The notes under the pieces: model-generated
The model's input: the letters and a program-made list of their open reading frames with translations, nothing else
Database searches by the model: none
Told to the model about the DNA's origin: nothing
Part shown: positions 1 to 64,000 of the stretch, one piece after another
Position numbering within the stretch: the first letter of the stretch is position 1
How the letters are laid out: every line of letters begins with the position of its first letter
Position numbers and translations under genes: made by a program
Source of the DNA: Candidatus Gastranaerophilales bacterium
Lineage (GTDB): Bacteria; Cyanobacteriota; Vampirovibrionia; Gastranaerophilales; Gastranaerophilaceae
Direction: 5' to 3'
Length of the DNA: 64,000 nucleotides
Assembly (NCBI GenBank): GCA_944323985.1
Contig: CALUUP010000001.1
Span: 37,029 to 101,028 of the forward strand

Positions 1-4
1 TGAT

Positions 5-235
5 TTGTCTCCAATGGAAGAAACTTTGAATAGATTTTTAGTCGCAATAGATCAAAAAATGTCTTCGCAACAAGATAAAATTAGTAAATTAGAATCACAA
101 TTGGAAGAAGTGCTTTCTTTCGTAGATTCTAAGGATACTGCTCAATTAACTAAAAAAGTCGGCGGTATGGATAGACAAATAGCAAAATTAAATAAAAGCA
201 TCGAAAAAATAGCTTCACATGTTGTTGAAAAATAA
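5..235 (+). CDS. Small coiled-coil hypothetical protein (start uncertain at window edge)
   Basis: 76-aa ORF with heptad-like pattern; stop overlaps the start of the next gene. Confidence 0.55.
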   Translation: MSPMEETLNRFLVAIDQKMSSQQDKISKLESQLEEVLSFVDSKDTAQLTKKVGGMDRQIAKLNKSIEKIASHVVEK

Positions 236-1604
236 TATAAAAACTATAAAATCAATAATAAATAATAATCGGGTTTTAACCTCTAAAGAGGAGTTATATT
301 GTTATGCACAAGATTCAACAAATATAAAAGAAAATGATATTTTACCTGATTGTGTAGTTTTTGTTGAAACGATAGAAGAAGTTCAAAAAATATTAAAATA
401 TGCTAACGAGAATAAAATTCCTGTAATATCAAGAGGTGCCGGAACTAATATGGTTGCAGCTTGTTCTTGTCCTCAAGGTGGTATCGTTTTGAATTTTTCA
501 AGAATGAATAAAATTTTGAATTTTAATAAAATGAATATGACAATGACTGTGCAACCAGGAGTTGTGTTGAATGATATAAAAAAACTTGCATCAAGTGAAG
601 GTTTATTTTATCCTCCGGATCCTTCAAATTATAAGGTTTCTACAATAGGAGGAAGTATTGCCCAGTCTTCAGGAGGAGCGAAAGCTTTGAAATACGGGAC
701 TACAAAAGATTATATATTAAGTTTGAAGGTTGTTTTAGCGGATGGGACTTTGGTTAAATTAGGTGCAAATACAATAAAAGATGCCGTTGGATATCATTTG
801 AATCAACTTATAGTAGGAAGTGAAGGAACTTTAGCAGTTGTTGTTGAAGCAGAGTTAAAATTAATACCTAAGCCAGAAATCAGAAATTTAATAGTTGCTT
901 ATTTTGATACGATGGAAGATGCTGTAAAAGCTTCTACTTTAATTTTAAAATCCAAAATACTACCTTCTACAATAGATTTTATGGATAATAATTCAATACG
1001 GACTGTGGAGGAATTTTATCCAACAGGTTTAGATATTACAAAAGCGGCGATGTTATTAATAGAATTAGACGGATTTACGTCGTCAATGGCGCAACAAGTA
1101 GAAACTGTTATTAAAGTTTTAAAACAAATAAATGTTTCGAGCTTTGATTTAGCAAAAGATGAAAATACAATAGAAAAAATATGGTCTTCAAGAAGAGCTA
1201 GCTTTGCTGCAACTGCAAAACTAGCTCCTGATGTTGTATCCGATGATATAATTGTTCCAAGGGATAAGTTGGCAACTTTAGTTGTCGGATGTAAGAAAAT
1301 TTGTGATGAGAATAATTTGAAAGTTTGTATAGTTGGACATGTTGGCGATGGGAATATTCATCCTCAGATAGCATTAAATTTAAAAGATGAAATTCAATTT
1401 AGAAATTATGTAAATGCAAAGTCTCAAATGTATGAATTAGCAATAAATTTAGGAGGAACAATATCAGCTGAACATGGAGTGGGAAAAGAAAAAATTTCAT
1501 ATATAGAATCTACTTTGGATAAAGCTTCTATTAATCTTATGAAAAATATAAAACGAATATTTGATCCAAATAATATATTGAATCCTGGTAAAATTTTTAA
1601 ATAA
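219..1604 (+). CDS. FAD-linked oxidase, GlcD/D-lactate dehydrogenase family
   Basis: FAD-binding PCMH motifs (RGAGTN, PDPS...STIGG) and C-terminal GHVGDGNIH and GGTISAEHGVG. Confidence 0.9.
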   Translation: MLLKNNIKTIKSIINNNRVLTSKEELYCYAQDSTNIKENDILPDCVVFVETIEEVQKILKYANENKIPVISRGAGTNMVAACSCPQGGIVLNFSRMNKILNFNKMNMTMTVQPGVVLNDIKKLASSEGLFYPPDPSNYKVSTIGGSIAQSSGGAKALKYGTTKDYILSLKVVLADGTLVKLGANTIKDAVGYHLNQLIVGSEGTLAVVVEAELKLIPKPEIRNLIVAYFDTMEDAVKASTLILKSKILPSTIDFMDNNSIRTVEEFYPTGLDITKAAMLLIELDGFTSSMAQQVETVIKVLKQINVSSFDLAKDENTIEKIWSSRRASFAATAKLAPDVVSDDIIVPRDKLATLVVGCKKICDENNLKVCIVGHVGDGNIHPQIALNLKDEIQFRNYVNAKSQMYELAINLGGTISAEHGVGKEKISYIESTLDKASINLMKNIKRIFDPNNILNPGKIFK

Positions 1605-1619
1605 AGAAAGGGAGTAGTT

Positions 1620-1934
1620 ATGGATATAATTGTGATTTATTGTACAGTACCAGATAAAAAATTAGCAAAAGAAATTTCAAAGGTATTGATGAAACATAAG
1701 TTAGCCGCTTGTGTTAGTATGATAGATAATGTAAAGTCTGTTTTTTCTTGGGATGGAGAAATTTGTGAAGAAAAAGAAGTTTTAATGATGATAAAAACAA
1801 GACGTTCTAATTATGCAAAAATAAAACTTGTAATAGAAGATATGCATTCATATAATGTACCAGAAATAATTGCATTACCGATAGTTGACTGCAGCGAAGA
1901 TTATTTAAAATGGTTAGTGAAAGAGACAGAATAG
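1620..1934 (+). CDS. cutA: Divalent-cation tolerance protein CutA
   Basis: KLAACVS...FSWDGEI..E...KT and HSYNVPEIIALP motifs; RBS GGGAG. Confidence 0.92.
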   Translation: MDIIVIYCTVPDKKLAKEISKVLMKHKLAACVSMIDNVKSVFSWDGEICEEKEVLMMIKTRRSNYAKIKLVIEDMHSYNVPEIIALPIVDCSEDYLKWLVKETE

Positions 1935-2689
1935 AAAAAATAGTTGATTATTTAAACTCTCAAGGTGTTTTTGTTAATATTTCAAAAAATAAAGCAAGAG
2001 GACATAAAGGTTTTTTTAAGTTTGGTAATAATTCTTTGTATCGAATAGATATAGCAAAAGGTTTGACAGGTTTTGAAATTTTGAAAACACTTGTACATGA
2101 GTTTGCGCATTTTATTCATTTTAAAAATTCTAATGATTTAAATTTTTTAGATTTTATTTTTCCAGAATTTGATGAGAAAATTGAAAATGAATTATTGGAA
2201 ATAACAGTAAATGCTATTCCAAAAGATTTTGCCAGTTCAATATATGAGCAGAAAAATATTTTGGAAAAGGAAAAATTTGAATTATTAAATATAATAAAAT
2301 CTAAAAATCCTAAGTTTAAGATCTCAGATGTTAGATTTTATCCGGAACCTCTATCATATTTATTAAAATATGATAGAGTTGTTTACAACGGAAAAATTTT
2401 AAGTATAGAAAATTTAGAAAAAACTTATAAAAATTTATCAAATGAAGATGTAGCTTTTTTTAAGTTAAAATCGTGTCAAAGAAAATTAAAAAAAATAACA
2501 TCAAAAATTTCAAAATTAAATAAATATTATAATAATAAATCAGAATTATTAGCAAGATTTTGCGAATTATATTATTTGGATGAGGATTTGGTAAAAAAAA
2601 TTGCTCCGAATACCTATCGAATATTTGATAGAAATATTAAAGAATTTAATATAGAGGAATTTAAAAAATTAAAAGAATTGTTAAAATAA
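1910..2689 (+). CDS. Hypothetical protein with zincin HEXXH motif
   Basis: TLVHEFAHFIH plus distal YY...ELLARFCELYY. Confidence 0.6.
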   Translation: MVSERDRIEKIVDYLNSQGVFVNISKNKARGHKGFFKFGNNSLYRIDIAKGLTGFEILKTLVHEFAHFIHFKNSNDLNFLDFIFPEFDEKIENELLEITVNAIPKDFASSIYEQKNILEKEKFELLNIIKSKNPKFKISDVRFYPEPLSYLLKYDRVVYNGKILSIENLEKTYKNLSNEDVAFFKLKSCQRKLKKITSKISKLNKYYNNKSELLARFCELYYLDEDLVKKIAPNTYRIFDRNIKEFNIEEFKKLKELLK

Positions 2690-2749
2690 AAAAAATTTTT
2701 CTTTATTAATTTAATAATTTTTAGTAGAATGTATGTTGGAGAGCATATA

Positions 2750-3526
2750 ATGATATTAAAGATAAGAAGAACATCTAAAAAAGATGATATAAGGTTTTTT
2801 ACAAGTATAATATTCGCTTTTTTATTTTTGGTTTGGTTATGTACGCCACCAGGTAATAAATTTATGCAGTTGTGTTTATGGGGTAATCATACAAAATATT
2901 TTATTGCAAAATATATCCAGCATTCAGATATAAATGAATATATTTTCCATCGTAATAATGCTATTTATTTAGCAAGGATGTATAAGGATAAAAAGAAGGC
3001 ATTGCAAGAAATAGATAATGCAATCAAGACTGTTCCAGCTTTTGCTTCTGATAAAGAGTTAAAAACATTGTATAAAGAAAGAGCTCAAATTCGTTTAATG
3101 GCAAAGGATTATAATGGGGCTTTGAATGATTATATAAATTCAGGTCAAATAAATATTAATGATTGTTTGACAGTTGCAATGTTATTCAAGTTAGTTGGAA
3201 ATTATCGGGAAGCAATGTCTTATTGTAATGAAATATTAGAGAAAGATAATCTTGCTTTTGCCGGTTATGCTTGTTTATCTGATTTATATGATTCTTATGG
3301 CAGACCTGATTATGCGTTAAAAGTTTGGGATCTGGCAATTGATAGAAAGACTTCTAATGCCAGGTTTTATGCAGAAAGAGCAAAAATAAAGAAAAAAATG
3401 GGCGATATAGAAGGGTATAATGCTGATGTAAAAATAGCAAAAGAATATTCTCCTACTATAGACATAGATGAATCTATTATAGATCAAGTATTATCTCCTA
3501 AGATATTATCTTTAGCTATTAAATAA
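2750..3526 (+). CDS. Membrane-anchored TPR protein
   Basis: N-terminal hydrophobic helix followed by TPR-like repeats. Start moved from 2729 to the ATG after RBS GGAGAG. Confidence 0.65.
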   Translation: MILKIRRTSKKDDIRFFTSIIFAFLFLVWLCTPPGNKFMQLCLWGNHTKYFIAKYIQHSDINEYIFHRNNAIYLARMYKDKKKALQEIDNAIKTVPAFASDKELKTLYKERAQIRLMAKDYNGALNDYINSGQININDCLTVAMLFKLVGNYREAMSYCNEILEKDNLAFAGYACLSDLYDSYGRPDYALKVWDLAIDRKTSNARFYAERAKIKKKMGDIEGYNADVKIAKEYSPTIDIDESIIDQVLSPKILSLAIK

Positions 3527-3552
3527 TTAAAAAGATGAATCTTTATATAAAA

Positions 3553-3581
3553 TTAAAACAAACAATTTTTGTTTGTTTTAA
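3553..3581. terminator. AT-rich hairpin, probable terminator
   Basis: ttaaaacaaacaa-ttt-ttgtttgttttaa inverted repeat after the TPR gene. Confidence 0.5.
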
Positions 3582-3616
3582 TATATATTTATAACTTTGT
3601 AAAGAGGAAATTTTAT

Positions 3617-5239
3617 ATGAAGTATTCAGAATATTCAGTGGTAATCATAGGAAGCGGAATTGCAGGTCTTTATGCTGCGTTGAAGATTGTAAAGCAAATA
3701 AATTTGCCGGAAGGTATTTTAATAATAACAAAATCAACATTAGGAGAAAGTAATTCTAAATATGCCCAAGGTGGAATAGTTGGAGTTGTTCATCAAAATA
3801 AGTGTGATAGTGTAGATTTGCATGTTAAAGATACATTAAAAGCCGGCGCTGGTTTATGTGATGAAAATTCTGTAAGGGGTATATCAGAGGCGTCTGATGA
3901 GGTGTTAAATGATTTAATTGAGACAGGAGTTAAATTTGATAAAAATAAATCAGGAGACTTAACATTTACATTGGAAGCCGCTCATAGTGTAAGGCGAATT
4001 TTACATTGTGGTGGGGATGCTACTGGTGCAGGGATTACAAAAGCATTGTGTGAAAAAGTATTAGAAAATCCAAATATTTCAGTACAAGAAAATACAATAG
4101 CTGTTGAATTATTAATAGATTCAGATAAGATATGTAAGGGTGTAATTGTATATAATGAATTAAGTGGTGAACATGAAATTGTATACACTTCAGCATTAGT
4201 ATTAGCAACAGGTGGTGTTGGTCAAGTTTATAAATATACAACAAATCCAATTTGTGCTACTGGTGATGGAGTAGCTTTAGCATATGATGCAGGAGCTATT
4301 ATACAAGATATGGAATTTATACAATTCCATCCAACAGCTTTAGCTTTATCCGTAAATGATAAAAATAGATTTCTAATTTCAGAAGCTGTTCGTGGAGAAG
4401 GTGCAAAACTTTTAGATAAAAATGGTATTGAATTTATGTCAAAATATCATGATAAAAAAGAATTAGCCCCTCGTGATATAGTAGCACGAGCAATATTTTC
4501 TGAAATGAAAAAGGAAAATATTAGCAGTGTTTATTTAAATGCTTCAATTATTGATTCTTCGAAGTTATTTAACAGATTTCCTACAATATCTAAAAAATGT
4601 ATAGAAAATGGTATTGATATATCAAAAGCGCTAATACCGGTTGCACCGGCTGCTCATTATACTATGGGTGGAGTTAAGTCAACTATAGAAGGTAGAACTT
4701 CAATTAGGGGTTTGTATGCAATAGGTGAAGTTGCTTCAACGGGTTTGCACGGAGCGAATCGATTAGCAAGTAATTCGTTATTAGAATGCGTTGTTTGTGC
4801 TTATCAGTTGGCAGATTTATTATCTTTTGCAAATTTATCAATACCTAAAAAAATTGATGATTCTATTCGAAAGATTATAGAAAAGTATTCAGCACCAATA
4901 AGTGAAGATGAGTATGATATTTTAACTCTAAAGAATAGTTTAAAGGATTTAATGTGGGATAATGTTGGAATAATTCGTTCAAAAGAATCTCTAGAAAAGG
5001 CAAAAAAAATTGTTGATAATTTAAAGAGTAAATTTACAAGAGATAGAAAATGTTTAAATATTGAAGAATATGAGTATAGAAATATGTTAACAGTATCTTC
5101 TATAATAATAGATAGTGCTTTAAATCGTAAGGAGTCTAGAGGTGCTCATTCGCGTGTTGATTATACACAAATGGATGCAGAAGTAAAACATACTGAAATA
5201 ATGAAGATTAATGAAAGGGAATTGATTAATGTTAAATAA
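3617..5239 (+). CDS. nadB: L-aspartate oxidase
   Basis: GSGIAG FAD motif, SKYAQGGI, EAAHSVRRILH, QFHPT, ISEAVRGEG, GLHGANRLASNSLLE; adjacent to nadC. Start set at the ATG after RBS GAGG. Confidence 0.95.
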   Translation: MKYSEYSVVIIGSGIAGLYAALKIVKQINLPEGILIITKSTLGESNSKYAQGGIVGVVHQNKCDSVDLHVKDTLKAGAGLCDENSVRGISEASDEVLNDLIETGVKFDKNKSGDLTFTLEAAHSVRRILHCGGDATGAGITKALCEKVLENPNISVQENTIAVELLIDSDKICKGVIVYNELSGEHEIVYTSALVLATGGVGQVYKYTTNPICATGDGVALAYDAGAIIQDMEFIQFHPTALALSVNDKNRFLISEAVRGEGAKLLDKNGIEFMSKYHDKKELAPRDIVARAIFSEMKKENISSVYLNASIIDSSKLFNRFPTISKKCIENGIDISKALIPVAPAAHYTMGGVKSTIEGRTSIRGLYAIGEVASTGLHGANRLASNSLLECVVCAYQLADLLSFANLSIPKKIDDSIRKIIEKYSAPISEDEYDILTLKNSLKDLMWDNVGIIRSKESLEKAKKIVDNLKSKFTRDRKCLNIEEYEYRNMLTVSSIIIDSALNRKESRGAHSRVDYTQMDAEVKHTEIMKINERELINVK

Positions 5240-6062
5240 TTTTTATATTGAAGATCATGTAAAAATGGCTTTGCAGGAAGATATTGGCTTTGGTGATATT
5301 ACAACTGATTATTTAACTAATGAAGATGATAATTTAAGTTGTGTTTTAAATACTAGAGTAGATGGGATTTTTTGTGGTAGAAATGTTTTTGAAATGGTTT
5401 TTAAAGTTTTATCACCAGAAGTAAAGATAAAATTTTATTTTAAAGATGGTGATGAAATAAAAAAAGGAGATAAAATAGCTGAAATAAATGGGCCAGCAAA
5501 GTATATATTGATGGGTGAAAGAACTGCTTTAAATTATATACAAAGGATGAGTGGTATAGCGACAGAAACAAATAAGTATCAAAAAGCTATTGGGAATTAT
5601 GCGTCAAAGATAGTAGATACAAGAAAGACGACTCCCGGTTTTAGGGCTTTTGAAAAATATTCAGTAAAAATCGGTGGTGGAAGTTTACATAGATTTAATT
5701 TATCAGATTGTGCAATGATAAAGGATAATCATATAAAATATGCAGGATCTTTGACAAATGCTGTAGAAATATTAAAAAAACATATTTCTCACGCTCATAA
5801 GATAGAAGTTGAGTGCGATACAATTGATCAAGTACGAGAAGCGATTGCTTGTGGTGTTGATATAATAATGCTTGATAATATGTCTTTAGATCAAATGAAA
5901 GAATGTGTGGATTTGATTTCAGGAAGAGCTATTGTCGAGGCTAGCGGAAATGTTAATTTAGATAGGATAAATCAAATTGCTTCAACCGGAGTTGATATAA
6001 TATCATCAAGTGCAATTGTTGCAAAGGCTCCAACTTTAGATTTAGGTCTTGATATTTTGTAA
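5229..6062 (+). CDS. nadC: Nicotinate-nucleotide pyrophosphorylase (carboxylating)
   Basis: EDIGFGDITT, GERTALN, DTRKTTPG, HRFNLSD..MIKDNH, IMLDNM. Confidence 0.95.
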   Translation: MLNNFYIEDHVKMALQEDIGFGDITTDYLTNEDDNLSCVLNTRVDGIFCGRNVFEMVFKVLSPEVKIKFYFKDGDEIKKGDKIAEINGPAKYILMGERTALNYIQRMSGIATETNKYQKAIGNYASKIVDTRKTTPGFRAFEKYSVKIGGGSLHRFNLSDCAMIKDNHIKYAGSLTNAVEILKKHISHAHKIEVECDTIDQVREAIACGVDIIMLDNMSLDQMKECVDLISGRAIVEASGNVNLDRINQIASTGVDIISSSAIVAKAPTLDLGLDIL

Positions 6063-6156
6063 AAATATCGGATTATTGTGAATTTAGGTATCAATTTGTA
6101 AAAAAAGTATATAAAAACGTGCTTTTCTATGTTAAAATTACTCAAGAGGAAATCTA

Positions 6157-8724
6157 ATGAGAATTTTAGAAGTAAGAGATGGTTTTATAAAGTTTGAAGC
6201 AGATGCTTATATACAATTATCATCTTTTGTAAGAATAGATGGTATAGAAAAAAAATATGTTGCTCAAGTTTTTCAGTTGAAAAAATCCGGAGAGTATCCG
6301 ATTGCTTATGCAAAGATATTGTTTTTGTATACGGATGATGAAGGTTTAAAAAATTATGATAAAACTTTGCCATCTAAAGATTCTGAAATATTGAATTTTG
6401 ATAATAAAATTTTATTAGATTCTATAAAATATGAAAATCCGATAATAGTAGGTAAAACAATTGGGACGGAATTAAATATTGTTGTTGATGAATCAATATT
6501 TAATAAAAAGACTTTTATAAGTACTGATTTTGAAGATGTTAATAATATAATTATAAGAAATTTAAGTAAGCAGTTTTTGAATATTAATAAGAAGATAATA
6601 ATTATTGATACATTAGGTTTAATAAGAGCAAAGAAATATTCAGCTGGTGTAGATTTTAAATTACCATTAGATACAAATTCCTTAAATTTTCTTTATAATG
6701 ATTGTCTTAATGATGTTACTGCAGATAGTAAATCTTTAATAATGGAAATATTTAAGGATTTAGCAGAGTATTCTAAAACAGTGCCATTTTTGCCATTTTC
6801 AACTTTAAAAAATATTGTAGATGAAATGGTTGATAAAGAGCATGTGTTTAAACTTTTGGTTTTAAAGAATAAGTTAGCGAAGTTTGATAAGTTGGGTTAT
6901 TTTGTAAAAAATCAAGTTGAAATCGAAAATTTTAATAAAATTTTAGATAATAATTGTGTAGTTTTAGATTTATCAAAATTAGAAGCTAATTTTCAGAATC
7001 AGTATATTGAATTTCTTTATAAAAAGTTTGAACAATTAGATGATATACAAGTATTTTTAGAGCTTTCGAATACTGTAAATAAGAAAAATTTACGAAATAT
7101 TTTATCAAATATAAATGTATCAACAACTTTTGTGTCTCATTCTAAGTTTAAATATTTAAATGATATTAAAAATCTTTTTGATAATTTTATCATTACTCCT
7201 TCTTTTGCTAATAATCAAATTTTTGAGATATATTCATCATTTTTAAAATCTATGACAAAAGAAATGTCTTTAGTAATAGGAGAAGGAACTAATTATATTC
7301 CGTTGGTTACTAAATTACAAAAAATTGATGAAGTAATCAATGTAAATAAGATAGAAAAAGTAGAAAAAATCGAAGATTCTTGTGTAACAGTCGAAGATGC
7401 AGATAACGAAGAAGATTGTAAAAAAACGCAAGAGTTGGATGAATTTAATCAAGAAGATGGTAAACAAGGAGAAATTTCAGATTTAGAAGATAAAGAAGAT
7501 GAAATTTTAAGTTATGTAGATGATCAAGTTGTAGAAAAAGTATCGGAAGAGGAATTACTTTCTACGATAGATGAAAAATCAAAGGATGTTATATCAAAAA
7601 TTGCTGCTGAAAATAATAATATATCAGATGTTAATTTGTTTGATGGCAACAGTGAAATAGATGGATTAGAGCAAAATTTTAATATTGATGATGTTGAAAA
7701 GAATGAAGGGATAACAATTCCAGAAAATGATAATGTAGAAGATAATGTAGAAGAAGGTTCTATAGAAGAAAATGATAATAATATTGTCGATTTAGGTGAC
7801 ATACAAGATTCTCAAAATGAAGAAGTTAGTGATTCTGAAGATGAAATTATATCTGAAGATTCTGAATGTATAAACTCAGTTGATGAAGCAGATGATAATT
7901 CAATAGCTTCTATTTCTGATATAGAAGATGAAAATGTAGTATATGATAATTTGTTAGAAAATCAAGATATTGATATAGGTTCTAATAATGAAGAATTAGA
8001 AGAATATGTTGGTAATGTAGTAGAAATAGATGATGAGTTGGATGTAGCTCCGATTACTGATGATATAGAAGAGATTAGTTCTGATAATGATTTAGAAATG
8101 AATTCAGAAGATGAGTTATCTGTAATGCCATTAGATAATGTTGATGAATATGGTGAGATTACAGAATTAAATCCAGAAGATATTGATGAAAATGATATAT
8201 TGGTAGATTTGTCAGATGAAACAAATCAAATTACAGAAGATTTAGATGAACAAATTGTAAAAGATGTTGATAAAGTTTTTACAACACGAAGAGATGATGA
8301 AATATCAGATACAGATTTGGATTTTATAGATGAATTAAATAGCGATGATATTTTGGAAGAAGTTTCAGCAGATGATGGTTTGTTAGAAAGTTTTTCACAG
8401 GATAAAATTGAAGATGAAGAGGGGATAATAGATAATTCTATTTCAGAAGAAGAACCACAAAATCAGTCAGAAGAAAATGAAATATTAGAAACAAAAAATT
8501 CAACGACTCCAATCGTTCCAATATACAGTGCAGAAATTCCACATGAAGATTTAGTAGAGAGTGATCCAATACAACAGGGAGATTCAGTAACGCATTCAAA
8601 ATATGGAGTTGGTGTTGTTGAAAAAATGATAAAGTATGGTAATAAAACTTTATATTCTATCAATTTTGATAATATAGGAAGACGTTTATTAGATCCGACA
8701 TTGACTGAAATAAAGAAAATTTAA
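6157..8724 (+). CDS. Hypothetical protein: degenerate HerA/DUF87-like N-terminal region, long acidic linker, C-terminal PcrA/UvrD-type tudor-like domain
   Basis: N-terminal barrel-like segment; KKIIIIDTLG resembles the HerA family V.IFD.hGE motif; D/E-rich region of about 400 aa; C-terminal GDSVTHSKYGVGVV...INFDNIGRRLL. Confidence 0.5.
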   Translation: MRILEVRDGFIKFEADAYIQLSSFVRIDGIEKKYVAQVFQLKKSGEYPIAYAKILFLYTDDEGLKNYDKTLPSKDSEILNFDNKILLDSIKYENPIIVGKTIGTELNIVVDESIFNKKTFISTDFEDVNNIIIRNLSKQFLNINKKIIIIDTLGLIRAKKYSAGVDFKLPLDTNSLNFLYNDCLNDVTADSKSLIMEIFKDLAEYSKTVPFLPFSTLKNIVDEMVDKEHVFKLLVLKNKLAKFDKLGYFVKNQVEIENFNKILDNNCVVLDLSKLEANFQNQYIEFLYKKFEQLDDIQVFLELSNTVNKKNLRNILSNINVSTTFVSHSKFKYLNDIKNLFDNFIITPSFANNQIFEIYSSFLKSMTKEMSLVIGEGTNYIPLVTKLQKIDEVINVNKIEKVEKIEDSCVTVEDADNEEDCKKTQELDEFNQEDGKQGEISDLEDKEDEILSYVDDQVVEKVSEEELLSTIDEKSKDVISKIAAENNNISDVNLFDGNSEIDGLEQNFNIDDVEKNEGITIPENDNVEDNVEEGSIEENDNNIVDLGDIQDSQNEEVSDSEDEIISEDSECINSVDEADDNSIASISDIEDENVVYDNLLENQDIDIGSNNEELEEYVGNVVEIDDELDVAPITDDIEEISSDNDLEMNSEDELSVMPLDNVDEYGEITELNPEDIDENDILVDLSDETNQITEDLDEQIVKDVDKVFTTRRDDEISDTDLDFIDELNSDDILEEVSADDGLLESFSQDKIEDEEGIIDNSISEEEPQNQSEENEILETKNSTTPIVPIYSAEIPHEDLVESDPIQQGDSVTHSKYGVGVVEKMIKYGNKTLYSINFDNIGRRLLDPTLTEIKKI

Positions 8725-8867
8725 AGTATTGTAAAACAGTTAGAAGAAAAAACTTTACAATTAAAAGTTTTGTTATTACAATGAATATACTCACTATCCT
8801 CAAGTGATAAGCACTAATATTAGAGTCATTAACTAATATTTGTTGCTACAAGTGAAAGGAAATAAAA

Positions 8868-9134
8868 ATGGCAAATATTAAGTCAGCAAAGAAAAGAGTT
8901 CTAATTGCAGAAGCAAACAGACAAAGAAACGTAGCATTTAAAACATCTATCAAAACTGCAGTGAAAAAAGCTTTAGCTTTAGCTACTGCTGAAAATAAAG
9001 ATGAATTAAACTCAGCTATTTCTAAAGTTTATCAATTATGTGATAAAGCTGTTTCTAAAGGTATTTTACATAAAAATACTGCTGCAAGAAAGAAATCTAG
9101 ACTTGTTTTAGCTATTAAAAAATTAGCAAAATAG
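8868..9134 (+). CDS. rpsT: 30S ribosomal protein S20
   Basis: MANIKSAKKR...KGILHKNTAARKKSRL. Confidence 0.97.
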   Translation: MANIKSAKKRVLIAEANRQRNVAFKTSIKTAVKKALALATAENKDELNSAISKVYQLCDKAVSKGILHKNTAARKKSRLVLAIKKLAK

Positions 9135-9150
9135 GCTAAAAGTGAAAATT

Positions 9151-9189
9151 AAAAATAGACTTGTAAATATCATTTACAAGTCTATTTTT
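9151..9189. terminator. Bidirectional intrinsic terminator (rpsT/rarA)
   Basis: 18-bp stem aaaaatagacttgtaaat / atttacaagtctattttt between convergent genes. Confidence 0.85.
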
Positions 9190-10422
9190 TTAATCTATTA
9201 AATATTTTTTGCCGACAAGTTCATCAGGCAAAAATTGTTGTTTAATATCTGGAGCATCATGAGTATAAATATAACCTTCTCCAAAACCGTATTTTTTAGC
9301 ATCTTTATAATGAGCATCTCTTAAGTGCATAGGAGGAGGAAAATCCAGCCCCGATTCAATATCACAAAGAGCTTTGTCGATTGCAATACAGGCTTTGTTA
9401 GATTTTGGAGCTTTTGCGACATATACAACTGCGTTAGCCAGAGGAATTCTTCCTTCTGGTAGCCCTATTAGCTCTACGGCTTTATAAGCATTTACAGCTA
9501 TGTTCATAGCATTAGGATCTGCAATACCAACATCTTCTGCTGCACATACAATGAGTCTTCTTGCAATAAATCTAGGGTCTTCTCCTGCTGCAATCATTTT
9601 TGCAAGATAATAAATTGCTGCATCAGGATCAGAACCTCTTAGGCTTTTTTGGAAGGCTGAGGCACAATCATAATGTTCTTGTGTTGAGTATCTCGTGTTT
9701 CGTCTTTGAGTAATACTTTCTAGAATTTCTACTGATAGTAGTCTTGTATCATTAGAAAAATTACTTGCAAAATAAGCATTTTCAACTAAATTTAAAGCTG
9801 CTCTTGCATCACCTCTAGCATTATTTATAATAAATTTTATAACGTCTTCTTCATATTGAATTGACTGATAGTTTTTTTCTAAATATTCAAATCCCCTATT
9901 TATAATTTTTTCCATACTATAATCATTAATGGGATTAAGTCTAATTACTTGGACTCTGGAAAGAAGTGCCGGTACAACTTGGAAAGAAGGATTTTCGGTT
10001 GTTGAACCTATTAAAAATAATGTTCCATTTTCTACATGAGGAAGCAGTGCATCTTGTTGAGTTTTAGAATATCTATGAATTTCATCTATAAATAAAATTG
10101 TTTTTTGTCCGCTTCTTAGAGCTTGTCTTGCTTGTTCAACGGTTTCTTTGATCTCTTTTATACCTGATGTGACAGCAGATAGTTCAATAAATTGAGCATT
10201 AACTTTTGTAGCAATAAGTCTTGCCAGAGTTGTTTTACCACAACCTGGTGTTCCCCATAGAATTAATGAGAATAGTCTTTGAGTTTTTAATAAATTAAGC
10301 AGGGGCGAATTAGGAGCGACAACATTAGATTGTCCTAAAAAATCTTCTAAAGTTTTAGGTCTTAAAATTTCTGCTAAAGGTATTTGTTTATTGGCTTCTT
10401 CTAATTGTGTAAATAAATTCAT
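9190..10422 (-). CDS. rarA: Replication-associated recombination protein A (MgsA/RarA AAA+ ATPase)
   Basis: PLAEILRP, Walker A GTPGCGKT, FIDEIHR, GSTTENP, KSLRGSDPDAAIYYLA, AAEDVG. Confidence 0.93.
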   Translation of the reverse strand: MNLFTQLEEANKQIPLAEILRPKTLEDFLGQSNVVAPNSPLLNLLKTQRLFSLILWGTPGCGKTTLARLIATKVNAQFIELSAVTSGIKEIKETVEQARQALRSGQKTILFIDEIHRYSKTQQDALLPHVENGTLFLIGSTTENPSFQVVPALLSRVQVIRLNPINDYSMEKIINRGFEYLEKNYQSIQYEEDVIKFIINNARGDARAALNLVENAYFASNFSNDTRLLSVEILESITQRRNTRYSTQEHYDCASAFQKSLRGSDPDAAIYYLAKMIAAGEDPRFIARRLIVCAAEDVGIADPNAMNIAVNAYKAVELIGLPEGRIPLANAVVYVAKAPKSNKACIAIDKALCDIESGLDFPPPMHLRDAHYKDAKKYGFGEGYIYTHDAPDIKQQFLPDELVGKKYLID

Positions 10423-10516
10423 AAGAATATGTTAGCACAATTTTAATTACAATACTAAAAATATTCAAATTTATAAATAAATATGTTATAATGCTTTTTC
10501 AAGAAAGGAGATTTAT

Positions 10517-11056
10517 ATGGAATTAAAAGGAAGTAAAACTGAAAAAAATTTAATGGAAGCTTTTGCAGGAGAATCTCAAGCACGGAATAAATACACATAT
10601 TATGCTTCTAAGGCAAAAAAAGATGGGTATGTTCATATAGCTAAGCTTTTTGAAGAAACGGCTAATAATGAAAAAGAGCATGCTAAAATTTGGTTTAAGT
10701 TATTGCATGGAGGTTCTATAGGTTCAACTATAGAAAACTTAGAAGATGCTGCAAATGGTGAAAATTATGAATGGACAGATATGTATGCAACTTTTGCAAA
10801 TGAAGCTAGAGAAGAAGGCTTTGAAGAAATTGCGCTTCTATTTGAAAATGTAGCTAAAATAGAAAAAGACCATGAAGAAAGATATAGAAAGCTTTTAGAA
10901 AATATTAAAAATGATGAAGTATTTAAGAAAAATGAATCTGTGACTTGGGAATGTGGAAATTGTGGTTTTTCATACAAAGGAGAAGCTGCAGTAGAGCTAT
11001 GTCCAGTGTGTAAACATCCTAAAAGTTATTTTATGATAAAAGCTAAAAACTATTAA
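10517..11056 (+). CDS. Rubrerythrin
   Basis: [25 protein letters not shown] and C-terminal CxxC...CPVC rubredoxin-like site. Confidence 0.93.
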
Positions 11057-11057
11057 T

Positions 11058-11083
11058 AAAAAGGAGGCTTAAGCCTCCTTTTT
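11058..11083. terminator. Bidirectional terminator
   Basis: Palindrome aaaaaggaggcttaagcctccttttt between convergent genes. Confidence 0.8.
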
Positions 11084-12280
11084 TAGTGAATTTTCGTATC
11101 TTTTTTTAGTAAAATAATTGGTCATTCCTGCAACGAAAAATCCCATAATTCCAATAGAAAAGATATAAGGAAGTCCGGTAATTAGAACTTTTTGTTTTAC
11201 TAAAGATTTATATTCTTCTTGAACATTGGTTTTTCTTTTTTTAGCAAGCTTTTCTGCAATGTTACCTAAGTCATCAAACTTTGGAACATTTAAATCTTTA
11301 TCAATAGTGTCTTTACATTTACCTATTTTACGAAGGATTTTTTTGAAAGCGTGTTCTACGAATTCACTACCTGTAATTACATATAGTGCAACTAGCGGAA
11401 ATCTTGTTGCCGTTTCTTTTAGGTTTTCTTTTCCTCTATCAGCGGATGCTCCAAAATATCCGGCGCCGCCTACTAGTACACAAGTTGTTAATTGTCCTTT
11501 ACTTAGGCATAATTTCCCATTTTGATTATTAAAATCCATACATAGATATTTGTTTAAGAAATTTTTTGCTTTTTCATTCTTTTTAAATAATTTACTACCA
11601 GGAGCTACAATAAATTCAGAAATATTTTGCAAAAATTTTGAATTTTTTCCTTTTGTAGCAAGTAATGTAGCCAGTCCTATACAACCTGCATATAATCCTG
11701 CCGCCAATTTTATATGATTTTTGGCACTTTTTCTGACTTTTTCTTGATGAGCTTTATCTTCTTTATTATTTTCTAAAGATGCTATATTTTTAAAATCACT
11801 TTTGTTAAATATTTTTAAAGTCATTAAATTTTTGATGTAGTTTAGTGAAAATTCTGTAAGAGGGATTGCCATAGCAGCAAGTGCTATTGCAGCTTTTACG
11901 GGAAGTGTTTTTTTGTTGTTATTTTTAGTGATAGGATTATATTTTGCTTTTTCTATTAAATCAACTCCCTTTGTCGCAACTTCATTTTTTAAGTTGTTTG
12001 ATAAATTTTTAGAAAATATTTTTCTTGCAACTCTTTCTCCTAAAATTGTAGGCACAAAATAAATTAAAGCTTCTTCAGTTGTTTCTAAAAAGGTATTTTC
12101 GGTTAAATCGGCTAAACTTCTTGAAAAAACAACTTTTGGAATAAGACAAGTTGTAGCATCTTGTATGAATCTCGTTGTAGAAAGTCCGGATGCTTGTTCT
12201 TTATGTCTTACGAATTTAGCAGCAGGACGTAGAGATTTTGGTAATGTGTCTATTAATATTTTGTTATTGTTTGACGTCAT
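11069..12280 (-). CDS. Uncharacterised internally duplicated membrane protein (paralog 1 of 3), downstream of a Trp leader
   Basis: 403-aa ORF with RBS AAGGA; several hydrophobic helices; two related halves; similar to 14867-16312 and 37597-38826. Confidence 0.75.
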   Translation of the reverse strand: MTSNNNKILIDTLPKSLRPAAKFVRHKEQASGLSTTRFIQDATTCLIPKVVFSRSLADLTENTFLETTEEALIYFVPTILGERVARKIFSKNLSNNLKNEVATKGVDLIEKAKYNPITKNNNKKTLPVKAAIALAAMAIPLTEFSLNYIKNLMTLKIFNKSDFKNIASLENNKEDKAHQEKVRKSAKNHIKLAAGLYAGCIGLATLLATKGKNSKFLQNISEFIVAPGSKLFKKNEKAKNFLNKYLCMDFNNQNGKLCLSKGQLTTCVLVGGAGYFGASADRGKENLKETATRFPLVALYVITGSEFVEHAFKKILRKIGKCKDTIDKDLNVPKFDDLGNIAEKLAKKRKTNVQEEYKSLVKQKVLITGLPYIFSIGIMGFFVAGMTNYFTKKRYENSLKKEA

Positions 12281-12363
12281 AATTCTTTTCCTTTAAAACT
12301 TGTAAATTTAAAAACTTGCTTTTTCCAGAGCGTTTTTGTTTACAAATTTTAAAATATCCAAAT

Positions 12364-12448
12364 TTTAGAGTAACAAAACCGCTCGGTTTAACTACCCTAA
12401 ATAAAATCTAAAAGAAAGTTGCAAAATATAGGGTAGTTATACTAACCC
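12364..12448 (-). promoter_or_regulatory. Putative attenuator with alternative helices 1:2, 2:3 and 3:4
   Basis: Perfect 11-bp 2:3 pairing taactacccta (12439-12429) with tagggtagtta (12399-12389). Competing 3:4 hairpin tttagggtagttaaacc-gagc-ggttttgttactctaaa. The U-tract is imperfect. Confidence 0.6.
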
Positions 12449-12490
12449 ACGCCACCAATTTCTATTTAGATTTAAGCAAAAATTTTTCAT
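12437..12490 (-). CDS. Putative Trp leader peptide MKNFCLNLNRNWWRGLV
   Basis: Hand translation; tandem TGG TGG; RBS AAGGA 9 nt upstream; promoter and alternative helices flank it. Confidence 0.7.
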   Translation of the reverse strand: MKNFCLNLNRNWWRGLV

Positions 12491-12498
12491 AATTAAAA

Positions 12499-12528
12499 TT
12501 CCTTGTATCGATATATCGATACAAGGAA
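12499..12528. terminator. 30-bp perfect palindrome: udp terminator and/or operator over the Trp-leader transcription start
   Basis: ttccttgtatcgata|tatcgatacaaggaa directly after the udp stop. Confidence 0.55.
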
Positions 12529-12557
12529 AGTATAAATTAATTTATTATAAAAGTCAA
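12529..12557 (-). promoter_or_regulatory. Sigma70-type promoter for the Trp leader
   Basis: TTGACT-N17-TATACT; the -35 overlaps the udp stop codon. Confidence 0.7.
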
Positions 12558-13312
12558 GCCATTAGTAGTTTAATAGCTTCAACAGCAGTTTTTATAGCAG
12601 AGTTTGTATCATGAACTACAGGATTTTCCAAATTTTGTTTTTCTCTTTCTTGGTTTGCGACAACTAAAAAGATTGAACCTACTTGAACTTTTAAATAGCT
12701 CCCAACTATAAATAATGCCGCAGATTCCATTTCAGAAGCTAAACAACCTAATTTTAACCAAGCATTCCATTTGTTTTCAAGTTCATAATTCACAGGCATT
12801 AAACTAGGGCTGTGTTGACCATAAAACGAATCTTTACATTGAACAACTCCAACATGGTAATTTTGATTTAGTTTTTTAGCAGCATTAATTAAAGAAGTTA
12901 CAATTTCATAATCAGCTACGGCAGGGAATTCAATCGGAGCATATTCTTTTGTAGTTCCTTCCATTCTAATAGCACCTGTTGCTATTACTAAATCACCACT
13001 TTTTACGTTTAAATCCATTCCTCCGCAAGTCCCAACTCTTATAAATTTTTTTGCACCAACTTTTACTAATTCTTCTAATGCAATAGCAGCAGAAGGTCCC
13101 CCAATTCCTGTTGAAGTTACACTAACTTTAACTCCGTTTAAATATCCTGTGTAAGTTGTAAATTCTCTTCTGTCTGCAACAAGTTTTGCATCATCAAAAT
13201 ATGCAGCAATTTTTTCACATCTTTTAGGATCACCAGGAAGAATAACATATTCTCCAACATCACCTTCTTTTAGTCCGATATGATATTGTGTTCCATCTGT
13301 TGAATATTTCAT
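12554..13312 (-). CDS. udp: Uridine phosphorylase
   Basis: [45 protein letters not shown]. Start set at the ATG after RBS AAGGAG. Confidence 0.93.
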
Positions 13313-13369
13313 ATAAATCTCCTTTGTTGAAAAGTTTATTCTATCAATAATAACTTGTCGTGTCAATAA

Positions 13370-13402
13370 AAAAGAGGTAATGTTTATTTCATTACCTCTT
13401 TT
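13370..13402 (-). terminator. Intrinsic terminator after the transporter gene
   Basis: 13-bp stem aaaagaggtaatg / cattacctctttt. Confidence 0.75.
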
Positions 13403-13422
13403 GAAAATTAGAAGTTTAGGTA

Positions 13423-14748
13423 TTATGTAAGAAATCTAAACCAAATGTAAATGGTACTAATTACAAGTGATATAGAAGTTACAAGTACCCCATATTTTAA
13501 GAAATACATAAATTTAATAGGGTGACCGGTAGAAGCTGCAGTTTCTGAAACAATAACATTAGCAGCTGCACCGATAATAGTCATATTTCCTCCTAAGCAA
13601 GCACCCAAAGATAAGCACCACCAAAGAGGGAAAGTGTAATCTCCGCCCATAACTTTTTGTACTTCTACTAATAATGGTGACATAGTTGCGGTATATGGAA
13701 TATTATCAATAATACCTGATAAAATACCTGAAGCCCATAAAATAATCATTGCAGTTGCTTTTTGTGAGCCGTTAGTTACATTTAATAACCATTCAGACAT
13801 TAATTTAATACCACCGGCATGTTCTAATCCCCCAATAATAATGAACAAACCAATGAAGAAGAAAATAGTGTTCCATTCAACTTCATTGAAAATGTGGTGA
13901 GGCTTTTCAAATAATAATAAGAAAGCCGCACCAGCCATTGCTGTTACACATGTTTGAATATGAGTAATATCGTGTAACATAAAACCTAAAATAACAAGGC
14001 CTAATACAATTCCAGATCTTATCATTAGAGCTTTATCAGTAATTGTATGTGAATTATCTAAATTTGCAACTTTTGCCATTTTATCAGCATCAGCAACAAG
14101 TTGTTTTCTGAAAATAAATGTTAAAATACCAACATTAACAACTAGTATAGCAAAAACAATACCTGTTAATTCTTTTATGAAATCCATAAAAGAAAGTCCT
14201 GCTGCACTTCCAATAATAATATTTGGAGGATCACCAATTAAAGTTGCAGTACCACCGATATTAGAAGCTAAAATTTCTGTAATTAAAAATGGTATTGGAT
14301 TTATATCCAATTCTTTAGCAATAACAAATGTTACAGGCATGATTAAGATAACTGTTGTGACATTATCTAAAAAAGCTGATACAATAGCTGTGAAAAATGC
14401 TAGCGAAATTAATATTAATTTAGGTTGTCCTTTTGTCATTTTTAACATTTCATTAGCTATCCAATTAAACATTCCGCTTTTTGTTGCAATGCTCACAATA
14501 ATCATCATTGATACAAGTAAAAAGATTACATTGAAATCAACGAAATTAATAAAATAACCGTGGTCAAATACACCATTAACTAGTTTATCTTGACCTAATA
14601 AACCTAAAATTAATGTTAAAGCAGCACCAATTAAGGCTACAGTAACTTTAGGTATTTTTTCAGTAGCAATAAAAACGTATGCTACAAGAAGAATAGTAGC
14701 TGATACAGGAATCGCATGCGAATGTATCAAGCTCATTAAACCTTCCAT
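13423..14748 (-). CDS. ArsB/NhaD (P-protein-like, IT superfamily) ion transporter
   Basis: [52 protein letters not shown]; about 11 TM helices. Confidence 0.88.
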
Positions 14749-14866
14749 TTTTCCTCCTTTTATTTCTTATACAATATTAATAAGCTTATGCTTACTATAA
14801 TTTCGACTGATATTTTAATCATATTATAAATAAGGCTTATTTAGGGTAAATAAATGTAACAATTTA

Positions 14867-16312
14867 TTAGTTTGTCTTTTTTTTGTCTTTACTATAATCA
14901 TAAAGACCTGGGAAAGCATCAACTCCGGTAGTTTTTTTCGTTACATAATATTGTATTTTCGGAATAATTGTGGATAGGAAAATAGATGCAACAGCAAATC
15001 CTGCTGCAAAGTTAACACCACTTAAAATTAAGTTTCTTTTTTGAACTTTTTCAATTAATGCTTTATCAATTTTTCCATCTTTAGATTGTTTGCATAGATA
15101 TTCTACATATTTTATCATTTCATCTTTTAAGTTATAAAGGCTCTTATTAGATACATATTTATATTCATCTTTATTAGCATTTTGAGTAAAATCAGAGAAT
15201 ACTTTATCCAAAAGTTTAGGATTATTTATTTCTGCAATATTAAATGCATCAATTAATTGTTGTTTAGTTAACATTAAATCATCCATTCTTTTAGGCTGCA
15301 AATTCGCCATTTCTCTTGCTCTTTCAAGAATCTTAGAATCAGTTATATGTTTTTCTGCTTCTCTTAATTTGATGACTTCAAGAGGTTTTACTTTAAACAA
15401 TTTATCAAATGAGGTTTGCTTAGCTGTTTCAAATTTAATATCCTTAGGCAGTTCAACATTTTTACCTAGTACGGCATTTCTAAACTCTTCTACATTCATC
15501 TTATTATCTTTAATATAATCTAAAAGATGTTTATTTAATGTTTCAGCTGTTGCAGGATTAAGTCTTTTAGCATTTCCGCATTCAGCTAAATTAAGCAGAT
15601 TTCTAACATGTCCTTGTGCCCACATGTAGAAATAAATAGAGCCTATATCTCTGATTGCAATTTCTCTTCTTTCTTCTTTAGTACGAGCATTATACATTCT
15701 ACCACCGGCAATACCGGCATCACTAGATAATAATTTACCAGTGTTTGTATTTTCAATTGCATTTGTGAAAATATTTATTGCATTGATACCAGCTCCTTTA
15801 AAAGAAGGATTATGTTGAGCTTGGAGTTTTTCTAATTCATCTCGTCTTCCTTTAAGTCTTTTAGTAAGACCTTGGTTCAATTTAGGGACAACAAAACCAA
15901 TGAAAAGGTTGGTAATAATGACACTTGTAAGTACTTTTGCACCTTTTATAAGAGCTACTTGTTTAGCACTAAACCCTTTAGGTGCAATATTTTTCATAAA
16001 GTTTTCAAAAGGAGTTCTTAAAACTTTATCTGTTCCAACATCAAAATTCTTAGTAGTTTTTAGAATTTTATTAACTAGTTTATCCCCAAGAGCATTCATT
16101 GCACCGACTCCGCAAAGCCAAACAATTGATCCTGATGATTCTTCAATAAAACGTTCTCTTGCTTCATCAATACCGCCACGATGGAAAGCTTGGTAAGTTC
16201 TTCCTGCAACAACCGTAGCTTCTAAAGCTGCAATCGGTGCCATAGCATCTGCTTTAGTCATTGATGTTATTACTTTTGATAAAGTTACTTTATTACCTGA
16301 AATTGGATTCAA
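14867..16312 (-). CDS. Uncharacterised internally duplicated membrane protein (paralog 2 of 3)
   Basis: Same two-half architecture and C-terminal P.I.....KK.TG.DA.PG as 37597-38826. TTG start at 16312 follows RBS AAAGG; the ORF track starts at 16354. Confidence 0.72.
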   Translation of the reverse strand: MNPISGNKVTLSKVITSMTKADAMAPIAALEATVVAGRTYQAFHRGGIDEARERFIEESSGSIVWLCGVGAMNALGDKLVNKILKTTKNFDVGTDKVLRTPFENFMKNIAPKGFSAKQVALIKGAKVLTSVIITNLFIGFVVPKLNQGLTKRLKGRRDELEKLQAQHNPSFKGAGINAINIFTNAIENTNTGKLLSSDAGIAGGRMYNARTKEERREIAIRDIGSIYFYMWAQGHVRNLLNLAECGNAKRLNPATAETLNKHLLDYIKDNKMNVEEFRNAVLGKNVELPKDIKFETAKQTSFDKLFKVKPLEVIKLREAEKHITDSKILERAREMANLQPKRMDDLMLTKQQLIDAFNIAEINNPKLLDKVFSDFTQNANKDEYKYVSNKSLYNLKDEMIKYVEYLCKQSKDGKIDKALIEKVQKRNLILSGVNFAAGFAVASIFLSTIIPKIQYYVTKKTTGVDAFPGLYDYSKDKKKTN

Positions 16313-16508
16313 AATAAAACCTTTCTCTTTTACAGGAAGTTTAAAATTTGTCAAACTTATTTTTTGTTAATTTTAAAAAAAAATGTTACAAAAGTAAAAA
16401 AAACTTTACAAAATTTTAAAAATGGAAATCTCTACTTGTAATTAGATTATGTTTTATTTATGATTGTTTTAAATGTATACGTAGTCAAAATATAAAGGGA
16501 ATAGCAAA

Positions 16509-16862
16509 ATGAATCCTATTATTAAAAATTTAGAAGCAGAATATACAACAAGAGAATTACCAGAAATGAATCCTGGTGATACTGTAAGAGTTTCTGTAAA
16601 AATCGTTGAAGGTAACAAAGAAAGATTACAAGCTTACGAAGGTACTATTATTGCTGAACACGGTTCAGGCATTAATAAGACAATTACTGTAAGAAAAGTA
16701 TTCCAAGGTGTTGGTGTAGAACGTGTATTTTTAGTACACTCTCCTCGTATTGAAAAAATTACAGTTCAAAGACGTGGTGATGTAAAACGTGCTAAATTAT
16801 ATTATTTAAGAGAACGTTCTGGTAAAGCAACTCGTATTAAGGAAAAAATCGAAAAAAGATAA
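16509..16862 (+). CDS. rplS: 50S ribosomal protein L19
   Basis: [45 protein letters not shown]. Confidence 0.97.
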
Positions 16863-16875
16863 GGGGTAATTAAGC

Positions 16876-17724
16876 TTGCATATTCACTGGTACCCTGGGC
16901 ATATTGCCAAAGCTGAACGTCAGCTTAAAGATAAGTTAAATTTGGTTGATGTAATAATTGAGGTACGTGATAGCAGGTTACCTTTGAGTAGTAGTTATTT
17001 AAACATTAAGAAGCTTTTGGGAGAAAAACCAAGGCTTCTTTTGTTGAATAAGGCTGATTTGGTTGACAAAGATGAATTAAAAGTTTGGGTGAATTACTTA
17101 AAGAAGACTACTCAATGTCCTGTTATTATTACAGAGGCTAAAGGGAATAAAGATTTAGCTCAAGTAATTAGAACTGCTGTGGAATTAAGTGAACCTAAAA
17201 TACAGGCTTTGATGGCAAAAGGTCTTTTAAGACGTCCGGCTAGAGCAATGGTTGTTGGAATGCCAAATGTTGGTAAATCAAGTGTTATAAATAAATTAAC
17301 AAAATCATCAAAAACAAAAATAGGAGCAAAAGCCGGTGTTACTCGTCAACAACAATGGGTAAGGATTAATCCTAAACTTGAATTATTGGATACCCCAGGA
17401 ATTATTCCGACTAAGCAAGATGATCAATTACAAGCTGTAAAATTAGCGTTTGTAAGTTCAGTATCAGAAAATGCATATTCTCCTGAACCTGTTGCAAAAG
17501 CTTTGTTGGATATGCTTTCAAAGATATGTAATGATTATTTGTGTGAGTATTATAAAGTTGAAAATTTAACTTTAGAAGAAATTGCTTTAAAGAGAAATTG
17601 GGTTATTAAATCTGAATCTCCAGATACAGAAAGAACTGCGATATATGTTCTTAAGGATTTTAGAGAAGGCAGGTTAGGTAAATTTATATTAGATGAGTTG
17701 CCAATCGATGAAGAAAAGATGTAG
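16876..17724 (+). CDS. ylqF: Ribosome biogenesis GTPase YlqF/RbgA
   Basis: IHWYPGHIAKA, LNKAD, GMPNVGKSS, GVTR, LLDTPG (circularly permuted GTPase). Confidence 0.93.
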   Translation: MHIHWYPGHIAKAERQLKDKLNLVDVIIEVRDSRLPLSSSYLNIKKLLGEKPRLLLLNKADLVDKDELKVWVNYLKKTTQCPVIITEAKGNKDLAQVIRTAVELSEPKIQALMAKGLLRRPARAMVVGMPNVGKSSVINKLTKSSKTKIGAKAGVTRQQQWVRINPKLELLDTPGIIPTKQDDQLQAVKLAFVSSVSENAYSPEPVAKALLDMLSKICNDYLCEYYKVENLTLEEIALKRNWVIKSESPDTERTAIYVLKDFREGRLGKFILDELPIDEEKM

Positions 17725-18253
17725 TTGGGTTGATGAAAAATCTGAGATTTATGTGAAGTATCATGATGAGGAATGGGGAATTCCAAAGTATGATGATAGA
17801 GATTTGTTTGAACTTCTTGTTTTAGAGTCTTTTCAGGCAGGTTTAGCTTGGATTACTGTTTTAAAAAAACGTGAAGCTTTTAGAGATGCTTTTGATAATT
17901 TTGATGTAATAAAAGTTGCTAATTATAAAGAAGAGAAGATAAATGAATTATTAAATAATGAGAAAATTATAAGAAGTCGTGGAAAAATAAATGCAAGTAT
18001 AAATAATGCTAAGATATTTATTTTAATTCAAAAAGAATTTGGGTCTTTTTCTAATTACATTTGGTCATTTACAAATAAAAAAGTAATTAAAAATATTACA
18101 AATAATATTCCGGTAAGCACAGAGCTTTCGGATATAATATCAAAAGATTTAAAAAAACGTGGTATGAAATATGTAGGAACTGTAATAATATATTCGTATC
18201 TACAAGCAATTGGAGTTGTAGATGACCATGAAATTGATTGTTTTAAATATTAA
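17708..18253 (+). CDS. tag: DNA-3-methyladenine glycosylase I
   Basis: RCSW, YHDEEWG, FELLVLESFQAGLAWITVLKKREAF, AIGVVDDHEIDC. Confidence 0.92.
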   Translation: MKKRCSWVDEKSEIYVKYHDEEWGIPKYDDRDLFELLVLESFQAGLAWITVLKKREAFRDAFDNFDVIKVANYKEEKINELLNNEKIIRSRGKINASINNAKIFILIQKEFGSFSNYIWSFTNKKVIKNITNNIPVSTELSDIISKDLKKRGMKYVGTVIIYSYLQAIGVVDDHEIDCFKY

Positions 18254-19071
18254 TTTAATATTATTAAAACTGCTCCTATTATCATGATTATTGAACCAAT
18301 GATTTTTTCTTTAAAATCTTTTTCTTTAAAAATATTGACTCCAAGAAAAACACTAATTAGTGTTGAAAGTTGAAATAATGCTAGTGCATAAGATACATTC
18401 ATTTTTGAAAATACAAAATTTGTAGAATATTGCATTAATGCTACTAATATAATCAAATATAATTGATATTTATGAGATTTTAATATTGGTTTGTTTTTAG
18501 AAAATATTAAAAATAAAGATGAAAATATAAGTCCAGATATTGTCCAAAGTATAAATGAATTATTGATTCCAGCTATTAATATTATTTTTTTTATAAAAAT
18601 AGCTTCTGTTCCTGAAAAAATAAGTGCTAATATTCTATAAAGAATTGCTTTATTATCAGTTTTACTTTTTTTCCATAATATAAAATAAGTTCCTACAATA
18701 ATTAATAAAATTCCAAATAAAGAATTTATTGAAGGAATTTCATTAAGAAAAAATATTCCAAAAATTAAGCTTACAATAGGTTTATAAGAATTTATCGGAG
18801 CTAAAGCGGATAATTCTCCAATTGATAGAGCTTTTATAATAAAATAATTTCCAAGAGCACCTAGAATTCCCATAAATATAAAATTAATTAACAATTCGAA
18901 TGAGAAATTTATATGAGAAATAAATATAATGCTAATTAATGATAGTCCAAGATATGTATAAAAATTAATAACAGAAGATTTTTGCCCCTTATTAGTTAAT
19001 ATTTTTTGAAAAACATTAAGATAAGAATTAGATAAAATGCGTATTAAAATTCCAATTACAGTAAAAAACAT
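18250..19071 (-). CDS. EamA/DMT family transporter
   Basis: About 10 TM helices in two repeats; ALSIGELS..API motif; EK...KIIG. Confidence 0.8.
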   Translation of the reverse strand: MFFTVIGILIRILSNSYLNVFQKILTNKGQKSSVINFYTYLGLSLISIIFISHINFSFELLINFIFMGILGALGNYFIIKALSIGELSALAPINSYKPIVSLIFGIFFLNEIPSINSLFGILLIIVGTYFILWKKSKTDNKAILYRILALIFSGTEAIFIKKIILIAGINNSFILWTISGLIFSSLFLIFSKNKPILKSHKYQLYLIILVALMQYSTNFVFSKMNVSYALALFQLSTLISVFLGVNIFKEKDFKEKIIGSIIMIIGAVLIILN

Positions 19072-19121
19072 AATTATATTTTACTACAATGTAAAATGAA
19101 TAAAAAAATAAAGTTTTAAGT

Positions 19122-19268
19122 AAAAAAAAACCACCCGGTGTGTGAATCGAGTGGGTTTTGTTTTCTGCATCCTAATGGTCTTTTTTAGTGTTTATTATCT
19201 AGGAGTTTATATGATTTTGGGGTATATTATATTTTTGCTATTTAGTGTTTCGGCTACACTTAAAGTGT
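19122..19268 (-). ncRNA. Candidate ~150-nt small RNA
   Basis: TTGACT-N18-TAATAT promoter (19304-19275) and a GC hairpin plus 9-U terminator (19154-19122); no convincing ORF on this strand. Confidence 0.4.
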
Positions 19269-19327
19269 GTATTTATATTATTGCACATAAGAATTTTAAG
19301 TCAAGGGGGTTTTTTAATATTGTATAA
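19211..19327 (+). CDS. Candidate 38-aa hydrophobic peptide MILGYIIFLLFSVSATLKVCIYIIAHKNFKSRGFFNIV
   Basis: AGGAG RBS at 19201-19205; hydrophobic N-half and basic tail; antisense to the candidate sRNA. Confidence 0.3.
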   Translation: MILGYIIFLLFSVSATLKVCIYIIAHKNFKSRGFFNIV

Positions 19328-19418
19328 ATAAATAATGTGATATGGTTAAAATTTAATTATAAAGCTTGTTTTGGCGGTTTACAATTCTTAATATTTACAA
19401 AATTTTTAATAGGAAAAA

Positions 19419-19455
19419 ATAAAGGGTATTAATAATTGTAATTAATACCCTTTAT
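19419..19455. terminator. Intrinsic terminator downstream of lpxA (possibly bidirectional)
   Basis: 15-bp stem ataaagggtattaat / attaataccctttat. Confidence 0.8.
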
Positions 19456-19475
19456 CAAACATGCTTTGTTAATTT

Positions 19476-20306
19476 TTATTCAAGAGATTGATATCCGCTT
19501 TTATGAGATTTTAATAAAACCCCTCTTTTAGAAGTTTGGATAAAATTAATCATTTTTTCAATATATTCATTCATTGGAATTTCTGCTTTAATTTTTTCTA
19601 TCGCTTGAGATGTATTATATTCTTCTGAAATTAAAAGTTTAAAAGCTTCGTTGGTAGCAGTTCTAATTTCTTGTGAAACACCTCTTCTTTTCATTGCAAT
19701 AACATTTAATCCTCGTGGTACAGGTGGACGTCCTTCTCCTTTTGAATATGGTAAAATATCTTGACGAGAAGCAGAGAATCCGCTAATAATTGCCATATCC
19801 CCTATTCTGATATTTTGATGGAAAACACTCATTCCACCAACAAAAGCACCGAAGCCAACGTGAACATGACCACCTAATGTAACTAAATTAGCTAAAATGA
19901 CTTGATCTTCTAATACGCAATTGTGAGCAATATGAGCTCCAACCATGATTAAACATTTATTACCAATTCTCGTAGTAAAATCACCACAGGCAGCGCCTCT
20001 ATGAATTGTAACATTTTCTTTTATTATTGTTTCATTTCCAATAGCAACTTTAGTTGGTTCTCCTTTATATCCTAAATCTTGAGGTTCAGAACCTATAGTA
20101 GAGAAAGGTGAAATTGTACAATTTTCTCCAATTTCTGCAAATTCAATATATGCATTTGCTATAATTCTTGTACCATTGCCTATTTTTACATTTTCACCAA
20201 TTACAACATTTGGTCCTATGCTAACATTTTCTCCAATTTCTGCTGAAGGATGTATTACGGCAGAAGGATGTATTAAATTTGATTTTTCTAAAACAGTATT
20301 TGTCAT
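19476..20306 (-). CDS. lpxA: Acyl-ACP--UDP-N-acetylglucosamine O-acyltransferase
   Basis: Hexapeptide repeats; IG.EPQDL.YKGE, E.VTIHRG, AHIAHNC, HQ..RIG, GLNVI.MKRRG. Confidence 0.9.
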   Translation of the reverse strand: MTNTVLEKSNLIHPSAVIHPSAEIGENVSIGPNVVIGENVKIGNGTRIIANAYIEFAEIGENCTISPFSTIGSEPQDLGYKGEPTKVAIGNETIIKENVTIHRGAACGDFTTRIGNKCLIMVGAHIAHNCVLEDQVILANLVTLGGHVHVGFGAFVGGMSVFHQNIRIGDMAIISGFSASRQDILPYSKGEGRPPVPRGLNVIAMKRRGVSQEIRTATNEAFKLLISEEYNTSQAIEKIKAEIPMNEYIEKMINFIQTSKRGVLLKSHKSGYQSLE

Positions 20307-20389
20307 TCTCTTTCTCCACTATTAATACTATACTAGTCAAGTATAGTATAAAAAAAGAGATTTTATTAAAATATTAATATAATCTTTAT

Positions 20390-22909
20390 CTAAACCTTAG
20401 TTAGTAAAGCTTTATTGAACATTTGTTTATAATAATCCATATTGATATTTAGATCTTCACCAATCTCAAAAAGCATTATTAATAAATCTTTATCAGCTTG
20501 GCAAGAAATTTTCTTTATTAATTCGCTAATATTGGTTACAATTTTTGAAAAATAATAACTTTGTGCTTCTGCAATATCAACTTTAATTTCTAATCTTGCA
20601 ATGCTGTTTAATAATTCTAAAGTTGCTTCAACTTGTTGTAAATCTAAAGCATATGATAAACGATTAATATTTTGTGCAACTTTTTTACTAAATATTTTTG
20701 AAGTAGGTGATTTATCTATTTCTATACCAATTCTTTTGGCTTCAAAATTTATATCAGAAGCTTGTTGAATTATATCATTATCTAAAAATCCTCTAGAATC
20801 TTTAAATAATTCGTTAAATTGTTTTGCAAGAACATAACGAGCGGAAATTTTAAATTCTTCCGGAATTTGTAATCCGAGTTCTTGCATTTGATAAATAGAA
20901 CCTTTACCTTCGTTGTACATTGATTCATATGTACTTGCAAATAATTGTAATTTGTCTTTTAGCATTGTATCTAATATGCGACGTCTTTCTTCTATGAAGA
21001 TATCTTTAAGAGTGAAATATTCTGCACCAAATAAATTATCAATATTTCTAATTATTTCTGTTAAAGGAGCGGTTAAATAAGTTCTGATAAGCTCTTTTTG
21101 AATATCTTCAAATGTTTCTGAATATTCTTTAATTGCACAATGGAAATCTCCATCTGAGAATTGGAGTAATGCAAATACCATATTAGATTTTTCCATCGTT
21201 ATTTTAGATTCAACTTCAATATGTCCTATAACAAGTTTTGAATTTCCTTTTGTTACCTTTTTATAAGAATGTTTTTTTATTTTGTAACAGTAAACACTTT
21301 CCTCATCTTCTATATCTCGATATAAAGAAGTTATTGCCCATAAGCTGACTAATTGTTTGGACGTAACAACAGATGGTTTGACAAACCTTTCAAAAACATC
21401 TTTTCCTGTGCCAAACTCAGGTATATTACTTTTTGCTTCTTTTAAAATTTCTAAAAAAGGTGTTTCTAAATCTTTTTTAGTAAATGATTTAGCTAATTGC
21501 ATTACCCTTGCTGCATATTTCATTATTTGAACAGTTTCAATACCAGAAATTTCAGAGAAAAACCAACCACAACTTGTATACATAAGCATAGCTTGTCTTT
21601 GAATTTCTAAAAGTTCCATTGCACGGATTTTTTGTTCATCATCCAAATCAGGAAGAAAATATTCATCTTGATAATTTTTTACGCTAATGTCACTTCGATC
21701 TAAAATAACATTAATATAATTATTTCTGGCTTCAAGTGGGTTTTTAAAATATTTTTTACCTTGTTTTTGACATAGTGATATCATTTCATCTCTTAAATAA
21801 TCAAGAGCTTGTCTTAGAGGTTTTCTCCATTTTTGGTTCCATCCGGGATGTCCGCCTGTAGAGCACCCGCAATCTTCACTCCAACGTCCTACACCATGAG
21901 AACAACTCCAAGATGAAACAGGTTTTATTTCAACTTCCCAATCGCTACGATATTTATCGAGATATTCTCCATAATTTGTAATGATAAACCCAGAATCTTT
22001 AACTTTTATTTTTAGAGCATAAGCAAGAGCCATATCTCCAAATTTGGTATGATGCCCATAACTTTCGCCATCAGTTGCTATATTAACTAATTGATTATAA
22101 TTTCTTGCAGAAGAAACTCCATCCTTTAGTCTATTAACAAATTTAACACCGTCTTTTAACAATTCATCAAATGCAACTGAACGAGAAATTGCTCCATCGT
22201 AAAAGAATAAATCGATATATTTTCCGGGTGCAGATTTTATATAATATCGATAAGATCTAGCCGGATCAATATTGCCCCAACTTACGTCTTGCCAAGTTTT
22301 TTCACCTTCTTTTCTGATTTTTTGAGCTTGATATGGAGATAATATCGTAAATTTAATATCATTTTCAACTAAAACTCTTAATGTATCGTCATCAACAGCA
22401 GTTTCTGCTAACCATATCCCTTCAGGCTTTCTTCCGAAACGATATTCAAAATCTTTTATTCCCCATTTTACTTGAGTTTGTTTGTCTTGTTCATTTGCAA
22501 GAGGCATAATCATGTGGTTATAAACTTGAGCAATTGCATTGCCGTGTCCTGAATGTAATTTTCTAGAATTAACATCAGCTCTTATTACTCTTTCATAGGC
22601 TAAAGGTGCGAATTCTTCCATCCAAGATAGCAAAGTTGGTCCAAAATTGTAACTTATATATTCATAGTTGTTAACTACGTCAAGAATTTGATTCTTAGAA
22701 TCTACAATTTTTGAAACAGAATTAGGGTTGTAGCATTCTGAATTGATACGCTCATTCCAATCATGAAAAGGCATTGCACTGTCTTGTTGTTCTATTGCTT
22801 CCAGCCAAGGGTTTTCTCTTGGAGGTTGATAAAAATGCCCGTGTATGGTTAAAAAAACTTTATTTTTTTCTTTTGACTTATCTTTTTTATTACTTTCTGT
22901 TGTTGGCAT
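20390..22909 (-). CDS. GH57 glycoside hydrolase with DUF3536-type C-terminus
   Basis: IHGHFYQPPRENPW, GIWLAETAVD, ATDGESYGHH, SSWSCSHGVGRW, MYTSCGWFF. Confidence 0.88.
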   Translation of the reverse strand: MPTTESNKKDKSKEKNKVFLTIHGHFYQPPRENPWLEAIEQQDSAMPFHDWNERINSECYNPNSVSKIVDSKNQILDVVNNYEYISYNFGPTLLSWMEEFAPLAYERVIRADVNSRKLHSGHGNAIAQVYNHMIMPLANEQDKQTQVKWGIKDFEYRFGRKPEGIWLAETAVDDDTLRVLVENDIKFTILSPYQAQKIRKEGEKTWQDVSWGNIDPARSYRYYIKSAPGKYIDLFFYDGAISRSVAFDELLKDGVKFVNRLKDGVSSARNYNQLVNIATDGESYGHHTKFGDMALAYALKIKVKDSGFIITNYGEYLDKYRSDWEVEIKPVSSWSCSHGVGRWSEDCGCSTGGHPGWNQKWRKPLRQALDYLRDEMISLCQKQGKKYFKNPLEARNNYINVILDRSDISVKNYQDEYFLPDLDDEQKIRAMELLEIQRQAMLMYTSCGWFFSEISGIETVQIMKYAARVMQLAKSFTKKDLETPFLEILKEAKSNIPEFGTGKDVFERFVKPSVVTSKQLVSLWAITSLYRDIEDEESVYCYKIKKHSYKKVTKGNSKLVIGHIEVESKITMEKSNMVFALLQFSDGDFHCAIKEYSETFEDIQKELIRTYLTAPLTEIIRNIDNLFGAEYFTLKDIFIEERRRILDTMLKDKLQLFASTYESMYNEGKGSIYQMQELGLQIPEEFKISARYVLAKQFNELFKDSRGFLDNDIIQQASDINFEAKRIGIEIDKSPTSKIFSKKVAQNINRLSYALDLQQVEATLELLNSIARLEIKVDIAEAQSYYFSKIVTNISELIKKISCQADKDLLIMLFEIGEDLNINMDYYKQMFNKALLTKV

Positions 22910-22911
22910 AA

Positions 22912-23421
22912 TTATTTAACTCCATCTGTTTTTTCTTCAGGTGCTTTTTTTAGAATTTTAAGTTCAGATACGTCTACCCAAGTGTCTCCTAAGGCATCTG
23001 AAAATACTTTTCCTTTTATTTCTATTTCATCATCGGTTTTTAAATCTATAAATTTCTCAGCTAAATCTCGTTTTAAAAATAATTTCATTTCTGATAATGG
23101 AATATCATGAGTTGTATCATCTCGTTTTATTAAAAATGAAATGAAATCATCTGAAGATTTAAAAGCTGGTTTATAATCAAGCCCTAAAGTTGAAAATTTA
23201 TCAAATTTTGCTTTCATTAAAACTGTTTTATTTAAATATATTTTTGGATTTTTTACTAAGTTTAGTGGTTCAACTGTTATAAATTGAACATTATTTACTG
23301 TCGCTTGAGTTTTGGGTTGTGAAACCGGCTCAGCAGAAACTTTTTCAAAATAAGTGGAACTTGTTGTGAAAACAAATGCTGATAAAATAATTAGTGATAA
23401 TGTTCTTATATATTTTTTCAT
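22912..23421 (-). CDS. Exported hypothetical protein, possible OB-fold
   Basis: Signal-peptide-like N-terminus; beta-rich pattern ending EIEIKGKVF...WVDVSELKIL. Confidence 0.55.
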   Translation of the reverse strand: MKKYIRTLSLIILSAFVFTTSSTYFEKVSAEPVSQPKTQATVNNVQFITVEPLNLVKNPKIYLNKTVLMKAKFDKFSTLGLDYKPAFKSSDDFISFLIKRDDTTHDIPLSEMKLFLKRDLAEKFIDLKTDDEIEIKGKVFSDALGDTWVDVSELKILKKAPEEKTDGVK

Positions 23422-23525
23422 TTAAATTACCCTCTTCTTTTCAATAGTGTAACACATTTTAATATGATTGTAAATTTTATATTTACCTTGCATTTATATG
23501 TGAGTTTCTGATATATTATTATTGT

Positions 23526-24164
23526 ATGAATGATTTAAATGCAATAAACAAAGAGAGAGAACAAAGAGCTAATCTTTCTCAGTACAAAGATTTAATAGAA
23601 ACAATAGTTAAAGTTGAATATAAAAAAATCTCCAATATGGGGTTGATTGAGTATTCGGAAGTTTTAGCGTTAGCTAATTATACTGTTTATTATTTGACAA
23701 CCAATGCTGTTAATAATAAAAATTTATATAATTCTGCATATCTAACAAAAGCAATTAAATGGGCAATCAGAAATGAAATAAGAAGACGTTATAAGTGGTC
23801 TTCTATGAAAAATGTTGAATCTGAAAAAGAACAAATAAAGGATGCAGTTTATAAAACAATATTGTCTATAGAAGAAATGGCGGAGGCTGATAATCCAACA
23901 ATAATAAAAGATAATAAAAGAACTCCGGAAGAAAAAGCTGAAATTATAGAATTAAAACATAGAATTTGTGAACTTATGCAGAATTTGTCACAAAGAGAAC
24001 AAGATCTGATAGAAGCAAAATATTTTTATGATAAAAAATTGAAAGATATATCAATTGAATTTGGAATTTCCCAGTCAAGGATATCAAGAATTATTCAAAA
24101 TGCTTTGGATAAAATAAAGAAAGAGTTGTTGAAACAGGAAGAAATTAATGAAAACAATATTTGA
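23526..24164 (+). CDS. Alternative sigma-70 factor, FliA/WhiG-like
   Basis: Region 2-like YLTKAIKWAIRNEIRRRYKW and region 4 HTH LKDISIEFGISQSRISRIIQNAL; 212 aa. Confidence 0.75.
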   Translation: MNDLNAINKEREQRANLSQYKDLIETIVKVEYKKISNMGLIEYSEVLALANYTVYYLTTNAVNNKNLYNSAYLTKAIKWAIRNEIRRRYKWSSMKNVESEKEQIKDAVYKTILSIEEMAEADNPTIIKDNKRTPEEKAEIIELKHRICELMQNLSQREQDLIEAKYFYDKKLKDISIEFGISQSRISRIIQNALDKIKKELLKQEEINENNI

Positions 24165-25581
24165 GAAAAGTAAAGATCTCGATGGGATATGTTTGGTAGA
24201 TGATATTTTGTCTGATAATTTGGAATCTTGTTTGCCAGAATCTTGTTTAAGAAAAGATTTAATAGGCTTACCTAGTCTTAGCGAATTAGATGTTATGCGT
24301 CATTATAAAGAGCTTGGAGATAAGAATTTTTGTATAGAGAAAGGGTTTTATCCTTTAGGTTCTTGCACAATGAAATATAATCCAAAAGTAAGTGAATATT
24401 TAGCTTCTTTAGAAGGTTTTTCATCTTTACATCCTTTGCAAAGTGATGAAGATTCTCAAGGGGCATTGGAATTAATGTATAAATTACAAGAAGCTTTAAA
24501 GTATATAACAGGAATGGATGCAATGACATTACAGCCGGCAGCGGGTGCACATGGTGAGTTGACTGGTATGATGATTGTTAAAAAATATTTTGAGGTTAAA
24601 GGAGAGTTTAATCGACGAAAAGTAATAATACCTGATAATGCTCATGGTACTAATCCTGCTAGTGCTAAAATGTGTGGGTTTGATATTATTGAGGTAAAAT
24701 CTGATTCAAAAGGACAGGTTGATTTAGAAGCTTTGAAAGCATTAATTGATGAAGATGTTGCCGCTATAATGATGACAAATCCAAATACTTTGGGGTTATT
24801 TGAAGAAAATGTATTAGAAATTTCTAAATTAATGCATGCGAATGGATCGCTTCTTTATTATGATGGTGCAAATTTTAATGCAATTATGGGGTGGACAAAT
24901 CCTGCGCTAATGGGTTTTGATATTGTTCATTTGAATTTACACAAAACGTTTGCAACACCACATGGTGGTGGGGGACCTGGTGCTGGTCCAGTTGGGGTTG
25001 TTGATAAATTAAAGGATTTTTTACCGGTTCCAACGATAGAATTTGATGGAAAGATTTATTACAGAAATTATGATATTAAACATTCAATAGGCAAAGTAAA
25101 GAGTTTTTATGGTAATTTTAGTGTTTTAATAAAGGCTTATGTATATATTTTAATGATGGGAACTAATTTAAAATTGGCTTCTGCTGATGCCGTTTTAAAT
25201 GCTAATTATTTAAAAGAGAAATTGAAGAATAAATATGAATTACCATATGATTTTCCTTGTATGCATGAATTTGTAATTTCTGCAGAAAAGCAATTAAAAC
25301 AAGGTGTTTCTACTCTAAATATTGCAAAAAGGCTAATGGATTATAATTGTCATCCACCTACGATTTATTTCCCATTGATAGTTCATGAAGCAATGATGAT
25401 TGAACCTACAGAATCTGAATCAAAAGAAGTTTTGGATAATTTCATAAATGTTATGTTAAAAATAGCAGATGAGATAGATAATGATTTACAGATTGTTTTA
25501 GATGCTCCTATTTCTACTCCAGTAAAAAAAGTTGATGAAACTCAAGCTGCTAGACATCCAAATTTGATTTATAAAGAATAA
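24148..25581 (+). CDS. gcvPB: Glycine dehydrogenase (decarboxylating) subunit 2
   Basis: FYPLGSCTMKYNP, LQPAAGAHGELTG, AHGTNPASA, HLNLHKTFATPHGGGGPG, EAMMIEPTESE. Confidence 0.94.
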   Translation: MKTIFEKSKDLDGICLVDDILSDNLESCLPESCLRKDLIGLPSLSELDVMRHYKELGDKNFCIEKGFYPLGSCTMKYNPKVSEYLASLEGFSSLHPLQSDEDSQGALELMYKLQEALKYITGMDAMTLQPAAGAHGELTGMMIVKKYFEVKGEFNRRKVIIPDNAHGTNPASAKMCGFDIIEVKSDSKGQVDLEALKALIDEDVAAIMMTNPNTLGLFEENVLEISKLMHANGSLLYYDGANFNAIMGWTNPALMGFDIVHLNLHKTFATPHGGGGPGAGPVGVVDKLKDFLPVPTIEFDGKIYYRNYDIKHSIGKVKSFYGNFSVLIKAYVYILMMGTNLKLASADAVLNANYLKEKLKNKYELPYDFPCMHEFVISAEKQLKQGVSTLNIAKRLMDYNCHPPTIYFPLIVHEAMMIEPTESESKEVLDNFINVMLKIADEIDNDLQIVLDAPISTPVKKVDETQAARHPNLIYKE

Positions 25582-25630
25582 TAAAACATTCTGCTTAATA
25601 TTAAGAAATGTAAATTTTTCTTTTAATAAT

Positions 25631-25658
25631 TAAAGTTTTTGCTAAAAAAATCCGTAAT
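25631..25658 (+). promoter_or_regulatory. Possible sigma28-type promoter
   Basis: TAAAGTTT-N12-TCCGTAAT versus consensus TAAAGTTT-N11-GCCGATAA; the -10 match is imperfect. Confidence 0.35.
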
Positions 25659-25698
25659 ATCTATTAAAAGGGAAATTTAATAAAGGAAAGCAGAATAT

Positions 25699-27144
25699 AT
25701 GGGAATGGCAGCATCACAAGTTAGACTTTTACAGTTGACTGGCCGAAAAAATGATATCGGCAGGCAACTTCAAAGTTTGTCTTCTGAAAAAATGTCATTA
25801 ACCAGAGAAATGAAAGGTGTTACAAAAGACTATCAAAATGCTTTAAGTTCAAAAGTTTTTAAGTGGACAACGAATTCAGGGGCAAGTTATGTTGATTTAA
25901 GTTATAGTACTTTGATGAAACCTTCAAGTGCTAACGGGAATATTCCATATTTATTAACTAATACTAATGGTGCTGTTATGATAGACAGTACATATAAAAA
26001 ATATGCAGAAATGATTTCTTCGAATGGAGCATCCGGTGGTGATTATGAGTCTGTAAGAACTCAAATTTTAACAAGTTTATGTAATGGTCTAACTGAAGAA
26101 GATTTGGAAAAAGCTAGTGAAATGAATTCTGCTTTAAATGAAGCAGCGGAGAAAGTTAATAATTTAAAAGCTAGTGAACCTGATGAACCTGTTAAATACA
26201 GTAATGCCAGTACGTTTTTAGCCAATGCGGGTAATGTTTCCGGAATAGAAATTTCTAAGGGTGGAACTTTAGATTTAGGTAATGCAAGTACCGCAAAGGC
26301 AAATTTGAATTCTTTTATTAGTGGTTTAAAAACTAATATGTCTAATGTTTTATCTGATGAAGATAAGACCGCTTTTAATACTGTATGTGATAGTTTTTAT
26401 AGTGAATACTCTGTTTATATAGGCTCTTCATCAGAAAAGGCTAATAGTCTTTTGAATAATGATGTAAGTCCTTTACGAATTAGTGGAGCAAATTATACAT
26501 TAGATGTATCCAAAGCTATGGAAACTATTTTAGGGCAATATGAGGTTGAAGGAGGTACGGTAGAACAAAATTCTTACGGAACAATGACTTATGCTTGGCG
26601 TGATAAAACATCTAGTGAATGGCAAAGCTGGTCAACAGAATATCCGGCATGGGAAGCTGAGTATAATGAAGCAATGGATGAGTATAATCAAGCTGTAGAT
26701 AATAATAATCAAGTTTTTACATCTGAAAATGAATCTAAAATTGCCTTTTATGATAAATTGTTTAATGCAATTGTTGATAATGGGTGGGAATATAATAATA
26801 ATATTTCAGATGATGATTATTTAAATCAAATGTTACAAAATAATCAATTTTTAATTACGACAATGGATAGGTCTATTGATGATGATGGTAATACTTTTTA
26901 TGAATATGACAGTGCTATAGCATCAAACTTTGGAAATTTGGTTTCTGTAAATGATTCTGATGCTGCTAATGAAGCGTTAGCCGAGTATGAATATCAAAAA
27001 AGTATTATCAATGAAAAAGAAAGCCGTATTGATACAAGAATGCAAGATTTAGAAACAGAACAATCTGCCATTAATGAAATGATTAAAGGTATTGAAACGG
27101 TAAGAAATGATAATGTGGAGAGAACTTTTAGCATATTCTCATAA
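25699..27144 (+). CDS. Uncharacterised 'MGMxASQxRLL' family protein (paralog A)
   Basis: Conserved N- and C-terminal coiled coils shared with 42464-43948; divergent S/T/N/D-rich middle; no signal peptide. Confidence 0.75.
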   Translation: MGMAASQVRLLQLTGRKNDIGRQLQSLSSEKMSLTREMKGVTKDYQNALSSKVFKWTTNSGASYVDLSYSTLMKPSSANGNIPYLLTNTNGAVMIDSTYKKYAEMISSNGASGGDYESVRTQILTSLCNGLTEEDLEKASEMNSALNEAAEKVNNLKASEPDEPVKYSNASTFLANAGNVSGIEISKGGTLDLGNASTAKANLNSFISGLKTNMSNVLSDEDKTAFNTVCDSFYSEYSVYIGSSSEKANSLLNNDVSPLRISGANYTLDVSKAMETILGQYEVEGGTVEQNSYGTMTYAWRDKTSSEWQSWSTEYPAWEAEYNEAMDEYNQAVDNNNQVFTSENESKIAFYDKLFNAIVDNGWEYNNNISDDDYLNQMLQNNQFLITTMDRSIDDDGNTFYEYDSAIASNFGNLVSVNDSDAANEALAEYEYQKSIINEKESRIDTRMQDLETEQSAINEMIKGIETVRNDNVERTFSIFS

Positions 27145-27197
27145 ATTTATTTTTATGTTATTCTTAACTTTGTATCGCATATACAGGGGAAGAATTA

Positions 27198-28589
27198 ATG
27201 TTTGATTCACTATCAGATAGATTACAGGATATTATTGCTAAAACTGCTGGCCAAAAGGAGCTTACGCAGGAAAATATGCAGGATGCTCTTAGAGAAATTA
27301 GAAGAGCTCTTTTAGAGGCGGATGTTAATTTAAGAGTTGTTAAAGCTTTTATTTCTAATATAAAAGACAAAGCAGAAGGAGAAAACGTATTACAAGGGGT
27401 AAATCCTTCTCAACAGTTGGTAAAAATTGTACATGATGAGCTTGTCGAATTATTGGGAAAAGAAGTAAAGCCTTTAGATTTTTCTGGACATCCTAATTTA
27501 ATAATGATGTTAGGTCTTCAAGGTAGTGGTAAAACAACATCTTCTGCAAAATTAGCAGTAAAACTAAAAAAAGAGAAACGAAACCCTCTTCTTGTGGCTT
27601 GTGATGTTTATCGTCCTGCTGCTATAACCCAATTAAAAACTCTTGGTGAACAAATAGAAGTTGAGGTTTATTCAGAAGAAAATTCTAAAGATGTTCAATC
27701 TATAATAGAAAATGCCATAAATTATGCCAAAGAAAAAGGTTTTAATACATTAATTCTTGATACAGCAGGCCGTTTGCAGATTGATACAGAAATGATGGCG
27801 GAGCTACTGTTAATTGATAGAATATTTCATCCTAGTGAAAAACTTCTTGTAATTGATTCAATGACAGGGCAAGAAGCTGTTAATGTTGCAGAAAACTTTA
27901 ATGCTCAACTTGATATTACAGGTTTAGTTTTAACTAAACTTGATGGTGATTCAAGAGGCGGAGCAGCATTAAGTGTTGTTTATTGTACGGGAAAGCCTAT
28001 AAAACTTACTGGTACAGGAGAAAAATTAAATGCTCTGGAAGATTTTTATCCTGAAAGAATGGTAACCAGAATTTTAGGAATGGGAGATATCGTTTCCCTT
28101 GTTGAAAGAGCTCAAGAAGTATTTGATGAAAAAACTGCCAAAGAAATGGAAAAGAAGATGGCAAAGGCAGAATTTTCTTACAATGATTTTCTTAAAATGC
28201 AATCTCAAATGAAGATGTTTGGTTCAATGGATCAATTATTAGGAATGATTCCTGGTTTAAAAATATCTAAAGATGACAGACAAAAAATTTCACACGAAGG
28301 AGAAAAACAATTTAAGCGTATTGAAGTCTTTATTCAAAGTATGACACCAGAAGAAAGAGAAAAACCGGAGCTTATGAATTCTTCAAGAAAAAAACGTATA
28401 GCACAAGGTTCGGGAATCCCTTTACATGATGTAAATATGTTCATTAACCAATTCGAACAAATGCGACAAGTAATGAAAGGTTTTTCTGACGTTAAAAAGA
28501 ATATGGGACATTTAATGGGCAAAATGGGGACTGCTGGTGCTAAATTAACAGCTCATCAGATGATGAAAAATATGAGGCGTTTTAAATAA
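27198..28589 (+). CDS. ffh: Signal recognition particle protein Ffh
   Basis: ALLEADV, GLQGSGKTT, DVYRPAA, DTAGR, TKLDGDSRGGAALS, ILGMGD, M domain. Confidence 0.96.
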   Translation: MFDSLSDRLQDIIAKTAGQKELTQENMQDALREIRRALLEADVNLRVVKAFISNIKDKAEGENVLQGVNPSQQLVKIVHDELVELLGKEVKPLDFSGHPNLIMMLGLQGSGKTTSSAKLAVKLKKEKRNPLLVACDVYRPAAITQLKTLGEQIEVEVYSEENSKDVQSIIENAINYAKEKGFNTLILDTAGRLQIDTEMMAELLLIDRIFHPSEKLLVIDSMTGQEAVNVAENFNAQLDITGLVLTKLDGDSRGGAALSVVYCTGKPIKLTGTGEKLNALEDFYPERMVTRILGMGDIVSLVERAQEVFDEKTAKEMEKKMAKAEFSYNDFLKMQSQMKMFGSMDQLLGMIPGLKISKDDRQKISHEGEKQFKRIEVFIQSMTPEEREKPELMNSSRKKRIAQGSGIPLHDVNMFINQFEQMRQVMKGFSDVKKNMGHLMGKMGTAGAKLTAHQMMKNMRRFK

Positions 28590-28590
28590 A

Positions 28591-29148
28591 ATGAAATTAA
28601 TAGTCGGATTAGGGAATATCGGAGATAAGTACGTTTTTACAAGACATAATGTTGGGTTTATGTTAGTAGATAGTATTGCTCTTAATTCTAACCTTAATTT
28701 TAGAGAAAATTCACGTTTAAAAAGTCTTATGACAAACTTGAGAGATGGTTATAATGATTTTCTTTTTATTAAACCGACTACATTTATGAACCTTTCTGGC
28801 GAAGCTGTTAGAGCAGTTATGGACTATTACAAAATAGCTATAGAAGATATTTTAATCGTGTATGATGATCTTTCATTAGAATTAGGTAAGATAAGATTTA
28901 GAGCAAATGGTTCTGATGGTGGGCACAACGGTATTAAGTCAATAATTAAACACTTAGGCACAAAGAATATTGCCCGACTAAAAATTGGAATTGGTCCACA
29001 GCCTAATATACCATCTGAGGTCTTTGTGTTACAAAATTTTTCAAAAGATGAATTAGAAATCTTAAAAACAACAATTTCTAGAGCTAAAGATGCTATTGAT
29101 TGCTATTTTAAAGAAGGAATCGCAGTTGCTCAAAATAAATTTAATTAG
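28591..29148 (+). CDS. pth: Peptidyl-tRNA hydrolase
   Basis: LIVGLGN, TRHNVGF, KPTTFMNLSG, YDDL, GSDGGHNGIKS. Confidence 0.96.
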   Translation: MKLIVGLGNIGDKYVFTRHNVGFMLVDSIALNSNLNFRENSRLKSLMTNLRDGYNDFLFIKPTTFMNLSGEAVRAVMDYYKIAIEDILIVYDDLSLELGKIRFRANGSDGGHNGIKSIIKHLGTKNIARLKIGIGPQPNIPSEVFVLQNFSKDELEILKTTISRAKDAIDCYFKEGIAVAQNKFN

Positions 29149-29157
29149 GAGAGTTAT

Positions 29158-30447
29158 ATGATTTTAGCAGAACAATTAGAACAAGAAGAAAAATATGAAG
29201 AAGCTTATGTAGAATATAAAAAATTGTTTGAAAAAAAACAAGATAGTATTGATTTGTTAACTAAACTGGGACACTTAGCACTTATTCTAGAGAAAAAAGA
29301 TGATGCTAAAACTTATTATGCAAAAATTTTAGAGTTAGATCCTCCTAATATCCTAGCTCATGAACAACTTATTGATATATTTGCAAGTGAAGACAGATTC
29401 AAATATTATCTTTTAAGAGGTAATTTACACGCTCTTCAACAACAAATGAGCCACGCAAAAAATGACTATAAAAAAGCAATAGACCATGCTAAAGATGCTG
29501 AAGAAGCTTTACCTGCAAGGTATTTATATGCAGGTCTTTGTGAAGGACAAGGAAAATTTAATGAAGCAATTGATGAATATTTAAAAATATCAGATTATGA
29601 TGAGAAAAATTCTGTAATATTTTTAAAACTTGCTGAATTATATGAAAAAACAGAAGGATTGATTTCTGCTATACAAATTCTTGAAAGAGGTAAAAAAGAA
29701 AGAAATACTGATGAATTTGATGAAATTCTTGCAGGACACTATATTAGAAATTCTCAACCTCAAAAAGCTTTTGAAATAACTAAGAGCGATTTAACAAAAG
29801 CAAGAGCTTTATTTGATATGGATAAAAATGAAGAAGGTTACGAGCTTCTAATGAAAAACAAAGCAATTTTCGACAAAGAAAAAGTTTTTTATTCTCTATT
29901 AGCTCAATATTATTTCCAAAAAGATATGTTTAAAGAAGCTTTCAAAGCAATTGATGATTTTGCTAAATTTGATAAAAATTCGCCATTAATATATCAAATG
30001 CGGGCTTTAATTTATGAAAAACAAAATGACTCATTTAATGAACACATAAATTGGGGTAAATACAATATTTTAAGAGGCGAAAAAGATGTTGCATTGAATG
30101 AATATATGACAGCGTATAGATTTAATGATTCAGATGCTGATTTAATTGAAACAATTGCTGTTTTATTGGAAACAGAGGGCGACAAAACAAAAGCTTCCGA
30201 ATTTTATGAAAAATTACTTGATATTGAACAAAATAATAAAACTGCGTTACAAAAATTAGCGGAATTTAGAGAATCAATTGGTGATAACAGGGGTGCTTTT
30301 GATTATATAGAAAAACTCAAAACTATTGATCCTAGAAACAGTTTTGTTAAAGATAATTATGAAACATATAAAGCAAACGCTGAGAACGAAGGTAACTTCT
30401 TATCATTCTTTTCAAAACTTCTAAAATGCGGTAAATGTAATGATTAG
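29158..30447 (+). CDS. TPR repeat protein
   Basis: Multiple 34-aa helical repeats (A..yy.k.L..dP). Confidence 0.75.
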   Translation: MILAEQLEQEEKYEEAYVEYKKLFEKKQDSIDLLTKLGHLALILEKKDDAKTYYAKILELDPPNILAHEQLIDIFASEDRFKYYLLRGNLHALQQQMSHAKNDYKKAIDHAKDAEEALPARYLYAGLCEGQGKFNEAIDEYLKISDYDEKNSVIFLKLAELYEKTEGLISAIQILERGKKERNTDEFDEILAGHYIRNSQPQKAFEITKSDLTKARALFDMDKNEEGYELLMKNKAIFDKEKVFYSLLAQYYFQKDMFKEAFKAIDDFAKFDKNSPLIYQMRALIYEKQNDSFNEHINWGKYNILRGEKDVALNEYMTAYRFNDSDADLIETIAVLLETEGDKTKASEFYEKLLDIEQNNKTALQKLAEFRESIGDNRGAFDYIEKLKTIDPRNSFVKDNYETYKANAENEGNFLSFFSKLLKCGKCND

Positions 30448-32197
30448 ATCAGAACTTCTTGCACCTGCTAAAAACAAAGAAACAGCAATAGCTGCAATCG
30501 ATGCTGGAGCTGATGCTGTATATATTGGTGCAAATTCTTTTGGAGCAAGAAAAAATGCTTCTAATTCTTTAGATGATATTAAAGAAGTTGTAAATTATGC
30601 TCATAAATTTTGGGCTAAAGTTTTCATTACAATAAATACAATACTTGATGATAAAGAATTAAAAGAAGCTTTTGATTTAATAAAAAATCTTGATAATATA
30701 GGAGTTGATGCAATAATAATTCAAGATATGGGATTATTAAAAAAATGTATAGATGAAAAAATAACTATTCCTATACATATGAGTACTCAATGCGATAATC
30801 GAGATATGGAAAAATTTGAATTCTTTGATAAGGTTGGAATTTCAAGAGTTGTTCTTGCAAGAGAATTATCTTTAGAAAATATTAAAGAAATTCACAAAAG
30901 ATGTCCTAATTTAGAACTGGAAGCATTTGTTCATGGAGCATTATGTGTTTCTTATAGCGGACAATGTTATTTAAGCGAATTTATAGGCGGGCGTTCCGCA
31001 AATAGAGGAGAATGTGCTCAACCTTGCAGAAAAAAATATACTGTTGAAACTACTTCAGGAAAAATTCTTGCAAAAGATATCTATGCATTATCACTTAAAG
31101 ATTTTAATGCTTCTAAGCATATAAAAACAATGCTTGATAATGGAGTATTTTCTTTCAAAATAGAAGGCAGATTAAAAGATATAAACTATGTTAAAAACAT
31201 AGTTGCTTTTTATAGAAAAGAGCTTGATAAGTATTCTCAAAAAATATCATCAGGAAAATCCGTTTATCCATTTGAACCAAACCCTGAAAAAAGTTTTAAT
31301 AGAGGTTTTACGGATTACTTCCTTGAAAAAAGAAATGCTTGTTTTAATTTTATTTCCCCTAAATCTCAAGGAGAATATTTAGGGAAAGTAATAGAGGTAA
31401 AAAATAACTATATAAGAATAAATACCGATAAAAATATTCATCCTCAAGATGGAATGGTCTTTGGCGATAATGGATTCTTAGTAAATAAAGTAGAAGGTGA
31501 TAAAATTTATCCAAATAAACAAGTAAAAATCAATATTGGAGATAAAATATTCCGAAACAATGATGTTGATTTTGAGAAAAAACTTGATTTACCCCTAAAA
31601 AGACAAATTGGGGTAAATATAAATGTTCAAAATGGACAAATTAAACTTACTGATGAAGATGATATTTCTATTGTAGAAAAAATCGAATCAAATGAAGTTG
31701 CAAAAAATCCTGAAAAAATGAAAGAAACTTTCATAAAACAAATTTCTAAGACAGGTGATAGTGATTTCTACATAGAAAATATTGAAATAAATTCAGACAT
31801 CCCATTTATGCCAGTAAGTGAAATAAACAAACTAAGACGTGAACTATTTGAAAAACTTATGCAAAAAAGATTTCTTAATTATCTTAAAGAAGCCCAAAAA
31901 GAGCTGAAATACACGGATTTTTATAAAAAAGAGTTTGATTATAGAGGTAATGTTTATAATCAAGAAGCAAAAGATTTTTATAACAAATGTAATTGCAAAA
32001 TTTTAGAACCTGCTTTTGAAAAAATAAAACCAAATCGACAAGTAGAAATAATGCGAACTAAACATTGCATAAAATATGCTCTAGGCATTTGTAAATCGTC
32101 TCAAGAACTAGTTTTAGTTGATGAAAAAGGAATAAAATTTCCACTTAAATTTGATTGCAAGAATTGTGAAATGGTAATTTTATCTCCTACAAAATAA
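30440..32197 (+). CDS. U32 family protein with C-terminal DUF3656-type region (RlhA/YdcP-like)
   Basis: ELLAPA, GADAVYIG, HMSTQ, LARELS, HGALCVSYSGQC...RSANRGECAQPCR, KIEGR. Confidence 0.87.
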   Translation: MIRSELLAPAKNKETAIAAIDAGADAVYIGANSFGARKNASNSLDDIKEVVNYAHKFWAKVFITINTILDDKELKEAFDLIKNLDNIGVDAIIIQDMGLLKKCIDEKITIPIHMSTQCDNRDMEKFEFFDKVGISRVVLARELSLENIKEIHKRCPNLELEAFVHGALCVSYSGQCYLSEFIGGRSANRGECAQPCRKKYTVETTSGKILAKDIYALSLKDFNASKHIKTMLDNGVFSFKIEGRLKDINYVKNIVAFYRKELDKYSQKISSGKSVYPFEPNPEKSFNRGFTDYFLEKRNACFNFISPKSQGEYLGKVIEVKNNYIRINTDKNIHPQDGMVFGDNGFLVNKVEGDKIYPNKQVKINIGDKIFRNNDVDFEKKLDLPLKRQIGVNINVQNGQIKLTDEDDISIVEKIESNEVAKNPEKMKETFIKQISKTGDSDFYIENIEINSDIPFMPVSEINKLRRELFEKLMQKRFLNYLKEAQKELKYTDFYKKEFDYRGNVYNQEAKDFYNKCNCKILEPAFEKIKPNRQVEIMRTKHCIKYALGICKSSQELVLVDEKGIKFPLKFDCKNCEMVILSPTK

Positions 32198-34021
32198 CTA
32201 TGCCGTAGCTACATCATTCTGTTTTTCTTCTTGTGCAGATAATTGTGCCGCTATTTGAGCTAATTCTTCTTTAGATTTTGCGTTATTAATAGCACTTTCT
32301 AGTTCTTTATAAGAAGTTATATTTTTATTTAAAACAGCCAATTGATCCTTTACATTCTCTTTAGAAAATTCTTGTCCAAACATAAATGGAGTTGAATATT
32401 GAGAATCAAACATCTGATTTCCATAAGCTACCGCATATATTTCTGGACGTTTCAAAGTTGCTTTCATTAGTCTAATACCATATCCAGGATTATCACCACC
32501 GATTGCAATTTGGTAATTATTCTTTCCGTAAGTAGAAGGTTTCCACATTGACCATGTTTGAGTAGCATTAGGAACATATTCATTTAATGCTGTTGCATTC
32601 ATTGTAGGATCTTTAGCTAATGTTCTCATTGAAGCTGTTTTCAAATTTACAATTTCATTCATACCCTTTTGATAAGGTTTTTGAGTCTTTAACATACTAT
32701 CCATAAATGTTTTGTATTCTGCTTGACTAATACTTCCTTGTCCTATTTTATAATTACCTGCTGCATCTTGAGTATATCCTTTTATTCTATCAATCATTTT
32801 AGTAGAAGAATTTTCAGTAAGAAGCTTATCAAAGTCTGCTTTAGATTTGATATTATATAAGTTTCTTAATTCCTTTCTATTTTGATTTAATATACATTTT
32901 TGTTCCCTTAATAAAGCAATTTTATTTTGTTCAGAAAGTGGAGTTGCTAATAATTCAGCATCAATTGCATCCATATCTTTTTGAATTTTAGCTTCCATAT
33001 TTTTTATTTTTTCATCGTATTTATACTTAAAGTCATTAAATTTCTTAATACCATTAGTCCAGACTCTTTGCCACCAAACTTTAGAAGCACCTGAAACTCC
33101 ACCACCAGCAACATTAACAGCTGCAAGATCTGCTCTTACTGCATTAGATGTTGCTCTCCAAGCATTTACAGTTATATCTCTACCAAAGTTTGAAGCTGCT
33201 TCTATAGTTTTACCTACCAAACCAGTTCTTGATGTTGCAGCACTAGCTTTAGCCATTGTAACACCAGAATTAGAAGCAGATGTAGTAGCTCCTGTTCTTA
33301 AACCACTACCAAGACCTCTTAAACCAAATACTGATAAACTTGCAACAAGTGCATTTGTACAAATGTCTTGTTGAGCTTTATCTTTTTCAAGGTCTGTTTT
33401 AGCATTCTTTAACTCAGAAACACCTTTAGCTACACCAATAGTGCCCAAAACAGCTCCACCAGCAAGCATTCCATATCCAATTACAGGGCCTATTACAGGA
33501 ATAAAACTAGCACCTATAGCACCTATTGTAATTGCAGCATTTGTAAGCCCCTTTTTCCAATTCCAAGAGCCGTCTTTTTCTATCCTGACAAGACCTTTAC
33601 CAATATTTACAAAAGCAGTTCCTGCATTAGAAAGCCAACGTCCTGCTTTTGTCCAAAAACTGTCATCTTTTTTTCGTTTTACAACAATAGAGCTTGTGCC
33701 TGTTTTTTTATCGGTGTTATTTTCTATATCTTTTTTTGTGGTCTCTAATTCGTTTATTGTTGCATTTAAACCTAGAGTTTTTTTGACGTCTTCTTTATCT
33801 TTTTCTAATTGAGCAGCTTCTAATCTAGCTTTATAAACTTTGTTTTTTTCTGCACGTTCTTTTTCAAGACGTTTTTTATAATCTTCATAACTCTCATTTA
33901 GTGTTGAAACACTTGAAGAAGACGTTGTTGTTGATAAAAATCCACTCCAAGGATTTCCTATATTTCCATTATATGTGCCAACCATGCCAGCAGGCATTTG
34001 TATATTCATAAAATTCGTCAT
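32198..34021 (-). CDS. Lineage-specific hypothetical protein with a paired Gly/Ala-rich hydrophobic hairpin
   Basis: 607-aa ORF; coiled-coil N-region followed by GLTNAAITIGAIGASFIPVIGPVIGYGMLAGGAVLGTIGVAKGV. Confidence 0.65.
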   Translation of the reverse strand: MTNFMNIQMPAGMVGTYNGNIGNPWSGFLSTTTSSSSVSTLNESYEDYKKRLEKERAEKNKVYKARLEAAQLEKDKEDVKKTLGLNATINELETTKKDIENNTDKKTGTSSIVVKRKKDDSFWTKAGRWLSNAGTAFVNIGKGLVRIEKDGSWNWKKGLTNAAITIGAIGASFIPVIGPVIGYGMLAGGAVLGTIGVAKGVSELKNAKTDLEKDKAQQDICTNALVASLSVFGLRGLGSGLRTGATTSASNSGVTMAKASAATSRTGLVGKTIEAASNFGRDITVNAWRATSNAVRADLAAVNVAGGGVSGASKVWWQRVWTNGIKKFNDFKYKYDEKIKNMEAKIQKDMDAIDAELLATPLSEQNKIALLREQKCILNQNRKELRNLYNIKSKADFDKLLTENSSTKMIDRIKGYTQDAAGNYKIGQGSISQAEYKTFMDSMLKTQKPYQKGMNEIVNLKTASMRTLAKDPTMNATALNEYVPNATQTWSMWKPSTYGKNNYQIAIGGDNPGYGIRLMKATLKRPEIYAVAYGNQMFDSQYSTPFMFGQEFSKENVKDQLAVLNKNITSYKELESAINNAKSKEELAQIAAQLSAQEEKQNDVATA

Positions 34022-34137
34022 AAATATCCCTGTTTAATATCCTTATTTATAAAAAGTCATACTAAAATCCAAAATTGATATATTATTAAGAAATGTAAAT
34101 TATATTTACATTTATATGTTTCTGATATACTAAAAAT

Positions 34138-35031
34138 ATGAAGTGTGGATTTGTTACAATATTAGGTCGTCCTAATGTTGGAAAGTCGACTCTTTTGAAT
34201 CAGATTTTGGGACAAAAGATAGTCATAACAACAGATAAGGCACAGACTACGAGAAAAAGAATTAAGGGAATTTTAACAGACGAAAATGGACAAATAATAT
34301 TTGTCGACACTCCAGGTGTTCATCGTCCGCTTAATAAACTTGGCGAATTTTTGCTTGATGAAGTAAAAATTGCAGTTCCTGATGCAGATTTAATATTGTT
34401 TTTAGTAGACGGAACCGAACCAGCAGGAAAAGGAGATAAGTGGATAGTTGAAAATATTCTAAATAAAACAGAAACTCCTGTAATATTGGTTATGAATAAG
34501 CTTGATAAAATTAAAAATCCACAAAAAGTAGAAGAAAATTTAATAAGTTATAAAACTCTTTTTGATAAAAATATTCCACTAGTTCGAATATCAGCAAAAA
34601 CCGGTAGAAATAAAGATACATTAATTTCAAATATCTTAAAAAAATTACCAGAAGGAGAAAAATTATATCCTGATGATATTGTAACCGAAGAAAGCATGAG
34701 ATCAGTTACAGAAGAAATAATAAGAGAAAAGATTTTATTAAATACACAAGATGAAATTCCACATTCTGTAGCTATAAAAATAGAAAAATACGAAGAAAAT
34801 GAAGATATAGATAGAATTTATGCAACAATTTATTGTGAACAAAAAAGTCAAAAAGGTATTTTGATTGGGAAAGGAGGTAATCTTTTAAAATTAATTGGAA
34901 CTCAAGCTAGAATAGAATTAGAAGAAATTACAGAGAAAAAAGTTTTTTTATCGCTTGAAGTAAAAGTAGAGAAAGATTGGAGAAAAAAAGATAATATTTT
35001 AAAAAAATTTGGATATAAACAAGAAGAATAG
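34138..35031 (+). CDS. era: GTPase Era
   Basis: GRPNVGKST, QTTR, DTPG, NKLD, EIPHS, SQKGILIGKGG, KH-like C-terminus. Confidence 0.96.
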   Translation: MKCGFVTILGRPNVGKSTLLNQILGQKIVITTDKAQTTRKRIKGILTDENGQIIFVDTPGVHRPLNKLGEFLLDEVKIAVPDADLILFLVDGTEPAGKGDKWIVENILNKTETPVILVMNKLDKIKNPQKVEENLISYKTLFDKNIPLVRISAKTGRNKDTLISNILKKLPEGEKLYPDDIVTEESMRSVTEEIIREKILLNTQDEIPHSVAIKIEKYEENEDIDRIYATIYCEQKSQKGILIGKGGNLLKLIGTQARIELEEITEKKVFLSLEVKVEKDWRKKDNILKKFGYKQEE

Positions 35032-35088
35032 CAAAAAATAAATTTATAGGTTTTACAATATTATAGTAAAAGGAAGTGTGTGTAAAAG

Positions 35089-37344
35089 ATGAAAATTCAA
35101 AGAGTAGAGACATTAAATTTAAACAATTCAAAAAAGCAAAACAATACAAGACCAAATTTTCAAAGAAATTGGTCAGAGCACGTTAGCTGGGGTGCAAACT
35201 ATATAAAAGAGACAGGAAAAACAAATTTTAAGTTGTTTTCTTTTCCGGATGCAAAAGCAGTTTTTGTAGAAATAGCTAGTAGTATAGGTAAAAATTTTGG
35301 AAATATTCATGATAGAGCTGTACAAATAGTGACGGCTGTATCAGGTCTTATTACCGCACAAGCGATAAATGAAGATTCCAAAATTTATCCAATGAAACAT
35401 AATGGCGAAGGAGTTTATGAAGCTAACAATATTGATGCTAAAGCGGGGACTCCATATAGATATGTTGTAGTTGATAAAAATAACAATGTTAATACAGTTA
35501 AAGATCCTTATTCTAAAAAGCAAGATGATATTCACGGTTGGAGTGAAATTTATAATCAAGATAATTATGAATGGAAAAATACTAACTGGCTTGAAGGAAA
35601 AGATTCTAGAAGAATAACAAGAAAACCAGATGAAAAATTTAGAGGTTTGGAAAATTTAGTTATTTCAGAAATAAATATTCCAACATTATCTAAAGAGGGA
35701 GATTTTAAACATGCTTTTACTGTAATTGATAAAATTGCAAATGACAAAGTTGCTAATGCAATAGAAATAATGCCTGTAGAAAATACATATTCAAAACAAT
35801 GGGGATATGATGGAGTAGATAAGTTTGCAGTAAATAAAAATTTAGGTTCAGCAAAAGAACTAAAAGAATTAATAGATTATGCACATGGGAAAGGTCTAAA
35901 TGTCATAATGGATATGGTTCCAAATCATATTGGTCCAGATGGTAATTATTTAGAAAAAACGGGTCCATATACTGCTGGAAATACAGCTTGGGGTAGTGCT
36001 TATAATTATGAAGGACTTAATAATAAATATGTTAGAGATTATATGGCAAATGCCGCTCTTTGGTGGGCTAAAGAATTTAAAGTCGATGGGCTAAGGTTAG
36101 ATATGACTCAACACTGTCATTCTGATTATCTATTAAAACAAATTGTAGATGAAGTAAATGAACATGCACCGAGTGTTTTTCTAATAGCAGAAGATGGTAG
36201 AAATAACAAAAAAAATGTAACGGATATAAGTAGATATAATATTACACATGAAATGGAATTAAAGAAAATCGATGAAAGTGTTGATGATATTGCAAATCAA
36301 AGATGGCATACTTATCCTCAAGAAATAGGATTTGATAGTGAATGGGATTTTAAATACATTGAAACTTTACAGGATGCTGTTCTTGATATAAGTCCAAAAG
36401 TTATGAATGACTTAGATAATGATTTGAAAAATTCATTACATAGAGTTAAATATGTCATGAGTCATGACAATATTGGAAATAATGATGGCACAAGGCTTAT
36501 ACCGAAAATATTGGTAAAAAATTTAGGATTATTTTTTAATGTAGATGGATATGGAGATTGTGAAAAAGGACAAAATGCTGCACAAAGTTCTCAAAGACTT
36601 GCAGAATTAATCGTTTCTGATGATTTTGATAAGTTAAACGAAGAGCAATTAAGACAAAAATTAAATGACTGTGGTATTAGAACTTATATTTCAAAAGAAC
36701 ATTTAATTAATACATTTAAAACAGCATTGGCTAAACAAAGGCTGGCACAAGGAACTTTTATGACAACACCAGGTCCTAAAATGTATTTTCAAGGTGATGA
36801 AGTAGGAGATTTATCGCATTTTAAATTTTTTAGAGAATTTACAGATGAAAGAAGGGTAAGAGAAGAATCTGATGATTTTAAAAATGCAAAAATTAAAGAA
36901 AAAGGATATGATACTCTTGAAGAAACAGCTCGTCCAGACTGTATTGTTGGTAGAATTAAATATGAGGGTTATTTTAAGAATGCCTCTCAGCAAATGTTAG
37001 AATACAATAAAGATTTAAAAGAGTTGTTAGATACAAATAATGCTATTTCGAAAGGAGATATTGTTAGTACATATAAAGATAATACACATAATGTTCATAT
37101 ACATCAATTAAAATTTAACGATGAAGAGGTTTTAGTACTTAAAAATTTTGGAACTGGATTCCACAATAAAACTTATGAATACTATGGTTTTCCACAAAAT
37201 AGCACTTGGGAAGAAATTTTTAATAGTGATGATGCTAAATATGGTGGTAGTAATCTTACAAATAAAGGACGAAATGATATAACAAATCTAAATCAACATC
37301 TTTCAATGGCACCAAATAGTATTGTTATTTTGAAGAGAATATAA
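35089..37344 (+). CDS. GH13 alpha-amylase family enzyme with CBM48-like domain (TreZ/GlgB-like)
   Basis: WGYDG, DMVPNHIGPDGNYL, catalytic DGLRLD, IAED and SHDNIGN; PGPKMYFQGDE. Confidence 0.82.
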   Translation: MKIQRVETLNLNNSKKQNNTRPNFQRNWSEHVSWGANYIKETGKTNFKLFSFPDAKAVFVEIASSIGKNFGNIHDRAVQIVTAVSGLITAQAINEDSKIYPMKHNGEGVYEANNIDAKAGTPYRYVVVDKNNNVNTVKDPYSKKQDDIHGWSEIYNQDNYEWKNTNWLEGKDSRRITRKPDEKFRGLENLVISEINIPTLSKEGDFKHAFTVIDKIANDKVANAIEIMPVENTYSKQWGYDGVDKFAVNKNLGSAKELKELIDYAHGKGLNVIMDMVPNHIGPDGNYLEKTGPYTAGNTAWGSAYNYEGLNNKYVRDYMANAALWWAKEFKVDGLRLDMTQHCHSDYLLKQIVDEVNEHAPSVFLIAEDGRNNKKNVTDISRYNITHEMELKKIDESVDDIANQRWHTYPQEIGFDSEWDFKYIETLQDAVLDISPKVMNDLDNDLKNSLHRVKYVMSHDNIGNNDGTRLIPKILVKNLGLFFNVDGYGDCEKGQNAAQSSQRLAELIVSDDFDKLNEEQLRQKLNDCGIRTYISKEHLINTFKTALAKQRLAQGTFMTTPGPKMYFQGDEVGDLSHFKFFREFTDERRVREESDDFKNAKIKEKGYDTLEETARPDCIVGRIKYEGYFKNASQQMLEYNKDLKELLDTNNAISKGDIVSTYKDNTHNVHIHQLKFNDEEVLVLKNFGTGFHNKTYEYYGFPQNSTWEEIFNSDDAKYGGSNLTNKGRNDITNLNQHLSMAPNSIVILKRI

Positions 37345-37358
37345 AATATTTATTAACA

Positions 37359-37392
37359 AAAGGGCGATATCGTATATACGATATCGCCCTTT
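37359..37392. terminator. 34-bp perfect palindrome, probable terminator of the GH13 gene
   Basis: aaagggcgatatcgtat|atacgatatcgcccttt. Confidence 0.7.
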
Positions 37393-37435
37393 ACAAATAT
37401 TTACTCCATGATAATATTATAGAAAAGGACTGATT

Positions 37436-37519
37436 ATGGCATATTTAGCAAAAAGACATCATCATACTCATACAAACCCGAAAGGGCTTGGAGTCTTGTG
37501 TCTTCTCTCCGCTAAGTAA
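37436..37519 (+). CDS. Putative His leader peptide MAYLAKRHHHTHTNPKGLGVLCLLSAK
   Basis: Hand translation; 4 CAT codons within 5 positions; RBS AAGGA 6 nt upstream; possible TTTACA-N16-TAATAT promoter. Confidence 0.65.
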   Translation: MAYLAKRHHHTHTNPKGLGVLCLLSAK

Positions 37520-37586
37520 ACTCCTTTCCCCATCGGCTCTTTCGGGATATTAAATTGAGAGATTGTAAAGAGTTCGATAAAAGGAG
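37477..37586 (+). promoter_or_regulatory. Putative translational attenuator (SD-sequestering versus anti-sequestering helices)
   Basis: ctccttt (37521-27) pairs with aaaggag (37580-86), and atcggctcttt (37532-42) with aaagagttcgat (37567-78). Alternative: cccgaaaggg (37477-86) with ctctttcggg (37537-46), and ggagt with actcc. Confidence 0.6.
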
Positions 37587-37596
37587 AAAATTTTAA

Positions 37597-38826
37597 ATGT
37601 CATTAGTAAATATAATATCAGCAATAGGAAACAATAGCAGTGTTTATCCGTTAATAGTCCGTGATTGCGGAATAGAAGTTCCATCTAAAGTCGCAATGAC
37701 TTATAATCAAAACTTAAAAGATTCAAAGCAAATGGCTTATAATGCTACTAGAGAAAGATTAATAGATGAATATGGAACCTCTATTATTTGGCTTGGAGGG
37801 ATTCCTGCTATGGAAAAATTATGTAATTGGGGAATAAAAAAAATGGGGTATTCTCCAAAAGTAAACTCCAGCTTATTAAAAGAAACTTCTAATCAGGGTT
37901 TAAAATATAATATTGAAAAGTTTAAAAATTTAGCTTCAAAAGAAGTAAAAGAAATGGAAAAAGTGCTTAATAATAAATCAACATATCAAAAACTCCTTGC
38001 TGGAAAATTTATTCTTTCTACTGCTATTCCTGTTGCATTAATGGGATATTTTTTACCTAAAATGAATTTTGCACTTACTGACAAAATAAGAAAACGCCAA
38101 GAAAACTCTAAAGAGGGGGTAAATATAATAAAAAAATCAATAGACTTAAAACCAGAAAATACAACTCCGACTTTTAAAGGAATAACATCTACTTTAGCTA
38201 ATATGTCTACCGTTAACAAAATGGCGATTACAGATGGGGGACTGACAGTTGGTAGAGTTGGAACTGCAAGAAATAAATTTGAAAGAATTGAAATGGCTTT
38301 TAAAATGAGTATGATGATGTTTTTAAACTTTGTTGCACCTATTTGGATCGCCAAAGGTTTAGATAATTTATCAAATAAGTTATTCAAAACAAATGTTAAT
38401 TTAGATCCAATGTTATTAAATGATAAAGAATTTTTAGAAAATATTAAAAATAATACTCTTGAAATGCCAAAAGGAAATATTATTGAGTTTTTAGATAATA
38501 AACCTGATTCTAAATTTTCTAAACTTTGCGAAAAATATGCAGGAGTTAAATATTTAAAAAATCGAATTAGAGATCCAAGAGAATTTGTAGATGAAAATAA
38601 GATTTCAAAATTTCAACAAGAAATAGAAAAATTCGCAAGTCAGTCCAGAGAAAGTGGAAATGTTGAAAATTTTGCAAAAAAAGCATTAAAAGTTAAATCT
38701 GCAAATATCTTAGCGAATGTTGGTATTAGTAGTTTTCTTCTTGCAGTGACACTTCCTAAAATTACTTTTATATTAAGAAAGAAAATAACAGGCTCTGATG
38801 CCGAACCCGGTCTAATGTCGAAGTAA
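37597..38826 (+). CDS. Uncharacterised internally duplicated membrane protein (paralog 3 of 3), downstream of a His leader
   Basis: 409-aa ORF with AGGAG RBS; two related halves; similar to 14867-16312 and 11069-12280. Confidence 0.75.
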   Translation: MSLVNIISAIGNNSSVYPLIVRDCGIEVPSKVAMTYNQNLKDSKQMAYNATRERLIDEYGTSIIWLGGIPAMEKLCNWGIKKMGYSPKVNSSLLKETSNQGLKYNIEKFKNLASKEVKEMEKVLNNKSTYQKLLAGKFILSTAIPVALMGYFLPKMNFALTDKIRKRQENSKEGVNIIKKSIDLKPENTTPTFKGITSTLANMSTVNKMAITDGGLTVGRVGTARNKFERIEMAFKMSMMMFLNFVAPIWIAKGLDNLSNKLFKTNVNLDPMLLNDKEFLENIKNNTLEMPKGNIIEFLDNKPDSKFSKLCEKYAGVKYLKNRIRDPREFVDENKISKFQQEIEKFASQSRESGNVENFAKKALKVKSANILANVGISSFLLAVTLPKITFILRKKITGSDAEPGLMSK

Positions 38827-40221
38827 ATTAAGAGCAGCTATAAAATAATTTTTAAACTCAACAAAACTTCTTAATGATAATAAAGTCTTTATGATAAATT
38901 TAGGTCTTAAGTAAAATCTTCTTACCGCTTGTTTATGCAGCTCAAAAATTCTTTCCTTTGTTAAAGTATGAGATTTTACAACCGGCTCAAAATAAGCCTT
39001 CGTAAAATCCATATTACTATCTACCAATTTATTTAACATTGCATAAGCAAAATATTTAGTACCAGGAAGGGGAGTCGCAGTATAAAAACTAACAAAATTA
39101 CTATCCAACTCTATTGCAAATTTTATAGTCTCTTCTACCGTTTCCTCAGTTTCCCAAGGAAGACCTATTACAAAATAATTATAAATTTTGATTTTATTTT
39201 TTTTCAAAATTTTAACAGTATTTCTAATTTCATCTAAGCTTAGTTTTTTACCGATATTATTGAGCATTGTTTGTGAACCACTTTCAACACCAATACTTAC
39301 AAGACGACAACCCGCTTTATACATAATTTCTGCCATCTCTTCATCCATCGTATTAGCTCTTGTATTAGAAGACCATGTAATTTTTAAACCACTTTCAATA
39401 ATTTTTTTACATAAATTAATAGTCCATTCTCTATCGAAATTAAAAATATCAGACCAAAAAAGAAAATTTTTGATATTATATTTTTCAACACACTCTTTTA
39501 ATTCTGCAATAATATTTTCTGCAGAACGAATTCTTACTTTTGATCCACTAACAGGAGTTGCTAGACAGAAAAAACAATGATAAGGACACCCTCTTGAAAC
39601 TTTAACAACAGCTTGAATTTTACCGTTATCGGGTCTTATATATTTAGAATTATCAACCAAATGCCTTGCTGGAAACGGCAAAATATCAAGATTTTCGATG
39701 AAAAGTCTTTTATCAGTTTTTACAGGTTGAAAATTATCACGATAACAAATTCCTAATATCTCATTGTCAGGAACTCCATTTAATATATCTCTCAAAGTAA
39801 GCTCTGCTTCACCAATAATAACATAATCTATAAATGAATTTTCATAAATCGCGTTTGTATTATAAGTTAAAAAAGATGCTCCTTTTACTATTATAGTAGT
39901 ATTAGGCGAAATTTCTTTAGCTAACTTCAAAGCTTCCATATCAGACTTAAAAGTCGGCGTAGCTATATTTGCGACTAAAAAATTCGGCTTAAAACTTTTT
40001 AAATCAGAAATAAAATCATTTCCTTGACTATAATCTCTAATCATAGCTTCATATCCACAACCTTCAGAAATGGAAGCTAAATACATTAAATCAGTAGGTG
40101 GTAGTGGTGGAATAACCAATAACTCCTTAGTAGGCTGTTGACAACGATCTTCTCTATTTAAAACCGGCGAAGGTGGGTAAATTAATAAAACTTTTCCCTT
40201 AGCCTTATCTGCTTCATTCAT
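38812..40221 (-). CDS. B12-binding domain radical SAM protein
   Basis: SRGCPYHCFFC (CxxxCxxC), IGVESGSQ, IGLPWET, N-terminal cobalamin-binding-type region (PP..LMYLAS, IIGEAE). Confidence 0.87.
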   Translation of the reverse strand: MNEADKAKGKVLLIYPPSPVLNREDRCQQPTKELLVIPPLPPTDLMYLASISEGCGYEAMIRDYSQGNDFISDLKSFKPNFLVANIATPTFKSDMEALKLAKEISPNTTIIVKGASFLTYNTNAIYENSFIDYVIIGEAELTLRDILNGVPDNEILGICYRDNFQPVKTDKRLFIENLDILPFPARHLVDNSKYIRPDNGKIQAVVKVSRGCPYHCFFCLATPVSGSKVRIRSAENIIAELKECVEKYNIKNFLFWSDIFNFDREWTINLCKKIIESGLKITWSSNTRANTMDEEMAEIMYKAGCRLVSIGVESGSQTMLNNIGKKLSLDEIRNTVKILKKNKIKIYNYFVIGLPWETEETVEETIKFAIELDSNFVSFYTATPLPGTKYFAYAMLNKLVDSNMDFTKAYFEPVVKSHTLTKERIFELHKQAVRRFYLRPKFIIKTLLSLRSFVEFKNYFIAALNLLRH

Positions 40222-41594
40222 TATAAAACCTCTGATTTATCTTTAACTTTAGAAGCAATTAATGCTGCAATTACAAGACATAGAGCTCCTATTAAGAATG
40301 TATATTCCCAGTGATAATTAACTCCACCAATAACTTTAAAATCGCATTTGTTAATTATCCAAGAAACTAAAGTGCAAACAAAGACTTGTGGTCCAGCTAT
40401 AAAAATGTTAAAAATACCCATAACAGAACCTTCAGTACCTGGTTTAATATATTGAGAAAGCATTGCAAAAGGTAAAGCACAAATACTAGCCCAACCGATA
40501 CCTGAGATAGCCATTAGAATAGCTACAATCTTTATATTTGTAAAAATTGCCATACCTAAAAACGCAAAAGCCATTGATAACATAGATATGATATGTACTT
40601 TTTTATTTCCAAATTTAACAGAAAGAATTCCAATAGGAATGGCAACTAAGAAACAAACTAAATTAAATATAGCAAAGCATATAGAAGAAAAATTAGTTCC
40701 CGCAAGTACTGCCGCATCATAACTTGCTTTAACAATTTCAGAAACTTCTGACAAATCCGGTACTCCAAAAACAGTATGGACACAATATTGTGTAAAGTAA
40801 ATCATCATACACATATTACCAATCCAGGTGAAAAATTGCATCCAACAAATTTTTCCTACTTCAGGTGATAAAGCAAAAAAATCTTTTAAGGATTTTATAA
40901 AATCAAATTTTTCGTGATTTTCATCTTGTTTAGGTAAAAACCTTCTTTCTTTTATAACAATACAAGTCCATAACATGCCAAGAGAAAAAGCTAATGCTGC
41001 CATTATAAATTGTGCGTTTATCGACATTTGATAATTAAACGCCCATTTTAAAAATGGTGCAGTTCCCGCAGCAACAACAGAACCTAAACCAATTGCTAAG
41101 CTAATATAAGAATTTGCAATAGAATGTTGTTCAGATGGGACAACGTCAGGAACTAAAGCTCTATAAGGACCTTGAGCAATATTCACACAAGCATCTAAAA
41201 TCCAAATCATAGCCGCCGCAAATAACAACGCAGACCATTCTGGAAGATGTAGATGAGTTAATGATCCAAAACAAGTTGTAATATATTCAGAATTAGGCAA
41301 AGCCCAAAGAGCAAGTGCGGAAAGTAATGCTCCTCCAAGTAAATAAGGTCTTCTTCTTCCAAAAATAGAAGTCGTTTTATCACTTAAAGCTCCAATGAGC
41401 GGTTGAACAACCATTCCGGTGAAAGGTCCTGCTAACCATATTAAACCAAATAGAAAAGGTGATGCACCTAAATCTTCAGTCACAGGTCCTGATAAGATTA
41501 TCCTCATTTGCCAAGCAAATTGTAATCCAAAAAAACCTAGCGCAAAACTTAAAAACTTAGCTGTATTAAACCTTTTTAACTCATTTTCTGCCAT
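40221..41594 (-). CDS. MFS sugar transporter (SLC45/maltose-sucrose type)
   Basis: FGLQFAW, IWLAGP.TGMVVQP.IG..SD, GRRRPY, N.AQGPYRALVPD, MGIFNIFI..PQ. Start set after RBS GAGG. Confidence 0.85.
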   Translation of the reverse strand: MAENELKRFNTAKFLSFALGFFGLQFAWQMRIILSGPVTEDLGASPFLFGLIWLAGPFTGMVVQPLIGALSDKTTSIFGRRRPYLLGGALLSALALWALPNSEYITTCFGSLTHLHLPEWSALLFAAAMIWILDACVNIAQGPYRALVPDVVPSEQHSIANSYISLAIGLGSVVAAGTAPFLKWAFNYQMSINAQFIMAALAFSLGMLWTCIVIKERRFLPKQDENHEKFDFIKSLKDFFALSPEVGKICWMQFFTWIGNMCMMIYFTQYCVHTVFGVPDLSEVSEIVKASYDAAVLAGTNFSSICFAIFNLVCFLVAIPIGILSVKFGNKKVHIISMLSMAFAFLGMAIFTNIKIVAILMAISGIGWASICALPFAMLSQYIKPGTEGSVMGIFNIFIAGPQVFVCTLVSWIINKCDFKVIGGVNYHWEYTFLIGALCLVIAALIASKVKDKSEVL

Positions 41595-41648
41595 ATAAAA
41601 CCTCTCCACACATCATACTAACCAGTTTACAAACAAAATGACTCGGCG

Positions 41649-42344
41649 TCAATACAAAGCTATAATGTGTTCAATACCTGTTTTTGCAATATTAAATATT
41701 TCAATCATCTTTTCAAAGTCATAAGGTTCACCTTCTGAAGTAGTTTGAAAATCTACAATTTTACCACTTTTAGTTAAAATCACATTTGAATCTACTTGTG
41801 CGTGAGAATCTTCTTCATAATTTAAATCCAGTTTAATTTCTCCATCAACAATTCCAATAGAAATTGCCGCAATAGCTTCAATTATAGGGTTTTCCTTTAA
41901 ATCACCAGATTTTATTAACTTTTCAAAAGCATCTTTTAAAGCAAGATACCCCCCACATATACTTGCTGTTCTTGTTCCTCCATCAGCTTGAATAACATCA
42001 GCATCTATTGTAATAGTCATACCTGGCATTTTTTCTAAATCTACACAAGCCCTTAAAGAACGTCCAATTAATCTTTGAATTTCTTGAGTTCTTCCGGAAA
42101 TTTTTTCTCGTTCTCTTTTACAACGAGTATTTGTAGATGCAGGAAGCAAGGAATATTCAGCAGTTACCCAGCCTCTATTATCATTTTCATCCATCCACTT
42201 AGGCTTCTTTAAATCAACTGAAGCTGTTACGATAACTTTTGTTTCACCAAATTCAACTAATATTGATCCTAAAGCATGTTTTGTAAAATCGTGTGTAAAT
42301 TTTATTTTTCTTAATTCGTTATTTTTTCTTCCATCTATTCTCAT
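41649..42344 (-). CDS. rph: Ribonuclease PH
   Basis: GWVTAEYSLLP, GRTQEIQRLIGRSLRA, DVIQADGGTRTASI, LDLNYEEDS. Start set after RBS GGAGG. Confidence 0.95.
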   Translation of the reverse strand: MRIDGRKNNELRKIKFTHDFTKHALGSILVEFGETKVIVTASVDLKKPKWMDENDNRGWVTAEYSLLPASTNTRCKREREKISGRTQEIQRLIGRSLRACVDLEKMPGMTITIDADVIQADGGTRTASICGGYLALKDAFEKLIKSGDLKENPIIEAIAAISIGIVDGEIKLDLNYEEDSHAQVDSNVILTKSGKIVDFQTTSEGEPYDFEKMIEIFNIAKTGIEHIIALY

Positions 42345-42385
42345 ATAAACCTCCATACAATAAAATAATTATATCACAGATAAAA

Positions 42386-42416
42386 AATCGAGAGCCCCGA
42401 TGAGGGGCTCTCGATT
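42386..42416 (-). terminator. Intrinsic terminator after MGMxASQ paralog B
   Basis: 13-bp stem aatcgagagcccc / ggggctctcgatt with an A-run on the + strand. Confidence 0.8.
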
Positions 42417-42463
42417 CATATTCGACCAGAATAAAATAAATTTAGGAAAAGGAAGTTTTTTGA

Positions 42464-43948
42464 TTAACCGGAGAATGTTTTGTAAGAAGCTTCGATATTA
42501 TCATTAATAACTTTATCTACAGCTTCAATTTCAGTTGTAATTTGAGTTCTTTCATTATCAAGTCTTTGTAATTTTAACTCTAAGTTTCTATCTTCTGCTT
42601 GAATAATAGACGTTTTAGCGTTAATTTCTTGTTGTTTTTTATCATATTCATATTGAGCATATTCATATTGGTTATATGCATCTTGATATGCTGCATTGTC
42701 AGTTACAGTTTCTGCTGTTAAATCAATATATCTATAAGATATAATTTCTCCAGATGTAGAATCTATAGTTGGTATGCCGATTTTAGTAATTCTACCTTGA
42801 GAATCAAATTCTAACTGACATTTATCTGTTGGGTTTGATGTTGTGTATTTACCGTTAGGTGTGTATGAAAAAGTATCTGCAAATCCATCTGGACTGTCAA
42901 CATCTGATTTTAATGCGAATTGTAATGTTTTTGTTCCTGTTTCACTTGTTACAAGAAATACATAGAAATCATCTTCTGTAATACTTGAATCACTTGAACC
43001 ATATGAATTTCTAATAGCTTCTCTGTATTTTTCCCAGTCAAATGAAGAGAATTCTTCCATCTTTGATGCAGTATTAAAGTCGTATGCAGTTTGACCAGCG
43101 ATAGTAGTAGCTCCTCCATTAGGGTTCGTAATAGTTGTTGTACCACCATTTGCTTTTTGGAAATATTCAATACCTTCCAAAGTTTTTAACGAATATGTTC
43201 CATCTTCATTTGCTTCAACGTATGGAGAACCTTCATATAATGCTGCAACATCTCCAGATGATGTTCTTACATAATAATTACCTAAATCAGAAGATTTTAT
43301 TTTTAAAGATACTTCTTCAGGTCGTTCTCTTAAATGGCTAAAATTTGATTTATCTTCAGCGGCATCATAATCTTCTTTACTAGTCTTTTTAAAATAAGTT
43401 TTACCAGCTTCAAATTTTTCAACTGGCACATAGCCACCAGCAACACGTTCCATATAATTAGAAATATCTTCTTGACCATTAACTAAAGAATCTCCTGAAA
43501 TTTCGGTATTATCTATGTAAAAATCGCCTTCTTGATAAGGTTCATCATTTTTTACCTCATAAATACCAGTTCCTTGAACAAAACTTGGTTGTACTGGGTT
43601 AACAGAGATATCTGCGCCTGCTTTACCAACGACAGAAGAACCATAATTTGAAGTTATAGCTGCACCTGTTGCACTTTGTTGAATTTCTACATTGTATAAT
43701 TCTCCTGAAGGCTTTACGGTACCAATAGTAAATGTAGTTGCTCCATCTGTTCCAGAATACTTAATGGTTGTATAATCATTAGTAGATGGAGGGGTTGGTA
43801 CTGTCATTGCAAGTAAACTGTTATACAATGCAGTGCATTGTTGGGATAAAATTGTTCTTTCTTGGTTAATTTGTTGACCTTGATACTCAAGATTTGATTG
43901 TCTAGCTTGTAGGCTTAATAATCTTGCTTGTGATGCTGACATACCCAT
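42464..43948 (-). CDS. Uncharacterised 'MGMxASQxRLL' family protein (paralog B)
   Basis: MGMSASQARLLSL N-terminus; C-terminal YEY..K..IN.K...I...D..LE...DN.E...F; RBS AAGGAG. Confidence 0.78.
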   Translation of the reverse strand: MGMSASQARLLSLQARQSNLEYQGQQINQERTILSQQCTALYNSLLAMTVPTPPSTNDYTTIKYSGTDGATTFTIGTVKPSGELYNVEIQQSATGAAITSNYGSSVVGKAGADISVNPVQPSFVQGTGIYEVKNDEPYQEGDFYIDNTEISGDSLVNGQEDISNYMERVAGGYVPVEKFEAGKTYFKKTSKEDYDAAEDKSNFSHLRERPEEVSLKIKSSDLGNYYVRTSSGDVAALYEGSPYVEANEDGTYSLKTLEGIEYFQKANGGTTTITNPNGGATTIAGQTAYDFNTASKMEEFSSFDWEKYREAIRNSYGSSDSSITEDDFYVFLVTSETGTKTLQFALKSDVDSPDGFADTFSYTPNGKYTTSNPTDKCQLEFDSQGRITKIGIPTIDSTSGEIISYRYIDLTAETVTDNAAYQDAYNQYEYAQYEYDKKQQEINAKTSIIQAEDRNLELKLQRLDNERTQITTEIEAVDKVINDNIEASYKTFSG

Positions 43949-43993
43949 AATTTTGTCTCCTTTTTTCCTTTTCCTGTTTGTTCTATACTCCGT

Positions 43994-44020
43994 ATATCGA
44001 CATTTTTTTCTTAAACTTTA
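43994..44020 (-). promoter_or_regulatory. Sigma28 (FliA)-type promoter
   Basis: TAAAGTTT-N11-GTCGATAT, close to the consensus TAAAGTTT-N11-GCCGATAA. Confidence 0.65.
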
Positions 44021-44081
44021 GGTTTGTATAAAAAATATTTACAAAAATTTACAATTAAAAAATAATACTCTAAAAGATTGA

Positions 44082-44360
44082 TTGAAAAAAATCTATATAA
44101 AAGTTATTCTATGCTTAGTAGAGGTTTTTGTGAAAAAAGATGTTTTAAGAAAAAAAATTCTTCAAAAAGAGTTAGAAATAAAGAAATTACATTTACAACC
44201 AAAATCAGAATTGATTAATGATTTGTTAAACTCATTAATACTAGAGAAAGCTATATTAAAAAAAGAGCTTCAAAATCAGGAAACAAATATAGTTATTGAT
44301 AAAATAAAAAAATTTTTTCAAAAAAAAGAAAAATTAATTTGCGATTATTTTAAAATCTAA
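44082..44360 (+). CDS. Small basic hypothetical protein (start uncertain)
   Basis: 92-aa helical ORF upstream of the tkt-ftsEX operon. Confidence 0.45.
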   Translation: MKKIYIKVILCLVEVFVKKDVLRKKILQKELEIKKLHLQPKSELINDLLNSLILEKAILKKELQNQETNIVIDKIKKFFQKKEKLICDYFKI

Positions 44361-44410
44361 ATTAAGAAAATTTTCCTTGTTTGTGATATAATCTTGTTAC
44401 GAGGAATTTT

Positions 44411-45358
44411 ATGTTAAAGATAGATTATAGTAACAAAAAATCAATAAGAAGAGCTTTTGGAGAAATCTTAGCTGATTTGGGTGAAACAAATCAAGATATT
44501 GTTGTTTTAGATGCTGACTTGTCTGGTTCAACTCAGACATCAATATTTGCAAAGAAGTTTCCAGAAAGATTTTTTGATGTAGGTATTGCCGAACAAAATT
44601 TAATTACAACGGCATTAGGACTTTCTTTAGAGGGTAAGATCCCTTTTGCTGCAACATTTGCAGTATTTGCAACAGGAAGAGCTTATGATCAGATAAGGAA
44701 TTCAATTTGTTACCAAGGTTCTAATGTGAAAATTATAGGAGCTCACGGGGGAATTACAGTCGGTGAAGATGGTGCTAGTCATCAAGCTTTGGAAGATATT
44801 TCTTTGATGCGAGGATTGCCAAATATGATGGTAATTTCGCCTAGTGATTATATTCAAACACAAAAAGCTATAGAATATGCTTCAAAGCACTTTGGACCTG
44901 TTTACATAAGATTATCAAGATTAGAAGTTCCATGTGTTTTTGATGATAGTTATGAATTTAATCCACAAAAAGCTATAGTGCTAAAAGAAGGTACTGACGT
45001 GACCTTAATAACAACAGGGGATATTTTGTCTGAAGTTGTCAAAGCTGTTGAAAAGCTTGAAGAAAAAGGAATTAGTGTAGAATTAATTAATATTCCTGTT
45101 ATAAAACCTTTAGATTGTGGAACAATTATAGATAGTTCTAAGAAGACAAAGTTTGTTATTACAATAGAAAACCATTCTATAATTGGAGGATTAGGTTCTG
45201 CAGTGTGTGAATGTTTGTCTGAGAATAATCCAACTTTGGTTCATAGAATTGGTATAAATGATTCTTTTGGTCAAAGTGGAACACCAGATGAGCTTATTAA
45301 ATATTATAAATTAGACGCTGAAAGTATTACAAATAAGGTTATAGAGTTAATAAGATGA
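44411..45358 (+). CDS. Transketolase C-terminal (pyrimidine-binding) subunit
   Basis: LDADLSGST, FDVGIAEQN, YDQIRNS, GEDGASHQALEDI, GPVYIRL, ENHSIIGGLGSAV. Confidence 0.9.
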   Translation: MLKIDYSNKKSIRRAFGEILADLGETNQDIVVLDADLSGSTQTSIFAKKFPERFFDVGIAEQNLITTALGLSLEGKIPFAATFAVFATGRAYDQIRNSICYQGSNVKIIGAHGGITVGEDGASHQALEDISLMRGLPNMMVISPSDYIQTQKAIEYASKHFGPVYIRLSRLEVPCVFDDSYEFNPQKAIVLKEGTDVTLITTGDILSEVVKAVEKLEEKGISVELINIPVIKPLDCGTIIDSSKKTKFVITIENHSIIGGLGSAVCECLSENNPTLVHRIGINDSFGQSGTPDELIKYYKLDAESITNKVIELIR

Positions 45359-46032
45359 TACAATTAAGATCTGTTACGAAGAAATATAAAAATAATTATG
45401 CATTAAAAAATATAAATTTAGATATTTTATCAGGAGAATTTGTTTTTATAACAGGAGCTTCTGGTGCAGGTAAATCAACATTAATGAAAATGTTATACAA
45501 AGAAGAAACTCCAACAACAGGTACTGTATTGATAGGTGGTATAAACATTGCTAATTTGCCGCCAGAGAAAGTGCCGAATTTAAGACGTTGTATGGGGATT
45601 GTTTTTCAGGATTATAAATTGTTACAAAACCAGACAGTCTATGATAATATTGCATATGTCATAAGGACATTGGGAATAAGTTCTTCTGATATTAGAACTC
45701 GTGTGACAGGAGCTTTGAAGGTTGTAGGTTTACTTGATAAAGCAAAGGCAAAACCAACGGAACTTTCAGGTGGAGAACAACAAAGAGTTAGTATTGCAAG
45801 AGCTCTTGTAAATGGGCCTCCTTTATTAATTGCTGATGAGCCTACTGGGAATTTGGATCCAAAGAATTCTTTGGAGGTAATGCAGATACTTGAGCAAATT
45901 AATCAAAGGGGAATTACGGTTATTGTGTCAACACATGATTATACATTAGTTGATAGGTTTAGAAAAAGAGTTCTTACTCTGGAAAAAGGTGAGATTGTAC
46001 GCGATATTCAGGCAGGTACTTATGGACAATAA
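45355..46032 (+). CDS. ftsE: Cell division ATP-binding protein FtsE
   Basis: GASGAGKST, GIVFQDYKLL, LSGGEQQRVSIARA, ADEPTGNLDP; followed by ftsX. Confidence 0.9.
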   Translation: MIQLRSVTKKYKNNYALKNINLDILSGEFVFITGASGAGKSTLMKMLYKEETPTTGTVLIGGINIANLPPEKVPNLRRCMGIVFQDYKLLQNQTVYDNIAYVIRTLGISSSDIRTRVTGALKVVGLLDKAKAKPTELSGGEQQRVSIARALVNGPPLLIADEPTGNLDPKNSLEVMQILEQINQRGITVIVSTHDYTLVDRFRKRVLTLEKGEIVRDIQAGTYGQ

Positions 46033-46930
46033 TAGGCAACAGTTAAAGAAACAAGTAAAGAAGCATATTCCAAAAGATTGGTTATGCGAACTTCGTATTG
46101 CGTATAGGATTGTTAAAGAAGCAGTTAATGATATAAGAAGAACTGGTATTGTAAATTTAGTTATTATAACTACAATGGCTGCTATATTAACAATATTTGG
46201 GGTTCTTTTTAGATTTACGTTGTCTTTGTCTACCTTTGCAAATGAGTTAGGTAATGTATTAGAGATTTCGGTTTATTTAAAACCAAATACTTCTCCTGAA
46301 ATAGTTAAAGATAGAATAAAAGAAATAAAACATGTTAAACAAATCACATTAAAAACAAAAGAAGAGTCTTGGAGTAGTTTAAAACAAGAATTAGGTTTAC
46401 ATGACGTAGCAAATCCTTTACCAGATACCTTACGAGTACGTGTTGATAAACCGGATAATATAGCAGAAGTATTTTCTCAAATAAAACCTATTGCAGGTGT
46501 AGAAGATATGGGATATGCAAAAGATTTGGCAAAAAAAATGCAAGTATTAACTAAGGTTGTTAATACGACGATGATTTTTGTAATAATAATATCAGGTGCT
46601 TTGACAATAACTATAATAAACAATACAATTCAACTTGTTATTCAAGCAAGAAAAGAAGAAATTGAAATAATGCGTTTAATGGGTGTAAGTAATTGGTATA
46701 TAAAAACACCATTAATAATGCAAGGTGCTTTTTATGGCTTCGTGTCTTCTATAATCGCAGTATTACCATTAAATTGGGTACAGGGTTTGTTGATAAATGT
46801 TCATAAATTTTTCTTGATACCAAATCCTGTATATGCTCAAAATATTGTTATTATAACATTATTGTTAATAGGTTCAGCATTTGGTGCTATGGGAAGCTTT
46901 TTATCTATTAAAAAGCATTTACAAGTATAG
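46022..46930 (+). CDS. ftsX: Cell division permease FtsX
   Basis: Four TM helices; NPLPD; I.NTIQLVI.ARKEEIEIMRLMGVSNWYIKTP..MQG. Start set at MDNNR. Confidence 0.9.
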   Translation: MDNNRQQLKKQVKKHIPKDWLCELRIAYRIVKEAVNDIRRTGIVNLVIITTMAAILTIFGVLFRFTLSLSTFANELGNVLEISVYLKPNTSPEIVKDRIKEIKHVKQITLKTKEESWSSLKQELGLHDVANPLPDTLRVRVDKPDNIAEVFSQIKPIAGVEDMGYAKDLAKKMQVLTKVVNTTMIFVIIISGALTITIINNTIQLVIQARKEEIEIMRLMGVSNWYIKTPLIMQGAFYGFVSSIIAVLPLNWVQGLLINVHKFFLIPNPVYAQNIVIITLLLIGSAFGAMGSFLSIKKHLQV

Positions 46931-46939
46931 ATTGAATAG

Positions 46940-47746
46940 GTGATAATTATGGATAAAACAATAGAATTAGTAAATGGCGTAAAAGATATTCATGCAATGC
47001 CAAGTGTAATAGTAAAGGCATTAAATATAATGAAAAAACCTACAGCAAGTATGAAAGAGTTAGGTGATATTGTTATGTATGATCAATCTTTAACAATAAA
47101 ACTTCTTGCGTTAGTAAACTCTGCTTATTACGGTTTTTCTCAACAAATAAGTTCTATAAATATAGCTTTATCTTTATTAGGTATGGTGAAAGTAAAAAAT
47201 ATTATAGTTGCAGTAGCTATGAAACCAATGATGTCTAATCAAGGAGATAAAGAACTTTGGAAACATTCTATGCGTGTTGCCGCAGGTTGTGAATATTTGG
47301 CAAATGTAACAAAAGTTATGGATTCGGATGAAGCTTTTATCGCAGGTTTTGTACATGATGTAGGGAAATTGGTTTTGCATATGTCAAATGAAAAATTGTA
47401 TACAAAAGTGATAGAAGCTGTTAATGATGGTGCTGAAATAGTTGACGCTGAAAGAAAATATTTTGATTCAGATCACGTAAAAACAGGATCTTTACTTGCA
47501 AAAAGATGGCAATTACCAATTTTATTAGCTAATATTATTTCTTATCATCATAGTCCTTCATTATCTTCAATTCCTGTTCCTTGTAATTTGGTTTGTTTGG
47601 TAGATAAGTTAGTTCAAACGAATTATAATCCTAATAATTTAGATAAAGATTTTATTAAAACTTTAGGTATAGATTTTGCGGATATAGATGATTTAAGAAA
47701 TACTATAATGCAAAAGGCTGAATTATTGATATCTGAATTGGCATAG
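46940..47746 (+). CDS. HDOD domain protein
   Basis: DQSLTIKLLALVNSAYYG, LWKHS, AFIAGFVHDVGKLVL, LAKRWQLP...ISYHH. Confidence 0.85.
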   Translation: MIIMDKTIELVNGVKDIHAMPSVIVKALNIMKKPTASMKELGDIVMYDQSLTIKLLALVNSAYYGFSQQISSINIALSLLGMVKVKNIIVAVAMKPMMSNQGDKELWKHSMRVAAGCEYLANVTKVMDSDEAFIAGFVHDVGKLVLHMSNEKLYTKVIEAVNDGAEIVDAERKYFDSDHVKTGSLLAKRWQLPILLANIISYHHSPSLSSIPVPCNLVCLVDKLVQTNYNPNNLDKDFIKTLGIDFADIDDLRNTIMQKAELLISELA

Positions 47747-47754
47747 GTTTAAGG

Positions 47755-48942
47755 ATGTCTAATAAAATTATATTAGCTTCAGATGATGTTGATTTTTTTG
47801 AATATATTATTCAAAAACTTAAAATTAGAAAAAGTGATGAAATTTATAGATTTAATTATGAGTCACTAATTAAAAATTATCAGTTGATTGATTCTTCATT
47901 AGTTATTTTAAATAGTGAAGTTCTAAATGGTGATATTTATGAAATTTTAAAATTATTAGAAAATAATCCTTGTATTGTTTTTGCATTAAATGATAATGAT
48001 GAAATAAAAAATAAGTTTTTGAAAAAAGGAGCTGTTGATTTTATTACACCTTTTAATACAGATGAAGATATTCAAATTAAAGTTAATAAGGCGTTAAAGA
48101 TAGTTTCTCTTTTGGATAAAAACAAATATTATAGAAAATTTTTAGAAAATAATAATTTTATTTCTAAATATAATGAAGTATACATAGATTATAAGTTAAT
48201 TTTAGAGATGGAATTAGAGCGTATTAATGAAAGTTCAATACCGTCTGTATTAGTTGCAATTTCTCCAAATGAAAAATCAAAATTTTTATTAAGTTCTAAT
48301 CAAATAGAATTAGCTATTTTGAGTTGTATAAGAAAAGATGATATTTTGATGACTTATGCTGCAAATAAATATTTTTTATTGTTATATAATACAAACGTTG
48401 AAGCAGCAAAAAATATATGGAAAAAGATAGTATCTAAAGTTCCAGAGAAGATCTATGCTGGTTTTGCAAGTGTTTTATATAAAAAAAGAGAGCATTTAAT
48501 TAATGAGGTTTTAAATCGATTACATGAAGCTATAAATAATGAAAAGAGTTTGGAAACAAATAAAGATTTCTCAGATTCGTTTGCGAGTATTAATTTCAAA
48601 AATTATAAACAAGAATATGAAAAAAATTTAGAAAAGATAATTATTCCAGTTTTTTATCAAATTCAGCAAAAGTATAATAATAAACTGTGGGGGATTAATG
48701 TTTTACAAGAAGTAGAAAATGGTGTTTATCGTTTGTTGTTAAAGAGTAAATATCGTAATGGAGAACTTAAAATAACTTCTCCTGGTTTTTCTAAAGTTCT
48801 TATTGATGTAAATTATTCCAATAAATCAAATTCGCAAAGAATTTCAATAGAATCAGATGAATTTGAGGCGGGCTTTTTAGAAGATGTAATAGAACAATTT
48901 ATAAGTGATTTTAAAAGAGAGGTAGAAGATGGCAATACTTAA
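47755..48942 (+). CDS. Receiver-like plus degenerate GGDEF-like domain protein
   Basis: KIILASDD and GAVDFITP (receiver pattern); IRKDDILMTYAANKYFLLL where RyGGDEF is expected. Confidence 0.5.
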   Translation: MSNKIILASDDVDFFEYIIQKLKIRKSDEIYRFNYESLIKNYQLIDSSLVILNSEVLNGDIYEILKLLENNPCIVFALNDNDEIKNKFLKKGAVDFITPFNTDEDIQIKVNKALKIVSLLDKNKYYRKFLENNNFISKYNEVYIDYKLILEMELERINESSIPSVLVAISPNEKSKFLLSSNQIELAILSCIRKDDILMTYAANKYFLLLYNTNVEAAKNIWKKIVSKVPEKIYAGFASVLYKKREHLINEVLNRLHEAINNEKSLETNKDFSDSFASINFKNYKQEYEKNLEKIIIPVFYQIQQKYNNKLWGINVLQEVENGVYRLLLKSKYRNGELKITSPGFSKVLIDVNYSNKSNSQRISIESDEFEAGFLEDVIEQFISDFKREVEDGNT

Positions 48943-49477
48943 TATAGAGGATAGTTTGGTTTTAATAATAGATGTTCAAGAACGATTATTAAATGCTGTT
49001 TTTAATAAAAATTTGTTAGAAAAGAAAGCTGAAATAATTACAAAAGCTGCTAAAATATTAGATATACCTGTATATCTTACAGAACAGTATCCTAAAGGTT
49101 TAGGATCTACTATTTCAGTAATAAAAGATGTTTTAGATAAAGAAAATTGTTGTTTTGAAAAAATTGCTTTTTCTGCGCTTGAAAACAAAGAATTATTGGC
49201 GGCTTTAAAAAAAGAAAATAAAAAGCAAATAATCCTTTTTGGTATAGAAACTCATATATGCGTTAATCAAACTGCAGAGGCTCTTATTAAGGAAGGTTTT
49301 GAAGTTTGTGTTGTGAGTGATGCTTGTGGAAGTCGTGTAGAAATGGAATATGCTGCAGGGTTAACTAGAATGAAAGATAATGGAGCTTTTATAATTACGA
49401 CAGAAATAGCTTTATTTGAATGGTTAAAAAGTGCAAAACATCCAAAATTTAAAGAAATACAAAGTTTAATAAAATAG
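48929..49477 (+). CDS. Isochorismatase family hydrolase
   Basis: LIIDVQERL, TEQYPKGLGST, GIETHICVNQTA, DACGSR. Confidence 0.88.
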   Translation: MAILNIEDSLVLIIDVQERLLNAVFNKNLLEKKAEIITKAAKILDIPVYLTEQYPKGLGSTISVIKDVLDKENCCFEKIAFSALENKELLAALKKENKKQIILFGIETHICVNQTAEALIKEGFEVCVVSDACGSRVEMEYAAGLTRMKDNGAFIITTEIALFEWLKSAKHPKFKEIQSLIK

Positions 49478-49580
49478 TTTTGAATTTTTTATAGATATCC
49501 TTTAAAAATATGTAAAATCTTGATTATTTTATTTTTATATATTAGAATACCTAATGAGATGAGTAGAGGGTGTATTTGAT

Positions 49581-50168
49581 ATGAAAAAAGCTTTAATGAT
49601 TGCTTCGGTTTTATTTATTGCGGTTATTTCAACAGCGTGTATAAATAATATCGCAGTACAGGAACTTAATAATAAAGCTGCAGAATATATGGAAAAAGGT
49701 GATTATGAATCAGCAATGGATCGTCTTCAGGCAAGTTTGGATTTAGATGCGACCATGTATGAGACTTATTATAATTTAGGAATAGCTTCTATAAATGCGA
49801 AAAAATATGAAAAAGCTATAGAAGCTTTTGAAGGTGGAATTAAAATAAAGCCTGATTATTCTGATTTTTATTATTCTTTAGGTTTGGCACAAAATGATTT
49901 AGCAGAAGAAATATTGGAATCAAGTGTAAGTGATCAAGAAGAGGATATTGATCAAGAACCTAAGAAAGAAGATATTTCTTCCGATAATGAATCTGAGTCT
50001 ATGGATGAAGGTAAAATTTTGAAGTTGAAAAAGTCTAGCTTAGAAAATTTGAAAAAATATATAGAAATGTCTCCTAATTCAGATGATAAAGATTCTGTAA
50101 ATTCTTTAATTGCAGAATTAAATGAATATATCAGTAAAAATGAAAATAATAGTGTAGAAAAGGAATAA
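49581..50168 (+). CDS. TPR lipoprotein
   Basis: Lipobox ISTA-C; TPR repeats (YYNLG). Confidence 0.75.
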   Translation: MKKALMIASVLFIAVISTACINNIAVQELNNKAAEYMEKGDYESAMDRLQASLDLDATMYETYYNLGIASINAKKYEKAIEAFEGGIKIKPDYSDFYYSLGLAQNDLAEEILESSVSDQEEDIDQEPKKEDISSDNESESMDEGKILKLKKSSLENLKKYIEMSPNSDDKDSVNSLIAELNEYISKNENNSVEKE

Positions 50169-50959
50169 TGTTTACATCTCCATCTCAAATTCTATGTACA
50201 ATATTCGGCATAAAAATATATTTTTATGGTGTAATAATGGCTCTTGCAATTTCAATTGGGGTTTTAGTTTCTGATTTTGTTGCTTATAAGTTTTATGATT
50301 TAAAGAAAGAGACAATAATAGATTTAGCACCATATTTAATAATATTTGGGATTATAGGTGCGAGATTGTATTATTGTACTTTAAATTATGATTTTTATTT
50401 AAGATTTCCAACCGAAATTTTGGCGATTCGTCATGGTGGAATTTCAATTCACGGAGCGATTATTGGTGGAATTGTAGGGCTTTTAGTTTTTGCTAAAAGA
50501 CGGAATTTGAATTATAAAAAACTTCTAGATGTAACTGCGGTTGGTTTACCTTTAGCTCAAGCGATTGGAAGATGGGGGAATTTCTTTAATTCAGAAGCTT
50601 TTGGAGGTCCTTGTAATTTACCTTGGAAACTTTATATTGCTCCGCAATATCGTCCGATACCTTTTCAAGAAGTGCAATTTTTTCATCCGACTTTTCTTTA
50701 TGAAAGTGTTTTGGATTTTGTTTTGTTTATTGTTTTGTTTTATATCGCAAAGAAAAATTGTATAAAAAAAGATGGAAATTTGGCGTTAGTATATTTAATA
50801 CTGTATTCAATTATAAGAATATTAGTGGAAAGTTTACGTATTGATAGTGTAAAATATGTTTTGGGTTTGCCTGTTGCAATATTTGTATCTATTTGTATAA
50901 TTGTTGTATCGATTATATTATTATTTATAAAAAAAGGGGGAAGTGATGAAATTAAATAA
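50168..50959 (+). CDS. lgt: Prolipoprotein diacylglyceryl transferase
   Basis: IIGARLYY, GGISIHGAIIGG, AQAIGRWGNFFNSEAFG, HPTFLYES, RILVESLR. Confidence 0.95.
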   Translation: MFTSPSQILCTIFGIKIYFYGVIMALAISIGVLVSDFVAYKFYDLKKETIIDLAPYLIIFGIIGARLYYCTLNYDFYLRFPTEILAIRHGGISIHGAIIGGIVGLLVFAKRRNLNYKKLLDVTAVGLPLAQAIGRWGNFFNSEAFGGPCNLPWKLYIAPQYRPIPFQEVQFFHPTFLYESVLDFVLFIVLFYIAKKNCIKKDGNLALVYLILYSIIRILVESLRIDSVKYVLGLPVAIFVSICIIVVSIILLFIKKGGSDEIK

Positions 50960-51401
50960 AAAACTGGCAATAATGTCAATAGTATCAGTTATGTTTTCAA
51001 CAATGGTTGCTTTTGCGGCTCCTCAACCGCAAAAAATAGCAGTTGTTGATATTCAAAAAGTTGTGTCATCGTCTTCTCAGGTAAAAACTTTAAAAGCTTC
51101 TCAAGAAGCTAAGAATAAAGAATTGGCTAATTTTATTAAAAAAGCTCAAGAAGATGTAAATAAACAGACTGATGCAAATAAGAAAAAATCTGTAGCAGCA
51201 CAGTATGAGAAACAATTAGTAGCTAAAAGAGAAGCCAATGCTAAAGAGTATGCAAATAAGTTGAAAGCAATAGATACTAATATTACTGCTCAAATCGGTA
51301 AAAAAGCTACAGAGATGGGATATACAATGGTTCTTCCAAAATCAGCAGTTATTTATGGAGGAGACGATATAACTGCAACTATTTTACAGGTGATTAAATA
51401 A
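50943..51401 (+). CDS. OmpH/Skp family outer-membrane chaperone
   Basis: Signal peptide, KIAVVDIQKV, C-terminal GYTMVL...VIYGGDDIT..I. Confidence 0.82.
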   Translation: MMKLNKKLAIMSIVSVMFSTMVAFAAPQPQKIAVVDIQKVVSSSSQVKTLKASQEAKNKELANFIKKAQEDVNKQTDANKKKSVAAQYEKQLVAKREANAKEYANKLKAIDTNITAQIGKKATEMGYTMVLPKSAVIYGGDDITATILQVIK

Positions 51402-51403
51402 TT

Positions 51404-52435
51404 ATGAAAGCAGTTTTATACTACGGACCACAGAATATTAAATATGAAGATACCATGATTAAACCTTTGGAAAAAGGTGAGATTCTTGTAAAAATAAAAG
51501 CAGCATTAACTTGTGGAACTGACGTTAAGACTTATAGAAGAGGGCATCCAGTATTAATAAAAAATATTCCATCTGGTTTTGGTCATGAGTTTTCAGGGAT
51601 TGTAGAAAAAGTTGCTGATGATGTTAAAAATGTTAAAGTTGGTGATAGAGTAGTTTGTGCAAATTCTGCTCCTTGCGGTGAATGTTTTTATTGTAAACGA
51701 GGAGAGTATAATCTTTGTGAAAACTTAGATTTATTAAATGGTGCTTATGCTGAGTATATAGTTGTTCCGGAAAGAATTGTAAAGAAGAATACTTTATTAT
51801 TGCCACCAAGTTTACCATATGAAAAAGCTGCTTTTACCGAACCTTTAGCAAATGTTGTACATGGTGTAGAAAGAACCGGTATAAAACCTGGACAAACGGT
51901 AGGTGTAATTGGTATTGGTCCTATTGGTTTGATGTTTGCAAGGTTGTGCAAGTTAAAAGGTGCAAGAGTTATAGTTGCTGGACGAAATCCTTTGAAACTT
52001 AAATTAGCAGAAGAGTTTGCTCAGGCTGATGAAATTGTAGATTTGAAGAAATATTCTAATCCAGAAATTATTTTTAAAGATTTTTCTGATGAAAAAAGAG
52101 GATTGGATGTCGCAATTGAATGTGTTGGGATGCCTGAAATTTGGGAATTGGTATTCTCTTGCGTAAGACCTGGAGGTACTGTTCATTTCTTTGGCGGATG
52201 TAAATCCGGTTCAAAAGTAAGTATTGATACTACAAAAATGCATTATGGAGATATTCGTTTGATGAGCGTTTTTCATCATACTCCAAAATATTTTAGACAG
52301 GCATTAGATTTGATAGCGACAAGTGATGTTGAGGTTGAAAAATTAATAACTGCAGAACTTCCTCTTGAAAAAGTTGAATATGCTATGGAACAGCATATAG
52401 CTGGTAACGCTATTAAATTTTTAATTCGTCCATAA
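51404..52435 (+). CDS. Zinc-dependent alcohol dehydrogenase (MDR; threonine/sorbitol dehydrogenase-like)
   Basis: TCGTD, GHEFSG, CGECFYCKRG..NLC, GIGPIG. Confidence 0.88.
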   Translation: MKAVLYYGPQNIKYEDTMIKPLEKGEILVKIKAALTCGTDVKTYRRGHPVLIKNIPSGFGHEFSGIVEKVADDVKNVKVGDRVVCANSAPCGECFYCKRGEYNLCENLDLLNGAYAEYIVVPERIVKKNTLLLPPSLPYEKAAFTEPLANVVHGVERTGIKPGQTVGVIGIGPIGLMFARLCKLKGARVIVAGRNPLKLKLAEEFAQADEIVDLKKYSNPEIIFKDFSDEKRGLDVAIECVGMPEIWELVFSCVRPGGTVHFFGGCKSGSKVSIDTTKMHYGDIRLMSVFHHTPKYFRQALDLIATSDVEVEKLITAELPLEKVEYAMEQHIAGNAIKFLIRP

Positions 52436-52462
52436 ATGAGGATAAAACAAAAACCCTAAATT

Positions 52463-52497
52463 AACTACTTGATATATCAAGTAGTTTTTAGTATCAT
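52463..52497 (+). promoter_or_regulatory. 24-bp perfect palindrome overlapping a sigma70 promoter of yebC
   Basis: aactacttgata|tatcaagtagtt; TTGATA-N17-TATCAT (52469-52497). Confidence 0.55.
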
Positions 52498-52534
52498 TGT
52501 AAAGCAGATTTTATAGACAAAAAGGGGATATCAA

Positions 52535-53293
52535 ATGAGCGGACACTCAAAATGGTCAACAATTAAACATAAAAAAGCTAAAACAGATTCATTAAGAGCT
52601 GCAGAATTTCAAAAATTTTCAAGAGAAATTATAGTAGCTTCAAAATTGGGCGGTCCTGATCCTGCAGGAAATTTTAGGTTAAGAACTGCAATTGAAAAAG
52701 CGAAAGCAGCTGGACTACCAAATGATAATATAAAAAGAGCTATAGAAAAGGGTTCCGGTTCTGGTTCTCAAGAAAATTATGATGAAATGATTTATGAAGG
52801 TTATGCAGCTGGTGGAGTTGCCGTTGTAGTAGAAGCTATGACTGATAATAAAAACAGAACAGCTGGCGATGTAAGAAGTTATTTCTCAAAATTTAACGGA
52901 AATTTAGGTGAAACTGGATGCGTAGGCTGGATGTTTGATAAAAAAGGTTGTATAACTTTTGAAAAAGAAGGTATTGATTTCGATGCTCTTTTTGAAGCTG
53001 CTATAAATCTTGATGCTGAAGATATAGTTGAAGAGGATGATGAGTATAAAGTTTATACATCAGTTGCAAATCTTCAAACGATAACAGAAGGTTTGGAAAA
53101 AGAAGGATTTAAGTCTACAACTGCAGAATTTACAAGAATTCCTCAAAATACAATTGAAGTAACTGATGAAAAAACTGCAATTAATATTATGAGATTATTA
53201 GGTAGATTAGAAGAACATGATGATGTTCAAAATGTTTATGCAAACTTTGATATTGATGATGATTTAATGTCAAAGATAGAAAATTTAATTTAA
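52535..53293 (+). CDS. YebC/PmpR family protein
   Basis: MSGHSKWSTIKHKK, YEGY..GGVAV, TDNKNRT, LEEHDDVQNVYANF. Confidence 0.95.
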   Translation: MSGHSKWSTIKHKKAKTDSLRAAEFQKFSREIIVASKLGGPDPAGNFRLRTAIEKAKAAGLPNDNIKRAIEKGSGSGSQENYDEMIYEGYAAGGVAVVVEAMTDNKNRTAGDVRSYFSKFNGNLGETGCVGWMFDKKGCITFEKEGIDFDALFEAAINLDAEDIVEEDDEYKVYTSVANLQTITEGLEKEGFKSTTAEFTRIPQNTIEVTDEKTAINIMRLLGRLEEHDDVQNVYANFDIDDDLMSKIENLI

Positions 53294-53322
53294 AAGACTA
53301 ATGGTAAGGAGGAACGCTAATT

Positions 53323-53658
53323 ATGATGAACATGATGAATATGATGAAACAAGCTCAAAATATTCAAAAGAAATTAAAAGAAACTCAGGATGAGCTTAAT
53401 AAAATGGATATAACAGGTGAAGCAGGAAATGGTTCTGTAAAAGTTATTTGTGATGGAAAAGGTTTATTTAAATCAATAAAACTTTCTGCAGAAGCTATTA
53501 ATCCAGAAAATCCTTCTTCAGTTTCAGAAGATACAATTGAAATGTTAGAAGATATAATAACAACAGCTATTAATCAAACTTCAGGAAAAGCAATTAAGGT
53601 TATGGAAGAAAAGATGAAAGCTGTAACTGGTGGAATTAGTATTCCTGGATTATTCTAA
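53323..53658 (+). CDS. YbaB/EbfC nucleoid-associated protein
   Basis: MMKQAQ.IQ.K, GEAGNGSVKV, EMLEDII..A.N; directly upstream of recR. Confidence 0.9.
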   Translation: MMNMMNMMKQAQNIQKKLKETQDELNKMDITGEAGNGSVKVICDGKGLFKSIKLSAEAINPENPSSVSEDTIEMLEDIITTAINQTSGKAIKVMEEKMKAVTGGISIPGLF

Positions 53659-53675
53659 TTTAGAAATTTGTTATT

Positions 53676-54272
53676 ATGATTTATCCAAAAAGTATAGCAA
53701 CATTAATAGAACAATTTCAAAAATTTCCATCCGTTGGCCCAAAATCGGCACAACGGATGGCTTTTCAGATTTTAAAAATGCCATTGAGTGAAGTTGAAAA
53801 ATTTGCGAATGCAATTTTGGAAGCAAAAAAGAATTCTAAAACTTGTGAAGTTTGTTTTAATATTTCCACTCAGACTCCTTGTGAAATTTGTTCGTCAAGT
53901 TCGAGAAATCGATCTGTTATATGTGTGGTAGCAGAAACAAAAGATTTAATTGCAATAGAAAAAACGAATGAATATAGAGGTTTGTACCATGTTCTTCAAG
54001 GTTTAATATCTCCAATGGACGGGATTGGTGCAGAAGATATAAGGATTAAGGAATTATTATCAAGATTAACAGATGAGAATGTTAAAGAGGTTATTTTAGC
54101 TCTATCACCATCTGTAGAGGGTGAAGCTACGAGTTTGTATCTTACAAAATTAATAAAACCTTTTGGTATAAAAATTTCGAGAATAGCTTTTGGGCTGCCA
54201 GTCGGAGCAGACTTAGAGTATGCAGATGAAGTAACTTTAGCAAGAGCTATTGAAGGTCGAAGAGAACTTTAG
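53676..54272 (+). CDS. recR: Recombination mediator RecR
   Basis: [11 protein letters not shown]4 zinc finger, [30 protein letters not shown]. Confidence 0.96.
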
Positions 54273-54275
54273 AGT

Positions 54276-54551
54276 TTAGTCTGAAAATAATTCAATATAA
54301 GCTTCTTTGTATTTTTGTATTTCTTTTTTTATTTCAGAAGTTAGATTTTGAATATTTACGTAGCAAGTTCTTGTTTGTTCAATGTATTTATATTCTTCAT
54401 CAGATAAATTCACTAAATTTTTATCTTTTAAAACGTAATCTATAAAATCGATACTAGCCATCATACTGCTTTCTGCTTGTGCAAAGAACCAGCTGTTTTT
54501 AGTTAATTCATTTTCTATATATTTAGTAAGTCTAATCATTATTTGCCTCAA
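54276..54551 (-). CDS. Small helical hypothetical protein
   Basis: 91-aa ORF with TTG start after AGGA; divergent from the XRE pair. Confidence 0.5.
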   Translation of the reverse strand: MRQIMIRLTKYIENELTKNSWFFAQAESSMMASIDFIDYVLKDKNLVNLSDEEYKYIEQTRTCYVNIQNLTSEIKKEIQKYKEAYIELFSD

Positions 54552-54601
54552 TTATTCCTATAGGAAACATTTGTCTATAATCTATCATTTATCATGAAAG
54601 A

Positions 54602-54877
54602 ATGCAAGAAAAAGATATAAAAGCTGAAAAATTTGCTATTGTTTTAGGAGAGATTTTAAGAGAGTTAAGATCTGCTAGAAATAGTTCTACGATAAATAAA
54701 TTAGCGAATGAATATGAGTTGAATAAGGGGACATTAAGTAAATTAGAACGAGGTAATAATAATTGCCAGTTTATAACATTATGGAAATTGTCTGAGGCAT
54801 TAGGGATAAGGTGTTCAGATTTAGTAAAACTTTTAGAAGAGAGATTGGGTGAAGAGTTTACCCTTCTTGATGAATAG
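54602..54877 (+). CDS. XRE-family HTH protein (copy 1)
   Basis: LREL...TINKLANEYELNKGTLSKLERG HTH pattern. Confidence 0.8.
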   Translation: MQEKDIKAEKFAIVLGEILRELRSARNSSTINKLANEYELNKGTLSKLERGNNNCQFITLWKLSEALGIRCSDLVKLLEERLGEEFTLLDE

Positions 54878-55099
54878 TCCTTATTAGTTTTTTGAAAAAT
54901 TAAAGTTGTTTTTATTTTAACAGGTCTTTTATATGACTTTTCGTGTAAAGAATTACATTTTGTTCTTTTACATTCTATTTTTATATATAACCTGATGTTT
55001 TTAATAAATCTATTTTTTATGTAAGTAGCAAAAATCATAATAATTTAAAAGTTTAATGTATTGAACGTGCGATATGATAATATCATTTATTATAAAATA

Positions 55100-55375
55100 A
55101 TGCAAGAAAATAATTTAAAGACAGAAGAATTAGCAGATGTATTAGGTCAATTAATTAAAGATTTAAGACGTAATATTTCTCAAAGTTCGCTTGATAATTT
55201 AGCAATTTCGTTTGGGATAAGTAAAGGGTCTTTAAGTAATATAGAAAATGGTACAAATAATGTTAAGTTTGTAACATTATGGAAATTGTCTGAGGCATTA
55301 GGGATAAGGTGTTCAGATTTAGTAAAACTTTTAGAAGAGAGATTGGGCGAAGAGTTTACTCTTCTTGACGATTAG
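55100..55375 (+). CDS. XRE-family HTH protein (copy 2)
   Basis: SLDNLAISFGISKGSLSNIENG HTH; C-terminal third near-identical to copy 1. Start set at MQENN by homology. Confidence 0.8.
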   Translation: MQENNLKTEELADVLGQLIKDLRRNISQSSLDNLAISFGISKGSLSNIENGTNNVKFVTLWKLSEALGIRCSDLVKLLEERLGEEFTLLDD

Positions 55376-55481
55376 ATATTTAAATCTCTATGTGTTAATA
55401 TTTGTAAACTTTTTGGCAATTTTAGAGTTTTGTAATACTTTTATATATTAGGTGTGGACTGTATAAAAAAGTAGGTGTTTT

Positions 55482-55685
55482 ATGATTTTAGGAAACAACA
55501 TTGCGAAACTTTATGTAGGAAATCAATTTAAAAAGTACCCCCCACAAAAAGCAGTGGATGGAGTACTTAAAAGTCATTTGATGATTGATAATAAAATTTT
55601 TGGGAAAAAATCTATTTCTTTGAGAGATTATTTCTTTCAGTTAGCAGATATTACAAAGAAAGATTTTAAAGGTTTTTATTGCTAA
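55482..55685 (+). CDS. Small hypothetical protein
   Basis: 67-aa ORF with AGGTG RBS. Confidence 0.45.
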
Positions 55686-56986
55686 AATTTGAAAGATTTT
55701 ATTCCATAGTATTCAGCAGAGAATTCCAGGTCTTCTTCAATTCTCAATAGTTGATTGTATTTTGCAATTCTTTCGGAACGGGAGATTGAGCCTGTTTTTA
55801 TAAGTCCGGAATTCATGCCCACTGCTAAGTCGGAAATAAACGTATCTTCGGTTTCTCCTGATCGGTGAGAAATAATTGTTGCGTATCCGTTTTTTTGAGC
55901 AGTTAGAATTGTATCCATTGTTTCAGACAAGGTTCCTATTTGATTTGGTTTAATTAAAATAGCATTTGCTAAGTTTTTTTCAATTCCATCTTGCAATCTT
56001 TTTACGTTTGTAACAAATAGGTCATCTCCAACAAGCTGGCATTTTTTGCCTAATCTTTCCGTTAAGTGTTGCCATCCTAAAATATCATCTTGAGCCATTC
56101 CATCCTCAATTGAAATTATTGGATAATTTTCAACTAAATTTTCAAGATAATTTACCATTTCCTCTGATGTAAGCTTTTTATTTTCTCCCTTTAGATAGTA
56201 TTTACTCAAAGAACATACACCACCTGAACATTCTCCCTCTTCATATAGTTCAGAAGCTGCAATATCTAGAGCAATCTTTACGTTATTAGTGTTATAACCT
56301 GCTTTTTCTATTGCAGAAATTAATGTCTCAATAGCTTCTTTAGATGATGTATAGTCAGGAGCAAAGCCTCCTTCATCTCCAACATTTGTTGAAAATCCTC
56401 TTTCAATAAGAATATGTTTTAAAGTATGGAAAATTTCAGCCCCAATTTTTAATGCTTCAGAGAAGTTGCTTGCACCTGTTGGTACAATCATAAATTCTTG
56501 AATATCAAGACAATTGTTAGAATGAACTCCGCCGTTTAAAATATTCATCATCGGTGTCGGAAGAATTCTTGCGTTTATTCCCCCTAAATATTCATAAAGA
56601 GGCAAATCATAATATTTAGAAGCCGCTCTTGCACAAGCAAGTGAAACTGCTAAGGTTGCATTTGCTCCAAGTGTTGATTTGTCAAAGCTTCCATCAAGTT
56701 CCATCATTATGTTATCAATAACTCTTTGGTTGGTAACATCTTCTCCTAAAAGATTTGGAGTGATTGAAGAATTAATATTATCAACTGCTTTAAGAACTCC
56801 TTTTCCAAAGTATTCTGTTTTGACGTTGTCTCGTAGTTCTTTAGCTTCATAAATACCTGTAGAAGCTCCTGAAGGGACAGATGCTCTTGCAATAGTTCCA
56901 TCAATTAATTTAACCTCAGCTTCGACTGTAGGATTGCCTCTTGAATCAAGGATTTGTCTTGCTTTTATATCATCAATTTCGCACAT
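55682..56986 (-). CDS. eno: Enolase
   Basis: [62 protein letters not shown]. Confidence 0.96.
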
Positions 56987-57093
56987 TTTTATACTCCTTT
57001 CTTGTTAAAAGAGTATTTAATAAAATAAATAATAATACTATTCATCATTATGGTAATTAATGTAAAGAAGTGTAACAATTAATAATAAAATAT

Positions 57094-57120
57094 TAAAGAA
57101 AAAATAAAATCTGACGATAT
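57094..57120 (+). promoter_or_regulatory. Sigma28-type promoter
   Basis: TAAAGAAA-N11-GACGATAT upstream of the EF-hand protein. Confidence 0.5.
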
Positions 57121-57149
57121 ATATACAGGATATAAAAGGAGGATTTTAA

Positions 57150-59702
57150 ATGAGTTTATTTAATGGAATCAATCAGTTTGTAAATTTTGAAATTAATGGT
57201 AAGAAGTTAGCTTTCAGTGATATTGATAAAGATAATAATGGAGAAATTTCTACAGAAGAATATAATAGTTTATTAGAAGAAGTAAAATTAGATTCTATTG
57301 ATTTTAAAACATTAGATACAAATTCTGATAATTTAATTTCGAATGATGAATTTTTAAAATATGAAAAGAAATTAGAAATACAAGAAGTAGTTAATAATTA
57401 TTCAAAGACTATTGCAATAGATTTTGCAGGAAAATCAGATTGTATAGTCCAACTAAATACTGAATTAAAAGATTTAATTAATGATTTTGTTGATAATTAT
57501 TCTGGTGATTTATCTGAAATGGTTAAAGATTTTGAAGAACAATTCACAGTAAAGTATGAAGAAATAAAAAATAGTATTATGGTAGGTGACGTGAATACTA
57601 TAAAATCAAAAGTTTTAGATGAAGTTTATTCAAATTATCTTAAAGTAGAGAATGCTGAAAATCAAATAGATAGCAGTTCTTTAAAACAGTTTGCTTTAAT
57701 GTTAGAAAGTGAAGCAAATAATTTTATAAAAAATTACAAAGGTGATTCGCTAGAAAAAGATTTAGCAGAATATTTAGAAGGCTGTACTTATAAGACAGAC
57801 TATGAAAGATTAGAATCTGCGATTGAAGATTTTAATTTAGGATTGAGTAGTTTAGGAGCTATGATTGATAATGGTGGAGATCTTTTAGCATTGAAAGATT
57901 TTGTTAATGAATTTTTAAATACGGCTTTAGATAAAGGTATTGTTCTTAATATAGATGGTCAAGAGATAAGAGCAGAAGAAGATATAACAAAAGTTCTTGA
58001 TAAATTTACTGATGGTGATGAATTAAAATTCGCTATGGATAAAGTTTTTTTAGAATTAAAGTCTGGAGAAGTATTAGAAGATCAAGAAAATAATAAAGAA
58101 TCAGAACCTACTATAAGGGGCGAAAATTTTACATTGGATTCATCAAAAATAGATTATCCAGATTGGTATGATGGTACAAAACATTTTAAGAGTTTAAGTT
58201 CTATAAAATCATATTTAGAAGATTTGGATTTAAAGAGAAGTCTTCAAAATCAATTGTTAGACAGATGTTCAGAGAATGGTGTTTCTTATAGTCAGATGTC
58301 TTTAGTATTTGAAAATTCATATAGTGAAGCTTTAGAAGAAGCTTTAAAAACAGTTGATTTTAAGAGGATATCTTTGGGTCTTGTTTCAAAAAATAGAACA
58401 ATAGAAAGCATTCAGTCAATAATAGAAAATATAGTAGAAAAGATCAATGATAGTATGTCTTCAGCAATTGATAAAATGTATAAATCAGAAGCTGATTTTG
58501 ATATAGAAGATATAGATTATAGTGTTATAAATAAGCAAGATGATGAAGAGGAGTTAAGATATGGCAATGAAAATGATCCAATAAGAACAGAAGGAAGCAG
58601 TAAAGTAATGGAAGCACAGGCAGATGTAATTTCTCGTCGATTAAGACCCCAATTGCTAGAGAAAGCAGAAGCAATGTGTCTTACAAATGATGTAGGATTT
58701 GATTTAGATGTATTTAATCAAATTTTAGAGGATTCAAAGTCAATAGCATATAAACAATCAATAGATACAACAAGAAGAAATGATATAATCTTAGATTTAG
58801 ATAATATGTTGGAAGTTTTTACAAAGAATTTCAAGATTGATTTTGAGAATTGGGTAAAAACAAATAAATCAGATACTTTTGTTGATGAAAGCAAAGATGT
58901 TGTTGGTATAGATCAAGAAAATAATAAAGAATCAGAACCTACTATAAGGGGCGAAAATTTTACATTGGATTCATCAAAAATAGATTATCCAGATTGGTAT
59001 GATGGTACAAAACATTTTAAGAGTTTAAGTTCTATAAAATCATATTTAGAAGATTTGGATTTAAAGAGAAGTCTTCAAAATCAATTGTTAGACAGATGTT
59101 CAGAGAATGGTGTTTCTTATAGTCAGATGTCTTTAGTATTTGAAAATTCATATAGTGAAGCTTTAGAAGAAGCTTTAAAAACAGTTGATTTTAAGAGGAT
59201 ATCTTTGGGTCTTGTTTCAAAAAATAGAACAATAGAAAGCATTCAGTCAATAATAGAAAATATAGTAGAAAAGATCAATGATAGTATGTCTTCAGCAATT
59301 GATAAAATGTATAAATCAGAAGCTGATTTTGATATAGAAGATATAGATTATAGTGTTATAAATAAGCAAGATGATGAAGAGGAGTTAAGATATGGCAATG
59401 AAAATGATCCAATAAGAACAGAAGGAAGCAGTAAAGTAATGGAAGCACAGGCAGATGTAATTTCTCGTCGATTAAGACCCCAATTGCTAGAGAAAGCAGA
59501 AGCAATGTGTCTTACAAATGATGTAGGATTTGATTTAGATGTATTTAATCAAATTTTAGAGGATTCAAAGTCAATAGCATATAAACAATCAATAGATACA
59601 ACAAGAAGAAATGATATAATTTTAGATTTAGATAATATGTTGGAAGTTTTTACAAAGAATTTCAAGATTGATTTTGAGAATTGGATAAATAGAAAAAAAT
59701 AA
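57150..59702 (+). CDS. Acidic EF-hand-containing protein with a duplicated 258-aa C-terminal module
   Basis: EF-hand-like loops DIDKDNNGEISTEE and LDTNSDNLISNDE; strong RBS AAGGAGG; near-identical internal repeat. Confidence 0.75.
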   Translation: MSLFNGINQFVNFEINGKKLAFSDIDKDNNGEISTEEYNSLLEEVKLDSIDFKTLDTNSDNLISNDEFLKYEKKLEIQEVVNNYSKTIAIDFAGKSDCIVQLNTELKDLINDFVDNYSGDLSEMVKDFEEQFTVKYEEIKNSIMVGDVNTIKSKVLDEVYSNYLKVENAENQIDSSSLKQFALMLESEANNFIKNYKGDSLEKDLAEYLEGCTYKTDYERLESAIEDFNLGLSSLGAMIDNGGDLLALKDFVNEFLNTALDKGIVLNIDGQEIRAEEDITKVLDKFTDGDELKFAMDKVFLELKSGEVLEDQENNKESEPTIRGENFTLDSSKIDYPDWYDGTKHFKSLSSIKSYLEDLDLKRSLQNQLLDRCSENGVSYSQMSLVFENSYSEALEEALKTVDFKRISLGLVSKNRTIESIQSIIENIVEKINDSMSSAIDKMYKSEADFDIEDIDYSVINKQDDEEELRYGNENDPIRTEGSSKVMEAQADVISRRLRPQLLEKAEAMCLTNDVGFDLDVFNQILEDSKSIAYKQSIDTTRRNDIILDLDNMLEVFTKNFKIDFENWVKTNKSDTFVDESKDVVGIDQENNKESEPTIRGENFTLDSSKIDYPDWYDGTKHFKSLSSIKSYLEDLDLKRSLQNQLLDRCSENGVSYSQMSLVFENSYSEALEEALKTVDFKRISLGLVSKNRTIESIQSIIENIVEKINDSMSSAIDKMYKSEADFDIEDIDYSVINKQDDEEELRYGNENDPIRTEGSSKVMEAQADVISRRLRPQLLEKAEAMCLTNDVGFDLDVFNQILEDSKSIAYKQSIDTTRRNDIILDLDNMLEVFTKNFKIDFENWINRKK
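58080..59684 (+). repeat. Direct repeat, 2 x 774 bp (58080-58853 and 58911-59684), period 831 bp, in frame
   Basis: Copies match by eye except one synonymous ATC/ATT difference; 57-bp unique spacer. Confidence 0.92.
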
Positions 59703-59707
59703 AAATA

Positions 59708-59740
59708 AATAAAATGAAGTCTTTAAGACTTCATTTTATT
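59708..59740. terminator. Intrinsic terminator
   Basis: aataaaatgaagtctt-t-aagacttcattttatt inverted repeat. Confidence 0.75.
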
Positions 59741-59775
59741 TTTGCCTTTTTAGAATAAATGAATATAATATAGTT

Positions 59776-60423
59776 ATGAAAAAGTTTTTGATAGTTTTAT
59801 TATTGATGAGTTTTGCCCTGCCTTCTAATGCTTTTTTCTGGAACAAGAAAGATAAAGCTTTAGAAAAAGAGTTGGAAGGTAAGGGGTATGCGGGTACTTT
59901 GCCTAATATAGGTGATAAAGTAGAAAAATCAAAAACAAAAGTAACAACTCCGATATTTGAATCTCAAGAGGGTTTTGATAATCCTGCTGATTTAAAGCCG
60001 GTACCTAAAGATAACCCTGCTTTTATAAATATTATTCAGAAAAAGGATAAGAATTCTCCTTTTGTTGATGATGCTATAGAGATTATTCCAATGTTGGAAA
60101 AACTCGTAGATTGTATTGAAGATAATGAAAATGTTCAATTGTTTGTCACAAAAGCTAATTTGTTATCATTAAATATTGATAATTTAGGAGAAAAGTATAA
60201 AGGAAAACCGGAAAGTTATTATGAATCTTTTAGAAAGCTTCAAGATGTTAATCGATACGTAAAATCAATTTCATTATTGAGAAGAGAGGCAATAACATAT
60301 CAACGATATTTAGCATATTCTGAAAGCGGTTCTATTTATAATCCTGAAAACATAGCACAGCAGTTAGAATATTTAAAAGAGGAATTAAATACTGTGATAT
60401 TGATGTTACGCGAAGAGTATTAA
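59776..60423 (+). CDS. Exported hypothetical protein
   Basis: Sec signal peptide (MKKFLIVLLLMSFALPSNA); helical C-terminal domain. Confidence 0.7.
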   Translation: MKKFLIVLLLMSFALPSNAFFWNKKDKALEKELEGKGYAGTLPNIGDKVEKSKTKVTTPIFESQEGFDNPADLKPVPKDNPAFINIIQKKDKNSPFVDDAIEIIPMLEKLVDCIEDNENVQLFVTKANLLSLNIDNLGEKYKGKPESYYESFRKLQDVNRYVKSISLLRREAITYQRYLAYSESGSIYNPENIAQQLEYLKEELNTVILMLREEY

Positions 60424-60470
60424 CTGTTTGTTGACTTGTAATTTTATTTTATTCTGCTAGTTTTACAATT

Positions 60471-60719
60471 GTCAGCCGACTATGTGTCTATGTGCGTAGC
60501 AATGAGGTTAAGTTTTCATTTATAGTTATATTTTTGAGGCTGACTAGTAGTATTTATTTTAACTTGTAATTTTATAACTGTCAGCCGACCATATGTCTAC
60601 GTGCGTAGCAATGAGGTCAAGTTTTCACTTATAGTTATATTTTTGAGGCTGACTAGTAGTATTTATTTTAACTTGTAATTTTACAACTGTCAGCCGACCA
60701 TATGTCTACGTGCGTAGCA
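60471..60719 (+). repeat. 109-bp tandem repeat (about 2.3 copies), probable structured RNA
   Basis: Units start at 60471, 60580 and 60689; each full unit is bounded by GTCAGCC...GGCTGAC and contains GACC/GGTC and CTACG/CGTAG stems. Confidence 0.85.
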
Positions 60720-60720
60720 C

Positions 60721-60745
60721 AAAGAAAAAGAGCCAAAAGGCTCTT
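60721..60745. terminator. Hairpin after the repeat array
   Basis: aagagcc-aaaa-ggctctt; the A-run on the left gives a better U-tract on the minus strand. Confidence 0.55.
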
Positions 60746-60879
60746 GGAATTAAGAATAGCTGGAAGTATGAAAAAGATTTAATAATTATATTAAACTTAA
60801 TTTACTTATAAAAAACTATCAGTAAGGTGGGGAGTATTTTGTAATAAAAAGGTTAATTATAACGAATGTAACGATTTTA

Positions 60880-60908
60880 TTGCAAAAAAAGCATGCTCAT
60901 GATATCAT
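60880..60908 (+). promoter_or_regulatory. Sigma70 promoter of the rpsH-rplF-rplR operon
   Basis: TTGCAA-N17-TATCAT. Confidence 0.6.
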
Positions 60909-60912
60909 AGCT

Positions 60913-61198
60913 TTGTCGGACTGCTAAAGGACGCTTTTAAATGAGCAGAAATTAATTTAGTAAGCGACGAGTACACGGATACTCCGGGTGCAAGGACAAT
61001 GACAAGATATGGACAGAATGCCAAGTCTAATGTAGTTTGGGAATAAGGTGATAAGCTTAAGAATTGCGTTAGGTTGTTTGGCAGAAGGCTTGAATAGTTA
61101 AAAGACGTTAAAAGGCTTAGTTTATGAGCTTAAAATGGTCGGTCATATTTAAAAACCAGTCTTTGTCTCCGGAAGTCCACAAGAGAAAAGGAAGAAAA
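60913..61198 (+). promoter_or_regulatory. Long structured 5' leader of rpsH
   Basis: GC-enriched relative to the flanks; 5' end ttgt(c)ggact pairs with agtccacaa (61174-82) next to the RBS. Confidence 0.4.
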
Positions 61199-61594
61199 AT
61201 GAACACAGATCCAATAGCAGATATGCTAACAAGAATCAGAAATGCAAATGTAGTTTCACATCCATCAGTAGAAATGCCTTCTTCAAAATTAAAAGTTGCA
61301 TTAGCAAAACTTTTAAAATCAGAAGGTTTTATTGCTGATTATTCAGAAAGAGCAGAAGGACACTTCAAATACTTAACAATTGAATTGAAGTATGATGAAG
61401 CAAACAAACCTGTTATTACAAACTTAAAACGTGTTTCAAAACCAGGTTTAAGAAGCTACTGTAAGGCTAAAAACTTACCACAAGTATTAGGTGGTTTAGG
61501 AATTGCTGTAGTTTCAACTAGCAAAGGTTTATTAACTGATAGAAAAGCTAGAAAAGAAAACTTAGGTGGCGAAGTTCTTTGCTACGTATGGTAG
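61199..61594 (+). CDS. rpsH: 30S ribosomal protein S8
   Basis: [49 protein letters not shown]. Confidence 0.97.
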
Positions 61595-61704
61595 TAACAA
61601 TTTAATAAAATCGGGTGTAATTGGCAGAAAAGCCCGAACCGAATTTGATATTCGGAAAAGTAGACAGTAGAAGGGTTAAATCCCTTTAAGTAAAGGAGAA
61701 AAAT

Positions 61705-62244
61705 ATGTCACGTATTGGTAAAAAACCTATAGAAATTCCTTCAGGTGTAGAAATTAAAATAGAAGGAAATGTGTTAACAGCAAAAGGTCCAAAAGGAACA
61801 GAAACTGTAACATTTAGAAATGAAGTAAAAGTATCAGTAGCTGATAATCATATCATTGTAGAGCCAAATTCAGATGATAGAAAAACAGGTGCTTTACACG
61901 GTTTATTCAGAACTTTAATTGCAAATGCTGTAGAAGGTGTTTCAAAAGGTTTTGAAAAGAAATTAGAAATCGTTGGTGTAGGTTACCGTGCAAATATGGA
62001 AGGTTCAAATTTAAATATGGCATTAGGTTATTCACACCCTGTATTAATTGTTCCTCCAGCAGGAATTACACTTTCAGTTGAAGCAAACACTAAAATATCA
62101 GTAAAAGGTACTAATAAACAAACAGTTGGTGATGTAGCAGCATTCATAAGAAGCAAAAGACCTCCTGAAGTATATAAAGGAAAAGGTGTTAAATATGAAG
62201 GCGAATACATCAGACGTAAAGCTGGTAAAGCTGGTAAGAAATAG
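61705..62244 (+). CDS. rplF: 50S ribosomal protein L6
   Basis: MSRIGKKPI, GVGYRA, LGYSHP, RPPEVYKGKGVKY. Confidence 0.97.
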   Translation: MSRIGKKPIEIPSGVEIKIEGNVLTAKGPKGTETVTFRNEVKVSVADNHIIVEPNSDDRKTGALHGLFRTLIANAVEGVSKGFEKKLEIVGVGYRANMEGSNLNMALGYSHPVLIVPPAGITLSVEANTKISVKGTNKQTVGDVAAFIRSKRPPEVYKGKGVKYEGEYIRRKAGKAGKK

Positions 62245-62408
62245 TAGTTTGTGCATAGATTTAGAAGTTGTTAGTATATTAAAATATTTATACAAAATGG
62301 TTTCTGGTTCTATGTTACAAATTGAATTATAGAGAATTAGCCCATATAAACTCTTAGGTCTTGTTTTCTAAGCAGGTTTGGGTAAAAAATAGAAAGGTTG
62401 AAAATAAA

Positions 62409-62777
62409 ATGATTAAACAAGAAATTAGAAAACCAAAAGTACAAAAAAGACACCAAGCAATTAGAGTTAAATTATCAGGTACAACTGAATTTCCAAGATT
62501 GGCTGTTTATAGAAGTACAAAACACATTTATGCACAATTAATTGATGATGAAAAACATGTAACAATTTGTTCAGCATCTTCAATCGATAAAGATCTTAAA
62601 GAAAAATTAGCACATGGTGGAAACATTGAAGCTGCAAAAGTAGTTGGTGAAGCTATTGCTAAGAAAGCTTTAAAAGCTGGTGTTGAATGTGTAGTATTTG
62701 ACAGAGGTGGTTTCTTATATCACGGAAGAATTGCAGCATTAGCAGATGCAGCAAGAGAAGCTGGCTTGATGTTCTAA
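62409..62777 (+). CDS. rplR: 50S ribosomal protein L18
   Basis: [45 protein letters not shown]. Start set at MIKQ. Confidence 0.97.
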
Positions 62778-62798
62778 TATTATATAGGATAAATTTAA

Positions 62799-62837
62799 TA
62801 AAGACGGTGTCGTTAAATATTGACGATACCGTCTTTA
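62799..62837 (+). terminator. Intrinsic terminator after rplR
   Basis: taaagacggtgtcgtt / gacgataccgtcttta stem. Confidence 0.8.
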
Positions 62838-62958
62838 TATTAATATTAATGAAAAATTAATGTTTTAACATTCAAAATCGCTTGATTAGTAATTTTGTTT
62901 GATTTACGATAAAACATGTTAAAAATTGTACTACATGAAATAAGAAGGAGTAAAACTT

Positions 62959-63963
62959 ATGGTAAAAGTAGCAATTAACGGATTCGGTAGAATCGGACGT
63001 AACACATTAAGAGCAGCTATCAGAGAAGGTATCTTCAATGAAATAGATTATGTTGCAATTAACGATCCTGGTTTAAAACCAGAAGATGCAGCTAGAATTT
63101 TCAAATATGACTCTGTAATGGGTAGATTTGATGGTACTGTAGAAGCTTATGAAGAAGGTATCATTGTAAATGGTAAGAAAATTAAATTCTTTGCAGAAAA
63201 AGATCCAGCACAATTACCTTGGAAAGATTTAGGTGTAGAAGTTGTTGTTGAATCAACTGGTTTCTTCACAGATGCAGAAAAAGCAAAAGCTCATATTGCA
63301 GCTGGTGCTAAGAAAGTTATCATTTCAGCTCCTGCTACAAATGAAGATATTACAATTGTTTTAGGTGTTAATGATAAAGAATATGATCCAGCTAAACACA
63401 ATGTAATTTCAATGGCTTCTTGTACAACTAACTGCTTAGCTCCAGTAGCTAAAGTTATCGATGAAAAATTCGGTATTGTTAAAGGTTTAATGACTACAGT
63501 TCACTCATATACAGGTGATCAAAGAATCTTAGACGCAGGTCACAAAGATCCTCGTAGAGCTAGAGCTGGTGCTTTAAACATCGTTCCTACAAAAACTGGT
63601 GCTGCAAAGGCTGTAGCTTTAGTATTACCACAATTAAAAGGTAAATTGGATGGTTTCGCTATGCGTGTTCCTACTCCAGACGTTTCTTTAGTTGACGTTG
63701 TATTTGAAGTTTCTAAAGACGTTACAGTTGAAGAAGTTAATGCAGCATTAAAAGAAGGTGCTGATGGACACGTATTATGCTATACAGAAGAACCTCTTGT
63801 TTCTTCAGACTATGTAGGAACATCTCAATCATCTACAGTTGACGCTTTATTAACTCGTGTAATGGGCGGAAACCAAGTTAAAATCATTTCTTGGTATGAT
63901 AATGAAATGGGATATTCTACTAGATTAGCTGAAACTACTAAAATGGTAGCTTCTAAATTATAA
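62959..63963 (+). CDS. gap: Type I glyceraldehyde-3-phosphate dehydrogenase
   Basis: VAINGFGRIGR, VESTG.F, ASCTTNCLAP, GKLDG.AMRVPT, SWYDNEMGYS. Confidence 0.97.
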   Translation: MVKVAINGFGRIGRNTLRAAIREGIFNEIDYVAINDPGLKPEDAARIFKYDSVMGRFDGTVEAYEEGIIVNGKKIKFFAEKDPAQLPWKDLGVEVVVESTGFFTDAEKAKAHIAAGAKKVIISAPATNEDITIVLGVNDKEYDPAKHNVISMASCTTNCLAPVAKVIDEKFGIVKGLMTTVHSYTGDQRILDAGHKDPRRARAGALNIVPTKTGAAKAVALVLPQLKGKLDGFAMRVPTPDVSLVDVVFEVSKDVTVEEVNAALKEGADGHVLCYTEEPLVSSDYVGTSQSSTVDALLTRVMGGNQVKIISWYDNEMGYSTRLAETTKMVASKL

Positions 63964-64000
63964 TCTTTAGAACATATAAAAAAGGGATTAAACATTAATT

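Follow-up and report, generated by a model that had tools for sequence, protein, structure and literature searches.

Transcription attenuation by leader peptides is known from the trpL leader of Escherichia coli (Rfam Trp_leader, RF00513), in which the position of a translating ribosome decides between alternative RNA helices. In 2010, demonstrations of such ribosome-mediated attenuation were stated to be limited to Proteobacteria, Actinobacteria and a small number of Firmicutes (PMC2965389). In Bacilli, the same work (Naville and Gautheret 2010, PMC2965389) described leaders with His codons ahead of hisS paralogues. The TnaC leader of the E. coli tryptophanase operon encodes a Trp-related peptide and controls non-biosynthetic genes including a Trp permease (PMC8429421). 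For the Trp genes of Firmicutes, the T-box and TRAP are the corresponding systems.

The DNA examined here was a 64-kb window (the whole stretch analysed) of a Candidatus Gastranaerophilales genome. All coordinates are window coordinates and all elements described lie on the minus strand. The original prediction for this DNA was a trpL-type leader made up of a promoter, a 17-codon ORF and three helices (1:2, 2:3 and 3:4), and all of these were found by reading the sequence at the positions claimed. The analysis confirmed that the Trp attenuator-like leader is real and far beyond chance, and its reading as a trpL-type leader was supported by sequence comparison. Overall, the leader is likely a ribosome-mediated, Trp-sensing leader-peptide attenuator of the downstream gene for a 403-aa protein. 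It would then be a new example of a mechanism already described, acting on a target of interest. The ORF with its tandem Trp codons and the alternative hairpins behind it were conserved in gut Melainabacteria, in about 60 species. The covariance model built for the leader matched all 59 orthologous loci searched (the window and 58 other loci) with one match per locus, and the encoded proteins at these loci shared 71-97% identity. A weak second match of the model in locus L032 was rejected as spurious since it lay in coding-like sequence without the tandem Trp codons (WW). An Rfam scan of the whole window at gathering thresholds produced neither Trp_leader nor any other family, and a scan of 12100-12800 at E ≤ 10 produced only chance-level matches, none of them with Trp_leader. 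The sequencing runs that contained this sequence were chicken and bird gut DNA metagenomes, while in one possible RNA run a small number of contigs covered the gene and no contig covered the leader.

Promoter, palindrome and leader reading frame

The promoter scan found a sigma-70-type promoter (12529..12557) with TTGACT (12557-12552), a 17-nt spacer and TATACT (12534-12529). A perfect 30-nt palindrome, TTCCTTGTATCGATATATCGATACAAGGAA (12499..12528), starts 1 nt after the -10 box, and its 3' arm contains the Shine-Dalgarno sequence AAGGA (12504-12500) of the leader ORF, 9 nt ahead of the ATG. The original prediction had correctly recognised AAGGA as a ribosome-binding site but had missed that it is the 3' arm of a sequence-conserved perfect palindrome. 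As RNA, the palindrome folded with -17.6 kcal/mol (z = -7.5). The 30-nt sequence was present as a single copy in the window, and no second copy was found in the window or in the flanks of the loci. Its 16-nt core, TATCGATATATCGATA, was exact in 24/63 loci, once in each and always at the same position. A recognisable and often imperfect copy was present in most leaders and absent in a few clades, and mismatches in a single arm were fixed in whole clades. A literature search for the palindrome sequence as a known operator gave no match. The palindrome is possibly an operator or a 5'-terminal stem-loop.

A different reading is that the palindrome is the intrinsic terminator of udp, that the promoter is a chance match and that the leader is the udp 3' UTR or a read-through product. 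The terminator scan did call the palindrome together with TTTTAATTAT as a terminator, and the -35 box shares bases with the udp stop codon. However, udp was the upstream gene in only 11/63 loci, yet all three elements (promoter, palindrome and leader) remain linked to the 403-aa gene, and the T-run after the palindrome was not conserved. In addition, a TTGACA-N17-TAnnnT promoter was found directly upstream of the leader in 58/58 orthologous loci and was kept whatever gene stands upstream. An origin of these elements in udp is thus scarcely credible, and the leader most likely forms one transcription unit with the downstream 403-aa gene and not with udp.

The leader ORF (12437..12490) consists of 17 codons and a stop codon, MKNFCLNLNRNWWRGLV*, and has a Shine-Dalgarno sequence and a start codon of its own. 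The tandem Trp codons TGG-TGG (12452..12457), which would be the regulatory codons, did not vary in any sequence of alignments A2 and A4 or in any of the 59 model matches, so that WW was kept in every orthologous leader that the model matched, as a leader of this type had been predicted to show. Only two small ORFs (10-40 aa) with WW were found in the 64-kb window including the leader ORF, and the other one starts at 4006 inside the ORF 3569-5239. An ORF of 14-18 codons was present in 57/58 upstream regions scanned; the exception was locus L019, whose leader lies at a greater distance from the gene. In 37/40 loci the ATG that comes first after the palindrome was in frame with TGGTGG. The distance between ATG and TGGTGG was 30, 33 or 36 nt, and indels in the leader came in threes and kept the frame. 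One clade had a TTG start paired with a strong GAGGAGG Shine-Dalgarno sequence.

These features suggest that the leader ORF is translated. Conservation of UGG alone is no proof of coding because UGG has no synonymous codon, and the LNxN codons, which make up much of the ORF, form one arm of a covarying helix. Both points would fit an untranslated region with UGGUGG as an RNA motif, in which the structured RNA would be a riboswitch or a leader that binds a protein. The frame kept through 3-nt indels with the first ATG in frame in 37/40 loci, the stronger Shine-Dalgarno sequence where the start is TTG, and the recurrence of WW or WWW ORFs in leaders of unrelated RNA sequence all speak against such an RNA, as does the absence of an Rfam match. 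A purely structural role is accordingly highly improbable, and a translated ORF is the preferred reading.

Alternative helices and the output step

The 250-nt leader folded with z = -6.2, and 0/200 shuffles folded as well. The ORF forms part of a long hairpin (12404..12473, -17.1 kcal/mol). In P0, the base of this hairpin, ORF codons (12473-12456) are paired to the spacer (12421-12404). Helix 1:2 (12450-12441 with 12437-12428) was present as originally described, but it is only the tip of this longer hairpin that takes in ORF codons, and the stop codon lies in the tip loop. Helix 2:3, at the antiterminator position, is a perfect 11-bp helix (12389..12439; 12439-12429 with 12399-12389) of -13.9 kcal/mol (z = -3.9). 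Helix 3:4, at the terminator position (12364..12401), pairs 12401-12392 with 12373-12364 and 12389-12385 with 12380-12376, with -13.5 kcal/mol (z = -3.7). A further helix, 4:5 (12328..12384), pairs GAGCGGTTTTGTT (12384-12372) with AACAAAAACGCTC (12340-12328), corresponds to inverted repeat I5 (-12.8 kcal/mol) and competes with 3:4 for segment 4. The alternative helices were energetically balanced, from -12.8 to -17.1 kcal/mol.

RNAalifold on the plain MAFFT alignment recovered only part of 3:4, because alternative structures compete, and covariation was tested instead with hand-specified helices and a covariance-model alignment. The register of 3:4 and P0 differs by 1 nt between species, and consensus registers were used for the pairing counts. 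P0 was 87% paired with compensatory changes in 6/11 pairs, helix 1:2 was 87% paired with compensatory changes at 2/7 pairs, and helix 3:4 was 94% paired with compensatory changes in 10/13 pairs. Taken together, 1:2 and 3:4 were 90% paired compared to 35-52% in slid controls, with 145 double-change cells compared to 44 in shuffles. Helix 2:3 was 84% paired in the MAFFT alignment and 80% in the model alignment, which was not fitted to 2:3, compared to 27-56% in slid controls; its double-change cells were 43 and 50 versus 19 and 27 in shuffles (0/500). Helix 4:5 was 91% paired in 52 species versus 40-60% in slid controls, with 10 double-change cells versus 2.5 in shuffles. Covariation was thus shown for 1:2, 2:3, 3:4 and 4:5, and since the first three all covary, segments 2 and 3 each have two partners.

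Folding with ribosome-occlusion constraints reproduced the predicted switch between 2:3 and 3:4. When the second TGG was masked by a ribosome, 2:3 was formed in the minimum-energy fold and 3:4 was lost, while with no ribosome or with the ribosome at the stop codon 1:2 and 3:4 were formed. The distance from the A site to the front edge of a ribosome is about 12 nt. With this footprint, the second TGG in the A site places the front edge at about 12442 and covers segment 1 (12450-12441), whereas the stop codon (12439-12437) in the A site places it at about 12427 and covers segment 2. The trpL-like geometry that had been proposed holds in these footprints, as segment 1 is covered in a stall at either TGG and segment 2 once the ribosome is at the stop codon.

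In the proposed mechanism, transcription would start at the TTGACT-N17-TATACT promoter and the 17-codon ORF would then be translated. When charged tRNA-Trp is scarce, the ribosome would stall with one of the two TGG codons in the A site, melt the ORF arm of the long hairpin and cover segment 1, so that segment 2 could pair with segment 3 in the 11-bp helix 2:3. With 2:3 formed, segment 4 would be barred from 3:4 and would pair with segment 5 in helix 4:5; a last helix further downstream would be prevented, the gene would be transcribed and its Shine-Dalgarno sequence would be open. When Trp is plentiful, the ribosome would reach the stop codon in the 1:2 loop and cover segment 2, and 3:4 would form. 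In species with a U-rich tail, 3:4 would terminate transcription. In the window genome, where the tail is poor, the block is probably a combination of weak termination and masking of part of the Shine-Dalgarno sequence by the last helix. The most likely outcome, judged from these sequence features, is that the downstream membrane protein is switched on when Trp is short.

The U-tract of 3:4 had been noted as imperfect, and the tail in the window, AAAATTTGG, was indeed poor, without a proper U-tract, and the terminator scan made no call. Among the 3:4 tails of 59 species, at least 5 U in 8 nt were found in 20, 4 U in 11 and at most 3 U in 28, the window being among the last. The last helix consists of 16 bp (12291..12354; 12354-12339 with 12306-12291; -16.1 kcal/mol, z = -3.8). 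Its 5' arm abuts segment 5, and its 3' arm takes in AAG, with which the Shine-Dalgarno sequence AAGGA (12293-12289) of the gene begins. Because 3:4 is without a proper U-tract, whether it would act by termination, by a downstream relay or by Shine-Dalgarno masking is a matter of inference, and because 4:5 also leads into the helix over part of the Shine-Dalgarno sequence, the output in the window genome may be partly translational.

An alternative would keep the same Trp-codon sensor but make translation initiation or mRNA stability the regulated step here, and not termination. In such a relay, 3:4 would only hold segment 4 while the last helix masks the Shine-Dalgarno sequence, and 2:3 would free segment 4 for 4:5, opening the Shine-Dalgarno sequence. 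The missing U-tract in the window and in 28/59 species, the covarying 4:5 pairing and the overlap of the last helix with the AAG of the Shine-Dalgarno sequence are consistent with it. In addition, the loci without the 3' domain (L020, L028, L034 and L005) all have U-rich tails, and in L016 and L057, which are without GGTTTTGT, other sequences appear by eye to recreate the pairing. However, the last helix can pair but showed no covariation across species, because its sequence is nearly invariant and it is beyond a covariation test. Equilibrium folds of 58 leaders in three ribosome states showed no consistent change in accessibility of the Shine-Dalgarno sequence, with a mean unpaired fraction of 0.43 when free compared to 0.39 when stalled, and in the stalled fold of the window 4:5 failed to displace the last helix. 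The distant homologues also appear to use plain terminators. Control of translation or stability in place of termination is a substantial possibility, though the less probable one, and weak termination at 3:4 combined with masking is the reading preferred for the window genome.

The putatively regulated protein family and its leaders

The regulated gene (11069..12280) encodes a 403-aa all-alpha protein with 3-5 hydrophobic helices and no Trp. As had been noted from the ORF, it is not a trp biosynthetic gene, and the protein matched no Pfam or NCBIfam family. Its AlphaFold2 model had a pLDDT of 91.5 and no Foldseek match in PDB or BFVD, and the PDB sequence search was also negative. The family was confined to Melainabacteria and all members were annotated as hypothetical. 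With regard to the Trp biosynthetic capacity of Gastranaerophilales, only Vampirovibrio chlorellavorus has been reported to make Trp and Met (PMC4451040). A neighbouring 495-aa protein was considered as a paralogue, which was unsupported (BLASTP E = 0.14, hhalign probability 3%). Trp residues were absent in all 120 close orthologues, while distant family members contained 0.9% Trp. Since the protein contains no Trp, it could be made during the Trp starvation that would induce it. A Trp-free target alone is weak evidence, because Trp-free proteins are not rare in the window genome (8/40 long ORFs).

Distant homologues L064 (49% identity), L059 (54%), L065 (46%) and L068 had unrelated leader RNAs that again encoded WW or WWW. 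In L064, L059 and L065, the 1:2, 2:3 and 3:4 segments and a hairpin with a U-rich tail were read by eye from the sequence, and of these the terminator scan called L064 only. At the level of sequence, equivalent WW leaders with terminator-like 3:4 hairpins thus appear as an independent replication in distant homologues. Among the distant homologues, 4/4 of those that were free of Trp and had a readable upstream region had WW leaders, while 6/6 of those containing Trp were without a WW leader and 5/6 had Met-rich leaders.

The same leaders bear on the possibility that the peptide is a TnaC-like arrest peptide, in which free Trp, and not its lack, would cause the nascent chain to stall the ribosome, and excess Trp would induce the gene. 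A short peptide, a conserved Trp near its C-terminus and a target that is not biosynthetic would fit such an arrangement. The TnaC motif is W12-D16-P24, that is W-x3-D-x7-P at the C-terminus. This pattern was absent from the leaders compared, in which only WW was common: the C-terminal residues varied (RGLV, RS, RWSV, RLL.., WQV), and beyond WW nothing was conserved in the distant leaders (WWRGLV, WWRS, WWRLL.., WWSLS.., WWWQV). The three-helix switch also places the stall site so that segment 2 is uncovered, the target protein is strictly Trp-free, and the paralogues with Met codon runs fit codon-level starvation sensing. Sensing of free Trp by an arrest peptide is therefore very improbable, and starvation sensing at the Trp codons is preferred.

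The 403-aa family may, tentatively and with somewhat less than even confidence, represent membrane proteins specific to Melainabacteria that together respond to starvation for single amino acids. Each paralogue would be under a leader rich in one amino acid and itself depleted of it, the leader peptides having WW or WWW in one subfamily and, in another, 6 to 10 Met in a run, in some cases with Cys. Such proteins would be either an unrecognised uptake or scavenging class or amino-acid-sparing isoforms of an abundant envelope protein. If this reading is true, the Met-rich leaders would to our knowledge be the first methionine leader-peptide attenuators. Through the leader, an orphan protein family whose fold is confidently predicted but has no match becomes accessible to functional study. 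It suggests a protein wanted specifically when Trp is short (Met for the paralogues), which makes uptake or scavenging directly testable for uncultured gut bacteria through heterologous expression.

Comparison with described systems

The leader would extend classical trpL-type attenuation to the non-photosynthetic sister lineage of Cyanobacteria. As in E. coli trpL, the leader ORF is short and has a pair of neighbouring Trp codons close to its end, segments 1 to 4 form helices 1:2, 2:3 and 3:4 that exclude one another, and the position of the stop codon lets the terminating ribosome cover segment 2. In E. coli the TrpR operator adds promoter control as a second layer, and the palindrome may be its counterpart here. 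In contrast to trpL, no sequence or model similarity was found and the phylum is a different one (Melainabacteria), the gene controlled is not a trp biosynthetic gene, 1:2 is extended by ORF codons that pair with the spacer, and 3:4 is without a U-tract in the window genome and is followed by an extra domain of 4:5 and the last helix. This domain with its relay and the operator-like palindrome suggest a layered design of promoter control, attenuation and Shine-Dalgarno masking.

Relative to T-box and TRAP regulation, the signal (supply of Trp or charged tRNA-Trp) and the logic of competing terminator and antiterminator are the same, but the sensor in those systems is uncharged tRNA or the TRAP protein and not a translating ribosome. 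Neither the T-box nor any other Rfam family was matched, and by reading of the leader sequence a run of (G/U)AG repeats was not present. TnaC likewise has a Trp-related leader peptide ahead of non-biosynthetic genes, but it senses free Trp via the nascent chain and acts through Rho, whereas the leader described here has tandem regulatory codons and alternative hairpins, with no conserved peptide motif beyond WW. Finally, the His-codon leaders of Bacilli are similar in that a codon-specific leader peptide controls a non-biosynthetic gene and in that they were found by comparative genomics outside Proteobacteria. Their target, a tRNA synthetase, is linked to the amino acid, whereas the target here belongs to a family without known function.

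Leader elements, conservation and ownership

Every element that the original prediction had read in the 273-nt gap between the uridine phosphorylase gene (udp; 12554-13366, minus strand, TIGR01718) and the 403-aa ORF (11069-12280, minus strand) was present on the minus strand of this ~30% G+C window. Sequence reading showed a promoter TTGACT-N17-TATACT (12557-12529, also called by the scan), the motif AAGGA (12504-12500), a leader ORF MKNFCLNLNRNWWRGLV (12490-12437) with TGG-TGG at 12457-12452 and three overlapping helices (1:2, 2:3 and 3:4). The promoter-leader unit is assigned to the 403-aa gene because a TTGACA-N17-TAnnnT promoter was found in all 58 loci, and only 11 of 63 loci have udp on the upstream side.

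A scan of the genome collection with the 403-aa protein produced 63 loci, one per species, mostly from Candidatus Gastranaerophilales, Melainabacteria or Vampirovibrio and the remainder from gut or rumen bins; the window DNA itself was found in chicken and bird gut metagenomes. An ORF of 14-18 codons ending in WW(R/C/Q) and 1-3 more codons (GLV, RSV, WSV, S and others) was present in 57 of 58 upstream regions. In the sole exception (L019:2483-3003) the leader lay ~400 nt upstream of the gene, ahead of a G+C-rich insertion of ~320 nt between helix 3:4 and the conserved 3' domain. The tandem Trp codons, whose conservation had been proposed as a check, were invariant as TGGTGG in the aligned orthologous leaders. 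In 37 of 40 loci (one third by chance), the first ATG after the palindrome described below shared the frame of TGGTGG. The distance from ATG to TGGTGG was 30, 33 or 36 nt, and one clade without ATG had GAGGAGG followed by an in-frame TTG. Frame-keeping, spacing in 3-nt steps and this alternative start are, as read from the sequences, what a translated ORF would show, and not what an RNA motif would.

The AAGGA had been taken for a ribosome-binding site; it is present but belongs to a perfect palindrome of 30 nt, TTCCTTGTATCGATATATCGATACAAGGAA (12528-12499, minus strand), as its 3' arm. The palindrome begins 1 nt past the -10 box. Its core of 16 nt, TATCGATATATCGATA, was exact in 24 of 63 loci, as a single copy at this position, and a recognisable copy was present in most leaders. 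No second copy was found in the window or the locus flanks. Mismatches in a single arm were uncompensated and fixed across whole clades. The likelier reading of the palindrome is a candidate operator that overlaps the start site and would bind a putative repressor; the less likely one is a stem in the RNA, which would act as a 5' stabilising stem-loop. In a few clades (L016, L057, L040, L056) the palindrome is missing from the region ~40 nt upstream of the leader ATG, and no more than 6-11 nt separate the -10 box from that ATG, so the mRNA from which the peptide is translated there may be leaderless or nearly so.

Alternative pairing and ribosome geometry

The 250-nt leader folded with a z-score of -6.2 against shuffles. 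Individual folds of the window copy gave comparable stabilities of -12.8 to -17.1 kcal/mol: -17.1 for the long hairpin containing 1:2, -13.9 for helix 2:3 (perfect, 11 bp), -13.5 for 3:4, -12.8 for 4:5 and -16.1 kcal/mol for the last helix. Helix 1:2 exists as proposed, although not as a free-standing hairpin: it caps a longer hairpin of 70 nt. In the base of that hairpin (P0), codons 6-12 of the ORF are paired with the spacer that separates segments 2 and 3. This pairing accounts for the conserved 'LNxN' residues of the ORF.

The front edge of a ribosome lies ~12 nt from its A site. Footprints computed from this figure and the coordinates showed that a stall at either TGG covers segment 1 (12450-12442), in agreement with the predicted trpL arrangement, and that one which has reached the stop codon (12439-12437, inside the 1:2 loop) covers segment 2 (12439-12427). 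The proposed occlusion folds behaved likewise: masking a ribosome footprint at the second TGG gave a minimum-energy fold that gained 2:3 and lost 3:4, and with the ribosome absent or at the stop codon the fold contained 1:2 and 3:4.

A covariance model (R1) built from 46 leaders matched once in the window (12356-12481) and once in each of 58 orthologous loci. On the R1 alignment, which was fitted to the ribosome-free structure (P0, the 1:2 tip and 3:4) and is biased in its favour, this structure was 90% paired against 35-52% in slid controls; 18 of its 31 pairs showed compensatory changes, and double-change cells numbered 145, compared with 44 in shuffles (0/500). Helix 2:3 is the fairer test because it lies outside R1; it was 84% paired in a plain MAFFT alignment and 80% in the model alignment (slid controls 27-56%), with 43 and 50 double-change cells, respectively, against 19 and 27 in shuffles (0/500). 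As 1:2, 3:4 and 2:3 all covary, segments 2 and 3 each have two covarying partners, as a switch would predict.

The 3' domain and the output step

In the window, helix 3:4 is followed by AAAATTTGG (minus strand). Among 59 species, the 8-nt tail had at least five U in 20, four in 11 and at most three in 28, and it was U-rich in all loci without the downstream domain. This 3' domain (..TTGTAAACAAAACC..GCAATTTT..GTTTcACAAGTTTTAGGA; 12282-12363, minus strand; columns 70-156 of the leader alignment A7) lies between 3:4 and the Shine-Dalgarno of the gene. It comprises ~70 nt that are highly conserved and nearly invariant in A7, and is kept even in L019, where the insertion parts it from the attenuator. 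Judged from the alignment, its conservation exceeds what base pairing alone would need.

Segment 4 (GGTTTTGT) was 91% paired with ACAAAACC, and double-change cells numbered 10 where shuffles gave 2.5; by eye, other sequences appear to restore this pairing in L016 and L057. The adjoining TTGTAAAC is able to pair with GTTTcACAAG just before TTTTAGGA, forming in the window a 16-bp last helix that overlaps the Shine-Dalgarno; since this helix is invariant, covariation speaks neither for nor against it. These pairings are most economically read as a relay, with 1:2, 3:4 and the last helix in the off state and 2:3 and 4:5 in the on state. The output would be termination at 3:4 in some species; in others, including the window genome, it would be masking of the Shine-Dalgarno or weak termination at a second site.

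Regulated proteins, leader types and known systems

The 403-aa gene is monocistronic; downstream of it lies a rubrerythrin gene in convergent orientation. Its protein has hundreds of homologues. The family forms 195 clusters at 50% identity, and every member that could be traced is from Melainabacteria and annotated as hypothetical. No Pfam or NCBIfam family and no sequence relative among solved structures were found. The AlphaFold2 model was confident (pLDDT 91.5, pTM 0.88) and all-alpha, and had no Foldseek match in PDB or BFVD (best E-value ~0.3, TM-scores <0.3), and family-averaged hydropathy showed 3-5 hydrophobic helices. A 495-aa ORF two genes upstream (14867-16354, minus strand), also without a Pfam or NCBIfam family, showed no detectable relationship to the 403-aa protein (BLASTP E = 0.14, hhalign probability 3%).

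Trp was absent from 120 of 120 close orthologues of the window protein, while distant family members average 0.9%. Of the 40 ORFs in the window that reach 200 aa, 8 were Trp-free. Among the window's ORFs, one of 855 aa (6157-8724, plus strand), just downstream of nadB-like (3569-5239) and nadC-like (5229-6062) genes, has no Pfam family and no Trp, where ~6 would be expected at the window's frequency of 0.68%.

Distant homologues (43-54% identity) were located on contigs. All four Trp-free ones with a readable upstream region had a leader RNA of unrelated sequence, again with adjacent Trp codons; segments in the first three loci were assigned by eye, and only the L064 terminator was called by the scan. 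L064 (..NLSWWRLL..) had segments 1 CCTGTTAA, 2 TTAACAGG, 3 CCTGTTAA and 4 AACAGGG, then CTTTGTTTGTTTT; L059 (..SWWRL*) had CCTGTA, TACAGG, CCTGTAC and GTATAGG, then TTTTGTAGTTTT; L065 (MPNKNLNTQSWWSLS..) had a hairpin ACCTG/CAGGT, then TCTTTAGTG; and L068 (MIKSMQNRNWWWQV*) had only 62 nt to the gene start. In two further loci, L067:1-87 and L075:1-58 (proteins P0131, Trp-free, and P0136), a hairpin and T-run lie 20-40 nt before the gene, and the contig breaks off ahead of any readable leader ORF.

The WW leader was absent from all six Trp-containing homologues read. Five of these had instead a Met-rich leader (L069:1018-1200, L071:241-413, L072:49-218, L073:829-1000 and L074:849-1000), each followed directly before the gene by a strong GC-rich hairpin and T-run, as read by eye and with simple folds. 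The peptides (MKNNQVITTAMMMCSM..RM*, MTNSKQNNTMMNMMMSMYMSM..RM*, MIKNLMAMMMCMMCM.., MLSINAQVMMNMMMQMQ..RM* and ..MSDMMMDMQMMMCM..RM*) are encoded with 6 to 10 Met codons in a run, some of them with Cys as well, and four of five end in ..RM*. They look like leader-peptide attenuators for methionine (sulfur amino acids); to our knowledge this type is not known from the literature. Four of the five paralogues had little internal Met, with 2-5 residues (about 0.4-1.1%) where the family mean is 2.05%; the remaining one, P0128, had six. Several of the paralogues were low in Cys. Leader type thus matches the composition of the regulated protein, Trp-free with WW and, in four of five cases, Met-poor with Met, which argues for sensing of starvation rather than of excess. 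On the basis of this regulation, the 403-aa protein may act specifically when one amino acid runs short.

According to a 2010 survey (PMC2965389), Proteobacteria and Actinobacteria were the only groups in which leader-peptide systems had been shown; the survey itself added Bacilli. No report of leader-peptide attenuation in Melainabacteria was found in the literature search, and the Rfam Trp_leader model did not match this leader. A TnaC-type arrest peptide was ruled out by the pattern of peptide conservation. In mechanism and ribosome geometry, as deduced from sequence and folds, the arrangement is the same as that of trpL, and the leader is mechanistically a predicted trpL-type attenuator.

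What the first reader, a model, noticed from the sequence alone, without database searches (positions are those of the whole stretch)
37390..37599. His-rich leader peptide coupled to an SD-sequestering hairpin (translational attenuation)
Seen: RBS AAGGA precedes MAYLAKRHHHTHTNPKGLGVLCLLSAK (37436-37519). Downstream, ctccttt pairs with the AAAGGAG SD of the 37597 gene, and atcggctcttt pairs with aaagagttcgat, hiding the SD. A mutually exclusive helix (cccgaaaggg/ctctttcggg plus ggagt/actcc) needs the segment about 6-20 nt after the His codons. Inference: His starvation switches on translation rather than read-through, and the target is an unknown membrane protein rather than a his gene.
Basis: partly seen in the sequence, partly recalled or inferred. 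Interest (0 to 1): 0.78.

Follow-up and report, generated by a model that had tools for sequence, protein, structure and literature searches.

The report
Histidine-codon leader switch for membrane-protein gene
A 27-codon mini-gene rich in histidine codons sits in front of an unknown membrane-protein gene of an uncultured gut bacterium. Where ribosomes pause on it most likely decides whether the RNA hides or exposes the main gene's ribosome-binding site, so the protein would be made when histidine runs short.

Summary
Window 37390-37599 (a Gastranaerophilales/Melainabacteria genome) holds a promoter, a 27-codon sORF (37436-37519, His codons at 37457-37471) and two mutually exclusive RNA folds. 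One fold buries the Shine-Dalgarno sequence of the 409-aa gene at 37597. The sORF is kept in frame in all 53 related leaders examined, with 3-5 His codons each. The other two frames are open in 2 and 4 of 53. Both folds are conserved. In a clade about 50% identical, the helices are rebuilt from different sequences, and the long-range helix shows compensatory changes (0/500 shuffles). In a thermodynamic model the SD is closed on naked RNA (median P-open 0.016). It opens when a ribosome sits on the first three His codons (0.39-0.5) and closes again once the ribosome moves on. The regulated protein has 0-1 His in every leader-bearing homologue. Leader-less distant homologues have 2-10. Gut Melainabacteria are reported to lack histidine biosynthesis. 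Best reading: a His-tRNA-sensing translational attenuator controlling an uncharacterised membrane protein, perhaps for histidine acquisition. It is a new variant of a known mechanism. Nothing has been tested experimentally.

The parts
37357..37389 (+). Perfect palindromic hairpin (AAAGGGCGATATCGTATATACGATATCGCCCTTT region). It is the likely terminator of the upstream alpha-amylase-family gene and marks the 5' boundary of the leader unit.
   Evidence: Sequence. The weak Rfam look-alikes at this spot only reflect the hairpin. The terminator scan did not call it because the loop is too short.
37390..37417 (+). Promoter: -35 TTTACA (37390-37395), a 16-nt spacer, and an extended -10 TGaTAATAT (37409-37417). 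The expected transcript start is near 37424.
   Evidence: Promoter scan. TTTAC...TGnTAnnAT is conserved at the same place in the orthologous loci (alignment).
37425..37429 (+). Shine-Dalgarno sequence (AAGGA) of the leader sORF, 6 nt before its ATG.
   Evidence: 42 of 53 related leaders have an SD here. The other 11 have the ATG a few nt behind the -10 box, which looks leaderless.
37436..37519 (+). Leader sORF of 27 codons: MAYLAKRHHHTHTNPKGLGVLCLLSAK, stop TAA.
   Evidence: The frame is kept in 53/53 related leaders despite indels in the N-terminal part. The other two frames are open in 2 and 4 of 53.
37457..37471 (+). Regulatory His-codon run CAT CAT CAT ACT CAT. This is the sensing site and forms region 1 together with ACTC 37466-37469.
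   Evidence: Every leader has 3-5 His codons. A modelled ribosome with its A site on His1-His3 opens the main SD.
37466..37494 (+). Local 5' hairpin of the OFF state (regions 1:2). ACUC 37466-69 pairs with GAGU 37491-94, CAA 37473-75 with UUG 37488-90, and CCC 37477-79 with GGG 37484-86, with loop GAAA.
   Evidence: MFE. Covariation at alignment columns 36-49 (AU 31, GC 8, none unpaired) and 35-50 (AU 20, GC 7, CG 4).
37477..37494 (+). Region 2: b (CCCGAAAGGGCU, 37477-37488) plus b' (GGAGU, 37490-37494). This is the 5' strand of the anti-sequestor (ON) hairpin and lies inside the sORF.
   Evidence: RNAalifold consensus. 98.6% of cells are paired in 39 leaders. Compensatory changes are seen across clades.
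37520..37527 (+). Region 3a: the anti-SD segment d (ACUCCUUU), immediately after the sORF stop codon. It pairs either with b' (ON) or with the main SD (OFF).
   Evidence: CUCC is invariant in 39/39 leaders. In the ~50%-identity clade it is replaced by UCAAUUC, which is complementary both to GAAUUGA (b') and to GAAUUGG at the SD.
37532..37546 (+). Region 3b: segment e (AUCGGCUCUUUCGGG). Positions 37535-37546 pair with b (ON). Positions 37532-37542 pair with g (OFF).
   Evidence: This segment is nearly invariant although it is non-coding.
37567..37578 (+). Region 4a: segment g (AAAGAGUUCGAU), the partner of e in the sequestering hairpin.
   Evidence: MFE. 92% of cells are paired, with double changes at three pairs.
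37580..37586 (+). Region 4b: the Shine-Dalgarno sequence AAAGGAG of the main gene. It is paired with d in the OFF state.
   Evidence: P(SD unpaired) is 1.7e-5 on naked RNA and 0.096 with a ribosome at His1.
37597..38826 (+). The regulated gene: a 409-aa all-helical membrane protein of unknown function, with no histidine.
   Evidence: ORF. No family or structure match. AF2 model with pLDDT 79. 0 His.
37502..37508 (+). Segment c (CUUCUCU), complementary to GAGAGA at 37557-37562 (segment f). This is a possible extra or alternative pairing and is unresolved.
   Evidence: Alignment. In L020/L045, UCCCU co-varies with AGGGAG. The topology is awkward with either main fold, so it is listed as uncertain.

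Best explanation
This is a ribosome-mediated translational attenuator that reads the supply of charged tRNA-His.

The transcript starts near 37424 and first encodes a 27-codon leader.

OFF state. This holds on free RNA, or when ribosomes run through the leader quickly. The 5' part folds on itself: ACUC of the His run pairs with GAGU, and the CCC-GAAA-GGG hairpin forms. That leaves ACUCCUUU and AUCGGCUCUUU free to pair with the main gene's AAAGGAG Shine-Dalgarno sequence and with AAAGAGUUCGAU. The ribosome-binding site is buried.

ON state. When His-tRNA is scarce, the leading ribosome waits on the first His codons (37457-37465). It covers region 1 but leaves CCCGAAAGGGCU and GGAGU free. These pair with GGCUCUUUCGGG and ACUCC, which takes the anti-SD strand away from the SD. 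The 409-aa protein can then be translated. That protein contains no histidine, so it can still be made during His starvation.

What is shown and what is inferred.
- Shown: the sORF, the His run and both alternative folds are conserved and co-vary, and the modelled SD accessibility depends on ribosome position.
- Inferred: that the sORF is translated, that pausing at His codons is the physiological trigger, and that the protein serves histidine acquisition. These gut bacteria are reported to lack His biosynthesis.
For: 1. The sORF is conserved as an ORF. It is in frame in 53/53 leaders, against 2 and 4 of 53 for the other frames, despite indels before the His run. It has an SD in 42 leaders and a leaderless-type start in 11.
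2. Each leader has 3-5 His codons. The His run is the only peptide feature shared by the two clades, for example window ...KRHHHTHTNPKGLGVL..., L043 ...LHHKHHSNLKGL* and L130 ...QHHHIHIVPTRLMD*.
3. Both folds are conserved.
   - The ON consensus comes from RNAalifold, with 98.6% of cells paired.
   - The OFF fold is 93% paired, with 23 double-change cells against 6.0 in shuffles, 0/500.
   - The b:e helix across both clades is 92.6% paired. Seven of its 13 pairs show compensatory change, 0/500 shuffles.
   - In the ~50% clade the toggling strand is UCAAUUC. It is complementary to both GAAUUGA (region 2) and GAAUUGG-AG (SD). The His codons CAUCAU themselves pair with AUGAUG of region 2.
4. Occupancy model on 43 leaders. 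Median P(SD open) is 0.016 for naked RNA, 0.39 with the A site at His1, about 0.5 at the third His, 0.02 at the last His, and about 1e-4 with the ribosome on b.
5. Window energies. Naked RNA: OFF -43.4 against ON -34.8 kcal/mol. With a ribosome stalled at His1: ON -32.2 against OFF -31.5. P-open rises from 1.7e-5 to 0.096.
6. Negative control. The same model shows no such dependence on the leaders of the sister clade.
7. The target protein has 0-1 His in all 54 leader-bearing homologues. The 80 distant homologues, which lack the His leader, have 2-10.
8. Gut Melainabacteria lack histidine biosynthesis genes (PMC3787301).
9. A validated precedent for the mechanism exists in the mycobacterial polycysteine sORFs (bioRxiv 10.1101/834739).
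Against: - There is no experimental or transcript-level evidence. The only metatranscriptome hit covers part of an orthologue's coding region and not the leader.
- Within the main clade the ON helix is almost invariant, so its covariation rests mainly on the second clade and on one sequence, L038. The sequences are related, so the shuffle tests overstate significance.
- The thermodynamic model is at equilibrium and assumes a footprint of -15 to +12 nt. Any ribosome in the first half of the sORF opens the SD in the model, not only one on His codons.
- In the main clade a terminating ribosome also opens the SD (median 0.30). Single-structure MFE classification is noisy: the SD is free in 31/53 stalled MFEs.
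- In the window itself the modelled opening at His codons is only about 0.1.
- Being His-free is not unique to this protein. Six of the 51 larger ORFs in the window lack His.
- CAU outnumbers CAC 171:4 in the His runs, against 180:50 in the window's genes. So RNA-level constraint on these codons cannot be excluded.
- The function of the target is unknown.
Confidence: 0.7

Rival explanations
1. This is a nascent-peptide arrest sensor. The His-rich peptide itself, perhaps together with a ligand such as a metal ion or metabolite in the exit tunnel, stalls the ribosome and flips the same RNA switch. His-tRNA supply would play no role.
For: Distant homologues of the same membrane-protein family carry a different leader whose amino-acid sequence is strongly conserved with synonymous codon changes (...LMNL[IV]WGL-stop in 76/77 loci). 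Peptide-dependent control may therefore be native to this gene family. His side chains bind metals. The RNA switch evidence fits any cause of stalling at this position.
Against: Outside the His run the peptide is not conserved between clades. Residues after the run change in ways that follow RNA pairing rather than peptide chemistry: K to E or N, L to P or Q, G to R. Within the run only the number of His is kept; the interspersed residues vary (T, A, I, S, M, K, Q, L, N). The target protein is depleted of His, which is expected for His starvation and not for another signal.
Confidence: 0.12
2. This is constitutive unmasking, or translational coupling. Any translation of the sORF transiently melts the sequestering hairpin, so the sORF merely couples main-gene output to leader translation and the His codons are incidental.
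For: In the main clade the stop codon lies 0-8 nt before the anti-SD ACUCC. A modelled terminating ribosome opens the SD (median 0.30; 0.30 in the window).
Against: In the ~50% clade the stop lies directly after b, far from the anti-SD. There a terminating ribosome keeps the SD closed (L043: 0.000), yet the His run and the four-segment architecture are retained. Coupling would not require 3-5 His codons in 53/53 leaders, nor a His-free target.
Confidence: 0.08
3. This is an RNA-only switch, either a riboswitch or the binding site of a protein or sRNA. The sORF would be a by-product.
For: Segments such as GCUCUUUCGGGAUAU are almost invariant although non-coding. A possible extra pairing, c:f, hints at a more complex fold.
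Against: There is no Rfam family at gathering or relaxed thresholds. The near-invariance is explained by each segment having two partners. The reading frame, start signals and His run are conserved far beyond what the other frames show. The second clade keeps the architecture with entirely different helix sequences and no conserved unpaired core.
Confidence: 0.05
4. The sORF encodes a functional small membrane peptide that works with the 409-aa protein.
For: The C-terminus is hydrophobic in the main clade (GVLLLL). The sORF always lies next to the same gene.
Against: The hydrophobic tail is absent in the second clade, where the stop follows ...NLKGL. The N-terminus varies in length and sequence. 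Third-codon positions are fixed where RNA pairing needs them.
Confidence: 0.03

Closest known systems
Polycysteine leaderless sORF attenuators of mycobacteria (Ms5788A; Canestrari et al., bioRxiv 10.1101/834739)
   Same: A short ORF with a run of codons for one amino acid lies at the 5' end of the transcript. [quoted passage not shown] Some of the leaders here also look leaderless.
   Different: The amino acid is His, not Cys. The phylum is Melainabacteria, not Actinobacteria. Here a four-segment 1:2 / 2:3 / 3:4 design with an explicit anti-sequestor hairpin is conserved. The target is a single uncharacterised membrane protein rather than biosynthetic genes for the sensed amino acid. This case is untested experimentally.
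his operon leader (hisL) transcription attenuator of enterobacteria (Rfam His_leader)
   Same: [quoted passage not shown] The position of the ribosome selects between alternative hairpins 1:2/3:4 and 2:3. Expression rises when charged tRNA-His is scarce (established knowledge).
   Different: hisL has 7 consecutive His codons and its 3:4 hairpin is an intrinsic terminator. In the window there is no U-tract, and 3:4 contains the SD. The Rfam model does not match. The target is not a his biosynthetic operon, and these organisms reportedly lack that pathway.
ermC / cat leader-peptide translational attenuation
   Same: A ribosome stalled on a short leader ORF remodels a hairpin that hides the SD of the downstream gene (as summarised).
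   Different: In those systems the stall is caused by an antibiotic together with a specific nascent peptide. Here the conserved feature is a codon run for one amino acid, and the rest of the peptide is free to vary.
T-box leaders that control amino-acid transporters or act on translation (for example actinobacterial ileS; PMC1262725)
   Same: They sense tRNA charging and can act by SD sequestration. In Firmicutes they often control uptake genes in auxotrophs (own knowledge).
   Different: T-boxes bind uncharged tRNA directly and need no ORF. No T-box or other Rfam family matches here.
LEU element upstream of actinobacterial leuA (PMC1262725)
   Same: A candidate leader ORF with a codon run whose RNA pairs with the SD of the downstream gene.
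   Different: In the LEU element the codon run itself pairs with the SD, and mutation of the Leu codons was reported not to affect regulation. Its authors favoured a protein-binding model. Here a separate anti-SD strand toggles between two partners.

Membership tests
Leader-peptide (ribosome-mediated) attenuators, general class | A short translated ORF at the 5' end of the transcript carries a cluster of codons for one amino acid. | tested here: met
   The sORF at 37436-37519 has 4 His codons among 5 consecutive codons. Its frame is kept in 53/53 leaders, with 3-5 His codons each. Translation itself was not tested.
Leader-peptide (ribosome-mediated) attenuators, general class | Mutually exclusive RNA structures (1:2 and 3:4 against 2:3), with the choice depending on ribosome position. 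| tested here: met
   Both folds are found, conserved and co-varying. The model gives an open SD only when the ribosome is on or before His1-3.
Classical transcription attenuator (hisL type) | The 3:4 hairpin is an intrinsic terminator, that is a GC-rich stem directly followed by a U-tract. | tested here: not met
   The scan finds no terminator-like site in 36800-38200. The hairpin is followed by AUAAAAGGAG.... U7 does follow the hairpin in relatives L129/L134 and L130/L135.
Classical transcription attenuator (hisL type) | Match to the Rfam His_leader covariance model. | tested here: not met
   No Rfam match at gathering thresholds in the whole window. No His_leader match at E<=10 in 37300-37700.
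Classical transcription attenuator (hisL type) | Controls biosynthetic genes for the sensed amino acid. | tested here: not met
   The downstream gene is a single 409-aa membrane protein with no known family. The next gene is convergent.
Translational attenuation by SD sequestration (ermC / mycobacterial Cys sORF type) | The SD of the regulated gene is base-paired in the default fold. | tested here: met
   In the MFE, 37521-27 pairs with 37580-86. P(SD open) is 1.7e-5 in the window and has a median of 0.016 over 43 leaders. The anti-SD CUCC is invariant.
Translational attenuation by SD sequestration (ermC / mycobacterial Cys sORF type) | A ribosome stalled in the leader frees the SD. | tested here: met
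   This is a model result only. Median P-open is 0.39 at His1 and about 0.5 at His3. No such effect appears in control leaders.
Translational attenuation by SD sequestration (ermC / mycobacterial Cys sORF type) | Expression responds to the cognate signal, here His-tRNA charging. | not testable with these tools
   This needs reporters, toeprints or ribosome profiling. The public RNA runs gave no leader coverage.
Nascent-peptide arrest leaders (TnaC, SecM, SpeFL type) | The amino-acid sequence of the arrest motif is conserved while codons vary synonymously. | tested here: not met
   Beyond the His run the peptide differs between clades, and its changes follow RNA pairing. By contrast the sister-clade leader ...LMNLIWGL* does show this signature.
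Riboswitch / T-box | Match to a described aptamer or T-box model, with a conserved unpaired ligand-binding core. | tested here: not met
   No Rfam match. The second clade keeps the helices but not the sequences.

The most novel reading that the evidence does not exclude
The 409-aa protein and its relatives would be a new, structurally unprecedented family of nutrient-acquisition membrane proteins of gut Melainabacteria. Each lineage would be gated by its own ribosome-sensing leader. A His-codon run would switch on a His-free histidine (or His-peptide) uptake protein in these His auxotrophs. A separate, sequence-conserved ...LMNLIWGL-stop peptide would control the sister lineage in response to a different signal. 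The leader would then directly reveal the substrate of an orphan transporter family.
Probability: 0.25. Interest if true: 0.8.

Novelty: new variant of a known kind. Interest (0 to 1): 0.6.

Why it matters
Leader-peptide attenuation is textbook biology, but nearly all known cases terminate transcription and control biosynthetic operons of cultured bacteria.

- This would be a well-conserved histidine-specific version that acts on translation, in an uncultured phylum sister to Cyanobacteria.
- It controls a membrane protein with no known relative or fold.
- Because the sensor names its signal, it gives a concrete and testable functional lead for an orphan protein family: made when histidine is short, in organisms that cannot make histidine.
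- It suggests that auxotrophic gut bacteria use codon-run leaders to control acquisition rather than synthesis.
- The complete absence of histidine from the regulated protein, in contrast to its unregulated homologues, is a clean example of a starvation-induced protein being purged of the limiting amino acid.
- The different conserved leader in the sister lineage hints at a wider set of ribosome-based sensors in this group.

Tried and rejected
- Rfam. A search of the whole window at gathering thresholds and of 37300-37700 at E<=10 gave only chance hits to the upstream palindrome.
- Protein identity. Pfam, NCBIfam, PADLOC and a PDB profile search found nothing for the protein or for ten distant relatives.
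- Structure. The first AF2 model, from 17 close sequences, was too poor to use (pLDDT 53). A second model from 48 sequences reached pLDDT 79, but Foldseek against PDB found no similar fold (best E 0.59, TM <= 0.17).
- Other copies in the window. There are none. The look-alike NHHTHITNP at 40776-40868 is antisense to Met-rich codons of the MFS gene and was dismissed as chance.
- Transcript evidence. One metatranscriptome held 6% of the window's words. Another held contigs only of an orthologue's coding part. Neither gives information on the 5' end or the leader.
- Single-MFE classification of ON and OFF states was too noisy to rely on, so ensemble probabilities were used instead.
- Column-based counting of the d:SD and c:f pairings on alignment A2 was abandoned because MAFFT misaligned those segments. 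Duplex energies against shuffles were used instead, and per-sequence z is only about -1.8 to -2.1.
- The idea that the sister-clade leader works by the same SD-sequestering logic was tested and not supported.
Full report
**What is there.** The window is AT-rich (29.5% G+C). Its closest relatives are metagenome-assembled genomes of Candidatus Gastranaerophilales / Melainabacteria. Between an alpha-amylase-family gene that ends at 37344 and a 409-codon ORF that starts at 37597 lie the following features:
- a perfect palindromic hairpin (37357-37389);
- a promoter with an extended -10 (TTTACA-16-TGATAATAT, 37390-37417);
- an SD (AAGGA, 37425-29);
- a 27-codon sORF (37436-37519, MAYLAKRHHHTHTNPKGLGVLCLLSAK);
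- 77 nt of non-coding RNA ending in the SD AAAGGAG (37580-86) of the main gene.

CUCCUUU (37521-27) pairs with AAAGGAG. AUCGGCUCUUU (37532-42) pairs with AAAGAGUUCGAU (37567-78). The competing helix is CCCGAAAGGGCU (37477-88) with GGCUCUUUCGGG (37535-46), plus GGAGU (37490-94) with ACUCC (37520-24). The minimum-energy fold of the leader is the SD-sequestered one (-43.4 kcal/mol, z = -2.0). No Rfam family matches.

**Conservation of the small ORF.** The 409-aa protein has thousands of homologues, all unnamed.
- Forty-three loci from species-level genomes (69-95% identical proteins) all carry the sORF in the same frame. It has a variable-length N-terminus, a basic residue, and then the run HHH(T)H or a variant with at least three His.
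- A second clade, about 50% identical to the window protein (L043, L126-L135), carries its own His sORFs: MEKLIKNLHHKHHSNLKGL*, MDTLITSKLHLHHINLKRL*, MLNTNILKLHHHHHCNLR*, MSFTTIKTQHHHIHIVPTRLMD* and others.
- Over all 53 leaders the His frame is open from an ATG in 53. The other two frames are open in 2 and 4.
- There are 3-5 His codons per leader.
- Forty-two leaders have an SD. Eleven have the ATG a few bases behind the -10 box, as in leaderless mRNAs.
- The only peptide feature common to both clades is the His run. The C-terminal GVLLLL of the main clade is missing in the second clade, where the stop follows directly after segment b.

**Conservation of the two folds.**
- In the main clade the non-coding segments ACUCC and GCUCUUUCGGGAUAU are almost invariant.
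- RNAalifold returns the long anti-sequestor hairpin as the consensus, with 98.6% of cells paired. There is little variation there, so that result alone says little.
- The OFF fold (local hairpin plus e:g) is 93% paired and shows 23 double-change cells against 6.0 in shuffles (0/500). The cleanest case is A-U (31 sequences) against G-C (8 sequences) with none unpaired, between the first base of the Asn/Asp codon and the second base of the Leu/Pro codon.
- The second clade is the decisive evidence. All four segments have different sequences but the same logic. Region 2 is CCUGAAAGGGCUG...GAAUUGAUG. Region 3 is UCAAUUC...CAGCCUUUUCAGG. Region 4 is AAAAGGC...GAAUUGGAG. The strand UCAAUUC can pair either with GAAUUGA in region 2 or with GAAUUGG overlapping the SD. 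The His codons CAUCAU pair with AUGAUG of region 2.
- An arms-only alignment of the b and e segments from both clades gives 92.6% pairing. Seven of 13 pairs show compensatory change, 17 cells against 4.2 in shuffles, 0/500.
- These tests ignore phylogenetic relatedness and so overstate significance. The rebuilt helices in the second clade are nevertheless hard to explain otherwise.

**Does ribosome position matter in the way the model needs?** I computed the ensemble probability that the main SD is unpaired while a 28-nt stretch (A site -15 to +12) is held single-stranded.
- Over 43 leaders the median is 0.016 for naked RNA and 0.39 with the A site on the first His. It peaks at about 0.5 on the third His, falls to 0.02 on the last His, is about 1e-4 while the ribosome covers segment b, and is 0.30 at the stop codon.
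- For the window, naked RNA prefers OFF by 8.6 kcal/mol (-43.4 against -34.8). With a ribosome at His1 the two states are isoenergetic (-32.2 against -31.5), and P-open rises from 1.7e-5 to 0.096.
- The same calculation on 24 leaders of the sister clade shows no dependence at all (median 0.42-0.49 everywhere). The pattern is therefore not an artefact of the method.
- Limits: this is an equilibrium model. Any ribosome in the first half of the sORF opens the SD, not only one on His codons. In the main clade a terminating ribosome also opens it, because the stop lies 0-8 nt before the anti-SD. In the second clade the stop lies right after b and a terminating ribosome keeps the SD closed, as in the classical trp/his design. 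This argues against simple coupling as the conserved function.

**The regulated protein.** It has no Pfam, NCBIfam, PADLOC or PDB-sequence relative.
- An AlphaFold model from 48 sequences (pLDDT 79, pTM 0.70) is all-helical with four roughly 40-residue helices. It has no Foldseek match in the PDB.
- It contains no histidine in 409 residues, whereas the window's proteins average 1.23%.
- All 54 leader-bearing homologues have 0 or 1 His.
- The 80 distant homologues recovered from metagenomes have 2-10 His, and none has a His sORF. The window's own paralogue (14867-16354, minus strand, 27% identical) has about five His by eye in its translation and no leader sORF.
- His-free proteins are not rare in this genome (6 of 51 larger ORFs). 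The contrast between clades of one family is therefore the meaningful point.
- Di Rienzi et al. (eLife 2013, PMC3787301) report that gut Melainabacteria lack the genes for histidine synthesis. There is thus no his operon to control, and a His-starvation-induced, His-free membrane protein is most simply read as part of histidine acquisition. That last step is inference.

**Mechanism and rivals.** The best-supported reading is a His-tRNA-sensing translational attenuator (confidence 0.7).
- Nascent-peptide arrest sensor for another signal (0.12). It is kept alive mainly by the sequence-conserved leader of the sister clade. It is weakened by the lack of peptide conservation outside the His run and by the His-free target.
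- Constitutive unmasking by any leader translation (0.08). It is weakened by the second clade's stop-codon position.
- RNA-only switch (0.05).
- Functional micropeptide (0.03).

In L129/L134 and L130/L135 the e:g hairpin is followed by U7. Transcription termination may therefore contribute there. In the window there is no such tract.

**Comparison with what is known.**
- In working principle this is the hisL/trpL design, with an SD-sequestering output like ermC.
- The closest validated system is the mycobacterial polycysteine leaderless sORFs, where ribosomes stalled in the Cys run block a structure that hides the next gene's ribosome-binding site (10.1101/834739).
- It is not a member of the Rfam His_leader family. 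There is no model match, no terminator and no his operon.
- I found no description of leader peptides in Melainabacteria.

I therefore rate it a new variant of a known kind. It is of moderate-to-good interest because it attaches a specific physiological signal to an orphan membrane-protein family in an uncultured gut lineage.

Noticed in passing
L046-L125 (e.g. L053 about 128 to 44 nt upstream of the main ATG at 2498; L059; L114): Distant homologues (25-35% identity) of the 409-aa protein carry a different upstream sORF in 76 of 77 loci. It ends ...RRNSIIKANAPIV[KR]LMNL[IV]WGL-stop, 4-79 nt before the main ATG. Its amino-acid sequence is conserved while third-codon positions and the stop codon vary, which is the signature of a sequence-specific regulatory (arrest-type?) peptide. 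My SD-accessibility model shows no ribosome-position effect there, so it must work differently. The end ...NL..GL-stop faintly resembles the ...NLKGL-stop of the His leaders.
   Followed up: partly
window 14867-16354 (- strand): A paralogue of the regulated protein (27% identity over most of its length, about five His by eye in its translation). It has a short 5' region behind a TTGACA promoter-like site and no leader sORF.
   Followed up: partly
L129 and L134 (about 1440-1490); L130 and L135 (about 1430-1480): In these members of the ~50% clade, the hairpin equivalent to e:g is a long perfect stem directly followed by UUUUUUU. That makes it terminator-like, and it sits inside the SD-sequestering helix. 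It suggests combined transcriptional and translational attenuation, or an ancestral terminator form.
   Followed up: partly
window 37357-37389: A perfect 14-bp palindrome (GGGCGATATCGTAT/ATACGATATCGCCC) flanked by A-run and T-run. It is a likely bidirectional terminator of the amylase-family gene, and the -35 box of the leader promoter starts in its 3' T-tail.
   Followed up: no
window 25699-27144 (+), 32198-34021 (-), 42464-43948 (-), 57150-59702 (+), 59776-60423 (+): Several large proteins with no or almost no histidine (0/481, 0/607, 1/494, 2/850, 0/215). Four have no Pfam family. The 850-aa one has weak sub-threshold EF-hand hits at its N-terminus. None has a His leader in the window. Low histidine may be a broader trait of lineage-specific, perhaps envelope, proteins in this His-auxotrophic group.
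   Followed up: partly
window 58575 and 59406 (within ORF 57150-59702): Two identical stretches about 830 nt apart, showing the same 40-residue string in a reverse-frame translation and duplicated weak tblastn hits. This indicates a long internal repeat in the 850-aa gene.
   Followed up: no
window 40776-40868 (+), inside the MFS gene on the - strand: A 30-codon antisense ORF, MDTILCKVNHHTHITNPGEK..., resembles the leader's HHHTHTNP. It is the reverse complement of Met-rich codons (CAT = ATG reversed) and was judged coincidental.
   Followed up: yes
L025 (2845-2953); L027, L029, L030 (about 2856-2957): Leader variants with 30-40 nt inserted between the anti-SD segment and segment e. In L027/L030 the G-U pair of helix b:e is replaced by G-C (CCCUUUCGGG). 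In L025 the modelled SD is open even on naked RNA (0.80), so the switch may be weakened.
   Followed up: no
window 37502-37508 with 37557-37562: CUUCUCU near the end of the sORF is complementary to GAGAGA in the loop of the sequestering hairpin. L020/L045 change both sides together (UCCCU / AGGGAG). The pairing would be a pseudoknot with either main fold and its role is unclear.
   Followed up: partly
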